A stretch of DNA of 62,482 nucleotides, the filler included, from Folioceros fuciformis (Eukaryota), in assembly GCA_049999805.1 (NCBI GenBank). It is 3 parts of 2 records of this genome, joined end to end, with 100 filler letters (N's around TTAATTAATTAA, not from the genome) between each part and the next. Parts side by side here need not be neighbours in the genome. Positions count along the whole stretch, not along the records: positions 21,363 to 50,767 come from JBNGIO010006284.1; 2 more parts are not named here. The stretch is one strand, 5' to 3'. Positions 1 to 62,482 of this stretch are shown piece after piece. Positions within the stretch are counted from its first letter, which is position 1. The number at the start of each line of letters is the position of its first letter. Below the pieces are notes generated by a model that saw only the letters and a list, made by a program, of their open reading frames with translations, was not told the DNA's origin and did not search any database. The position numbers and the translations under genes were made by a program.

Positions 1-1345
1 TGAGTTCCAGGATAGCCCTGGCCTTCAAATCCTTCTTGTTCCATGCCATAATATTTGCAGCCACAGCGTTTGGGCTTGGTTGAGGAGCAGACCATCCACC
101 ACCTCCCACAAGTCCTCGATCATGAGGAGCGTCTTAACCCTATGAGCCCACACATCGTAATTGGAGCCTGAAAAACGGTCCTTGTCTTTAAAATCCAGCC
201 TCATCGATGTCGCCATAGCCATTTGAGTCCTCCGATGATAAGCTGCTGACTTGGCCTGCCCTGGCAATGATATCGCCCGGCCGCCTTTAATTCTTCAGTG
301 GAGGTGGCTCGCTTAAGTGGCATTCTGGGCATGACACATCATTTGGCTTGTGTGTAGCTTCACAGTTTGAGTGGCTCTCAACATTGATGGACGATTGTAT
401 CACCAATGCCGTGTTGAGAATAACCTGCAGCCTCACAAACTCTCTCTCCAAGCTGTGCTCCAGAAACGTGATGTAATTGTGCACCCCCTTGATCCATGGA
501 CGCACCTGGTCTAGGGGATCTGAATTCTGTCTAGTGCTTAGGTGTCCCAGTTGTTTACAGCGTGCACAGAAGAATGACTGTGGGTTAGGCTTACGAGGGG
601 GTGCTAGTGTAGGGCGGTGTGATCGAGGCTTCCCCCGACCTGCATGACTAAGTGAGCGCGCAAGAGCCTCTCCTATATCTGATAGGAAATGTGATGTAGG
701 ATCCCCGTCTTGCTCTGTTGCATGGTGCCTCCTACAGTTGCCTCGATGCGGCATGGTGGCAGAGTTTCATGTGGGCAGAATTGTAGAATTGCAGAATTGC
801 AGAATTGCAGAATTGCAGAATTGCAGAATTGCAGAATTGNNNNNNNNNNNNNNNNNNNNNNNNNNNNNNNNNNNNNNNNNNNNNNNNNNNNNNNNNNNNN
901 NNNNNNNNNNNNNNNNNNNNNNNNNNNNNNNNNNNNNNNGTTGCAAAACCCTTGGCGCCGCCGCACTAATTTGCAGACGCCGCCGTTGGATCTGCAGGCG
1001 TGCAACCGGGGCGCGCATGGATCTGGCGACGCGCACACCAGGCGACCATCTGATTGTGTCCACGCACTCAGATTTGTGGGCAATCCAGTGAACATTCACC
1101 CCTTCGTTGCTGGCGCCTCTTTAAAACGGGCTCGCGGCGCCAAAAACGGGCGCACACGTGTGGGTCTGGCGCGCGTGCATGTGTCCGTGCACAACGTGGC
1201 TAGGCAGGTTTGGATCTGGCCATGTTACATCCAGATTTGAGTGTGTGGGTGCACGATCTCGTGAGAGCCTCGCTCTGATACCAAAGAGAAATCTTTGAAA
1301 AGAGAGAGAAAAAGCATTTCATTAGAGGCACCTTATGTACACCCG
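1..1345 (-). mobile_element. Ty1/Copia LTR retrotransposon, 5' remnant (PBS, GC-rich leader, gag N-terminus)
   Basis: GCTCTGATACCA at 1272-1283 is the reverse complement of the tRNA-iMet PBS TGGTATCAGAGC. ORF 25-267 reads RFSGSNYDVWAHRVKTLLMIEDLWEVVDG, typical of a Copia gag N-terminus. The element runs off the window start; the LTR boundary is approximate. Confidence 0.8.
775..839. repeat. 8-bp tandem repeat (GCAGAATT)n running into an N gap
   Basis: About 8 near-perfect copies directly before the 100-N gap at 840-939. Confidence 0.95.
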
Positions 1346-2943
1346 GCAGTTAGGGTTTGAAGTCTTTGGATATATTGTTTGTAGTTATTTACGTATGATT
1401 TTATTTACAGGTCTATTATATATATGTTGCTGCTAGACTAGACTATTTCTATCTGAATCTTTCTAGGGATGCCATACCACGGGATTACACACGGAAGAAG
1501 CATTTATTGGATGGGAGATTGAGACGCACGCGTCCATGTCGGGCGCCATCAATGGCCCGTGGTGTTTTATAATGCCATGGTTTATGGCCAGTCATTAGTG
1601 AAGGATTAAGGAGTATGATTATTAAGGTTTTATAATGTCATCGTTTATGGCCAGTCATTAGTGAAGGATTTCTTCTATTAACTATAGGGGTGAGATTCAT
1701 TTCAACGGTGAGAGCTTTGCTAGTGCCCGTAGAATATTATGAAATTGGAGCAGGTGGCCGCCATGATCATAATGTCTTCAATGCGACTCCCTCATTGTTG
1801 TAAGGCGTGACAACCAGCTCAACTACGACATTCGCCCGCACAAGAAGATTCGCCATCTTCTTCGCATTGATTGTGTCTACCGACCGCGCACGCACATTGC
1901 AGTGGGTTTGACATTTGAATACAGTCATTAGCAGGGTGATGCCATCGGAGGAAAGGCCAGAGCGTAGGCGTCTCCTAGATACAGTGCACGATAATCCAGA
2001 TGCCATCGTCGGGGATTGGAGGACGGAGGATGAGGATGACACCCTCGTCTTCCAGGTCGCTCCTCCATCGGTGCGTGTGCCACCTCCTTCCAGTGGTGGC
2101 CCATCAGAACCCAGCACCGTCTGCAGCACTGTAGATGACCGCTTTGTTGCAGGTTCCCGCAGCCAACCCTGCGGGTCGCCCATGGCCCATTCACCGGTCT
2201 CGGGATGTTGAAACGCCGCGGCCTACAAGATCAGTCCTGTCGTTGCGCCAGCGAGAGACCAGTGCGCCAACTCCGAATCGCCCCATACCACCAGACGCAG
2301 ACATGATGCGGGCCGCCTCACCGAGGCATGGAGACAATTCTGGCAAGATCCAATGTACATGCATTGTGTGTTTCAGGTCAGGGACGGGCATCGCTCTAGC
2401 AGGCCTGTCTACCATATTGGATAGGGGAAACCAACGTCCGGCCTCCACGAAACAGTCGTATCAGCTCGGCCAACCTACAGCATGCTTCTATGGTGTCCAT
2501 GCGATTGCAGCGTAATGGTTCGTGTGGTCCTCGCAGGCACGGTTCTTTGACTTGTGTATTTGGTGCTTGCATATGGTGTGCAGGTGTCCAGGCCCATGAC
2601 AATTGCAACGCTTGGTCATGCTCTGGGAAGCCAGAAGTATGGTGTGCACCGGGCCTGGCAAGATCCACCTGGCTCATCATTCCTGCAAAAGGCATTCAAG
2701 GCTGACATGAAGGCTTGTTTCCCCGAGCTATGACCGTTCTGGGTTGCTGAGAACGGCTGCATGGGCTTCCGCTGCCCGCCAGGCAGCTGCAATCAAGGAA
2801 GGCGTGGCTCTCATCACTGGAGCTGACCCTGTGTTTTTCCGGCATTTCGCACGGCTGCAGCCAGGCCCTCATTTTGGCTTCGATGTCGCAGTGCTGCGTG
2901 AACGACTAACAGAAGACCTTTTGTTTCGCAGCTCCTCTGTAGT

Positions 2944-3207
2944 AGCAGGATATTCAAAGAAGTTCTTCGTCTTGACAGCCTGATGTAAGAAGAAGACATG
3001 ACTGCACCCAATTCTGTAACATTTCTCTCTCCTACAGGCATGGGCGACTGTGGGTACCACGGCTTTGGAGAAAGGCAAGGCTTAGCAGTTTCATGCACAC
3101 ATTAGAGACAAAGGGGATGAAGCTGATGTGTTCGTAGCCAACAATTGGGTGAACATGTATGCAAAGTGTATCAGCTTAGAAGATGCAGAAACCATCTTCG
3201 ATGGGTT
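2944..3207 (+). pseudogene. Decayed PLS-PPR gene fragment
   Basis: Collinear at nucleotide level with 12870-13140 of the intact PPR gene. Shared stretches include ctgcacccaattc..gtaacatttctctctc, ggctttggagaaagg, catgcacacattagagac and gtgaacatgtatgcaaagtgt. Contains stops and indels. Confidence 0.88.
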
Positions 3208-5329
3208 ATATTTGAATAGACATCACACGCATTGCTAAACGCTGATGGCCGAATTTCAAACAAGGAAGGGGATTCCAACCGGTGCTTCTAAGCCGGAAGA
3301 CAGAAGGCGGCAAAGCATGCCATACGCTTACTTCAATGCGTATCCTACTGTCACTTCAATTCATTCGCAGACCGGAGAGCATTTGGAGTGCTGGTAAGCT
3401 GAAGTGGATGGCGCCTGGAGGAAATACATTGGATCGAAGACTTGATGTGGATGGTTTGATATCGTATCTCAAAATTCTTGAAGACCACATGAATGCGAAG
3501 GAAGAAGACTGGTCGGAGAATTTCGGGAAGCCTTACACATCACTGATATCCATCGCAGTAACGGTAGCAAAATTGGCGCGCGCAGGCAGAAAGGCTGGCA
3601 GAGCAGATGTGAGTGGAACCGTGAGGACAATTTTGTGACCCAGCTCAGAGCATCAGGATCAGTAGGCTCTAGCCTGTCTGTACGCACTTGCAGGCGTCAT
3701 TTGCATGCCCGTCGGGGACGAAAGTCTCTCACTCCCCATGACCTTTGATTTCCTTTGCGAGCCTGTGGACTAAATCGAGATCCGCTCCGGATCCAATTCG
3801 GTTTGCTCATTGGAAGGTTGGCGAGGCGGACTCCGAGTCGAAGTCGAAGCCGAAGTCGAGGCGGAAGCGGAAGCCAGGGATTTTCGCGAACCTCCTCAAA
3901 GGGAACGACTATGTGACGGCCTACAGTCGTCAGGTGGTGAATATACGTAATGCTGTCAAGTTATGTCGAACCTCAGCTGAAGCTGTGGGAGCTTGTAGAA
4001 CTTCGCCAGTGCCACCGGAAGAAGAAAGTGCTCTCCTAGAAGCTCTGAACTTCTATCTAAGTTTCCTACAATATATTCACCTTAAATACGTGAAGCTGGA
4101 AGAATCAAGAAACGATCTCGTTCAAAGACATTCTCAAGTCGGTGCAGAACGTCCTTCTCACAATGCTTTAGCGGAAACAGGATCCTGTACTGTAAAAGGA
4201 TGTGGTGCCCGACGAGGAGGGTAGGACAGGGGGACAGAAATCTTTATTTGCAACTGGCACGCCGTCTTCAAGCAATGGCTAGTCATTTAAGCAGTGGGAT
4301 GGGATCAATTTTTAAACAACAGCAAGATTAAGAGGGAAAGCTTTAGATGTCCAGGCTCTATAGAACTAAGATGCTGAGAATGAAGAACGACTTTGCATGT
4401 TGACGGGTAATATATTAATAAATTATTAATCTAAATCATAATAATTTATAAGATAAATAATAAGATAAAACCCTAAGCGAAACCCCTTGGTCGTCAAGGA
4501 GAGCAACATAAGACGAGTTCATAAAAAATCCCACCTACACAATTCTAAATGACCCACTGCCAAAAACAAAAACAATTTTTTACATTCTACGTTTGAACAT
4601 GTCTCCCTCTAAGGCTTTCCAAAATTTGCACATATGCCATAGCATCTCTACACCAACTGATTAGCTGTCTAGGATACAGCTTCCATACTTAAGTATGAAT
4701 GCTTGACTAATGTTACATATTGCTGCATGCTAGCCCTCAACTTCTCTAATCCTTCATGAATGGTTTCCAAAATACACACTATGCTTTGCACACCATGCAA
4801 CACATTTGTCAACTTGTCGATCATATCAATAGCTACTATAGAATGGTGGCTTTGATCATTTTAGGGGACTGGACCGTTTTACGGTTCATTTAGGGCCATT
4901 TTTGTAGACCCGTGTGTGTCAAACCTGGGTTTCATGAACCCAGCCTTTGCAGCCTCTAGTAGTTTTGGTGCTGTTGTTGCTGGTGATGGGAGGGAAGTTT
5001 TAACACAAAAAGCAAGTACTTGTTTGGGTGGCCCGAAGGTTTAAGCTTATAGTGTCTATAGATGCATATAGAATGAGAGATCTTGGACTGCATATTCACG
5101 TTAGGTTTTTTTTTTATATGTTGTTGGCTTGTGTGTCACTCACAGTTGGGCGGGAAACACTGCTCTCCATTCAGCTTCACAAGTTTGCAACACGAGGCAT
5201 CCTCCTTCAAGGCTCCTATTTGTAGGGATGAGTGGGGAGGTGGGTGGTGGATTCCTTATTATTGAGTGCTTGTGGTGTGAGTCCTTGTGGTGTTCTAGCA
5301 CTCGACATCCTGGTCCTTGGTCCCGTTTC

Positions 5330-6610
5330 CAAGTTGGGTGGTGGCTTCGATTTTTTAAGAAGCTTGGCGCTTGAGTTCCTTATTTGGTGCACAATGAAAA
5401 CATGGGTTTCAAGCAGCAAGGCATTGATACCTTGACACAACATGAATGGAAAAACATAGATGATTTGGTTTACCTTGTGTATGGCAAGCGCCCAAGCTTT
5501 TGCAATTCTCAACAAGTGCCAAGGTTGATGGCACTTGGTATTTTTGTGGAAAAAAATTGTTCAAGTGTGTGAGCTGGACTAGCTTTGTAATCAAGATCAA
5601 GATGAAGAAGGAGGCTAAGGAAGTTGGGAAGACCAAGCCAGTAGTAGTTATGGATGATGCAGAACAAGAGGTGTAGATCGATTACGATAACAATTTCAAT
5701 GACCAGGTACTTGAGGCTGGGCTGCCTTCTAGGAAGAAACCCTCAACGAGCTCTTGTCTTGTCATACAATCATAGAGTCGAAAGAGACTAAGTTCTCTGG
5801 CTTCTTGCAAAATTGGTGATGGTGGGGCTATATATGTTGGGCATGAGGATGGCATCAAGGAGGTTGCAAACTTTGCTGAAGTCGAGTCCACATCAAAGAC
5901 CGGGGTCCAGGGAGATTGCCCAGCACCAATGAGTACAAGTGGAGTGAAGAGTAAGCTTTCTTCATATGCCTTGCGGTTTAGAAGTGGTGTCATTTGCAGA
6001 GCTTTTGTGATTTTTAACGTACTTAAAGGGCGTTGCTTGGCCAGGTTGGCTTCAGCTAGTGGGCTATTACAGATGCGTTCAAAAATCGTTTTTACCCCGT
6101 TAATCTAGGGTTGTATCCCTTGTTTTTGCTGCTACTACACAAGTGTGGTGAGTAAGAATCACCAGGTCAGTTGTCTAGGGGCTGGATTCTACAGGGTTGC
6201 ACTAGGATACAAGAGTTGAATGAACTAGGGCTGGCTACTTGAGTTGCTGGCCAAGTAGGGTTTAGTTACTATCAACTTTCCCTTCCATTTGTCATGATAC
6301 AGTGGGTGCTTGCAAGTTGCCCATGTAGGATTTTATTGTTGTCGACATATCGTTGAACTTGGCCTAACAACTGAACACCTTGTAGGCCATCCTTAGCACA
6401 CACTCTATGTCATAACTAAAGTGAAGGGTGAGCTCGCCTTGCTCCTTGCCAAAGCTACGGAGGAAGAGGAGAAGGAAGCTTTAATAGGCCAGACATTTGA
6501 GGAGCAAAACAAGCTTACAGCAGCACGGTTGGCCGTGTTCAATTTTGTGATTACTAGAGTGGTAGGAGAGCAGCACATGACCCTTAGGTTTGTATACGTC
6601 GTGTGTTGAT
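5330..6610 (+). mobile_element. Possible heavily decayed TE-derived coding sequence
   Basis: Fragmented protein-like frames (DDLVYLVYGKRP...MALGIFVEK / KCVSWTSFV; LLLAKATEEEEKEAL) with many stops and no splice structure. Family not identified. Confidence 0.3.
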
Positions 6611-6759
6611 CACAGCAAAACATAGTTGTAGAAGGTGGTAGAAAGTCTTGACACACCTTACGACACAATGGTTTGATGTAGGTTGAAGACGTTGTTGTGG
6701 CTCGGATACAATAACAAGTACAACGTGTAGCCAACATATAGCAGACCATTTCATGGTTT

Positions 6760-7760
6760 TCTATATGGTGTATCCTCTTCCTCCTCCTCTTGCGAGGGTG
6801 TAGCTTGTCATTTGTAGTGTAGCATGTTTTACTCTCCTCTCCCAAGGATGCAACTCATGGTCTACAATGTAGTATGCCATCTTTCTTGTCTCACGAGGAT
6901 GCAACTCATTATCCACAATGTGGCATATTGTGGTGTGTCTTCCTCTCCTCTTCTGAGAGTGTAGCTCGTCATCTACGCTATTATGTGTTCTTATCCTTTT
7001 TTCTCAAGAATACAACTCGTTGTCCATATTGTGGTGTGTTCTCTTCCTCATCTTAGAAGAATGTGGTCCATTTTCTATATAATGGTTTGCCATTCTCTTT
7101 GCCTCATGAGGTTGCAACTCGTCACCCCTATACTATGACATGCAACTCGTAATCGTGTTGTGGTGTCTTCTTCCTCCTCTCCTGAGAATGCAACGTTATC
7201 ATCCACGTTGTGCTGCGTCATGAGAATGCAACGTTATCATCCACATTGTGCTGCGTCATTCTCTTCCTCTCATGGGGTTGTTGCTCAAAGTCGATGTTAT
7301 AACATGTCCTCGTCATTCAAAGTCGATGTTATAACATGTCCTTGTCGTTGGCCTTGCAACGTATCCTCATTGTCTATGTTGTGCTATGTCATCGGTCTCC
7401 TCGTCTCTCAAGAACGCAACTCGTCTTCTATACTTGGGTGTGTGCTCCTCCTCCTCTCCCAAGGATATAGCTTGTCATCTACATGTTGCGGTGTGTCCTC
7501 TCCTTCCGAGGATGCAACTCATCATTCGTGCTAGGGTATGTTCTCCTACTCCTCTTTTAAGAAAACAGCTTGTTGCCTACGTGTTATCGTGTGCCCTTCA
7601 TTTTCGAGGATGTAGCTCATTGTCCGCATTGTAGCACCTTTGTCCTTCTATTCCAAGGATGCAATGTATCGTTCGCATTGTGGTGTGTCCTCCTCCTCGT
7701 GCCTGAGGATGTAGCATGTCGTATATGTTGTGGTGTGTCCTCCTCCTCTTGTCCAAAGCG
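6760..7760. repeat. Degenerate ~50-bp tandem repeat (about 20 units)
   Basis: Recurring motif tgtggtgtgtcctcctcctc..gaggatgcaactcgtcatccaca. The GCAACTC/GTAGCTC core recurs at 47-51 bp spacing (6800, 6850, 6901, 6961, 7012 ... 7416, 7467, 7514, 7565, 7612, 7661, 7711). Confidence 0.85.
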
Positions 7761-8127
7761 AAGATGGTATATGCAAGAAGCAGCTAAGTGTCTTATGTAC
7801 AAATTGTTTAAGTACTAGTTTGATTTCCTTGTTAGTGAACTCCAGTAGAATAATTTTGTCGGCTAAAGAAAAATAACAAATTCTTCTATGCGGCGGGAAA
7901 ATGGTTTTCTCACGTAATATGTTCTCGTACAATATATGACGAGGGGGGTATTTAGGTGCCGACTACGTACTTGTCTTTGTTTGCGGGTAATCTTGTTCCT
8001 TCAAAAAGTGCTGAGAAACCTGTCGTATCAAGATGGCTTGTTAGAGCACACAGAGAAATCCTCCGTTTGCGAATTTAGTAGGAAGGCAGAAACTTCTAAT
8101 ATCGAGGAATTGTACAGCTGCAGGTGA

Positions 8128-10670
8128 ATGGAAGTGGCGGCAAGGGCAGGTGGAGCAAGAGCATTTTGGGTTTTGGGATACGGCACTGCCTCAAGAAGGG
8201 CAGTCCAGGGAAACACTGTCCGGAATTTTGCTCGCCCGATGACTGCCAGACGCCAGGCAATAAGGTCCGGACGCCGACTGCAAGCTTTTCAATGTCTGCT
8301 TGCACAACATGCTGGCTGTGACGCGATATGCTTGTGTCTGACATATCCAGGGTGCCGGGGAGCAAGATTGTGAGTGACTATAATCGGAGGTTGAGGAAGA
8401 GTTGTGAGGAGACACGGCTGGATAAGGCTTTGGATGTCCTGGAATGGGAGGTTCGACTGACTGGGTCGGTTTGTACTCGGTTACTGTGCCATCTGCTGCA
8501 GAGGTGCAGGGAGGACGGCGATGCGGAAGCCGGGAGGCGGCTGCAAGCTGTGGCTGTTGGAAGTGGGTATGACACACAGGAGCACGTTGCGAACCAGCTC
8601 ATTCAGATGCACGCTGCTTGTGGGGGTTTGAAGCAGGCTAACCAGGTGTTCAGCAAGCTGTTTGCTCCCAGTAAGGTTGTGTGGGCTGCTATAATATCAG
8701 CCCATTCGAAGCTGGGGGAGTCTGAGCACGCCATTCGATTGTACAACGAGATGCTGCTGTCAGGCATTAAAGCAGATGACTACGTGTTTGTAGCGGCCCT
8801 CACAGCCTGCAGCAACGTGGAGGCCTTGGCACAGGGCAAGCTCATTCATGCCCAGATACTTGGAAGTGGACAGGAAATCAACTGTTTTGTGGGCAGCACG
8901 CTCATTCACATGTACGCAAAGTGTGGGAACCTGGACATGGCCAAGCAGGTGTTCGAAAGATTGACTTCCAAGGATCTGGTCACATGGAATGCGATGATTG
9001 CAGGATTGGCGCAGGAAGGGGAGTGTCAAGAAGCATTCAGCCTTTTCCGCCAGCTGCAGGAGGAGGGACTAGAGCCGAGTCAAGGGACATTTGTGAGTCT
9101 GCTAAAGGCCTGTTCCGTTGTTGGTGCTCTGGATCAAGGGAGGCTGCTTCACACCAGAGTTATGGAAATCGGGGTAGAGTCTGATTGTTTTGTTGGCTGT
9201 AGCCTTGTTGACATGTACGCGAAATGTGGGGCCACTTCCGCTGCACGCAATGTTTTTGATAGGTTATCTGTGAAAAGCTCTGTCACGTGGAGTGCAATGC
9301 TTACAGGGTACGTGCAGGACCCTGGTGGTGACCAGGAAGAGGCGCTTCTCCTCTTCCATCACATGCAAGTGGAGGGCATGCCGGCAGAGAAAGTGTCTGT
9401 ACTTTGCATCCTGAAAGCATGCGCTAATCTTGGAGCTCTAGAGCAAGGCAAGCTGGTACATGCACATATCGTGGAAAATGAACATCAGACAGATACTAGT
9501 CTGGGGAACACGCTTGTGTATATGTACGCTAACTGTGAGAGCCTGGTGGATGCTCGCAGGGTTTTTGATTCGCTCCGGACAAAAGATTTGATATCCTGGA
9601 ATGCCATGATCTCGGCATATGCCCAGCAAGGTAGTGGGCAAGATGCCTTCCGACTTTTCCAGGAAATGCGAGACAAGGGTGTGCAACCCAACCAGGTGAC
9701 TCTAGTAAGCATTTTGAAAGCCTGTTCAAGTGTGGCTGCTCTCAATCAAGGCAAGGTGGTCCATAGCTACGTTCAACAAAATGGTTTTGGCACAGACTTA
9801 ATGGTCGCCAACGTCTTGGTTGATATGTATGCCAGATGCGGGAGCTTCGGAGATGCACGAAAAGTGTTCGATTCTCTGGCCGTGAGAGATGTGGTGTCAT
9901 GGAATGCCGTAATTGGAGGATGTGCTCAGCACGGTGATGGACACTTAGCTGTACAGCTATTCAAGGACATGCTGCAGGTAGGGGTCTGTCCAGACAACGT
10001 AACTTTCGTCTGTCTCCTGTCTGCTTGTAGCCACGCTGGGCTGTTACAGGAGGGCATTCACGTCTTTGGCTCCATGGCTGTAGAGTTTGGGATCTGTCCC
10101 CAGATCAGACATTATGTATGTTTGGTTGACCTTCTGGGCCGGTCAGGCTGTCTCATAGAAGCAGAGGCTTTTGTGAACAGAATACCAGTGCAGCATGATG
10201 CTGTTTTGTGGTTGACCCTACTGGGAGCTTGCCGAAACCAAGGCAACGTGGAGATAGGAAGACGTGCCTTCGATGCCATTCTCAGGATAGATGAAACAGA
10301 TGCTGCTGCTTATGTGCTGATGGCTGAGATCTACACTGCAGCTGGCAGGCCGGATGATGAAGCAGACATACGAAGACAGATGCAGAGTGCGGGTGTGAAG
10401 AAGGATCCTGGTCGGACTTGGATGGAACTTGGGAAAGAGGTGCACGCTTTCGTGGTTAAAGATGAGGAGCACCCAGAGCGGCAACAGATTTATGCCAGGC
10501 TTGAGAGATTGGTAAGCGAAATCAGCAATCATGGCTCGGCGGAAGAGGACTCGAGTTGCTTGCAGGAAAAGTCAGACGACGACACGGCGGGTGGCCAGTG
10601 TGATAGGCTGGCACTTGCTTTCAGCATTTTGACCAGGTGCCACAGAAACAGGAGAACGAAGAAAAGATAG
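8128..10670 (+). CDS. PLS-class PPR protein with E domains, PG box and a degenerate, truncated DYW domain (organellar RNA-editing factor type)
   Basis: ORF 8328-10670 has repeated P-L-S motifs (LIHMYAKCG, VTWNAMIAG, TFVSLLKAC), E motifs (HYVCLVDLLGRSG; WLTLLGAC), PG box KKDPGRTW, then QCDRLALAFSIL and an early stop. A 5' exon 8128-8264 joined through a predicted GT-AG intron (8265-8350) is inference. Confidence 0.93.
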
Positions 10671-10964
10671 GTACGTTGTTCAGTCTTCCATAGGCCAGCC
10701 ACCACAGAACAAGTATGCCCCGGTAGCATGAAACAGGATGCAGACAGTCGTACCAACAAGCTGGATGCAAAAATCCATTCCAGGCCCGTCCAGGCCATGC
10801 TCTGCTTGCGACAAGCAGCCCTGGATCATCTACGATATGCTCCAAGGGATGCGGTATTGTCTGCTAAGAGAATTAAGCATTCTTAGGGGCATGTCTAGCT
10901 TGCAGTCGTCTAGAAGCACACACAGTTGAAGTCCTTTGTTCTGTAGCTGTGGCCACGCTGTTTC

Positions 10965-11330
10965 CGCAGGGCTTCCTACCCCATTCCCTGCTCGGAACAC
11001 CTTCCAATCAATAGATTCTATGCCACGAGATCTTTTTCAGGAAGCTCATTGAACAAGACCTGAGGCATCGTCCCAGAGGCTACTCTTTGCATATTCTGCT
11101 ACCACTGAGGGCCTAGGAAATGACTTGCCTGTGGCAAAGTTAGAGAACCTTGCCCTGAGCATCCTCTGAGCTGACACGCCACTCTTTTTTCATGTCCATC
11201 AGGCTGCTGCAAGTGACAACGTCTTCACTCTCAAGCTTTCCCAAATCTATACGTGAATCCGCACCTTTCCCTCCTAAGCCAGAGTACTGATCCCTTCGCA
11301 ATCGTGAGAGGCCTTACAGTCAGCGTTTAC
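10965..11330 (-). pseudogene. Decayed PLS-PPR fragment, antisense to its neighbours
   Basis: The minus strand translates in pieces to DVVTCSSLMDM...EDAQ and YAKS...LFNELPEKDLVA*NLLIGRCSEQGMG*EAL, i.e. PPR S and P motifs with stops and indels. Confidence 0.7.
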
Positions 11331-11532
11331 CCAAAACTCAGATCCAGTTTGCTGCACTGGGCAAGTTCGACAAACTATACTGTTCAGCTCCATCAGAGCT
11401 TGCAAAGCGCAGCCGGTCGCGAGACGTCGGAAACAGTTTTTGGAGATCGATGTTCTGCATTAATATGTTAGACCACTTCACCTATATCCAGGGCAGCCAG
11501 AGCTGGGAACAGCGCCCCGAGCCCAATTTCGT

Positions 11533-14142
11533 GTGGCATTGCCCTCTTGCTTGAATGGAACCAAACTTGCTGAGTTCTCGAGAGGCCGGAACGAAAATTC
11601 TGGTACGAGTACTATGTTTTGCGGAAGGAGCTCAGTTGGGAATCACAGCTGCCTGGAAGCTGTCACGCGGAAACCGACAGCTCTGCTTGTAGCAGCAACT
11701 TTTCTGGAACCCGCAAACAGAAATGGATTGAATCAAATCTGGTGTGGGAGGAGCTACACGGGCACGTGGGGCCAGCGCCACACACTCAGTTGTCGCGACA
11801 GACAAACTAAGAAGAACTCCTATCTAGATTTTGTTCATCCTGCTCTGGATGTGACTCATAGTGCCTCTACCGCCAAGTGGAACGTGTCGGATGACGATGC
11901 CCCTTACAGACCTGCAGGATATGAGACATGTGTCACAGCTGAGATGGTCAGCAAACTATGTGAACAGGGGTACCTTAAGGAGGCCGTCGAGTCTCTGGGA
12001 ATTTTGGTGCAAACGGGCTGTGCAATCTCTCAGTTGGTCTTCTATACAGTCCTGAAACAATGTGGGCTCCAGAAGGATCTGGTTCTGGGACGCCGTGTCC
12101 ATGCTCTCAGTGTCGAAACCGGGTATGGGTCAGAAACGTTCCTTTGCAATCACATCGTGCGAATGTATGCTTCACATGCCAAGTTGCAAGAAGCAGTGGA
12201 TGTGTTTACCCTGGTTGCTTCACCAGATGCCTTTCTTTGGTCTTCCATCATCTCTGCACATGTTAACCATGGACAGGCTAAGCAGGCCATAGAACTGTAT
12301 CATCGGATGCGGCGGTCAAGTGTGAAGCCAGATGGACATGTATTTGTAGCCGCCCTTCAGGCTTGTGCAAGGGGAGCAGACTTGAAAACTGGGCAGGAGG
12401 TGCATGCTGCCACTCTGGCCAGTGGGCTTGCGCTTGATGTGTTTATCTGTAACAGCTTGGTGGACATGTATGCAAAGTGTGGCAGCTTGGAAGACGCTCG
12501 GAGAGTATTCGACGGCCTTGGTCACAAAAATGTGGTAACCTGGAATGCCATGATCGCGGGATATGCTCAGCAGGGCTTGGGGCTCGAAGCCCTTCGTCTT
12601 TACAGCGCCATGCAAAGAGAAGTGATAGCTGACCCCACTTATGTTACATTTGTGTGCGTCCTTCAGGCTTGTGCAGTGGTGGGCACCGCAGCTTTGGAGC
12701 AGGGGAGGCAGCTTCATGCACAGATTGGAAAACAAGGGCTTCTGGCTGATGCGGTTGTAGGTTGCAGCCTGGTGAACATGTACGCAAAGTGTGGCTGTCT
12801 GGAATCAGCTCAAAGAGTGTTTGATAGGCTTCCTCAAAGAGATGTTGTGACATGGACCTCTCTGATGGCAGGATACTCACAGCAAGGCAGAGGTCAGGAA
12901 GCTCTTCGTCTTTACAATATGATGCAAGAAGAAGGTATGGCTGCACCCAATTCCGTAACATTTCTCTCTCTCCTCCAGGCATGTGCAAGTATGGGTACCC
13001 CGGCTTTGGAGAAAGGGAAGCAGCTTCATGCACACATTAGAGACGAAGGGTATGAAGCTGATGTGTTTGTAGCCAACAGTTTGGTGAACATGTACGCAAA
13101 GTGTGGCAGCATAGAAGATGCACAGATAATATTCGATGGGCTTCCTCACAAAGATGCTGTGACATGGAATTCCATGATCACAGGATACTCCCAACAGGGC
13201 ATGGAGCAGGAAGCTCTTCGTCTCTACAGAGTTATGCAAGAAGAAGGCATGGTTGCACCTGATTCTGCGACCTTTGTGTGCCTCCTGCGCGCATGTGCGA
13301 ATGTGGCAGCTTTGCATATGGGAAGGCAGCTTCATGCACAGGTGGAGGAACAAGGGCTCCAAGCTGACATACTTGTTGCTGTGAGTTTGATGAACATGTA
13401 TGCAAAGTCGGGGAGCATGGTTGACGCACAGCACCTCTTTGAGGCATTGCCGACAAGAGATATCGTGGCCTGGAATGTACTGATTGCAGGCTATACTCGT
13501 CAAGCGGACAATGAAGTGGTATTTGATCTGTTTCATAGAATGCAGGACAACGGCATACTCCCAGAGGACGTCACCTTCCTCAGTGTACTAACAGTATGCA
13601 GCCACACAGGTCTACTGAACGAGGGGCGAGAGTTCTTCGAGGCCATGATCGACCGATATGGGATCAGTCCCACTGCGGACCACTATACATGTATGGTGGA
13701 TCTCCTGGGTCGGGCAGGCCTACTCGAAGAGGCACTGGATTTGGTTAGGGCAATGCCTGTGTTACCTGATTCTGCTGTCTGGCACGCTTTAATGGGAGCT
13801 TGTCAAAAGTGGAGAAATGTGAAGGTCGGACGCCATGCGTTCGATGAGGTACTCAAGCTAGACAACGAGAATCCTGTGGCATATGTGTTGATGTCGAATA
13901 TATACACCAGCGCTCAAATGTCCAAGCAGGCTCAAGAGATGCAGGCCAGGAGAACAGCAATCAGAGCCTGGAAGGAGCCAGGGCATAGCTGGTGGACAGA
14001 CATGGAGGGACAGGTCCACTGTTTTCTGGTTGGGCATCAGGGACACCCTGAAAGTGACGATATATATGAAACGCTGGAACAGCTTGTTTTGCAAGCGAAG
14101 GAGGAAGGGTACGCGCCACTCGAACTCTGGAGATATGACTAA
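11533..14142 (+). CDS. PLS-class PPR protein with WW-type C-terminus, ending before the deaminase core
   Basis: 869-aa ORF with P-L-S triplets and E motifs; C-terminus WKEPGHSWWTDMEGQVHCFLVG..HP..IY..L..L...K.EGYAP, then stop. The track starts at GTG; the first in-frame ATG is at 11614, so the true start is uncertain. Confidence 0.95.
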   Translation: MALPSCLNGTKLAEFSRGRNENSGTSTMFCGRSSVGNHSCLEAVTRKPTALLVAATFLEPANRNGLNQIWCGRSYTGTWGQRHTLSCRDRQTKKNSYLDFVHPALDVTHSASTAKWNVSDDDAPYRPAGYETCVTAEMVSKLCEQGYLKEAVESLGILVQTGCAISQLVFYTVLKQCGLQKDLVLGRRVHALSVETGYGSETFLCNHIVRMYASHAKLQEAVDVFTLVASPDAFLWSSIISAHVNHGQAKQAIELYHRMRRSSVKPDGHVFVAALQACARGADLKTGQEVHAATLASGLALDVFICNSLVDMYAKCGSLEDARRVFDGLGHKNVVTWNAMIAGYAQQGLGLEALRLYSAMQREVIADPTYVTFVCVLQACAVVGTAALEQGRQLHAQIGKQGLLADAVVGCSLVNMYAKCGCLESAQRVFDRLPQRDVVTWTSLMAGYSQQGRGQEALRLYNMMQEEGMAAPNSVTFLSLLQACASMGTPALEKGKQLHAHIRDEGYEADVFVANSLVNMYAKCGSIEDAQIIFDGLPHKDAVTWNSMITGYSQQGMEQEALRLYRVMQEEGMVAPDSATFVCLLRACANVAALHMGRQLHAQVEEQGLQADILVAVSLMNMYAKSGSMVDAQHLFEALPTRDIVAWNVLIAGYTRQADNEVVFDLFHRMQDNGILPEDVTFLSVLTVCSHTGLLNEGREFFEAMIDRYGISPTADHYTCMVDLLGRAGLLEEALDLVRAMPVLPDSAVWHALMGACQKWRNVKVGRHAFDEVLKLDNENPVAYVLMSNIYTSAQMSKQAQEMQARRTAIRAWKEPGHSWWTDMEGQVHCFLVGHQGHPESDDIYETLEQLVLQAKEEGYAPLELWRYD

Positions 14143-14180
14143 TTGACAGCGTATAGGGGTATAGGAAAGCTAATGTCTCC

Positions 14181-16846
14181 TCACCTCAGTGGCTTCATTG
14201 CTTGTGCAAAATCTTCCAACAGTTCGGGAGTCAAGGCAGGCTGGATTCTGCTTACCGACTGCTCAAAATGCGACTTGCCAACCCTTTCTGCCTCCATGTC
14301 CTCCCTCAGGGCTGCCATGCCCGCCTCTTTGCAGACCGCAGAAAGCTCTGCTCCAGTGAACCTCTTGGTTATGGCAGCAATTTCCAGGAGGTTGACGTCC
14401 GCCGAAAGCTTCATCTTCCTTGTATGAACTTGCAAGACTTCAAGGCGGCCCTCGAGATCTGGCGGCGGCACGTATATAACCTTCCAAAGCGCGCCAAAGT
14501 ATGTTGATGACGTAAGGGAAAGACCAAAAGGAATTGAGCAAACGATTGAAGTAGAGATGAGTGTTCCTGGTAAGGAGAGTACCACATCGAACCTTCCGGG
14601 CCGAGCAAGGGCTGAGTCAATGGCATGCTTCCGATTGGTTGCTCCAAGGACCAAAACACCCTGCAACTCACGGCAGTCAAGGTCAAAACCAGCACTTCAT
14701 TAAAGCCAACTGGGAAAGTGTAGCAGAAAGAACATGCACCCACCTCAGCTAGCTCAAGCCCATCCATCTCCGTCAATAGAGTAGAAAGCAACTTCTCTCC
14801 GACCGATACTGTGCCACCACTATTCCTACTTTGGCCTGCCCTGAAAGCACAGTCTGTCAAAACCGTTAACAGATGTTGCTACAATGCGGCAACCTTCAAG
14901 TATCTCGGACTTACCGAGTCGTTCCGAGTACATCGATCTCATCAAAGAAAATCATGCAGGGAGCAGCTTGGCGGGCCCGTTTGAATGTCTCTCTCAGAAG
15001 GGCTTCTCCCTCCCCAACATACATGGAATAGAGTTCTGCTCCACTGCAAGAGAAGATAAGAGATGCACGAGTGCAGAAGGCAGGTTAGTAATTTCATATA
15101 GCCTATATACACACAGGCACACTGAGTTTGATGTGGAGAATGAGGAAACCTGAGAGAGATGAGAGTCGTATCTGCAGCATGGGCAGCAGCCTTGACCAAT
15201 GTAGTCTTGCAGCATCCAGGGGGGCCGTACAGTAGAACGCCACGAGGAGACTTCAGACCTAATCTAGCAAAAGCATCTGCATGCTTGAATGGCCATTCCA
15301 CGGCCTGACGGAGTCTCTTCTGCAAAAGCGAACCCAAAAGCTAACACACAGACAGAGACGAGGAATTGCTGTACTACAGACATCAAAATCATTCTTGGAT
15401 AGACCTTGACATCCTTGAGGCCCCCAATGTCATCCCAAGAAACCTTGGGTATCTCTGCAATTGCAAATCCTCTTACAATGCTAGGTCCAACCTTCCCACG
15501 TGCCTCATTCCACTCTTCCAGCCCAACCACTTGCAAACAGCCTTCATCGGCACCTCTGGCCTGAGTTTTTTTGAGAGCAATAGTTGCTGCCTCTCGACAC
15601 AAGGCTTGCAGATCAGCGCCAACATATCCATGACAGGAGGATGCTACAACCCACAAGTCCACGTCCGGACTCAATGGAAGATTCTTCGAATGAAGCTGAC
15701 CAAACATGAACCACATACCAGATGTTGAAGATGGATTAACAGGCACGGACAGAATCATCATACAAGTATAGCTTGGTTGTGGGCAGTACTTGTAGGATCT
15801 GATATCTCTCCTCAGCGCTGGGTGGATTCACAGCAATCTCTCTATCGAAACGTCCTGGTCGTCTGAGAGCAGGGTCAATAGCATTGACCCTGCATATTGG
15901 ATGAGCTGGTAAGTACGGGACCACAGTGTCGAATCCAAAACATGGAAGTCCCATCGGCATGCAACAGCCAGTAGCTGCAGCTCACCATAATGAAGCCCAT
16001 GACAATCCCCCCAACAAACGCATCCCCGCAGTACCTATTAGTAGCAGCAACTACAACAACGCGATCAGAGGATGTGGGCACTCCGTCCATCAACGTTAGC
16101 AGCTGCGCTACAATCCTTGCCTCCTGCTGCCGCCTGGCACAAAAGTGTATCAGTCACGTAGCTGCTGACAATGACAATCTCACTAACCAGCTATGAGAAA
16201 TAAACTGGGTGAAGATCAACCTGGCATCTCGACGGGGACAAAGAGCATCAATCTCGTCAATAAAAATAATAGCAGGTCGACCTTCCGCTGCTTTTGCCCT
16301 TGCCTCTGCAAAGGCTTCTCGAACTACCCGCTCACTCTCTCCAGCATATGGTCGAAGAACGGAGCTGGAACTGCACATTTGGGAGGACAAAGCCAAGGGA
16401 GGAGCTTTCTTTACCACCATGCCAGGCAACCCAAAGGAACAGATGATCACGTTCGTCACTAACCTGAGACTGGTCAAATGAGCTCCACTCTCACGGGCAA
16501 TAGCAAACACGAGACTAGTCTGCATTACAATATCAAACCCATCATCTCAGCTGCGATTCCAATTCTCCTATTTCAGGAAAACAAACATTTCTCCCCTCAC
16601 CTTGCCCGTTCCAGGAGGACCGTGCAGCAAAAGTCCCCGTGGCCACTGCTCCAACAAAACAACCACTGTCAGCACTTTCCCTCTCAAAAGTTTCAAAAAG
16701 AAGCTGGACATTGAATTAAACCCCGCAACCTTCAGGCCAAGGACAGCAGCTTCTCGGGCATACAGAACCGGCCACACCAAAAGCTCCCTTAGCGATTGTA
16801 GAGGTTCGGCCAAACCGGCTAGAACCTCCTCAGCTCGCCATGCCAT
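14181..16846 (-). CDS. CDC48B: CDC48B-like (AFG2B/SPATA5L1-type) tandem AAA+ ATPase, multi-exon
   Basis: Two AAA modules: [15 protein letters not shown] / [10 protein letters not shown] / [11 protein letters not shown], and [13 protein letters not shown] / [13 protein letters not shown] / [18 protein letters not shown]-terminus [11 protein letters not shown]...LRELLVWP matches plant CDC48B. Short GT-AG introns. Confidence 0.88.
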
Positions 16847-17199
16847 GGTCCTTGCAGCTTACTGGCCAAACACGACGGATGGACGTGAACAATTTCCAGT
16901 GGCATCATCATTAACCCTAAATATATGAAATTTTACGGGAACCTCGATCACTGGTCGACAGAGTCTATGTTGTACATATTTGTACAGACAAAAATTCAAC
17001 TTCAAGCATGGTTCATGGAAAAAAAACGGTCTTATGCCTCGAAGGAAGGAGAGTCCTGGAGCTAGAGCTGAACCGAGCGATGGGCGATGCGCTACGCGGT
17101 AACAGCGAGCAGCATGAGGAAATTCAAAGGTGCTCGCTTGACATGAATGATGAGGAGTATGTACGCAGGAGTTAAGGGTGGATCATAGTTTTAGACACT

Positions 17200-20100
17200 A
17201 TGGAGCCTGAGCTGCATGCCAGGGTGAAGAATCTGGCCTACAAGGTCCGAGCTAGTTCAAAAGAATCGCAGGCTCAGAAGGCGGTGCAAGTCCTGGACCC
17301 AGATCTTCGTACTCATTGGTCCACATCCACCAACAGCAAAGAATGGCTACTTCTGGAGCTCGAGGTACTGTGCTTCGCCGCTTTGTATCACCAAACGATG
17401 GGCAGTTCACTTTCCTGCTGGAAGATGGGCGGTTCACCTTCCTGTCGGAATTTGAGTTGGGGCATGAGTTTCCCCACCCCTTTGTCAATTTCAAACGTCT
17501 TATCGTGAGGCCTGCATATTGAATTTGAGCGAGCTCGTTGGATAGACGTGATTTTTTTTCCTGCGTACTTCTCGAATTAAGCTCGGGAAGTCACAATAGG
17601 AATCCTCACTCTTAGTACTATTGATGCTTAAACACTTGAGATGTTGTCCCCGATTGAGCTCCGAGAGTGGTAGTATGGGCCCTACTATTTGCTTATAGTT
17701 ATTTCGAATTGTGCTGTTCCTGCAGCTGGGTGAGTGATCAGACTGATCTGTGAATTAGAACTGCTTTTCTCAAGCTGTGCTCTAGCAGAGGGCATTTACC
17801 AGCAGCAGCATTGGTGCCATGCATTACGGTTAGAGAGTTTCCCGACCTCCTTTTTCTAAGCTTAAAATATTTCTGCCCTCATGTGCAGGAACCTTGCTTG
17901 CTGTCACACATCCGCATTCATAATAAGTCTGTCCTTGAATGGGAAATCTCAATTGGTCTTCGCTTTAAGGTACCTACCTGTGCCCGAGTTCTGTCTTGGT
18001 CCATGAAAGATGAGTGATCTAGTATATTTGAGATTGTGAAATGACCTGTCCATATTGGTTTTCTTGCAGCCTGATACGTTTCTGAAGGTTAGGCCCCGGT
18101 GTGAGGCACCTCGGCGAGACATAACCTATCACACGAGCTATTTACCATGTCGCTTTGTACGAATATCCTGTCTGCGGGGAAATCCGATTGCTATCTTTCA
18201 CATACAGGTTTGTCAGGCTCGGCGCAGTTTGTGCAGTGACTATTTTCTCTCGTTTCTGTTATATTCTTTGGTTTCTGTGCAGTTAATTGGGGTCCCAGTG
18301 CCTGGTCTTGAGCCAGAGTTTCAACCTATCGTGGAACACCTATTGCCTCATATAACTTTGCATATTCGAGATTCCCAAGATCTGTACCTTCAGGTAGCAT
18401 AATCATTCCCATGGTTCTATGGTGATCTGGACATAAGTGATTGTGTGGTTGCCGAAGCATTGAACGTTTCTCGTCAGTGATCTGTGGTTTGGGTGTGTAG
18501 CTTCTTCAAGACATTGCGCTCAAGTTAGGCGTATTTGTTGCTCAGCTGGAGGTGCGAGCTGCAATTAAGAGCAGCTTCTGTTTGATATTCTGTTTCAAAA
18601 TGTTGGTGGCTTCATGTCTTGCTACTGATAAGTGTAGGTTTCCCACTCTGATAGGGAGAGCTTTCAGCAGGTCATGAAACAATGGATTCTGTGCTTCGGT
18701 TTTTCGCAATGCTTGCATCCAGTTTCTATTCCATACTGACATTAGTTGGAAGGTAAGACACTGCTCACAAACCTCACGTGACTTTGTTTGTTCTTGGTCT
18801 AGGCCTGACTTAATGACTGGGGCTGTATCATGTGTTTTGATGGTTGGTTCGAAAGCGACTATCTGTGCCTCGTACATTTAACCAGGGGTTTTCCTTGCAT
18901 GTTCTACAGAGAGAACGAGAAGATCCCAGGGGCCTCAGATGCTGATATATTCAAGAGCAATCAAGCATCCGTCTTCACAGTTTCTTCCAATTTTCAGGTG
19001 GTGATTGTGTTGACCTTATCAGACTAGAAATGAGTTGCTTAGATTAAGCTCTTAGGCTGGTTTGCATTTCATCACCGAATGCCTCAGGAAAATGAATTTT
19101 GAGTCCTCCTCCTGGTCCAGGCTCCTCCGAAAAGGATTCGCCCTCCTGGACAAGCACAACAGCCAGCAGGTCACACCTTGGCTTTTCGTCCTGATGTAGC
19201 TATTTTGCTGCTTAAGGTTGCTTCCAAAGACACCTCTCTCAGCTCGGTCTGCCAGAAGGTTTGCTCCTTGCTCTCCCATTTTCAGCTCTGTGTCCATCAA
19301 TTACTGGCAGTCAAAGTAACGTGAATCCGGATTTCAGGTTTCAAGACTGTTGCACAAGCTTGCTGGACCGGCGACTCTTTCCAATGGCAGCTCTGTAGGT
19401 GACCATGCACCTGGTTCATTTGGACAGACAGGGTCTGGGCAATCAACTGCTGGAGCAGAGGAGTTGAGTCCAGTATCAGAACCAGCATCGGCTTCTGTAC
19501 CTACAACTGATTATTCATCTATTCTTGGGGATGAATTCAAAATCCCTGGTGATGATGGTCTGGAAATAGTCAATGTAGGTCTTCTAGACATACCAGCTGT
19601 CGAGGAGGGTCTGATCCACCTGCTTTACGCTTGTGCGTCACAGGCATGTCTATTTTCACCTTTCACTGCCAGGATTGTGTTGTTTCTTTCTCCACAAATG
19701 TGGGTTGCTGCTAGCAACAGCGGTTTGTAGAGTTGGACTTCCGCTCTAACTTCAGGCCTGCATTCACTTTTGTCTCAGCCTATTCTGTCAAGGAGGTTGG
19801 CAGATTCGAGGTCTGATCTTGTGTCAGTTCTGCCGTTCATCCAAGCAATTTTGCCAGGTACTGGGCTGATGTGACCATGTTCCAGAACTTTTTCTTCAAA
19901 CGGACTTAACTGCATTTGTGATCATTTTCACGTTTTGATGTGCGACAGCTCTTCGGCCCAATGCAAGTGCCACGGACCTTGTTGATGAAACTTTTACACA
20001 GTGGCAAGCACCGTTGGTTCAGCGTGCCCTTTCTCAGGTTCGTGTTGAGAAGTGGCTTACGTTGTCATGTCATGACTTCTATTGTGAAGGGTGAAGTGTG

Positions 20101-21262
20101 TTTAAACAAATGTCATCTGCGCCTGGCAGGTTGTGGCTCTATCAACTTCCCCATCTTATCAAGCACTTCTTGATGCCTGTGCAGGGTATCTTTCATCCTA
20201 CTCTTCAGCTCACGTAAGCATCTGTTTTTGTAAGGATTTCATGAGTTAGATGCAGAAAATGTGGTGGCTGCTTAATTGTGTCTGGCTTGACAGAGATTCC
20301 CTTGCGGTCCTTCTGTCTTTCCAGCTGACAACCCTGTTCCACTCATGAACAGGTGAAAGCGGCTTGTGTGCTGATTGATTTGTGTACAGGCTCATTAGCT
20401 CCGTGGCTGCCTATGGTCGTCGGAAAGGTGGGGATAGTAGTACATTCGGTTCTGCACTTTCCATTTATGCCCTTTTGACCAGGTGATGATTTCATGCAGG
20501 TAGACCTGGCGATTGAAGTTCTGGAGGATTTGCTTGGGGTCATACAAGTAAAAGCACAAACACTGATTTCATGATAAGCTTGATACACCTTTGTTGTCAG
20601 TTGTTCGCAGGTTTGTTAGTTTAATGTAGTTACCTTTCTGCTGATCAGGCCGGTCAGACTCCTCAAGCAAAAGCTGCGCTGGTATATTTGATGTTGGGCC
20701 TGTCAGGTCACATGGACAGTATGCTCACTCAGTACAAGGTGCGCAACGTTAAAAATATTGTCGATTGTTCTGCAGTCCTGTGTGAGGGCAGCTTTGCAGC
20801 TAGAGCTTAAACTGAAATACTTGTAATCCACTGTCCTCAATATCAGGGCGTCAAGCACAAGCTGCTCTTTCTTGTCGAAATGCTGGAGCCCTACTTGATA
20901 CCGGCAATCATGCCTTTGAAAAACACAATTGCATTTGGAGACGTGTCCACTGTCCTCCTTGACAAGCAGGTACAAGGTTGTGCCATGGCTCTGGACCTGT
21001 TGCGTACTGCAATTAAGAAACCAGGTGTTCTTTCTGCTATGGAAGGAGAGTGGCGACAGGGTCATGCCGTACCAAGGTATGTTTCATCCAGACAGAAACA
21101 ATTTGAGGTATTAACAGAGCACTGATCTCATGCTCTTTGGAAAAAAAAAATGATGGTTGTGGTGTTGGCAGCGTTCTTCTATCTATATTAGCGCCTCATG
21201 ATCCGCTGCCACCTAGCATCGATCTTCGCAAGGGCACAGTGGCCAAGGGGACTGGTATTGAT
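17200..21262 (+). CDS. Large conserved land-plant uncharacterised protein (N-terminal galactose-binding-like fold, then helical repeats); 5' part only
   Basis: Spliced exons read MEPELHARVK..LDPDLRTHWSTSTNSKEWLLLELE|EPCLLSHIRIHNKSVLEWEISIGLRFK|PDTFLKVRPRCEAPRRD..PCRFVRISCLRGNPIAIF, recalled as the start of a conserved plant protein family. Many short introns; cut off by the contig end. Confidence 0.8.
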
Positions 21263-21362
21263 NNNNNNNNNNNNNNNNNNNNNNNNNNNNNNNNNNNNNN
21301 NNNNNNTTAATTAATTAANNNNNNNNNNNNNNNNNNNNNNNNNNNNNNNNNNNNNNNNNNNN
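21263..21362. other. Artificial contig-joining spacer (Ns + TTAATTAATTAA)
   Basis: TTAATTAATTAA at 21307-21318 is centred in the N run and gives stops in all six frames. The same construct occurs at 50768-50867. Confidence 0.93.
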
Positions 21363-24300
21363 GCCGACCAGGGGCTGGACTAAAGCCGGACAGCAAACCC
21401 GAGTTCGGCCGGGTTGCTCAACCAGTCGGGCTGGCCGGTTCGTTATGGCGGGATGCTGGGCTGGGCAGCCAGACTGGCGGGCTGCCTGCAATTTCGGGGC
21501 GCAGTCAGGCCAGGAAGGCGACCGGGCTGATGGGTGATGACCGAGTTCAGGCGGCCGGGCAGGTGGCATGATCGGATGGGATCGGTGAGGTTTTTGGCGG
21601 GTCTGGCCAGATATATGGTATGCGAGAGCAAGCTAGCCGGGCCGATGGTGGTGAATCGAGCCAAAAAACCAAGACAGGCGTGGATCTGGTGGGAGGCCTG
21701 GCGAATCGGACGGGATCAGCCAGGAAGCAGCCTGCTTGCAGCTGAAGATGGCCAGGCAGGCAGCCAGGCCATTTTGGCAATGCATACAGCGGCCGGGCTA
21801 GTCGGAGTTGGAGGCCAGATGAGCGGGCCGAATGCAGGCCGAGGCTGGATCCGGAAGCCAGTCGCCCGGTCGGCTAGCCTGGCTTCTGGGTAGCTGGATT
21901 TAGTAGGCAACCAGCCGGCCAGGCTGGTTGTCTGGCTGAATCTGCCAGGCGGTTGGCAGTAGTGGCTGGGGTGGGTGGCCAGTGGACTCGGGTGATTTGG
22001 CTGGATCAGGTGGTGGCTGATCGATTGGCGGGTCGGATCTGACCATACATCTAATCGATGGGCTGGCCAAATCGGGACCGGAATGGATTAGGCAGTGGCG
22101 CTGGATCCACGGGTGTGCCGGACCGGGGCCGGACACACTGGCTAGCAAGGCAAAGAGCTGGAACTCAAGGAGCAAGGATGTGAAGGAGGTTAGCAGTGGA
22201 TGAGCAGGAGTAGGAGATCGACAAGCAATTGGAGGCCAATAACCAAGAACTATGAGGAGTATGGATGAGCGGATACACGTTCCTAAGAAGGCCGGAATGA
22301 GAGGGAAGGTTTCGCTTGTTGAGGGGCGAAGAGAAGTGCGTTGAGGTGGACGGGATTGTTACCGAAAGTGGTTGAGGGGACTGGATCGGGAAGTGGCGAA
22401 TCGGTGCAATATCAGGCTAAGGTCCCCGAGGGGCAGGATCATGAGGAGGAGCCTGTTTACACCGCAACCGGTGGATTGTGGAAGAACATCCTGGAAAACC
22501 AAAGTGAAGGCAGCCTTGAGAGTTACGTGGCGAGGGGTTCTCTCTAAAGAGTTTCTCCTTGAATGAGCACATGAGGGAAAGGTAGCTGCACAGAAGCAAG
22601 CTGAGACAGTTATCCGTGCATTGATAGATCTTTGCAGAAGTTAAGGGGAGATCTCGTATGTGCCCGGACTGGAAGATGCTCATGCAAGGAAGCGGATGTA
22701 GGCCGAAATCGCAGACCGCCGACAGGAGGAAATTATTAAGGAGCAATGGAAAGCTAACGAGAGAGGGAGGCTATTGCAACAGTCAGTAGAGGAGAGACTG
22801 AAAAGTGAACTCCGGCGAAGGAATGAAAAACAGCTCGAGTCTGGCTCCGAATCGGGTATGGTTTCGAGCAAGGGAGTTACAGTGGCCTGGACAGGGGTCA
22901 GAGGTGAAGGCTGCCAGGAGAATGCGTGCGGACGAAGCTGAGGGGTACCACCCCTTCCAAATATATGACATAAGTGGCATTCGGCTTTCCATCCGCTGGA
23001 CGGAAGGTCTAGTACAGGTGTGCCGCTAGTGGGTGAGAAGCTAGTGGTAGTTATGTTGGCAGAATGGAGGGGAAACCTGAAGATGGAAGGCTCTGAAGAA
23101 TGTAGGATGGTCGAAGGGCAGGAGATAATCCCATCGGGAGAGGAGAAGGGGGAAAGATAAGCACCCCTGATTTGTGGAAGTTGTGAGGGGTTGATGAGTT
23201 TGGGGTAAAGGGCAGCTAACAGGTCAAGGGGCAATTAGAAGCAGGGGTAGGTTAGAGTTAGGGTTCTTGGTTGGGGTTAGGTTTAGGTCGGACCTAGGTT
23301 AGGTCTAGGTCGGACCTAGGTTAGGTCTAGGTCGGACCTAGGTTAGGTCTAGGTCGGACCTAGGTTAGGTCTAGGTCGGACCTAGGTTAGGTCTAGGTCG
23401 GACCTAGGTTAGGTCTTGGTCCGACCTAGGTTAGGTCTAGGTCAGACCTAGGTTAGGTCTAGGTCAGACCTAGGTTAGGTCTAGGTCAGACCTAGGTTAG
23501 GTCTAGGTCAGACCTAGGTTAGGTCTAGGTCAGACCTAGGTTAGGTCTAGGTCAGACCTAGGTTAGGTCTAGGTCAGACCTAGGTTAGGTCTAGGTCAGA
23601 CCTAGGTTAGGTCTAGGTCAGACCTAGGTTAGGTCTAGGTCAGGCCTAAATTAGGGTTAGGTTAGACCTAGGTTAGGTTTAGGTCAGACCTAGGTTAGGG
23701 TTAGGTCAGACCTAGGTTAGGTTTAGGTCAGACCTAGGTTAGGTTAGGTCATACTTAGGTTAGGTTTAGGTCAGAACCGGATGTAGGATGGCTTAGGTCA
23801 GAGAGAGAGATGGTTAGGTAGTTGACTCAGGTTAACTTTAGTAGACAGAGATGAGGGCTAGGCAGTATAAGAGGGGGGATCTGCCAGTGAGAGAGGGGCT
23901 GTCTACGATGCGATTTTCCTAGACCTTGTGTGCAGAACTCCTGGCTTAGGGCGCTGAGCTGGTTGAGATTGAACCAAGGGCCGGATTTCCCTTGCCACTA
24001 GGGGAACGTGGAGGATCCCAAGACTGCCAAGATCCGTGTGGCCGGATCCACAAGGGCTGAATGATTCGCAAGCTGGCTGAGGTGAAGGGACAGGACCGTG
24101 AGCTAGGAGGGCTATCCAATCCTAGTATCCACACTACACTTGAAGGCTGCAAGGAGTGAAGTCATTGTGTCCCAATTTCCAGGGAATAGCTAAAGCAAAG
24201 AGAGGAAGAGTTGGGATGAAGTGCATAGAAGTGAAGAGTGAGCTGCTGAGGTGCAGTAGTGTGTGCTGAAGTGAAGAGTGAAGTACTGAAGTGAGGAAGG

Positions 24301-24536
24301 AAGGACTAAAGTGGGAAGCATGAGGAGCTGAAGGACAGGAGATCTGGAGTGTGAGTTGTGTGAGCTGAAGTGGGACTCATGAAGAGTTGAAGGATTGAAG
24401 ATCTGGAGTGCGAGTTGTGTGAGTTGATTTGAAGATAGGCTAGGCTACTAGCCTCCTTGTTGTGTGCGTGTGGACAGGTCTATAGACTGGCTGATAGGTA
24501 GAAGTGTGAGTGGATAGCTGTAGGTGTTCCTTGACA
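21363..24536 (+). mobile_element. Probable 3' non-coding region and 3' LTR (~23250-24536) of an LTR retrotransposon
   Basis: GC-rich low-complexity region, then purine tract AGAAGCAGGGGTAG (23237-23250, PPT-like), tandem array, TATA-like TATAAGAGGGGG at 23866, and GA-rich duplicated blocks. Ends in TGACA at 24536, where LINE sequence starts abruptly. No gag/pol visible, and the left end reads GGTTA rather than TG. Confidence 0.55.
23275..23775. repeat. 22-bp tandem array GGTTAGGTCTAGGTC(G/A)GACCTA, about 23 copies
   Basis: Directly visible: G variant in the first copies, A variant in the middle, degenerate TTAGGG/TTTAGG-containing copies at the edges. Confidence 0.97.
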
Positions 24537-25591
24537 CTGGTTCACTCCCTTGGGAGCGAATCATAAGGCTGCAACGACAATACGGGAAAGTGTGGCCCTT
24601 TGGTGGTTCTTGGGTGCAAGAAACCACTCCACAGAAGGCTATCTCTCGATCTTTCTTCAACTTCCCAACGGCGGACTTGTTCCTCTGGTTGGTGCGAGTG
24701 CAGAAAATCAAGCAAAGACAACCAATGGCTCCCCGACTGCAGTTAGTTGGACAGTGACAAAGGGAAGCCATCAAGCTTCTTTGGAAGTCTGCAGGAATCC
24801 CCCCCAAGGTTAGGTCTACGGTTTGGTGTTTTTTTCAAGCGTGTTTGCCTAATGCGGATTGTTGGGATGGGCTTTTAATTGCAACGGGGGAGGAATTGTG
24901 TCCACTATGCACCACAAGGGCCCCAAACAAGAGTCAACACATGTTCTTTCATTGCAGCTTTGCTTAAGAGATCTGGAGGGAGGTGGGCAAGTGGCTCTGA
25001 TTGATTTTTCCTAGTGCTAATCTCAGGATCACGAAACAATCAGCCTTATTTGGGCTGGACGCAACCTCGGGCAAACCTCTCCTTAAAAAAAAATGGTGGG
25101 GCTTACTGTGGTCTACTTGCCTTTTTTATCTCTAGGTTTATTGGTCCGGGATGGTCTATGGAGGACATGAGTCAGCTTCAACGAAAGCTTTGTTGTGGCG
25201 CATATGGGAGCATTTATTGATTGCAGCAAAAGCTTTGGAGCAATCCCGTCGAAAACAGTTTAAGTGGAAAGATTGGAGGACGGCGGGCTTCCTAGCTCCT
25301 GGGAAAGACACGGGTTGGAATCATTTGTGCCCATGGGGAAGGTGAGTCCTTAGGGTCGTTGGAAGACTTCAAGGTGTGAGTATAAGTGGCTTCGGCAGTC
25401 TACGGGTACCATAGTGTAGGAGAGCGTTCTCTGAGCGCCTTGTCTTGAGTTTTGGACTCAAGGCCAGTCTTCCCCCCCTTCTCTTTTGGCACTCGCTCTA
25501 TGTACATACGTTACCGGGGGTTCCCCTTTGTATTGTAAGTGGGAGGCATCTTCCAATCATAATCAGAATTCTTTTCTTCGTGAAAAAAAAA
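24537..25591 (+). mobile_element. L1-type LINE 3' end (zf-RVT region and poly(A) tail), decayed
   Basis: 24770-24990 translates to LLWKSAGIPPKVRSTVWCFFQACLP...LCPLC...HMFFHCSFA*EIW, the zf-RVT consensus. Ends in an A-run at ~25583-25591. Confidence 0.85.
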
Positions 25592-25730
25592 CCCTATATG
25601 TCCTAAAACACGACCAGGAAACACTTTTGCCTGAAAATAACGAAGTCTTGTTAGACGTATAGATCAAACTGTTCAATAAAAACTGATATAATTTCTTTCA
25701 TTGTGAATGGATGTCAGGTTCAACTTTCAT

Positions 25731-28700
25731 TTACATGGTTTGTGGTACACACTCTGTGGTAGATAGCGTTATGCATGATTGCAAACGAGATCGCCATGAG
25801 ACTGCCCCTCCTGTGCACATGAAGACGTAACTTGATGTGGACCTCCTTTTGTCCATATCCCCTGCATAATCAACATCCGTATATCCCACGACAGATGCAT
25901 CTTCACTACCAAAACATAAGCACAAAGCTTTCGTACTATTCAAGTACCTCATAACTCCTTTTACTGCGTCCCAATGCTTCCTGCCAGAGTTTGACATAAA
26001 CCTGCTAACCACTCCCACTGCAAAGGCAATGTCAGGACGTGTAGCAATCATTGCATACATCAAACTCGCTACAGCTGATGAGTATAGAACCTTCTCCATT
26101 TCCACTTTGTCCTCCGCAGAGCTTGGGCAATCCTTGCTCGACAGTTTCACATATGGAGGCAACGGAGTACTTAATACCTTCCCCTTCTCCATATTGAAAC
26201 GTTGAAGCACCTTGTTAATGTATTTAGTCTGAGACAAGTACAACAAACGCTTATGTCTGTCTCGACGAATATGCATGCCAAGAATATGGCTTGCCTCTCC
26301 CAAGTCTGTCATGTCAAAGCGACCATTCAACTTTGACTTCAACATTGAAATCTCATCACTGTTAGTCCTAGCAATTAGCATATCATCCACATAGAGGACC
26401 AGAATGAGCAAGCTTCCATCCTTAGCTTGCTTCGTATAGAGGCAATGATCCTCATCGCTACGCTTGTAGCCTTGAGAAAGCATAAATGAGTGGAACTTGA
26501 AATACCACTCCCTGGGTGCCTGCTTCAAACCATAAAAGGCTTTTCTTTAACCTGCACACTAGATTCTCTTTGCCCTTCTCAATGAAACCCTCTGGTTGCT
26601 GCATGTATACCTCTTCCTGGAGATCACCATGCAAAAATGCCGACTTCACATCCATCTGGACAAGTTCCATGTCGAGCCTCGCAACCAGACCAAGAACACA
26701 TCGCAAGGTGGTCATTTTGACAACCGGTGAGAAAATTTCATCAAAGTCATTATCTTGCTGTTGCTTAAAACCCTTTGCAACCAATCGTGCCTTGTACTTA
26801 GGTTTGCCATAATAGGATATGTCCTTCATCTTATACACCCATTTGCATGGCAACGCCTTCTTGCCCTTAGGCAACCGAACCAACTCCCAAGTTTGGTTCT
26901 TGTGGAGTGAATTCATTTGCAATTGCATCGCTTCCTCCCACTTGTCCTTGTCAGTCACTGACGTGGCCACTTGGTAACAAGAGGGCTCCCCACAATCCGT
27001 CAGCATGACATAATCAAGAGATGCAACATACCTGTCAGGAGGACGTGAGATCCTTCCTGACCTATGAAGCAATGGCGCCTCGACCGGAGCTGGTTGCACT
27101 CTCTCCTCTCGTATAAGTGGAGGAACTTGTTCCTGCACATCACGACGTTCAACCTGCGCAGGACGGTCAAATCCATCTTCTTGAAACACCACCCGTCGCA
27201 CCTCCACAGTTGGAGTAGGCTTCTTGTGCATCTTGGTCTCATTAAAGAACACGTCATTACTACAAACCATTCTCTTGGCCTCTGGATCCCACAGACGGTA
27301 TCCCAGCTCACCAGATTCACCATAGCCAAGAAAAATACATTTCTTGGACTTGGGTGCCAACTTGTCCCGAAACTCCTTAGGAACATGGTAGTATGCCTCG
27401 CAGCCAAACACTCGTAGATGCTTGTATGACGGCTTCTTTCCAAACCACATCTCCTCCGGAACCTGCTCATCCACAGCCCTATTAGGAGATCTGTTAATAT
27501 GATGCACCGTAGTAGCCATTGCTTCGGCCCAAAATCCGTTAGGCAATCCAGAGTTTGACAATAAACTACGCATCCGCTCCTGGATGGTCCTGTTCATCCG
27601 TTCAGCCACACCATTCTGGGGAGGAGTATACGGCACAGTCAATTCTCGTTTGATTCCCTTAGAATCACAGAATGACTGGAAAGCCTTCGAGACATACTCT
27701 CCCCCATTGTTTGTCCTTAGACACTTCAGTCGGAGGCCAGATTGAAACTCCACAAGGATGACGAATTTCTGAAACACTGTCAAAACATCATCCTTTTTCC
27801 TCAAAGGATAAACCCACACCTTGCGTGAAAAGTCATCAATGAAAGTGACAAAATAAGATGCACCGCCTAACGATACAGTGGGCATAGGTCCACAAACGTC
27901 ACTGTGAACCAACTCAAGAGGTTTACTTTTGTGTTTACCTCTTGCTCCATGTGGTGACTTCGTCTGTTTCCCATACAAACAGTGCTCACACACGGAGAAA
28001 TCGGAGAAGTCAAAAGCAGGGACGTAACCAAAACGAGATAAGATCTTCATTCCTTTTTGAGACATATGTCCTAACCAACTATGCCACAAGAAAACACTTG
28101 GCTGCTCCATTACACAAAATCACATGATCCTTAACAGTGGTTACCTGAAGTGAGTACAAAGTGCCACACTTTGTTCCACGAGCTAACACAAGAGAACCTT
28201 TGGAGACCTTCCAAGAATTATCTCCAAACCAACAGTGGTAGCCAGCGTCATCCAACTGCCCTGCGCTAATCGTGCTTTTTGTCAACCTCGGAACATGCCT
28301 AACATCCTTCAATGTGAATGAAGATCCGTTGTGGAACTTCAGCTGCACATCACCAACGCCTGCAATCTCGCACATGTAGCTATTTCCAAGCCGAACACAT
28401 CCTTTCCTAGTAGCATCATAAGTGCTAAACCACTCCCTATGCGGAGTAACATGGAAAGATGCTCCAGAGTCAATTATCCAATTAGAGAATAAATGACTAT
28501 CCACGGCTATTAGTTGTGCAGAATCGAAGGAAGAAGAGATAGGAACATCTCCATCGTCAACATAATTCACCTCGTTAGGCTTGGTACTCGGACTTGCCTT
28601 GGTGTCGGTTTGCTTCTTCTCCTTTCCTATGTCCTTCTTGAACTTCTCGCAGTCCTTTCTGATGTGACCCTTCTTGTGACAATGGTAACACTCAACATTG

Positions 28701-30421
28701 TTACCACTACGAGATTTACTACGGGAAGAACTTCGCTCCTTGTATTTCCCCTTTGAAGTGGACCTTCCTCTCACCATGAGGACGTTGGAACCTTTCGAAG
28801 GTTCCATAACAAACTACCTTCTACATTTACAACGGTAAGACCACTGGCAGGAGCCGAATTACTCAGAGCTGTACGAAAGGTGTCCCAGCTCTCTGGTAAT
28901 GTGACCAATAGAAACATAGCTCTCACGGAATTATGGAAATGAGATACCTTGAGATGAGAGGTGGCTGAAAATTGTATTGAACTCGTTTAGATGATCGGAC
29001 ATCCTCGTCCCTTCCTTCATCTTCAAGTCCACCAGTTGTTTCAACCAGTACACCTGAGAAGCCGCACTTTGCTTCTCGTACAGGTCACACAACTTCTGCC
29101 ATAGCTCGTAGCTTGTGGTCTTGTCTTTCACGTTGAAGTAGACCGACTTCGACAATGTTAGCATGATGGTAGACCTAGCAAGCTCATCTAGATCCTGCCA
29201 CTCATCCTAAGTCATGCTAACAGGTTTCACTCTTAGCAACTTTATCAGCTTGATTTGCTTCTTCTGCACTAGAACATTGTACACTTGTTCTTTCCAGAAC
29301 GGAAAGTTAAATCCATCTAACTTCTCGATATAGAACATGACGTTTTCGGAGGACGTCATGATTCAAAAAACCAATGCAAATCAACTAAAAGGCTAGTTAG
29401 TAAACAGTCGGAATGTAATGTAGATTCTCAAAGTTGCCCTCATAACTTGTTCCAAATCGGATGTCCACAACTTGGGCTTCGATTGCTCACAACTGGAATG
29501 TCTCCCATCGTCCGATCGAGATCTTGACTTCCACGGTCGGGGTCAACTCGGCGCCCACACCCTCGCACTCGACGATCGCAATTTGTTCGCTTTCTTGCAT
29601 CCATCTTGCACGCTCGGTGCCTTGCAAGATCCTCGCCTCGGTAGCGCTCCACTGGCGAACGACTACCGTCTAGGTATCCCTTCCATTGGTGCCTAGTTGG
29701 TGCCCAATTGGCGCCCTACGGGCCTTGCTGGCACCAGGGTGGCACCCCGCTGGCGCCCTGCTAGCGGCCAAGTGGCACCTTGGTGCCCGGGTGGCGCCAA
29801 GTGGCGCCTTGTTGGCGCCCGCGTGGTGGCCAAGTAGCGCCGCGTTGGTGCTGAGGTGGCGCCTTGCTGGCAGCCCAGTGGCGCTGAGTTGGCGCCCTAC
29901 TGGCGCCCTACTAGTGACCTAACCCTCCTAGCTCCATCTTCTTGCCTTGTGCCTCCGCTCATTGTACCTACAATAGGCACAACCATCTTGCTCCACAACC
30001 TTTGCTCTGATACCACTTGAACGGATCATTAAAGGAGCATGGTGAAGAAGAGGAGAGAAGAAGGGAGGAGGAGAGGAGAAGAGAAAGAGAGGTCTCACAG
30101 TGTCTCTCATAGCTCTATTGCAAAGGGAGCTCAAGAGGGTATTTATACCCTCTAAAAAAGCTCCCAAGGAAGCTTCACAAGAAGCTCACAGGAAGCTTCA
30201 CAAGAGGCTCATAGGAAGCTATGCAGGAAGCTTCCCAAAGATTAGCTTAAGCTAATGATACTTAATTAAACACGAATCTTAGACTAATTACATTAGTCTA
30301 ATTAAACTTATCACACTAGTCTTATTAAACTTATCACACTAGTTTAATTAGACTAATTACACTAGTTTAATTAGACTAATCACATTAGTCTAAGCACATT
30401 GGGCTTTAATAACCCTACACA
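25731..30421 (-). mobile_element. Tnt1-like Ty1/Copia retrotransposon: 5' LTR, PBS, gag-PR-IN-RT and partial RNase H; frameshifted and 3'-truncated
   Basis: PBS at 30004-30015; gag from ATG 29359 (IEKLDGFNFPFWK); zinc knuckle CYHCHKKGHIRKDC; protease WIIDSGAS; integrase LVHSDVCGP..TPPQNGVAER; RT KARLVAKG..QMDVKSAFLHG..LYVDDML. RNase H breaks off after SCITLSTTE. Frameshifts near 28810, 28100 and 26530. Confidence 0.97.
30018..30421 (-). repeat. 5' LTR of the Copia element
   Basis: TG...CA bounded segment 2 nt from the PBS. Minus-strand TATAAATA at ~30140-30147; short GGAAGCTTCACA-type repeats and TTAGACTAAT/ATTAGTCTAA inverted repeats in the U3 part. Confidence 0.8.
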
Positions 30422-30429
30422 TTCTGCAG

Positions 30430-33400
30430 TATCGAGTAACGGTTTATCAGCCAGAATGTTGTCTATAGATCTCCTTCCCTTGGGGATAGTGGGTGCAGTC
30501 TAGATGTTGTGTTAGAAGACTCTTCGAAGGATAGTACGTCGGATCAGCTGCCATGACAACCCATTGAGCATGCAAAACTTTCATCTTGGCAACTGGGGTC
30601 TACCACCTCGAGATCTCCTAGACCACGCGCCTGAAAAAAATGCTACCAAGCCACTTTAGAGCACCCACCCATATTATTTCTTGAACGTTTCCACAGGAAA
30701 GAGGTCTGCACCTGTTGTAAGCACTTCACCTCTGTCTTGGAAGGGGCCCACAAAAACAGATAATACCATAAAGAGGCAGTAAGGATATGATTAATCACCA
30801 CCAGCCTACTTACTAGATTGAGCTCCAACAATTGTAGACTAGCCGCTTTGCGAATGAACCTAAAGCAAATGTATTTCCCAATCTCCCCATTCTCATCCCC
30901 CTCTTGGAAAGGAAGCCCCAAATACTTGTGGGTAGAACCCAGAGTCACTCGCCTAATGTGATTAATGCACTGAGGAGGCTCCCCATCCATGTGAAGACAC
31001 ATCATGCACCTCTTGGTCCAATTCACCTTGTAGCCCGATAGCTCCCCAAAGACCCTGACCTATTGGAGCAACGCTTTCAATGAGACCTCCTTTGCCGAGG
31101 AAAAGAGGAGAGTATCATCTAGATATGCAGAGACCCTTAGCTACGTTCCATCTGGGTTCCGAATACCCACCACTGCTGGGTCTTGCTTGACTGCTCTGAG
31201 AAAGAAGTCAGTGACAATAATAAATAAGAACGGAGCAAGGGGGCAACCCTGATGTACCGACCGAGACATGCCAAAGCGAAGCCTCCGTAAAAGACCCATT
31301 TACAGCCACCTTGGCTCCTGCGTCTTCACACAAAATGGCTATCCATTTGCAGAAATTATTCCCGAACCCGAAGCTACGCACGCATCGCCACAGCAAATGC
31401 CACTCAACACAATCATAAGCCTTGTAAAAGTCAAGGGGAATGAAAATGGCGGCTTTCTTTTGTACCTGAGTGTTGTACTTAGCTTCCCTCAGGAGTAGGA
31501 GGTCGTCGAGGATGCACCTAGTTTGAATGAACCCTCGCTGCTCTTTCTCAATCCAATCATCAAGAAATGGTGTAATTCGGTTAGCCAGTACCTTAGCAAT
31601 CACCTTGTCCGTGGTAGTGAGCAAGGTAATCGGGCGCCAATTGAAGATTGATAAACTGGCGTCTTGCTTAGGGAGCAGGGAGATAACCCCCATATTGAAC
31701 CAGCTCCCCATGCTACCTTCCTCTCAAAACATACTAACTGGTTCCATGAATAATGGCTACATAAATTCCCACCCCCAGAGCAGGAACTCGGGATAGATAC
31801 CATCATGCCCCGGGGATTTATCCCTCGGCATCCCCTTCAGGGCCTGGAACACCTCATCAGCAGTTATCAGCTTATCCAGAGCCCTGCTCTGGTCCTTGCA
31901 CACTTTAGCCGAAAGTGCGCCATATGAAGAAGACCAAAGCCGTTCCCATCCTGCCACCTTCCCAACACTGGAGAAATGCCAACAAAGAACAGGGTAATAA
32001 GAGTTTTAAACCTCCGAGCGATTCTTGCACCACGCCTTGCACGTCTGGGAGGGCAGGGATTCGCGTCCTATGTCGGTTAGAGGCCACCTTATCAAAGAAG
32101 AATTTAGAAGGGTTGTCCCCCTCCCTCACCCACTTAACTTTGGCCCGCTTAAACTAACCTCTAGCCCTATCTTCTTCCAACTTTGCCAAGGTGTAGTGCA
32201 CCTCCGTTTTCCGGGCCTCTTCCGCACTTGTGAAGTCCCGGCCCTCGCAGCTCCTTTGTAACCAGCACAGTTCTTCCCTCAAAAAATATTCTTGCTGGCG
32301 TTGTTCTCTTGCTCGTTGAACCCCTTGCCTCCTCAAATACCTAGTCGCCTCATTGTTAGCACACATCAATTTGACCGCTGCATTTTCTTCCCCCTATTCA
32401 ACTCCATGCCAGATGGTTTTGATATCTTCAAAGACACCTTTTTCCTTCAGTAAGGATGTGTTCATCCAAAAATTTTGCACATGCCTCCTTGGGCGCTTAG
32501 ACTCAGGAGCAAGCCTCAAGTGCAAGCTAATGGGGTGGTGGTCGGAAAGGATCGTACCAGCGAGAATACTTTATGACTATACGAAAGCCAACCACCCTGA
32601 AGGAAATAAAACCTGTCCAACCTGCGCTCTCCCAAATTATGTTGTTCTTGGTTGGACCAGCTGAACATCAAGGACTGTGGTTGGCGATGTGCCGGGAGGG
32701 CCACCCAAGGGTCCTACATAGCCAAGACCGTGTCTCTCAGCTCCTGCCAAGACATACGCATGCTCGGATACCAACTGGGCTATCCCCTCGAATGTCCTCA
32801 CGACGTTCAACAAAGTTGAAGTCGCCAGCCAACATCCACGGGATCTATTCATCAAGCTGATCTCCCAGCCTACACCAAAGGATACTCCTGTCAATGGCAC
32901 CATTAGGCGCGTAAATATTGCAGATTCCAACTGGACCTTAAGGAGTTTGTAGCACCAGCCACACAAACCTTCCATCCTCATCTTGCCCCGATTCCAGGAT
33001 GTTGTGAGTTTGTTCTGGGTGAACTGTAATGGACACACCTCCGCGGGTCGCTGAAACTCGTTGAGAAGAGATTTCTCCACCTCTTGTATCCTCTGCTCTA
33101 GCTACTGCCCATTCTGTTCTACCAGGAAGAAAGATCTTCTTCACTTTCTGGATGTGCTCCATAGACAGTTTATGCTCTTGCAAGCACACAATATGCCATG
33201 TGACTTCCTCTTCTACCAGATTCTTTAGTCTTCTACACTTCGACGCCGTCTTTGACCATCCCCCCAAAACCCTAACATTCTAGGAAATGATCCGCAGGTG
33301 AGACCCCCTCTCGTAGTTCTTCAGAGTGTCGATACCCATTTAGCGGGACTTGCTTGAGAGATTCCGGATAGCAGAAGGCTTGGGCATCCTAGCCCCAGAC

Positions 33401-34800
33401 ACTGACTTGGGCCTCACCAAATGGTCCTTAACTTTGAGCTCAAGGGACAATCTTTGAAGCCTTTCAGACTTGTGAACAGCGGGAGCAGTCCTCCTGTCCT
33501 GACCATCTAAGGGCCCCTCGACATCACCCATTGCTGTGTCTGGACTCCATATCCTATCTTTCGCCCAAGGCACGTCCAAGATCCACTCCACTCTGGGATA
33601 AGTGGCATAGTGGGACCATAAACTTGTTTTAGCCGGATGTCAGCAAAAAGTTGACTATTTTTCTGGTAGATACCACTGAAGTATTCCACCTCCTTTCCTT
33701 CCTTGCCTACAGGGACCCCTCCAGCTGACAAGAAGTCAAAGATCCTTTCCTGCCCTGCATCCAATTGGTGGAGTGTGATAATAAGAGGTAGCTACTCCCC
33801 CCTCGCCTCCTATCATAACTAGAAAAGAATAAAATTCTTGAACCTTTCTCATAATCGTTAGGTTGATTGCAAACTATCTGCCTTTCCTCCTTGTTGTACC
33901 TTCCACCTTCTTGATCTCCTGGCCACTCAGCAAGTAGGATACCTGCTGCCCTGGAGGAGGATACTCATCCTACGCCATCTTGACCCGCACCGGGTCCTGT
34001 TCCAAGGAATTTCACGGAGAGGTGCTTCCTTCATCCCCGAAGAAAACGGCTTGCACCTCATGCCAGACAATATCAGTATCCTCATCGTCCTCAGCACAAG
34101 GAGCGGAGAATAGGTCCTCCTCGGATGCGTACACCACGTTATCTCTCATGGTGGGGCTAGCACAGTCCACCAAGGTTTTTTCGAGACACGCAGAACCATT
34201 TCCATCCATTCCAAACCCCCGTCCCACTCCATATCTGTGTTGACCGCGCACTGCCAAAGGGTCATTCCCGACGCTAGCTGAGGTCTTCCCAAGAAACCTA
34301 TTACCACCCCTTAGCCCTTCCAGCATCTTAATCTTTTTCCCTTCCGGAGAGGTTATATCCAAGGCCATGCGTTGAACCACTCTGTTCAATGCCTTCCTTG
34401 CTTTGGCCACAGCAATCTGATCCTGACGTTTATGTCCTGATGACAAATCTTCCGAGACACGGGTCCCCTTCCCTACTGCCACCTCCATGCTCCTCTGTTT
34501 GCCTGTGATCAAGACAAATGTTGCCACTGTTTTCCAGGCAGTGGAGTTGTAAGCCGGTTCTGCGCCTGGCTCTATGGTTCGAACAGGACCGAGGTCCCCC
34601 CAAGCCCTGGAGACTGAAGACCCGGAGCTGGCAAATTGCGAAGTGCTGGGTCCCCCCGCAGAGAGACGAGAGGTTGAAGCCCATGAAGCATCTTGGAAGA
34701 CTCCCTGCCCACTTCCTCACCGACCGCTTGAGAGGGAGTAACAGATCCAGTCCCCTGGTCCAAGAAGCTATTCCTGATAGACCTGAACAATGGCGAAGAG
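30430..34800 (-). mobile_element. L1-type LINE (ORF1 remnant, ORF2 endonuclease and RT), decayed, 3' end interrupted at the Copia LTR
   Basis: Endonuclease motifs LRIIS*NVR, IVCLQEHKL and RRLDRFY; RT motifs KSPGHDGI, NWRPITLL, KVIAKVLANR, LDFYKAYDCVEW, GCPLAPFLF and KYLGLP. Many stops and frameshifts. Confidence 0.93.
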
Positions 34801-35989
34801 TCTTTAGTATTCAATAAGGGCTTATCAACTAAGATATTGTCAAGTGAGCGCCTTTCTTGAGGTCTAAGAGTATTTCAAGGGCCACAACAATTTTCTCTTA
34901 TGTTGGATTAATTGTTTGTAATAGACTTAGTAGTTTCATGCCAACTGTATGTTAGGACTATCATAGGAAGATTGTACTGATACATGATTGGATGTATGAT
35001 GGTATGGGCGTACAATAGGATAAAGAATTTTATTAGTGTAGCTTTTATCGAGGATAATGGGATACATGTAGCCCTCCCTTGCTTAACATTCTTATGGCCT
35101 AGGGGTATTTCAATGACCACAACACAATTTCTATTGTATTTGATTAATTGTTTGTAATAGACTCGAGAGTCTCATGCTAGTTGCATGTTGTCAATGCTTG
35201 ATGGTGGTGTCTTAATTAAACAAGTCATGGTTATTAATTTTGTTAGTAAGTATATTACTTTAACTTGACCATCTTCTATCACTTTTTGGATAAAGATAAT
35301 TTAGAGTTCTAAGTTTATTTTCACATGAACCTTGGAGTTGTAGGAGAGTGCAATAGCACTTTATTTATCACTATGTAGTAGCCTTAGTATTAAATGCACT
35401 TCATACAATTCAAATCATTAGAGTAGTTATCATAAGTTGTCATTGCTAGCATAAGTCACTTCAGCTTCAATCAGGCTAAGTGCTACTAATTGTTGTTGTT
35501 TACTGCTTTAGCTTGGTGTTGATTCCCAAGTATGTATACAAAGTCACTTATGTTGCTCTTATCAATAAGATTCTTGCTTAATTGACATAACTATACATTA
35601 GTTCTATAAATATACATAGTAGCTAAATTTATAGCGATACAGTTTAGTAATTATGAAAATTTGTAAAATAATTTCATAACTACCTTACTTATTAGATAAT
35701 TGATATTGTCAGGATTTCTATGTCAAATGTTGCCTTCAAGGATCTATATACTCACTTAGTAAGTTTTTAATAGGCTTGATTTAAAATAATTAGGAATTGG
35801 GATAAGGTACATTAAACTTTTAATGTTTAGGGTTTTGGTGGTTCATACATGTTGAAATGAGTTGCGAAATGAGTTGCCTATGAATGGTTTCCTTTTCCAC
35901 TAAGTTTCAGATTAGCCTCAATATAAGTAACTAAGAGAAATGAGCTTGGTTTCTAATATATTGTACTTAAATACGTAGACAAAATAAAT

Positions 35990-36275
35990 GTTATTGATAA
36001 GTAATTATGAAATGAATGTCATAAAATGAATGTTTATCTAAACCCTATTATTGATAAGTAATTATGAAATGAATGTCATAAAATGAATGTTTATCTAAAC
36101 CCTAAAATTTATCATCCCATAATGGGAATGGGATTGTGTTTTAAGTACCGCTAGCACGTGGTATGTGTTTTAGTAATACTGGCATATGGGATGTGTTTTA
36201 GTAGCACTGGCACATTGGATGATGGATCTTATGGGATGTGTTTTAGTAGCAGTGGCACATTGGATGATGGATCTC
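35990..36275. repeat. Two short tandem duplications next to an N gap: ~57 bp x2 (AT-rich), and ATGGGATGTGTTTTAGTAGCA.TGGCACATTGGATGATGGATCT-type units
   Basis: ttattgataagtaattatgaaatgaatgtcataaaatgaatgtttatctaaaccct occurs twice (35991, 36048). A ~46-bp unit occurs twice, plus partial copies, at 36120-36275. Confidence 0.85.
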
Positions 36276-36427
36276 ACGTTAGAAATGCTGTCCATATAGC
36301 NNNNNNNNNNNNNNNNNNNNNNNNNNNNNNNNNNNNNNNNNNNNNNNNNNNNNNNNNNNNNNNNNNNNNNNNNNNNNNNNNNNNNNNNNNNNNNNNNNNN
36401 TATCGAACTTATCTCTTATCGAAATTC

Positions 36428-36817
36428 CTAGCTATTTGTAGCAAAAGGCAGGCAGCTGCACCAGTAGTACAATTGGGCAGGCTCTTTACCATCTCGGACG
36501 ACCGCAGCTGTCATGTTCAGCAACGATTCTTTGTTTATATGCTGGCTCGCAACTGGAGTCAGCAGGTCGGATATTTTAACGTTCAATGGACGACCATCTA
36601 GCTTTCCCAGGCTGATGGCCACGTTCTCCATGGAAGCTAAGCTCCCCGAGAAGTGCTGGAAGCCAGCCAACCTTGTCAGGATGGCCCCCAAGGGCAACAC
36701 CAGGAAGCTCAGAAGGAGATCTACGAACTCCTTGCCAGCTTCCATGTAGAGCACCTGCTTCGTTCGCGCGTGCCTCAAAATCCTCACAACCATCTTGGAT
36801 CCATTACCCGACGCCAT
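36428..36817 (-). CDS. DUF674 family protein, copy 1 (N-terminal part only; truncated or pseudogene)
   Basis: MASGNGSKMVVRILRHARTKQVLYMEAGKEFVDLLLSFLVLPLGAILTRL matches the DUF674 signature EAGKDFVD.L.SFL.LPLG. The frame stops at 36428, about 30 bp before an N gap. Confidence 0.75.
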   Translation of the reverse strand: MASGNGSKMVVRILRHARTKQVLYMEAGKEFVDLLLSFLVLPLGAILTRLAGFQHFSGSLASMENVAISLGKLDGRPLNVKISDLLTPVASQHINKESLLNMTAAVVRDGKEPAQLYYWCSCLPFATNS

Positions 36818-37471
36818 CCCAATCCTCAGCAAGAGACTGACCGAGCAGGGTTCGCTTCTGCGCCTACTTTTGGAGATGCCAGCGGGCTGACTAAATACCC
36901 AGTAAGGTCCGTCGCATTGGAAGGCATTCAATTTCCAACCACCTTGAGATCAGCATCAGATTTACAGTTTTGAAGATGCAAAACAGTTGTACAGTGCTTA
37001 ACTGTGTTTAGTTACCGCATCTGTCCGGACGAGATTTGCTCCGGTCTGTTTGTGTATCATACGTTAACCTTTTCATCATAATCCATCATCCATCAAAGAC
37101 TTCGTTATTTGGTCCCAGTCAAACGCGGCCCAGTCCCAAATGACTCCATTCAGTTCACTTGAAGGTTCTGAGGCCCGATGACTGTGGACACCAAATCCGA
37201 AGCGACAGAGAACAGAGAACTCTTGTCAGAACAGAGTGTGGAAGAGAACAGAGTTCTCTTCCACACTCTGCAACAGCTATGGCCATTGACAGCGAAAGAA
37301 ACCAAGCAAACTAAACCAAAACAAAAAATCATGCAAAAATCTCATAGCCTATTACAGCTAGCTTGGATTGGCCATTCTCTGCAGAGCAGAACAGCAAGCA
37401 TGTATGCTCGCCTCCAAATCCGAAGACTCTGCACCCAATTTACAGAGGGAATACTGGTGCGATTATAACGT

Positions 37472-38358
37472 CTACGGACGATCCTTTGCAGGCCCAAACA
37501 CTTCATTTAACACATTCCGAGAAGTGAAGGACTTCGCCAGAAGTGCCAGGGCCTGCAGGGGTTGGCACGCAAAACGATGAGGTTGGCAAAGTTATCATCT
37601 TGATTCCGAGGGGAAGCGCGGATGGGCAAAACGGCAAAAGCACAAAGCAAATGCAGAGATCGAATGCCTTTCTTTCGTTTCACATTGCAGATGCTGAGAT
37701 CGTATTACCTCCTCGGCCCCAACACCAGCTTCATAGCTCTCAAGCTCTTGCATGTTCTGTATCTCCAATTTGCTCAACAAGTCGATGCTCTGTATAGTCG
37801 ACGTAGGCGAGATCTGCAAGTCATCAGTCACGATGAAGGTGGAATTCTTCTTCACGAATCCCTTCGTGCGAAGGGGTACTACCTTGTCGGTGGGCTGTGG
37901 GACCTCATTCATGTAAACCTGTCGCGTCATTGGCAATCGGCAAGAAGGACATGGAGATAAGGTCTTGGTTGTTATCCATATATTGGTACAGGCGTAGCTG
38001 CACCGGTAGTACAACTGAGGGCAAGCAGGTTTCTTTTCATCTACGGCAGCCTTCAGCTGCAACAGCGATGCTTTGCTGATATGCTCGCTCGCAATTGGGG
38101 TCAGCAGATCGGATTTCTCAACATACAATGCACGGCCATCCAGCTTTCCCACGCTGCTGGCCACGTTGGCCAAAGAAGCTAGAGTCCCCGAGAATTGCTC
38201 CAAGCTACCCAACCTTGTCAAATGGTCCCCACGGGCAACACCAGGAAGCTCAGTAGGAGATCCACAAAATCCTTGCCGGCTTCCATGTAAACCACCCGCT
38301 TGGTGCACACGTTCCTCAAAATCTTTACAGTCATCTTGGGTCCACTACCCGACGACAT
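37472..38358 (-). pseudogene. DUF674 family protein, copy 2, two exons, with a 1-bp frameshift at ~38220
   Basis: YMEAGKDFVDLLLSFLVLPVGTI, then ATT TGA where copy 1 has ATC CTG ACA. Continues in another frame with YYRC..CPSC..M..GFVK..TFIVTDDLQISP. Intron ~37708-37556; last exon ALALLAKSFTSRNVLNEVF. Confidence 0.85.
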
Positions 38359-38913
38359 CGTACCCCAGTCTCCTGCAAGCGAGCAACCCAGAAGAAACGC
38401 GAGCAAGCGAGGACTGCAAGCAACGTAAATTTGCCTCTGTGCCTTGACAATTTTGAGACGCAGCGGGCCGACTATATACCCGATCAGGTCCATCACGTTG
38501 GACAGCATTTAATTTCACACGAGCTTCCGATCACCAGATTAGATTTTCGCAGGTTTGCAACTGCAGAGTGCACATCCCTAGGATGCACAGTGTTTACTAG
38601 CCCAGCAAATTGGTTTCTCCAATTCAACTGTTAGGAATGTCATCATCAGCCATCAGCCATTGGACATCGAAGACAACGTGGTCTATGCTGCGACCAAAAT
38701 CCATCCAATGAAAGAGATGAAGTCTGTTAATTGACATCAAAACGAGATTTTCCTGAAAATTTTTACATAAATCGATTATTGTCAGGAGCTCTCAAACGTC
38801 ACAATATGAGAGGGCGCGTTCTGTTTCTCCCTGCAGCAATCGCGTGCTGATCGCGACAGAGAGTCCTGCTCGATTCCTGTCAATGGTGTTCATCAACGTG
38901 TGAGACTTCCCGC

Positions 38914-39147
38914 ATGGCAACAAAAGCCCTCTATAAGTTGCTGGAAGTATGTACTTTGTTCGGGGCGGACACCGTCGTGGTGCCATTAATGTTTTGCAAG
39001 CTGGTGAGCATTCAATGCGTGGCACAATCGTCCATCAACACGGCTGGTAGGTGTGACTACCATATTGGCCATATCCCCAACCGCTTTCACCATCGATCTC
39101 TGGCCTGTCGATTCCACAACGGGAATCGACAGGCCATTGACTTGTAA
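38914..39147 (+). pseudogene. Degenerate paralog of the secreted peptide gene at 40769
   Basis: Same start context (ttccc.cATGGC) and shared IQCVAQ.S.NT.G and FH.R.LAC.FH. Insertions, and TAA in place of a Tyr codon before the SPPC motif. The 3' flank at 39235-39380 resembles 41072-41220. Confidence 0.75.
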
Positions 39148-40768
39148 GGGAATTCACCACCATGTGCCGTAGCGTAAGGGGAAACAGTGGTAAATGAAGA
39201 TGGAGCTGCATCCAGTTCGTCATGCCTAGGCTTGGTGATATGCATTTAATTCCTGAACTTGGGGGCCATAACATGCAAGACGGCAAGGTTTATTCTGAGG
39301 CATTCACAACGGCGACGTCTTCAATGCTTGTTTTACAGCTCGAGACTATTGTGGCTGTCTTGCCATTGCTATGCTCTACCTAGTACATACTCACACACAG
39401 CAAGATTGGTAATTAAATCCTAGACTATGCACATCTGAGAGGCATTCTGCAGACCACACACAACCCGATCCAAAATCAAAACAGTTTGATGCAAAATACT
39501 AACAGGCGGTTCTGATCGCCGCTTCTTCTTAGAGCTTGTCTTGGCCACTCTCTCCTCAACAGGTCCTCGATATCGAAGCTGAAAATCGGTTTCAGGTTCG
39601 ATGTCGAGGACCCACTTGCTGTACAGCGAGTGGAGAAGCAACGAGAACGAGGAGCAGCAGGAGTAGCATACCCTGCAGTCATGCAATGCCATGTTCGATG
39701 CCCATACTACGCCCAGCTATCCAGCAGGAGCTCGAACGGAATTGGAGTGTTTAGTCCAATGTGAACAGTGGCAGCATTTAATCTTACACCAGCTTCAGAT
39801 CACCAGTAGCTTTTGCTGTTTTGTAGCTGCAAGAAGGACAGCTCTAAATGCACAGTGATTACAACCCAAGCGAATTGGTTTATCTACCGCATCGAGAGTC
39901 GGTGTGCTAAACAAGTGTGTAACCTGTTGGGATTTTCGTTAACACCCGTAGGAAATCGAAGACATCGTTCGTTGGTCTAAGTCTATGCTGCCAGGAAAAT
40001 GTCATCGTACGAAAGGGATATCTTCTAAGCAAACAAGTATGTTGAACTTCAGTCAAGAACTTCGTTCTGGAGAGTTCAAATTATGCTGAACCTTGCTGTA
40101 CAACAAGCTTGTTGTGCATTTGAATGAATTCGATCACCGACAGAGGATGGAAGCTCCTACTTGTGTGCAGAGAGATAATGGCTTCGCCAATACAGGACAG
40201 GTCGTGCTATGGACCTCCAGAGCTCCAGCAGAGCAAGAACACCTTGGAGACTGAGAAACAGCCAGTGATACAAAGACACCATAAAGTGACAAGGCTCTCC
40301 TCCCGAGGACGGGGCTGACCTCTGCTAGATGTTGACTAGCACACTGCCCGGACATGCTGGATGCCGAGTGCCAATGAGCCCATCCGCGAGGACAGGCATC
40401 GCATATCCATGTCCACAAGGAAGGTGATATGCTGTACGGTTCCCAAATTCCATTCGAAGGGTGGAGCCGAAGCCGAGGTCATCTCTCCTGTCCATTCGTC
40501 CATGTCCGCCCCTGGTCAAAGTTGAGCAACCCAAAAAGACTTGTGAAACATACAAAAGACGCCAGCAGGCAATGTGACAACAACAACAACAACAGCCTTC
40601 CAGAAGCTACTCCAGGCATTCGTGGCGGCTAACAACGCGGAAGAGAAAGGAGACGAAGCCGATAGAGAAACACGGAAGAAAACCTGGTATGTACCGTGCC
40701 GGCCTTGCTTGTCTGAATGGCAATGCCTGAGCTCATGGACGTGTTTCGTGCTGTTGCAGCCTTCCCAC

Positions 40769-40993
40769 ATGGCGAAACTGGCAACAATTGTGGTGATTCT
40801 GCTGGTCACGATGGTAGGCATTCAATGCGTGGCACAACCGTCCAGCAACACTGGTGGGTCCCAGGTGACCGACCACTTTCACCGTCGACTCCTGGCCTGT
40901 GGATTCCACAGGCCATGCTATTACGGAACTTCACCACCGTGTAACTTCCCGTACCACTGTTCCCCGCCTCCACCTCCAAGCCCCATATATTAG
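40769..40993 (+). CDS. Putative secreted Cys/Pro-rich peptide precursor (74 aa)
   Basis: MAKLATIVVILLVTMVGIQCVA (signal-peptide-like), short pro-region, RRLL, then ACGFHRPCYYGTSPPCNFPYHCSPPPPPSPIY. A candidate 5'-UTR intron GTATGT..TTGCAG at 40687-40759 ends 9 nt before the ATG. Confidence 0.7.
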   Translation: MAKLATIVVILLVTMVGIQCVAQPSSNTGGSQVTDHFHRRLLACGFHRPCYYGTSPPCNFPYHCSPPPPPSPIY

Positions 40994-41305
40994 CTTCCTG
41001 AATGTTAGACAGCCCGGTGGGGTCACGGGAGCAGCCAAAGCTGGAATTGCATCAGCTCATGCCAGGCTAGCTGATATGCATTTTGTTATTTTCCTTCGGG
41101 GCCGTAGCTTGTAAGACTGCAAGGTTTCTGCTAAGCAGTCACAAAAGCGATGCGTTCAATTCTCAATGCGACGTTGATTTGCAATTTGGGTGTGGCTGTC
41201 TGGGCATGCTGTCTACTTACGGGGTATGGTACGCCATGGCTGGCCCGCTTCCGCCAGTGCCCATGCAAACGACTGCATCACCCCTTGTAGTCTTGCACTG
41301 TCGAG

Positions 41306-43750
41306 TCAAGATGGATACCCTTTTGTCTTCATTCTGGGAGCAAGTTGCCTCAGCATGGCGTATATGGCTTCCATGCCAGGATGCCTTTTGTCCCCCACTG
41401 AAAAACTGTGCACCACTCCGTCCATGTCTGTCCACCAGCTCTGGCCTGGCTGCTTCCATGCGATGCCTTTCCTCTTTGCCTGCATCTCGAGAACGCCCTC
41501 CCAAATCTGAGCATTGGTGTATATGTTGGACATCAACACATATGCTGCGGCATCTGCCTCGTCTAGCTTCACTACTTCATTGAAAGCATGGCGACCCACC
41601 TCCACATTGCTCCATTTGTGACAGGCACCCAGCAGAGTGCGCCAAACTGCGGCATGGGGCTGGACTGGCATGGTTCTTACCACCGCAAGTGCCTCCACAA
41701 GATGGCCTGCTCGACCCAGGAGGTCCACCATGCATGAGCAATGCTCCGGGGTGGGCTTGATGCCAAACTGGCTGCTCATATTCTCGAAGTACTCTCGTCC
41801 CTTGTTCACAAGACCCACATGGCTGCACACTGTAAGTACACTAAGGAACGTGACGCTGTCAGGCTGTAAGCCATCTCCTCTCATTTGCTGAACCAGGTTG
41901 AAGACCATCTGACTGTCTCCTTGACGAGAGTATCCTGCGATCAACGCATTCCAGGAGAATCTATCCCTTTCAGACAATTCGTCAAACACCTGTTGTGCGT
42001 CACCCATGCTCCCGGATTTTGCATACATGTTTATTAAACTGGTGGCTACAAGCACATCAGCTTGAATCCCTTCTCTTTCAATCTCAGCGTGAAGTTGCCT
42101 TCCCAGATGCAAGGCTGCCACGCTTGCACAGGCTTGAAGGAGGGAAACAAAAGTTACAGAATCAGGAGAGCTGATCCCCTCTTGCTGCATACTGCTGTAC
42201 AGACGAAGGGCCTCCTGGCCCTTGCCTTGCTGGGAGTATCCTGCTAGCATGGCATTCCACGTCACAACAGTTTTCTGAGAAAGCTTGTCGAACACACTCT
42301 CAGCATCCTCTAAGCTGCCACACTTAGCATACATGTTTACGAGGCTGCATCCTACAACCACATCAGCTTGGAGTCCTCGTTCTTCAATCTGTCCGTGAAT
42401 CTGTTTCCCTTTCTGCAACGCCACAGTACCCACACTCGCACATGCTTGCAGGACGCACACAAAAGTCACAGAATCCGGAGTCACAATGGCTTCTTCTTGC
42501 ATACTGCTGTACAGCTGAAGGGCATCCTGACCCCTTAACTGCTGGGAATACCCTCCAATAATGGCATTCCAAGTCACCACATCTTTTTGACGAAGGCCGT
42601 CAAACACACGTTGAGCATCCTCCAGACTGCCACACTTTGAGTACATGTTTATCAGGTTATTGCCTATTGTCACATCATCTCGAAGTCCTAGCTCTCCAAT
42701 CTGAGAATTGAGCAGCTTTCCTGTGCCCAGAGCGGTAGTACCCACACTGGCACACGCCTGCAACAGGCACAGAAATGTCACAGAATCTGGTGGAGTGATG
42801 CCTTCTTCTCGCATGGCACTGTACAGATCAAGGGCTTGCTGACCCATGCCCTGCTGGGAATACCCTGCAATCAGAGCGGTCCATGTCACCACATCTTTCT
42901 TAGAAAGTCCGTCAAACACCCTCCGAGCATTTTCCAAGCTGCCACACTTTGCATACATGTCCACTAAGCAACTACAAACAAACAGATCAGGCTCAACCCC
43001 ACTGGACTCCACATCAGCATGCACCTGCTGACCAGTGCTCAAGTCTACTACTCGTGCACAAGCCTGCAGTGCTGCCACGAAGACGTGACCATCCGGCTTC
43101 ACACTTGTCCTGCGCATCTGATGATACAGTTGTATGGCCTGCTGAGCTTGTCCGCGTTTGACATGCGCAGCTATAATGCAAGACCATGCGAACGCATCTG
43201 GTTTCCAAACCATGGTGAACACATCCATCGCTTCCTGCAGCATTGCATGAGAAGCATACATTCGCAGAATATGATTGCACAAGAACGTGTCCGACTCATA
43301 CCCTTTCTTCACGCTCAGACCATGCACTCGCCGACCCAGCACCAAATCCTTCCTCGACACACATTCTTTCAGGACGACATGAAAGAGAGATCGAGAAACT
43401 CGACACTGTACCCGCACCAGAACTCCCAGAGCCTCAACCGCCTCCTTCACCTGCTTCTGCTGACATAGCTCGCTCACAGTTTCAGCCGTCACGCTCCATC
43501 CTGTAGGCCTGGCAGGGTCAGGACTACCCTGCAAGCTCCAGTTGGATGCAAAATCTGTTCCACCCATCTGCGTACCCAGAGCGATCGGACACATGGAACG
43601 ATTCTTCTTCCTCTTCCTCTTCCTGCTGTCCCACCTCCATGTTGGGCGGGCTGGAACTCTCACTCCAGTTTCTGTCAGCCCACCAATTTGCTGACCCTGA
43701 CCCCACGACAGGTGCATGTCCTGTCGTTGACGGGAAGAATCGAGCCCCAC
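41306..43750 (-). CDS. PLS-class PPR protein with WW-type C-terminus, ending before the deaminase core
   Basis: 814-aa ORF, close paralog of 11533-14142; ends AWKQPGQSWWTDMDGVVHSFSVGDKRHP..IY..L..L...MKTKGYPS*. Start uncertain (track uses GTG; first ATG at ~43717). Confidence 0.95.
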   Translation of the reverse strand: MGLDSSRQRQDMHLSWGQGQQIGGLTETGVRVPARPTWRWDSRKRKRKKNRSMCPIALGTQMGGTDFASNWSLQGSPDPARPTGWSVTAETVSELCQQKQVKEAVEALGVLVRVQCRVSRSLFHVVLKECVSRKDLVLGRRVHGLSVKKGYESDTFLCNHILRMYASHAMLQEAMDVFTMVWKPDAFAWSCIIAAHVKRGQAQQAIQLYHQMRRTSVKPDGHVFVAALQACARVVDLSTGQQVHADVESSGVEPDLFVCSCLVDMYAKCGSLENARRVFDGLSKKDVVTWTALIAGYSQQGMGQQALDLYSAMREEGITPPDSVTFLCLLQACASVGTTALGTGKLLNSQIGELGLRDDVTIGNNLINMYSKCGSLEDAQRVFDGLRQKDVVTWNAIIGGYSQQLRGQDALQLYSSMQEEAIVTPDSVTFVCVLQACASVGTVALQKGKQIHGQIEERGLQADVVVGCSLVNMYAKCGSLEDAESVFDKLSQKTVVTWNAMLAGYSQQGKGQEALRLYSSMQQEGISSPDSVTFVSLLQACASVAALHLGRQLHAEIEREGIQADVLVATSLINMYAKSGSMGDAQQVFDELSERDRFSWNALIAGYSRQGDSQMVFNLVQQMRGDGLQPDSVTFLSVLTVCSHVGLVNKGREYFENMSSQFGIKPTPEHCSCMVDLLGRAGHLVEALAVVRTMPVQPHAAVWRTLLGACHKWSNVEVGRHAFNEVVKLDEADAAAYVLMSNIYTNAQIWEGVLEMQAKRKGIAWKQPGQSWWTDMDGVVHSFSVGDKRHPGMEAIYAMLRQLAPRMKTKGYPS

Positions 43751-44691
43751 ACCCCGAACAGAGGGAGCACACGATCATGTGAGATGCGTCTTCTCCCTCC
43801 GTCTTTCAGTGACATTGTCCAACATAGGTGTTGCTGGGAGCGTGATACATGTACAGTATGTTGCACCAGTTTCCTCGTTAGATGGTGCACCAGTTTCTTC
43901 TATATATGTTACACCAGGTTCTTCTATATATGTACTGTATGTTGCACCAGTCCTACAAATGTATCTGCCTGTGAGCTAGTCAGAGATCACGATAACTTGA
44001 AAATTCGGATCCTGGTACATCGAGATACAGACTCATTTAGGGTGGTCTGGATCTGAACAAAACGTTTGCCAGGCGGACACCATTTGCCATGACGATCTCT
44101 GCAGCACATCGGACGCGGCGGAGAAAAACTGTTGCCGATCACCGTCGGGAGCTGGGACTGCAGGAGAAGCTTGAACAGACGAAAAGGAGGTGGATCTCAT
44201 CTGCATGGCCTTGCCAAGTTTGTTCAGGAGCGGCGGAGGAGCAGTTCCTTCAAGAGAAGTAGGACGATTTTGTTGTTGTTGTTGTCTGGCTTTTGCAGAT
44301 GGATTCTGAAAGAGATGAAAGTTTTGTATCATGAATGTTACAGATTCACTCCTCTGAGGTCCCAGGATTCAAGACGTGACTGTAAGGGTTCTATCTCGTT
44401 CGGTCTAATAGAGTGAGAATGCTTGTTGCCTCTCATTCTGTGTTCCGGTGTTCAAATTGTTGAGAACCGTCATGCAGGCAAGGTTCTTAGAAAGTCATAC
44501 ATAAAGGGTCCTGATGCAATCCGTCCTTGCCTTGGCAGTCCAGATATCTGTATGATCTTGTAGGGTTTGAATGATCATCTGGCTTGATGCGCCTTTCCAG
44601 CTTTCGTTTTTGCCGAGGGATGAAGGGAGGCAGGCAAGGGTATTGATCGTAAGGTGTCCCTGTTCTGACAGTCCAGATTATCAGAAACGTT

Positions 44692-46944
44692 GTGCGGAGG
44701 AGTTTTAATGATTTTTTGGATGAGGACAATGGCTTGTCTCTCTGCTTGCAAGAGCTTTCAGACACGGAGGTTGCAAGGACTACACCCTTTCTTCTGAAGA
44801 CGCTGAATGTCAAGGCTTTGCAAGCCATCCTTTCCTTGTTTTCCACACGTCGTTACGAGAAGCTCAACAACAGAGCCTGGCTGGAGAGCAGGATCGGAGG
44901 GAGGCTTTTGAAAATTAACCTGAATGGAGAATCTATCTCTGAAACTCTGAAGCAGGTGGTAGCCATTGTAAGAAATCCCAGGTCAGCACTGACATATGTG
45001 CCAGTCAGCGTCCTGTCTGACTTACCATCGGCCCCTGTACTGGCGGCAAAGGAGGCTATGGAAAAGCTTAACAGTCTTCCTCTGCAGACGCTCTCTGTAA
45101 TGAGAACCCTCATCACTGGGAAGCTGCCTTCAGAAGTATCTTTGCTGAAAGCCAAGTATATCGGCAATAAGTCGAGACATATCCTTACCATCCAGAAAGG
45201 AGCAGCACGGCTGATCCAAGAGGCTGAGACAAGTGGGAGATTGCCAGCTTTGTTGCAAAGGACTCTACTGGTCATGAGCCTTTCTGCACGAGCTTTAATT
45301 GGGGATGATGGAGAGCTGAGAGAATCTGTCGACGCACAAAACAGGGGCAGTGAAGCTCTTCAAGACCAATTGCTCTCCGCTTACTCATCGATTGAGAACC
45401 TCAATCTGCAACAGTTGGAAGATGCCTATTTGGCCATGACACAGCAGGCAAGGGACAATGTCAACTTCAGACATCAATACTATGATATCCCCTCAAGGAC
45501 AAAGCAAAAATCAGATCGGAGACATCCCAATGCCTACAGGCAGTCCATAAGGAGGATATTGTTTGACTACATTATTAGGAGTGGAGTGCAAGGGCCGCCA
45601 CAACATGTGAGGAATGCGGTGGTAGCCATGCTTGCTCATGACAACCAGACACGGAGAAGCCGTAAATGTAGGCTGCTCCTTTGGTTGAAAGAGCAGTTTC
45701 ATGAAGAAGTGACAAGTGTGACAGAGCTTGCCAGTCAACTAAGAGATGTGGTTGCAAGAAGAGAACATGGATTAAGGGACGCAGAGTCTCCAGATGATAT
45801 GACATGGCACTCTGATGACAGTAGAGAGCATGAGTGCAACACAGATCGTGGCCCAACTCGAGAAATGCCTAGGACCTCCCCTGTAGAAGAACAGGAAGTG
45901 CATCCAAGCGTGGGAAGGGTGTCGGTAGATGGTTCACAGGGGGACCGTTCTCCTGTCGTGCAAGGGGCAAACTCTGGCTCAGTAGGTCCGGAGTTGTCTC
46001 AGGATCCTACACATGTCCTCAACTCTCAGGGGCATTCTGGTGGCATCCACTCTTCCAGGCCAGTGAGCAACCCATCGAACAACCCCTCTCCGAAAGGAAG
46101 AAATAGGTCCATGAACACCACCTCCAGTACGCGACGGAGTTCTCAGGAACCTGCGTCTTCAGGTGCAAGCAGTGTCGCAGTGGAATCTCGTCCACAACAA
46201 ATTGAAACGCCCAGCTCGAGTGACTCAGAAGATTCTACTCCTCTTTATTTCCTGAGTCAGTCTGAATGGCTTCAAGCAGGTGACCAAAAGAACTGTCCAG
46301 AGTCTCCACGGCCTAGTGACCACGACAACTGCCCAGAGTCTCCAAGGCCTGGCGACCAAAGCAACTGCCCAGAGTCTGCAAGGCCTGGTGACCACGGCAA
46401 CTGCCCCGAATCTCCAACACCTGACCATGATGGCTCCAGCCCTCCAGATCCGCGAAATGGCCAGACTTCACGACCCAAACGCTTTAGGACAGTACACAAG
46501 GGCAGCACCGATGGTGAAAGGAAGAGGCAAAGAGTTGCCGACAAAGCAGCTGTATTGACCTACAACTTCATCGGCCAAGCTATGGAGACAGCCAGGAAGA
46601 GGCTGGGGACATCAGTGCCCACGCCTGCAACGAAGTACCTGGCTGGCATTGGGTCTCACAATTCAGGTAAGCTATGATGTGGAACGTGCATCCTCCATCA
46701 ACTCCAATCCACTACACATTCCTACTCACCAGCATCCCTGCGGGAACAGCCCATCGGCCAGCACAGCATGTAATTAGTAACAAGCTGCAAGTCTGATGCA
46801 GTCCTGATCTTGGTCGCAGGAGAGGAGAACGTAGCTGCCTCTCGGCAGCTCAGCGAAGATGAGATGCTGCTCAGCCTTGTCCAGAAACTTCCTGCCCTGT
46901 CCGAGAGGTTTGACACACTACCCTCCCTTTGTGCCACAACATAG
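44692..46944 (+). CDS. Uncharacterised protein: helical N-terminal region, long Ser/Pro-rich insert; additional small 5' exons likely
   Basis: 661-codon open frame without ATG at its start. GT donor at 46667 and acceptor at 46819 give an in-frame last exon GEENVAAS...TT* ending at 46944. Function not recognised. Confidence 0.7.
46280..46425 (+). repeat. Coding 36-bp tandem repeat x4 (D[QH]xNCPES[PA]RP[GS])
   Basis: DQKNCPESPRPS-DHDNCPESPRPG-DQSNCPESARPG-DHGNCPESPTP within the 44692 ORF. Confidence 0.92.
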
Positions 46945-47497
46945 ATAGTGTCATGTATCTGCATATCCTGGCTGAGACTCTCCTCTTCTGTATGCTTGTA
47001 CGTACAGGGCGGTAGAGGCTGTGAGGCGCCGATTCCAAGCCTGTTAAATACAGCAGTAAATCACTAAATTCGGATTCAGGAAACATCACGAGTATCATCA
47101 GAAACTGGCATCCACTTCGTCTTGATTCGGTTTTCCCCGGTTTTCCCCGGTTTTCCCCAAGCCCGCATTCCATACGTACACGGGTCCTGGCCCCAAGTGC
47201 GTCCTAGGGAAGGAACCTCTGGTGGGCCAAGCGGAATCGTTGCTGGATACTTCATGCCACGCTCACCTGGCAGTCTCCACGTGGATTAAAAAGTTGGAAA
47301 CCAGTACCCCTTGGCTCTACCCCCAGCTGACGAGACGAGTGGGAGGAGGGCCGGCTTGCGTGAAACCGGGGTGTGTCAGGGTCGGTCAGAGGACCAGGCG
47401 GAAGAATTTGGGTTGCGAGGCAGTCTCTGGTGTCTAGATTGTGGGCTCTGGTCTTCGCGGGGGAACGTTGAGCAGCTGGAGGATTGGTCTGAGAGCC

Positions 47498-49772
47498 ATG
47501 GTCAAGGACACGCAGTTCTACACGATTCTGGGCGTTGAGCCTGGGGCTACCGCCGCGGAGATTAAGAAGGCGTACTACGTGAAGGTGATGGGATGGATCC
47601 TCAGCCGGGCTTGGGGAGATGGTGTCGCAGTTGTGTGATGAGAGTGCTGGAGCTCTGGTTTGGTCTTTGTTGCACGACTTAGTAAGTTCTGAGGAGAGGA
47701 AGATGCATCTGGTCGCCTTTGCTGACTCCGTGACAGTTTCGGTGAAGGGCAGGCTAGGAAAGTACATCCGGACAAAAATCCAAATGACCCCCAAGCTGCA
47801 GCCAACTTCCAGGTAAGTGTGGCAATGTGTCTCTGGTTTGCACTGTAGTGAATGAAGTGTGGAAAATGAAGTGATGCCTGAAGTGGGGAAAATTTCAGGC
47901 TTTGGGAGAGGCGTATCAGGTTCTCAGCGATCCGCAGAAACGAGAAGCGTACGACAGATATGGAAAATTGAGCGTTCAACAGTGAGTGTCTTTATCTTTG
48001 TCTTCGTCTTGTTTGAGCGCTTGGACATGTGAGTGAAATTGGTCCTGGGTCTGACAGGTTTTTGTAGGATGGTTGCGTTTGAATAAAGTCTCATTGCCGC
48101 ATGTAAGTGTATCGTCTGCAGTGCTATGGTCTCACTCGGGTGTTCTGCAACGTGTGTGTGCACAGGGAATCGATGATAGATCCATCTGCATTGTTTGGAA
48201 TGCTTTTCGGAAGTGAAGCTTTCGAGGAATACGTGGGGCTACTCAGGATTGTGGCTAGTGCTCATTTCATGATGGGTGCGGAGACGGATGGGCAGCCTCC
48301 TGATATGAATGAGCTTAGGGCGAACTTGCAGGCAAGACTTCTTTTCCACACGTTCATTTGAATGTACCTGTGATTGGGTCTTCTACATACTCTCTGATAG
48401 AGTGGCCTTTTGCATTCAGACCGCCCAAAAAAAAAGAGAGGAAAAACTTGCTACACAACTACGAGAGCGACTTGAACAATTTTTACCAGGTGACACGGAA
48501 GCTTTTTTAACGTGGGCCACGGCAGAGCGGACTCGGTTGGAGGAAGCTGGTGAGCTTTTGTGACCATCCTGAACCAATTGGTGTACCTCTGTCTGTTGTT
48601 GCGTTCATTTACCGGATGCGGAGGACTGTTTCCTTCCAGCCCTTCCATCCTGTCATCCCAGCGCGTTGTTCTGGCCTTGTTTCCTCACTGTCTTGTGGCT
48701 CCTTTGTTGGTGACACGCTCCACTGTGATGATTGTACGAAATGAACTGTCTCCATTGAATGCTCTTCGGCAGCTTTCTCGAAGACCATGCTGCCCACAAT
48801 TGGTTACATATACTCCCGACAAGCTGCCAAAGAACTAGGGAAGAAAGCGTATTTTGGACTCCCATTTGTGAGCGAATGGGTACGAGACAAAGGACATCAA
48901 TTCCGATCGCAGTTTATTGCAATAAAAGGTGATATTTACATTGCTCAGTCTGCCTGCCCTCCACTTCAGCGTGATGTTGCCCAGTGCGTTGGGAAAAGGT
49001 CGCAGACTTACTGATTCCAGAGGCTGACAAGATGGCATGTTGTTCTCTTTCCAGCGACCATTTCCATCATGCAATTGCAGGACGAGATAAAGAGGGAAAT
49101 ACTAACAGGATCCGATCAGAGTGAAGACGACCCTCAAAAGCTTTTCGAATCCAAGCAGGAACAAGTAATTGAGCAACTCTGGAAAATGAACGTCCTGGAC
49201 ATCGAGTACACACTTTCGCATGTGTGTCACAAGGTAACCATCCATGTTGAGACAGCTGTTACGTTTGTCGACCACCAGTAGTGCTGTCACGCCAGGGTCA
49301 TAGTTCCGTGTCTCACTTCACATCTTTTGCTTCCTTGAAGGTGCTTACCGATCAGACAGCTTCGAAGGAAGTACTCAAGAACCGTGCAAGATTTTTGAAG
49401 AAGCTTGGGAATATCTTTCAGGTACTTCCATGTCTAGAATGCATTGTAGACTCCTTGAACCAAAAAAATTGAGTGGAATTTGACTTCCCTTGCTGGACAT
49501 GCTTTGCAGGGCAAGCCGGAGGTGAAGAAAGGAGGCGTGGGGAGGTTCCTCGAAGCCGCACAGAACGCCACCAAGGTCGTAAACCTACGTCCTCGGAAGA
49601 ATCTGGTGTCTGGTTCCAGGGGCGGCAGGTACTGACCCTTGACTCTGCCATGGTGCAGACTTCACGACCACGTCCAGCTGGAACAGCAGCTTCTTCTGCT
49701 GATGTGACCCCCAAGTCATCTGCAGCTTATCCATCTCCAACGCCACCAGCTGGAGCCACGACAAACCCTTGA
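47498..49772 (+). CDS. ATJ10: Chaperone DnaJ 10-like protein (J domain and DnaJ-X domain), multi-exon
   Basis: Exons [49 protein letters not shown]..|[24 protein letters not shown]..|[19 protein letters not shown]..|[18 protein letters not shown] motif intact. Confidence 0.92.
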
Positions 49773-50767
49773 ACCACATCAGCTGTACTTTGGTTCAGGC
49801 TTTTGTCGCAACTGCTATCAGTGTTCCCATCGGCGCCAGCTCCTCCTGCAGGGAGACACCCATACTACTCCCTCCACCGTGTGAACATTCCTAAGCGAGT
49901 GGTCTTGTGCTCCGTTTCTGGACCTTGGTGGGTACCGGGGACCAAAGCAGATCCTTCCGTCCTCTTCATAGCTGTACTGCCGGATGCTTCACTTGTAGCA
50001 GGTGTATCATACGTTTCCCTCTTCAGACTCGTGGTGTAGAGGGTTGCGGTTTGATTAGTCGTCTTGGACGCGAGTCCGGAGTCCCCTTAAATTTACCCTA
50101 AACCATTGGAGTGCACGCTTTGATCAAACTTCCTTCATAGCCACTCCTTAGCTCGGGACTGTCAGAAAAGCCTCGTCCTCGATCCTCGCACGCGCCGTGT
50201 TCAAAGGCTCCCCGGGTTCATCACAGGATCCAGCGGGAAAGTGCAAAGCTCCAGAAAAGCGTCGATCAAGCTGCAATCAGGCTTTCCAGCGCGGGATGCA
50301 CCAGACTGCGTCTTCCAAGAGCGGCCAGCATGAATCCGGCCGCTCGTGGCGGCCACTCCAGCATTGTGCGTCAGGAAAGCGCGGACACGGTTGCGGATGT
50401 GTCAGGAGGACGTAGCTTGATTTCTATCTAGCGCAGACCTTGCTAGCCGTTCCATGCCAGTGTTCATCGGCGGGGAAGATTACCGGCGTCACTCTTCACC
50501 GCTTGTATTAGCGCAGTGCGATCACGACGATGGCCTCCAATTGTCGAAGACGACAGTGAAGAGGCGCGTAGCTGAGAGAGATGCAGTAGCCTACCTCCTC
50601 AATACCTGTCTCTTCTCGGCGAAAGAGGAAGACGCGGACACCGTTGGTGTGACACACCAGTTCTTGGAAAGTGAGGTGTGAAGGCAAGTGACAGCTCCAG
50701 CTCCAACCTTCTTCCTACGTCACAGATTCGACAGGACATGCGCGTCGCCGCGCTCGCGTCGTTGGAG

Positions 50768-50867
50768 NNNNNNNNNNNNNNNNNNNNNNNNNNNNNNNNN
50801 NNNNNNNNNNNTTAATTAATTAANNNNNNNNNNNNNNNNNNNNNNNNNNNNNNNNNNNNNNNNNNNN
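50768..50867. other. Artificial contig-joining spacer (Ns + TTAATTAATTAA)
   Basis: TTAATTAATTAA at 50812-50823 within the N run. Confidence 0.93.
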
Positions 50868-51048
50868 CCCATTGTAGCTAGATGTGCCAAATATTGCATT
50901 GTAACTTTGGGGTTCTGTTCCTTGTGTTAGAAGCTAAATTGGGCTAATAGGAGCCCTAACAGATTACACATGGCTTCTGCTAACTATCTTGGTTTGATAT
51001 GGGCATCATGAAATTATTAGGTGAAAGTAGCAACTATTAACATATAAT

Positions 51049-52515
51049 ATGGCTCCCCAAAATCGAAGTGGAGGAGGAGCGAGTTTGGGGGCAATGAGTA
51101 CTCCTATAGGAAGTCGGCTGGGTACTGCAAGGAGTAAGCTAGCATCTGAAGCTCCTAGTGCTGCAGTATTGACAGCAAGTCGGCCTCCTTCTAGATTATC
51201 ATCTGTAGCAACTTCAGGAGCAACCCAACCATTGTCTAAACGACAATTGGAAAAAGTGAACTTAGTACGAAGGTCCATCCATCAAGTGCAGGTGCTTGAT
51301 GCTGCAATTCGACAATCTCGCATCATGGACGAGGAGCACAGTAAGATCATAGCTATGAACCAACAGTTAGATCGAGAGCAAATCAAGACCCAAAATGCTA
51401 AACGAATGTCCACTATGATCAATTATCCCATGCCGAATAGAGAAGCTCGTCGGCAGTCTTTCATTCCCACTAGAGCATCTCACATGCTCGCAGATCATCC
51501 TCGACATTCACAATTGGTTCGCCGTGCATCACAATACCTTATGGACATTGCAGGCCGATCTTCTATAAGCTTTGGAGAAGATGGGCAACCTATGACTACG
51601 TTGCACAATCGTCCTTCAATGATGGCAATGATCAACTCCAAAGATGAGCCAATAAGAAAATGGAAACGGCCAAGGTGGCTCTCTCGTTGTACTGAGGTTG
51701 TACCAGAGTGGTCAAATCAATATGAGGCAGGCTATTATGCAGGCATTGAGCTCAAACAGCTGTTCACAAAGCCTTGGGATCTTGGTGGACATAGAAAAAA
51801 CTTTTGTGGCATGGTTCGACCTTATTACCATAAAGACTATCACCGTGATCCTTACATATACTATGAGCCTGAACCTGAACGAATTGAATGGCATGAGCAT
51901 CTAGTGGCAAAGATTATTGCTTGGGCTAAGATGCGGGACATGGAAGCAGACATGTTACGACAACTAGGGAAATTGCATTCAATAGTCAAAGACAGACGTA
52001 AATTCCAGAGGATGCGGGCTAACATGCGACTTCCATTGGATCCAGCTATAGTACTAGCTAGGACTGTCTTGTTTCCAGAGTCATATAAGAAGTTGCAAGA
52101 AAAATATGACGTTCCAGGCTCAAATGATCTAGCTGTAAAGTTAGACATGTTGGGCAAGGTAGATGTATCATGGCGTGAATTTGAGTGTCCACATTTCGCT
52201 TTCCCACTCATCCCTTGTAGTAAGGCACAACCACCACAAGTAGAACCAGTAGCTGTGGATGAAGCGCATCCAATGGAGGATGATCTTAATGCACTTTATC
52301 GACATGATCCAATTTGGCCTTTACCAAATCCTGCCACAGTGCTTCCTGAGATTACAGAGTTGGATACCTTTGATAGTAAGATAGAAGCTGCTGCACCACC
52401 CCCTAAAGAGGAGAAGAACAAGAAAGGCAAGCCATCAGACAAAGGCAAAGCTCAAGATAAAGGTGGCAAAGGAGATGCAGACCTGATGTCGAAGAAGAGT
52501 AAAAACAAAAAATAA
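51049..52515 (+). CDS. Intronless hypothetical protein (488 aa) with Lys-rich C-terminus
   Basis: Uninterrupted ATG..TAA ORF in relatively AT-rich DNA, followed by an AT-rich 3' region. No domain recognised. Confidence 0.8.
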   Translation: MAPQNRSGGGASLGAMSTPIGSRLGTARSKLASEAPSAAVLTASRPPSRLSSVATSGATQPLSKRQLEKVNLVRRSIHQVQVLDAAIRQSRIMDEEHSKIIAMNQQLDREQIKTQNAKRMSTMINYPMPNREARRQSFIPTRASHMLADHPRHSQLVRRASQYLMDIAGRSSISFGEDGQPMTTLHNRPSMMAMINSKDEPIRKWKRPRWLSRCTEVVPEWSNQYEAGYYAGIELKQLFTKPWDLGGHRKNFCGMVRPYYHKDYHRDPYIYYEPEPERIEWHEHLVAKIIAWAKMRDMEADMLRQLGKLHSIVKDRRKFQRMRANMRLPLDPAIVLARTVLFPESYKKLQEKYDVPGSNDLAVKLDMLGKVDVSWREFECPHFAFPLIPCSKAQPPQVEPVAVDEAHPMEDDLNALYRHDPIWPLPNPATVLPEITELDTFDSKIEAAAPPPKEEKNKKGKPSDKGKAQDKGGKGDADLMSKKSKNKK

Positions 52516-53020
52516 ATTATCATTTGAATCAATATCGATATTTTATGCACCTATTGTTGGGTTCGATGGATGTTTAGCATGGGATCAATCAATGTTGTTC
52601 CCATTATAAATAAATTAGGAATATTTAAGAAATTTAAAGTAAAATAATATCCATAACCTAAAAATGAAAAGAGAGATAGAGATGAAGATAGATAGATGTA
52701 GCGAAAGACGATTGAGTCGCCCTAACTACAGTAAGTAACGGGGTAGGTAGGCTCGACTGATGATATTGGTGTGAAAAAAAAAAAAGAAGGTTACCTGTGA
52801 GTGAAGCTACGTGGCCATATTCGGGATGGTAGGGCTAAAGGAGGGTAGGGGTAAAGGACACATAAGAGGTGGGGCTCTTTGAGTGCAGTGCAGTGCAGTA
52901 AGCGAAGCGACCAGAGAGACGTGGAAAGGACAAGTTGCATAACGCCGGTGTGTTGTGAAGGTGGGGTGTGAATGGATAAAGATCAGTGAGAAACATGAAC
53001 CTACCAATCCCCAAAGGGCC

Positions 53021-53037
53021 AGCCCAGTCTAGGGTTT
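53021..53037. promoter_or_regulatory. Site II motif next to a telo-box, upstream of the NERD-like gene
   Basis: AGCCCA (reverse complement TGGGCT) at 53021-53026 and TAGGGTTT (reverse complement AAACCCTA) at 53030-53037, about 420 bp before the ATG. Short motifs, so a chance match is possible. Confidence 0.4.
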
Positions 53038-53455
53038 TGTCAGTACATCGATTGAAAGAGGGAGGCATAGAGCCCCATAGTAGACCCTAATCATCTTCCC
53101 ACTTGAGGGAGGCCCAGCGCATCTCACCCCCTTCTCACCAGAGGGAGGGAGAGAGGCTGGAAAGGAAGGTGGGGACCAAACTGAGTCCACAAGAGCAGTG
53201 GAGGGCCGAGATTATCGCCCCGGCAGCCCACGCCCCTCAGTCCTGTCTCCCGCACCGCCGCTCCGGCTGCCGCAACTGCGCCCCTGGGCCAGGCCTGAAG
53301 GCATGCGCACGCTCCGTCCTCCTACGCACCAGTACTCTCGTGAAGGAGGTGCCAGGTGAGGATGCGGCAAGATTCAACCTAGCAGCCGGCAGAGGGGGTA
53401 GCTCGCTAGATGATTCAAAGGGCCAGCTGGGCTCGGGTTTGGAAACTTTAATCCC

Positions 53456-56400
53456 ATGGACGAGGTGATGGATGAGATGGTGGTTCAGTCCGGGCTGGAG
53501 CAGTTGGCGGTGGCCATGGCTGACGACTCGTCGGTTCCGCAGACAACGGCAGCGCTTGGGTGTGCTTCTATGGCAGATCAGGTGCCGTTTGCCATGGACC
53601 TGGATGGTCCTTTTGTTGCTCAAGATACGGGAAAGGAGGTGGAGGCTGGAGCGGGAGAGGTGAAAGAAGCGGGTCATGAGAGGGAGTATGTTGCGGTGGA
53701 GGGGGTGGGATCGGCTCGTGCCCAAGAGTCCCCAGCCTCTGTAGGTCAGGGCAGTCCTGTGCGGTCGAAAGTGACGGAAGTCGTGGAATTGCGTCCCCTT
53801 CCCCAATCGCCACCTCGTCAGAAAATTGAACCCCTAGGCCTAGTAGATTGTAGCGAGACTGTGGCAAGAGCTGGTGGTCCAGAATTTACTCTTGAAGTTG
53901 TACTTCCTACGTCTCCCTTGGCCGTGGAGGAGGACACTGAAATGCACCCTGCGCACACAGAAATTAAGCAGCCAGATGATGGCACGCCTCAAATGGAAGA
54001 AGGCTCCCTGCAGTTCGCAACCTCCGGTGAGGTCACAAGCTCATCTCCACGGCCCGATTCTGGTGCCTATCTGGTAGTGGATGGCGCCAAGTCGGAAAAC
54101 ACAGAAATAACACAGCTTCAGGCTGCTTTCGAGCATGGAGATGTTGCCCCATTGGATGATGTTGTCCAAGAACCAAGGGAGGGCACCATATCGGCGGTAT
54201 CGGAGGGTGGCGGCTACCAGTATGATGGCAGCACTGTGGAGCGGGATGCATCTGGTGTGGATTACCCGTCTAACGCTCAGGATGATGTCCAGGAGCCTGT
54301 GCTGCATGCTGCCCCAGATCTGCCGGCTGAGTCACCGTCCCCACACAAGACCGAACTGCAGCGTGAGATGGAACTCTATGAAGCAGCAGAGAGAGAGCAG
54401 GATGAGATGCAAGAGCGTCTTGCGTCTGCTCGCTCGGATCTACTTAAGGAGGCGGAGTTGCAGAGCAGTGGTGAATATCTGTCAGCTGATGGGAGGAACG
54501 AGAAGAAACGGCCTTGTGATAGTCCAGTGACCACCAGGAAGGGCAAAAGAGGGAGAAAGAATCAGTCCTCAGACCACGCCAGAGAGTTTGTCAAGGATAC
54601 TGCCAGAGAGGAGGAAGATGTTTGTTTCATGTGCTTTGACGGTGGAGATCTTGTGTTATGTGATCGAAGGTATGTTATGCTTCCGTTTCTCACACTTTTC
54701 TCTGAGTCTGGGAGGGAAACCTCTTTAGCTACTCTGATTTCTGTGTATGAGGGTAACGCACGGCTTCTTATTGGAGGGGGCTGAGAGATTCCTTCTTAGC
54801 TTGATCTGTCTCTTCTATGTGGCAATGCTCGTTGCTGCAGAACATGTCCCAAAGCATATCATCTCGACTGTATTGGGCGCGACAGGAAGTTTTTTGAGAA
54901 GAAAGGGGCTTGGATCTGTGGTAAATTACCGTTATCCCTGGTTCTTTTAGAGTGAGGCACAGAAGCTGCATCAAGGCCGTTGCCCTATGGTTGTGTGATT
55001 GGAAAAGTAAAATCGTTACTTGTTGAATACCAGTAATGGCTTCCTGAGTCTTCCTATGCTTTGACAGGTGGATGTTGCTCCTTCGTAAGCACCTGCCCCC
55101 CTGTCCTGGGTCATGCATCTAATGAAAATGTTTTCTGTGGCAGGGTGGCACTATTGCTGCGTGTGTACGAAGGCAGCAAGTTTTCAGTGCTACACGTGTC
55201 CCACAGGCTATTGCCCCACCTGTAGAAAGGACGTGGATTTCCTTTGTATCTCGAAAAGGAAAGGTCTGTGCTCAGAATGCCGACCAATTGTGAACATGAT
55301 TGAAAAGGGCGTCTCAATTAACTCCGATGGGGTAAGGCCGCCTCTGAGGACCACTAATAAGTTGTTTTTCCAAGCTCTCATCTTCGCACACTTTTCTTCC
55401 TGAGGGCTGTAAAATCATGTGCGTTTTAAGTTCTCAAATATGTTCTAATGGAATGCATGAAAACGTCTGCTATGTGCAGGTGGCTGTAGATTTCAATGAT
55501 CGGGAAACTTCCGAGTATCTCTTCAAGGAATATTGGAGGGATCTCAAGCAGCGTCTTGAAATAACCCTTCCAGAATTTGACGAGCAGGGAAAAGTTATAG
55601 AGGGTGGTGTCACAGCTATAAATGGGGCCTCTGAGTCGGAGTCAGAACATGATGATGATGACGGTGATGGTGATGATGATGGTGATGCATCCGATTCAGA
55701 CAAAGGTCAAGATGAGGAAGAGCGTAAAACGAGAGGTAAGAGCAATACAGAAGATGGTACAACGCAGGATGCTGATTATGAAGTGGCAGAGGAAGAAGAG
55801 GCTGAGGCGGACAAACCTGTGACCCGTAAGTTTGACGGGTGGGCATCAAAAGAACTTATTGATTTTGTGAAGTCCATGGACCAGGACGGTCAAAAGCCAC
55901 TAAATAATTTTGCGGTCAACAAATTACTGTGGATTCATATCAAACAACATAAACTCCAGGATCCTCGTGAAAAGACCTTGATATATTGTGACGAAAAGCT
56001 GCAGGCTCTTTTTGGGCAGAAAGAAGTCCGCCAAGTTGAAATATTCAGGCTGCTAATGGAGCACTACCCTCCTAAGGTCAGGAGACCAAGATCTGGAAAG
56101 CGTGCAGCTACTACTGCTACTTCTGTTCCTCCAGCTGTAACTGGGGATGTACTGGCTGATATCGAGAGCAATCCAGATGATAAGTCAAATAAGTCAAAGG
56201 ACAAGCGAAAGCTCAAGAAGAAAGACTTTGACAGACCAGACACAAAGGCCTATGCGGCCGTGTCCAGGAAAAACATCGAGTTAATCTATCTAAAGCGAGC
56301 GCTTTTAGAGTTTCTGCTTGATGATCCTGATTTCAGTACCAAAGCTGTTTCAGCTTTTGTGCGAATTCGGGTCCCTGGCATGACGAGCAAAACAGAGATG

Positions 56401-59050
56401 TGCTACAGACTGGTGCAAATTATTGGTAACATGTCCACTTCTGATTCCACTGGCTGATTTTGCGGGATACGTTTCTGTGCTTATCCATGCTAGCTGGGCT
56501 TAACTTAACGGTTTAGTTCTACAGGAACAAAATCACAGCCAGAGGTCTACAAGGCAGGACGGAAAATGACAGACGTTGTTCTAGAGATCCTCAACTTGCA
56601 GAAGAAGGAGGAGGTCACTGTTGACCTTGTATCAAACCAAGACTTTACTGAGGTCAGCTAGAACTGCTAATGGTCGAGACAGTTGGAATGGTGTTGATGC
56701 TTCCTCGGGAGAGTAGTGCGCATGTCTCGGCAGTCTGTGTTTCTTTGAGTCCTGCTCTGTCAGCTTTGTGATTTTATTCGTTTACAGTTTACATTCGCGG
56801 CTGTCTGCCTGATTTTTGTCACCTATAATAGGCTTCTTGAGCATGTCGCTGACATCCCTCTTTTGTCCTTTCAGGAAGAATGCCAGAGGTTGCGGCAAAG
56901 CATAAAATGCGGGTTCATAAAAGCACCTACTGTGGTATGTACTCTTTGTGGTATCGATAGACTCTTGTTCTTGAGCAAGAGCTGTGGCGAAGGTTTGAGA
57001 CTAGACACATTTTACATGATGCTCAATTGTTTGCAGGGAGAGCTAGAAGAAAAAGCCATGGCTCTTCAGGCTGCGAAGTTTAATGATGTATGTCTTTTCA
57101 GTTGGCGTACACACTCCTGCTGCCTATCACTATATCCCCACTACTTCGGTGAACTCCGGACCTGTGTTCTTCCTACCTTCTGAGATGTTTGCCTTGCTTT
57201 GCAGTGGTTTGAAACTGAGCAGGCCAGACTTACTAGCCTTAGGGACCGTGCAAGTGAAACTGGACGGAAAAAAGAATATCCTTTTGGTCGTGTCGTTGAA
57301 TTTCACGCTTATGGTAATAGCTTTGGGCATGAGTCATTGCATAGCTGGTGTTACCACTTCCTCTGTTTGCAATTATTGGTGAAGTACTCGCCTTAACCCC
57401 TTCCTGGATGCACATTGAGAGAATGTGTGGAGAAGCTGAAGGAGCTTAACAAACCATCATTCCGAGCTGCTAAACTACTAGCCAGACCTGAAGTGGCTGC
57501 CGATCCCCGTATGGATCCTGCATACGAGTCTGACTCGGACAACAAGCATAACAGTGATCCAGGTATTCATGATGAGAGTTAACAGCGGTTGATGTGGGTT
57601 GATGACCTGGACTTAATTAATATGTGATGGTTCGGTATCTTTGTGGACAGATACATGGGATAAGAGCCCTTCTCGTGGAAAAGACAAGGACGCATACGAC
57701 AATGCGGATGATAGTCATGCAATGAAAGGGGACCGGGACAGCCTCAGGTCTAAACACTCTTCTCAAGAGAAAAAAAGTAGATCCAAAGATGACCACGCAG
57801 AGCGAGCTAATGCTAAGGTTTCATTTGGTCAAACAAAGGTGTACGGTGGGGAAAGTGATGCACGTGCAGAAAGGGAGAAGAAAAGGAGCACATGGGACAA
57901 AGATCTTTGGCGAAACCAGCGAGATCAACCCCGAGAGCGGTCAGGCGTTTCCAGTTGGAAGGGAACAGAGAGGGGTGCTCCTTCATTTGACAGATGGTTG
58001 GAGAAATCTGAGATAACGTCAAGCAGTCAGTTCAACAGGGCTGATCCCAGGGTTTCATACTCTGATCCAACTATCACGGAAGAACGAGGAGAATTTCCTT
58101 ACAAGCGAGAGACACTGCTGGCTGCCTCGTCATTGATGGCCGCTGTACCAAATCTTGTTGGTGTTCCACCAGCAGCTCAAGTAACTGCGGCAGTTGGAGA
58201 TGCCTTGGAGAAGGAGAGAGCGTGGCACTACCGTGATCCCCAAGGCAACCTGCAAGGTCCTTTTAGCATGGAACAACTAAGGAAATGGAACACAACAGGA
58301 CTTTTCCCTGTTGACTTGAGGATATGGAAATCATCGCAGGATGACTCTTTGTTACTGACTGATGCCTTGGCTGGGTCAAATCTTAGACAGGTGCGAGATG
58401 TTCGAAGTTCCATTCCTCAAGTTAATCCTCTGGTGGACTACAGTGTCCAGTTGCAAGGTGGTTCCCAATTTGCCCTTGGTGGTACAACAGCTGCCGTGAA
58501 TGGTGGTGGGATGTCCAACAGGTTGGTTGAGGCATGGCCAGAGAACGGAGGAGCCACCAGTTGGGGTGGTCGAGAAGGTGCTGACCCTGTAAGCAGGGTA
58601 GCCAGCTGGGGTGCAGGCATTGGGGGCGATCGTGTAGCTCGACCTGCACGGGTGGATTGGGACGGTGCGGGCACCAGGGTGGATCCTTCTTTCCAGCCAA
58701 GGCTGAAAACTGAAGGTGGGTTGTGGTCTCCCACAGAGCCAGAGAACATGCAGAAAGAGGTGGAAGTTTGGCCGCCAACCAATAGAATGGTGGGGAATGG
58801 GGTTTGGAGTAGCAAGGGGGTTGAGAGCGTTCCTAGGAGCCCTCCTAGAAGCTCTGGAGGTTGGGGCTCCCCTCGTGACGGTGGGAGTGGAAGGCCAAGC
58901 TGGAGAACCCACGACGATGACAGGCGTGATAGTGCACGAATTAGTAGAGCGTCCAGTTATGCAACAAGAGAGGCTAGAAAAGAGACTCCCTGCAAATTTT
59001 TTAAGAACGGTTATTGCAAACGAGGGGATACTTGCCATTTTATGCATTGA
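53456..59050 (+). CDS. NERD: NERD-like zinc finger CCCH protein (PHD, SWIB, Plus3, GYF, CCCH), multi-exon
   Basis: PHD EEDVCFMCFDGGDLVLCDR|..CPKAYHLDC..|WHYC; SWIB GWASKELIDF..IYCDEKLQALFG; Plus3 FVRIRV..YRLVQI; GYF WHYRDPQGNLQGPFSMEQLRKW; CCCH CKFFKNGYCKRGDTCHFMH. Confidence 0.93.
57276..57413 (+). other. U12-type AT-AC intron
   Basis: 5' site ATATCCTTT, branch point GCCTTAAC at 57390-57397, 3' AC. Splicing gives in-frame GRKKE|LRECVEKL. Confidence 0.93.
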
Positions 59051-59534
59051 TGGAGATCCAACCTTCGTAGTGTCTGAGTAGTAAATCATCTTTAGACCTG
59101 ATTAACTGCGGTCCCATTATGAATTGGGGGCAGGTACGTTTCTTCGTGAATATATATTTGAATGTAAGCTCTCTTCCGGGTAGTCATGTGACCTGCATAT
59201 ACTTGATTGTGTAAAAATGTACATACAGCCTTCCTACCCACGGTGTCAGTTAGGGCGTTTAAGTTAAGCTGTCAGGAAGGACGGATGTTGACGGGTTTTA
59301 CGCCTATCGGTGCTTGTTCGTGAGCTGAACCCTACGTTCCCGACTCGTGGAAAATCATTTGGGCAACGCAACGGCAAATATCGCATTTACATATAAGCCT
59401 TAAATAACATATATACCCAAGTCCACAGAAAAAGGGAAAAAATAAAAAATAAAACAGAGGAGGGAAGTGCGCCTGGCGTCCTCCCGTATATAACCCTAGC
59501 ACGACGGCACGGGAGGGTCACAGCCAGAGGGTCT

Positions 59535-62436
59535 TCACCTCCAGAAGGGATTCTCGAGCGGTTGTACAACAGCCTTCACCTGTAAGTAGTTCTGAAGACC
59601 ATAAACACCCTTTTCCCTCCCTAACCCACTCTGCTTGTAACCTCCGAAGGGAATGGCGGCGTCGAAGACGTCGTAGCAGTTGAGCCACACGGTTCCGACT
59701 CTTAATGCGCGGCTCAGCGTGTTAGCAGTGCTCAGGTTGTTGGTGTACACCCCAGCTGCCAGTCCATAGATGGTATCGTTTGCCCTCCTTGCCACTTCCT
59801 CCAGGGTTCTGCAACAGCAGCACCATGAGCTCGCCCTTCTGTTTGCCTACGTCTACGTACAGGCAGTTTGTCTGGTCAAACCTGGAGAGCTGCAGTCTCA
59901 CCTGAACTTCGTGATGATCTGAACTGGTCCGAAGATCTCTTCCTGAGAGATGGTCATGTTATCCTGACACAGGGAGAGTCACAGCATCGGTTATGTGGTC
60001 AGGAGATGTCGATATGAAGAGTGCAGGCCCGCAGGTTACCTTCACATCCGAGAAAATGGTTGGCTGGATGTAGTAACCCTTCTTGCCAAACCTTTGGCCC
60101 CCAGTCACTAGCGTTGCACCTTCGTGCTGTCCTTGGTCGATGTACCCCAAGATTTTCTTGAATTGCTCTGCATCTACCTGCAACAGGCACAAACTTGAGT
60201 TGGCCCTTTTCAGCATACAGTACTCGATACGAGCTCTTGAAGCAACCTTACTTGGGGACCCTGCTCAATTCCGCTCCTGAAGGGGTCTCCTACAATTCGC
60301 TTGAGGGCTCGATTCTTCGCCTTCTCAAGGAACTCGTCGTAGATACTCTCGTGAACAAAAGTTCTGGATCCAGCACAACAACATTGACCCTGCATGTATC
60401 AACTGTCAGAATGGTGCACCACCAAAAGCTCAAATACTCACACAAGTACAAGACAGACCTGATTGAAGAAGAGGGCAAAATGAGCTGTCTCGACGGCAGC
60501 ATCTACATTAGCATCTGCGCAGACGATGAAAGGTGACTTCCCACCGAGTTCCAGAGTCACCGCCTTCAGGTTACTTCGGGCAGCCGACTGCTGAATCAGC
60601 TTCCCAACTTCCGTTGAGCCAGTGAACGCAATCTGACAAAAGACGGTGAGAGTTTGCACATGTTGTAAGCCCGACAGACAAACACCGACAGCCATTATGG
60701 ACCTGAAAATATTCAGCTAGCTTAGGGACGACAGGAAAGATAGGGCAGTAGGAACGAATGCCTCACCTTGTCGATGTCATTATGACCTGATATGGCAGCA
60801 CCTGCAGTCGGACCATAGCCTGATATGATGTTGAGAACCCCTGGTGGCAACCCAGCCTGAAGACAACATGGACTGGAAAATCATTTTCGCGGACTGTGGC
60901 ATTACTTCAAATCTACTGACAAGACTGCCGTATCGTACCTCGAGAGCCAGCTTGCCAGCCAGTATTGCTGAAAGCGGGGTCTGCTCAGCAGTTTTCAAAA
61001 CGACGGTGTTCCCTGCAGCCAGAGCAGGAGCTACCTTCCACGCAAACATTACCAAGGGGAAATTCCATGGAATGATCTGACCCACTACCCCAATCGGCTC
61101 ATGGTACGTTTGGACATGGTACAATCCATCCGAGGGAATAGTTAAACCGTGTATCTTATCAACCCAACCTGCCAACAGTCGAGGGAAGCGGGCTGGGGTC
61201 AAAGCGGACAAACTACACAGCAGCTTTTGATACCCCTTTTGTAGCAGCAGGCACAAACCGCTTGCAAGGACGGCTGCCGACCTGTTCAAGACCTGGAAGC
61301 GGAAAGTGTTGGGCGGTGCACCCTACCTGCATAGTAGCGGAAATTCCTGACGACTGAAGGAATTTCACCATCTCTGGCTTGAGCGTACGGTTTCCCGTTA
61401 TCCCACGTATCGAGTGCAGCAAGCTCGTCGTTGTGCTGCTCCAGAAGATCAGCAAATCGGTTCAGAATTTTCGACCTTTCCTGTTGTACCAGAAAACGTA
61501 AAAAACTCCATCAGTAGAGTCAGGCTGGAATGAACCGGCCTCGCTTTTGATGAAGGACCAGTTTTCTTGCAAGAGAGCAAAGCGAGGGCAATTCAAATTC
61601 CATACATAGGCAGACAATCTCGGCCATGGACCCTCGTTGAAAGCCTTCCTAGCAGCAGCGACAGCTCTATTCACGTCTTCTTCATCACCCTCCGCTACAT
61701 GCGCAATAACTTCTTCTGTTCGTGGGTCCACCGTGGGGAACGTCTTCCCTGCCAAGGAGCTTCTGTTCAGAGTTCAAGCGTCGCCACCAGCACCAAGACC
61801 TTGCCGGCAAGGAAGCACTAACGATATATCACGGTACCAGAAGCTGCATCGACAAATTCTCCATTGATCAGCAGCTTTGTGTACTTGACTTCAAAAGGTG
61901 ACTTGAGGGGTTCTTCCTCGTCCGCAGCCGCAAAGCCATACCCACGCGCTAGCACCGTCGGAAGGAGTCTCCCGCTCGTCCACACTGGAATGCAGAGAGA
62001 CAGAGTGAAATACATAAGCCCATAAGCACATCACGTACAACCCTCCGCGTCCTTCGCATTTCCAGCAAAATGGCCAGTCATTCCGCGCCCCCACAGAACC
62101 AAACTGTGAACGGCCTTCCAAGCGCAAATCCAGCTCAGCTGGTCTGGGCGACAAAGAAGCTTCATCCACGCAGTCGATCCCACCTCATAGAAATCATGGA
62201 TTGCCAGGGGGTCGGGCCCGGCACAGTCTTTCCACAGCCACCAACACAAGCTTTGAGCTAACTGCTCAGCTACTCTACATGCAGCGCTTTGCCCAGCACC
62301 GGGACTAAGCCAGCGGGTTGGGAGATTGGAGCATACGAGCTTGCTGCGAGCTGGAGGCGCGAGGCCCCTGCGAGCGCAAGATGGAGAAAGCGAGCTTGGA
62401 GATAGCTCCGCGCGAACGGACTCCGGCGAACGCCAT
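59535..62436 (-). CDS. ALDH2B: Mitochondrial aldehyde dehydrogenase family 2 member B, multi-exon
   Basis: Arg/Ser-rich presequence [23 protein letters not shown]; motifs [43 protein letters not shown], catalytic Glu in [10 protein letters not shown], catalytic Cys in [12 protein letters not shown], and PFGGYKQSG. Confidence 0.96.
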
Positions 62437-62482
62437 GCTTCTCGCCGCGCACCAGCACCAAAATCTGCCTCTGCCTTAGCTC

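Follow-up and report, generated by a model that had tools for sequence, protein, structure and literature searches.

Introduction

Mature peptides of the RALF family are about 50 amino acids long, and the YISY motif near their N-terminus is not universal among RALFs. The precursors are characterized by a signal peptide, a dibasic site and four cysteines, with loops that the available part of one source quotes as C21-29 and C41-47 (PMC11240277). The cut made by S1P in Arabidopsis RALF23 is reported as INRRIL/ATRRY (the slash marks the cleaved bond), and the accessible text of the same report gives RxxL or RxLx as the motif that defines substrates of SBT6.1/S1P or SBT3.5 (PMC13082318). For extensins the motif is Ser-Hyp4, the Ser-Pro run being the site of prolyl hydroxylation and arabinosylation in the available portion of a further source (PMC5371791). 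Finally, the accessible text of a preprint states that, up to that time, angiosperms were the only plants in which lineage-specific secreted peptide families had been identified (bioRxiv 10.1101/2024.05.13.593875).

The locus described here contains a 74-codon open reading frame, ORF A, with the outline of a small secreted precursor, and a second, related copy upstream, copy B. The best explanation, which we hold at about even probability, is that ORF A encodes a secreted pre-pro-peptide and is a fast-evolving gene restricted to its lineage, whose tandem partner, copy B, has decayed.

Results

Genomic context of the locus

The window, by which is meant the whole stretch of Folioceros fuciformis DNA that was analysed (62,482 nt), is nuclear land-plant DNA. 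The genes and elements surrounding the locus are as follows.

8328-10670 and 11533-14142, plus strand: intronless PLS-type PPR genes with E motifs (Pfam)
25731-28807, minus strand: Copia-type LTR retroelement, with pol across three overlapping ORFs (Pol_BBD; gag-pre-integrase/rve/RVT_2 N-half; RVT_2 C-half)
36455-36767 and 37595-38308, minus strand: two DUF674-like segments (50-62% protein identity) of an internally repeated or tandemly duplicated DUF674 gene
41306-43750, minus strand: convergent neighbour of ORF A, an intronless PLS-type PPR gene with E and E+ motifs (Pfam; its 3' end lies on contig 2 of sequencing run X1, see below)
55417-59050, plus strand: SWIB/MDM2, Plus-3, GYF and CCCH zinc-finger gene with a ZC3H19-like architecture (Pfam)

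The split of the Copia pol over three overlapping ORFs means that the element contains frame breaks. The convergent PPR gene ends with ...KGYPS, at the point where a DYW domain usually starts, and 40990-41305, past its stop, contains no DYW-like frame.

ORF A resembles a pre-pro-peptide in its anatomy

ORF A runs from an ATG at 40769 and is translated as MAKLATIVVILLVTMVGIQCVAQPSSNTGGSQVTDHFHRRLLACGFHRPCYYGTSPPCNFPYHCSPPPPPSPIY (74 aa), ending with TAG at 40991-40993. The putative parts of the precursor, and a palindrome that lies across two of them, are listed below.

40769-40993, plus strand: ORF A, candidate pre-pro-peptide of 74 codons and TAG (reading-frame inspection)
40769-40834, plus strand: signal-peptide-like residues 1-22 (MAK, a 15-residue h-region and QCVA), with the predicted cut between A22 and Q23 (hydropathy, heuristic rule, AF2 helix 3-21)
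40835-40894, plus strand: polar pro-region, residues 23-42, with RRLL at its end (40883-40894); a putative cleavage site from the sequence
40895-40990, plus strand: putative mature 32-mer with four Cys and an SPPPPPSPIY tail (sequence; AF2 gives it no confident fold)
40893-40915, no strand assigned: near-perfect palindrome of 23 nt (22/23) spanning the RRLL/ACGFHR codons (sequence; absent from copy B)

Residues 1-22 consist of MAK, LATIVVILLVTMVGI and QCVA, and are followed by Q23. A single lysine thus precedes a 15-residue hydrophobic core that carries no charge, and QCVA/Q fits the -3/-1 rule; the signal peptide was judged by a heuristic that takes the h-region, the charge and the (-3,-1) rule into account. 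Kyte-Doolittle values (9-residue means) are 2-3.4 across residues 1-14 and negative from residue 19 on. Residues 39-42 are RRLL, which matches the RxxL subtilase motif, and the next residue is Ala. The C-terminal 32 residues, ACGFHRPCYYGTSPPCNFPYHCSPPPPPSPIY, end in the SPPPPPSPIY tail and contain cysteines at residues 44, 50, 58 and 64 (C-x5-C-x7-C-x5-C), equivalent to mature positions 2, 8, 16 and 22. AF2 run on the single sequence gave a mean pLDDT of 52.4, with values <50 over residues 21-67; an N-terminal helix (3-21) and a weak helix (33-44) were predicted, and elsewhere there was no confident fold.

The start context of the ATG is favourable (A at -3, G at +4). The frame stays open further upstream to a GTG at 40574, giving a frame of 139 aa. 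An earlier, sequence-only reading of this DNA had described the 74-aa ORF with its hydrophobic N-terminus ending in CVA-Q, the RRLL and the 32-residue C-x5-C-x7-C-x5-C peptide, and every letter of that description holds; its statement that the ORF is concealed within a longer GTG-started frame is likewise confirmed, the frame being open from 40574.

Two further elements were observed on inspection. On the plus strand, 40572-40597 contains a minimal AUG-stop uORF (ATGTGA, 40572-40577), then an (ACA/CAA) repeat and next a purine-rich stretch; should transcription of the sense gene start further upstream, this would have the look of a leader. The palindrome at 40893-40915 reads TGGCCTGTGGA T TCCACAGGCCA, and on its letters could form a hairpin or a protein-binding site, as a candidate role only.

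Copy B and the tandem duplication

With ORF A as query, tblastn of the window located a single related stretch, copy B, which lies 1.8 kb upstream (E 1.4e-9), and no other related exon. The copies share an ORF and three alignable blocks.

38914-39147, plus strand: copy B, a homologue of ORF A 77 codons long, with a degenerate N-terminus, HRSL for RRLL and no tail (sequence alignment)
38531-38619, plus strand: upstream block of copy B, equivalent to 39800-39884 (74% identity), the far edge of the tandem duplication
39002-39118, plus strand: block within the ORF, equivalent to 40812-40910 (70% identity)
39220-39328, plus strand: 3'-flank block, equivalent to 41057-41163 (75% identity), 3' of both ORFs

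Copy B shares the start context CTTCCCRCATGGC with copy A and has an ATG ORF in the homologous frame. Between well-aligned anchors the copies differ in length by 45, 18 (3+15) and 15 (13+2) nt, all of which are net multiples of three; three independent intervals would all be in frame by chance about 1 time in 27. The frame of copy B is open across 21 extra codons, and in both copies frame 0 is the sole stop-free frame of the six. When substitution alone was simulated under neutrality, 13-28% of 20,000 trials (20-30% divergence) kept the ATG and remained free of stops over 47 codons. By a post hoc estimate, the state of copy B under pure neutrality would have a combined probability of roughly 1 in 100. 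The preservation of the ATG context, and of the frame across in-frame length changes, argues for a frame that was once coding, as far as can be judged from the alignment.

The remainder of copy B is degenerate. Its N-terminus is broken up by charged residues, HRSL stands in place of RRLL with the loss of RR, Cys2, Cys4 and the proline tail are missing, and a 13-nt insertion and a compensating 2-nt change flank a stop codon. The sequence-only reading had looked to homologues that keep RRLL and the four cysteines; one homologue, copy B, was found, and it keeps neither RR nor all four Cys. The putative mature peptide is the least conserved part between copies A and B.

Substitutions between the copies were counted over all 56 aligned codons (pS 0.363, pN 0.292) and over the 33 best-aligned core codons (dS 0.214, dN 0.261), and dN/dS is about 0.75-1.2. 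Differences at codon positions 1, 2 and 3 number 11/36, 7/35 and 5/35, so that third positions change least. The non-coding 3' flank (75%) is as conserved as the ORF block (70%), and the longest run of identity between the copies, GCATTCAATGCGTGGCACAA (20 nt), takes in synonymous sites. At the sequence level the substitutions look neutral-like and without protein-level constraint.

Copy B is oriented divergently to the DUF674 gene, and a DUF674-like N-terminal exon (MSSGSGPKMTVKILRNV...) is seen near 38300-38400 on the minus strand. The presence of a DUF674 paralogue inside copy A was considered and rejected, as tblastn places DUF674 pieces only at 36455-36767 and 37598-38308.

A spliced antisense transcript crosses the start of ORF A

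Three public sequencing runs were compared with the locus. Run X1, in the form of unstranded contigs from which rare forms have been dropped, contains about half of the words of 40400-41300; in runs X2 and X3 the locus words are almost absent. No run recorded as RNA was seen to contain the locus. That X1 represents RNA is judged from a canonical CT..AC joint and from its patchy cover. Over 38400-41400 it yields two contigs, both identical to the window. Contig 1 joins 40042-40510 to 40683-40808, and contig 2 (40998-41435) covers the last part of the convergent PPR gene and 308 nt past its stop. Contig cover is absent over 38400-40041 and over 40809-40997, which takes in most of ORF A, and this has no bearing on expression.

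40042-40808, minus strand: spliced contig, antisense transcript T1 (X1 contig 1), overlapping the first 40 nt of ORF A
40512-40683, minus strand: canonical GT-AG intron of 172 nt (CT..AC joint, cut +1, in X1 contig 1)
40687-40759, plus strand: candidate 73-nt GT...AG intron ending 9 nt before the ATG (from the sequence; unspliced in X1 contig 1)

The minus-strand intron has the sites CAG/GTTTTC ... TTTGACCAG/G. A 6-nt overlap at the joint permits seven cut positions, one of which is canonical (CT..AC). The joint might instead stem from the deletion of 172 bp in the genome or from template switching at a repeat of 6 nt, CCTGGT, but both are unlikely, because only one of the seven possible cuts is canonical, and that is the one observed. 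Contig 1 shows that a spliced antisense RNA crosses the start of ORF A; as the contigs are unstranded, silence of the sense strand does not follow from this. The 73-nt intron that had been proposed for the 5' UTR of ORF A at 40687-40759 does possess its GT...AG letters, but the one contig that spans it still contains it unspliced. The antisense 5' splice site (40683/40684) lies 3 nt from the plus-strand GT of this proposed intron, inside the palindromic ACCTGGT.

T1 (40042-40808) has no convincing ORF of its own. Its minus-strand ORFs of 55 aa and 94 aa gave EGF_LRP2 as the sole Pfam match (E 0.024, 15.1 bits against a cutoff of 30), which is not credible. A search of 38300-41500 against Rfam at E up to 1 returned no matches, and thus no known snoRNA or miRNA in the antisense intron. 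T1 may represent a natural antisense RNA, or else it may belong to a long 3' UTR of the PPR gene.

Families and homologues

Pfam-A hmmscan at E up to 10 gave no families for ORF A, for the 139-aa frame or for copy B. A word-indexed search of proteins of 40-130 aa produced one word-sharing candidate and none that scored at E up to 10, and there were no PDB sequences at E up to 10. HMMER over 1.84 billion representative proteins returned no true homologue of ORF A and no RALF; its three matches at E up to 0.001 are to long proteins built of tandem repeats, in which weak matches add up from repeat to repeat, and were rejected as spurious. Among metagenome contigs there were 305 pattern matches and no confirmed relatives. 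In the ESM Atlas the whole ORF A protein gave a top score of 0.80 with an unnamed 72-aa streptophyte cluster, which is a lead only, and residues 23-74 gave no usable match to named clusters.

The protein libraries set the scale for these results. An exact look-up found none of seven window proteins (ORF A and six other ORFs) in the protein collection; the proteome of the species is therefore probably outside it, and the absence of ORF A is uninformative. The best relatives of the SWIB/Plus-3 ORF, which are spread over mosses, liverworts, lycophytes and a fern or ferns, share 38-46% identity with it (of 7999 proteins scored, 17 had E up to 1e-10). As the nearest relatives of so conserved a gene are this distant, the lineage is barely covered by the libraries; the groups in which they occur point to a non-seed plant, in keeping with a hornwort. 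The null homology searches thus exclude a detectable relative in well-sampled plants and say little on the plant's own lineage. No family with this architecture was found in the literature, as far as the available text of the sources extends. Provisionally, two of the outcomes that the sequence-only reading had named as counting against it are what was found, on thin data: one run, one decayed paralogue and lineage-poor databases.

Chance expectation and codon usage

Three of the 217 ATG ORFs of 50-160 aa in the window are positive by the signal-peptide rule. In 200 order-3 Markov simulations the mean number of signal-like ORFs was 1.47 of 218, and 36 of the 200 reached three. The combination of a signal-like start, R[RK]xL, an even number of cysteines (at least 4) after it and SPPP was found in 0 of 200 simulated windows, and a signal-like ORF with two of the three extras (R[RK]xL, Cys, SPPP) in 1 of 200; the criteria were set after ORF A was known, so that these figures overstate significance and the feature set is to be called unusual and not significant.

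The codon-usage log-odds of ORF A (-0.087) falls under all 45 of the true-coding chunks of 74 codons, and 172 of the 217 chance ORFs score at or above it; this is weak evidence, the training having used 3515 codons of window genes with a PPR-dominated composition. A synonymous-only codon score (-0.003) does not discriminate: 59 of the 217 chance ORFs score as high or higher, and 20% of the 45 coding chunks score as low or lower.

Discussion

Gene or non-functional frame

The reading of ORF A as a gene is favoured because its anatomy is coherent and unusual, its start context is good and copy B preserves both ATG and frame. It is favoured also because the locus lies in transcribed DNA and because RRLL-Ala mirrors the RALF23 cut, in so far as the accessible text describes the latter. 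The same reading is weakened because the substitutions between the copies look neutral, the flank is equally conserved and the mature part is lost in copy B, and further because the contig across the ATG is spliced on the minus strand, codon usage is, on weak evidence, unlike that of coding chunks, and there is no homologue outside the window and no confident AF2 fold beyond the N-terminal helix. As for the precursor interpretation offered by the sequence-only reading, the anatomy stands, but copy B, without RR, all four Cys or the tail, and the missing constraint between A and B do not bear it out.

The principal alternative is that ORF A is non-functional, being a chance-open or recently dead frame in tandemly duplicated, antisense-transcribed intergenic DNA. 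The function of the segment, if any, would then be at the DNA or RNA level (minus-strand promoter or UTR, or antisense non-coding RNA), and the peptide-like features would be coincidental products of six-frame scanning. We regard this as a serious possibility of somewhat less than even probability. It would account for neutral-like change between A and B that leaves flank and ORF equally conserved, for synonymous sites within the 20-nt identical run, for a copy B that is broken in the 'mature' part and for a spliced minus-strand transcript that passes through the ATG and the proposed 5' UTR. The codon usage of ORF A, which is not coding-like, and its lack of homologue and family point the same way, and a window of equal size should yield about 1.5 signal-like ORFs by chance. 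Against this, the full feature set occurs in none of the 200 simulations and the start context of ORF A is good. In copy B, moreover, the ATG and frame survive three net in-frame differences and 21 extra codons, which we infer, post hoc, to be an event of about 1 in 100 if neutral. The reading of ORF A as a gene and its reading as a non-functional frame remain close.

Proposed processing of the ORF A product

If ORF A is a gene, translation would start from the well-placed ATG at 40769 and residues 1-22 would lead the chain into the ER, with a cut after Ala22. An S1P/SBT6.1-type subtilase may then remove the 20-residue polar pro-region after RRLL, by analogy with RALF23 (RRIL/A) in the available text of the report on its cleavage (PMC13082318). 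The released 32-mer would close two disulfides, the most economical pairing being two short C-x5-C loops, and the Ser-Pro5 tail might be hydroxylated and arabinosylated in the manner of the extensin motif. The site of action of the product would be the cell wall or apoplast, where it would serve as a ligand or as an antimicrobial or wall-binding peptide. The cleavage at RRLL, the disulfides and the Hyp-arabinosylation are inferred for the ORF A product.

A more detailed proposal, which is tentative and which we consider rather unlikely as a whole, is that a young lineage-specific gene has fused a RALF-style design (signal peptide, RRLL cut of the S1P type, two-disulfide core) with a single arabinosylated Ser-Hyp5 tail of the extensin type. 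This would give a small ligand or antimicrobial peptide with a glycan or wall-anchoring handle, encoded beside a decaying twin and under an antisense RNA that is possibly regulatory.

If true, ORF A would represent a lineage-specific secreted peptide family outside the angiosperms, from which alone such families were known until then by the available text of the preprint (bioRxiv 10.1101/2024.05.13.593875). It would be a natural chimera of the two main plant peptide-signal classes, the cysteine-rich and the proline-hydroxylated/glycosylated, and the tandem pair would provide a compact case of the birth and decay of a small gene. If the gene is not real, the locus is a caution that antisense-transcribed intergenic DNA can contain a frame in which a signal peptide is combined with a protease motif, paired cysteines and a run of prolines.

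Comparison with known peptide systems

The small secreted peptides collected by the P. patens pipeline are like ORF A in having an ORF of <200 aa and a signal sequence but neither a TM domain nor a known motif, to the extent that the available text describes them. The P. patens candidates differ in having transcripts and 1KP homologues, of which ORF A so far has neither. PROSCOOP and GLV/RGF/CLEL precursors are also small and secreted, with a basic-hydrophobic subtilase motif upstream of a C-terminal peptide, as described in the accessible parts of the sources. However, their peptides are short, linear and Cys-free with conserved motifs of their own, none of which is present in ORF A, and no family model matched.

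The likeness of ORF A to extensins and other HRGPs lies in one Ser-Pro5-Ser-Pro stretch, judged against the available description of the extensin motif. In contrast to these proteins, ORF A has a single SPPPPP and one SP with no repeat array, and there is no Pfam extensin match. The Tyr cross-link motif of extensins was not recognised in ORF A. An origin of ORF A as a leftover piece of a bigger gene for a proline-rich or extensin-like wall protein, or as one of several exons in a longer gene, is improbable. The single C-terminal Ser-Pro5, the frame open upstream to 40574 and a 5'-splice-site-like GT at 40814 in A, with a matching place in B, would suit such an origin. However, no Pfam match was obtained with the 74-aa or the 139-aa frame, the one SP5 motif lies outside any repeat array, tblastn of the window finds no related exon but copy B, and homologous start and stop codons in both copies bound a short unit.

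For the preferred reading, of ORF A as a gene for a small secreted precursor, a close comparison is with RALF23. In both, as far as the available text on RALF23 goes, a signal peptide and a pro-region are followed by RRxL right before the mature part, with Ala at P1'; R39-R-L-L42 of ORF A fits the RxxL substrate motif of S1P/SBT6.1 in the accessible definition and is a predicted cleavage site. The four cysteines of ORF A could close two short loops, a further likeness to RALFs in the part of the source that describes these. Unlike RALFs, ORF A is without YISY and without a match to the Pfam RALF model, and it has a mature part of 32 aa, a Cys spacing of x5/x7/x5 and an extra Ser-Pro5 tail, set against the available RALF description. 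The sequence-only reading had likewise set ORF A apart from RALF, in a family that it did not recognise, and this is upheld by the absence of any Pfam family at E up to 10, the lack of YISY and the different Cys spacing. That ORF A belongs to the RALF family as a shortened and much diverged member, as its signal peptide, its RRxL before the mature part and its four cysteines able to form two loops might suggest (PMC11240277 and PMC13082318, in their available parts), is very improbable, given no Pfam family and no YISY, a 32-aa mature part with x5/x7/x5 spacing against the quoted loops C21-29 and C41-47 (PMC11240277, accessible text), and no RALF among the HMMER results over 1.84 billion representatives. 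As judged from its letters, ORF A resembles a RALF precursor on paper and is not a member of that family.
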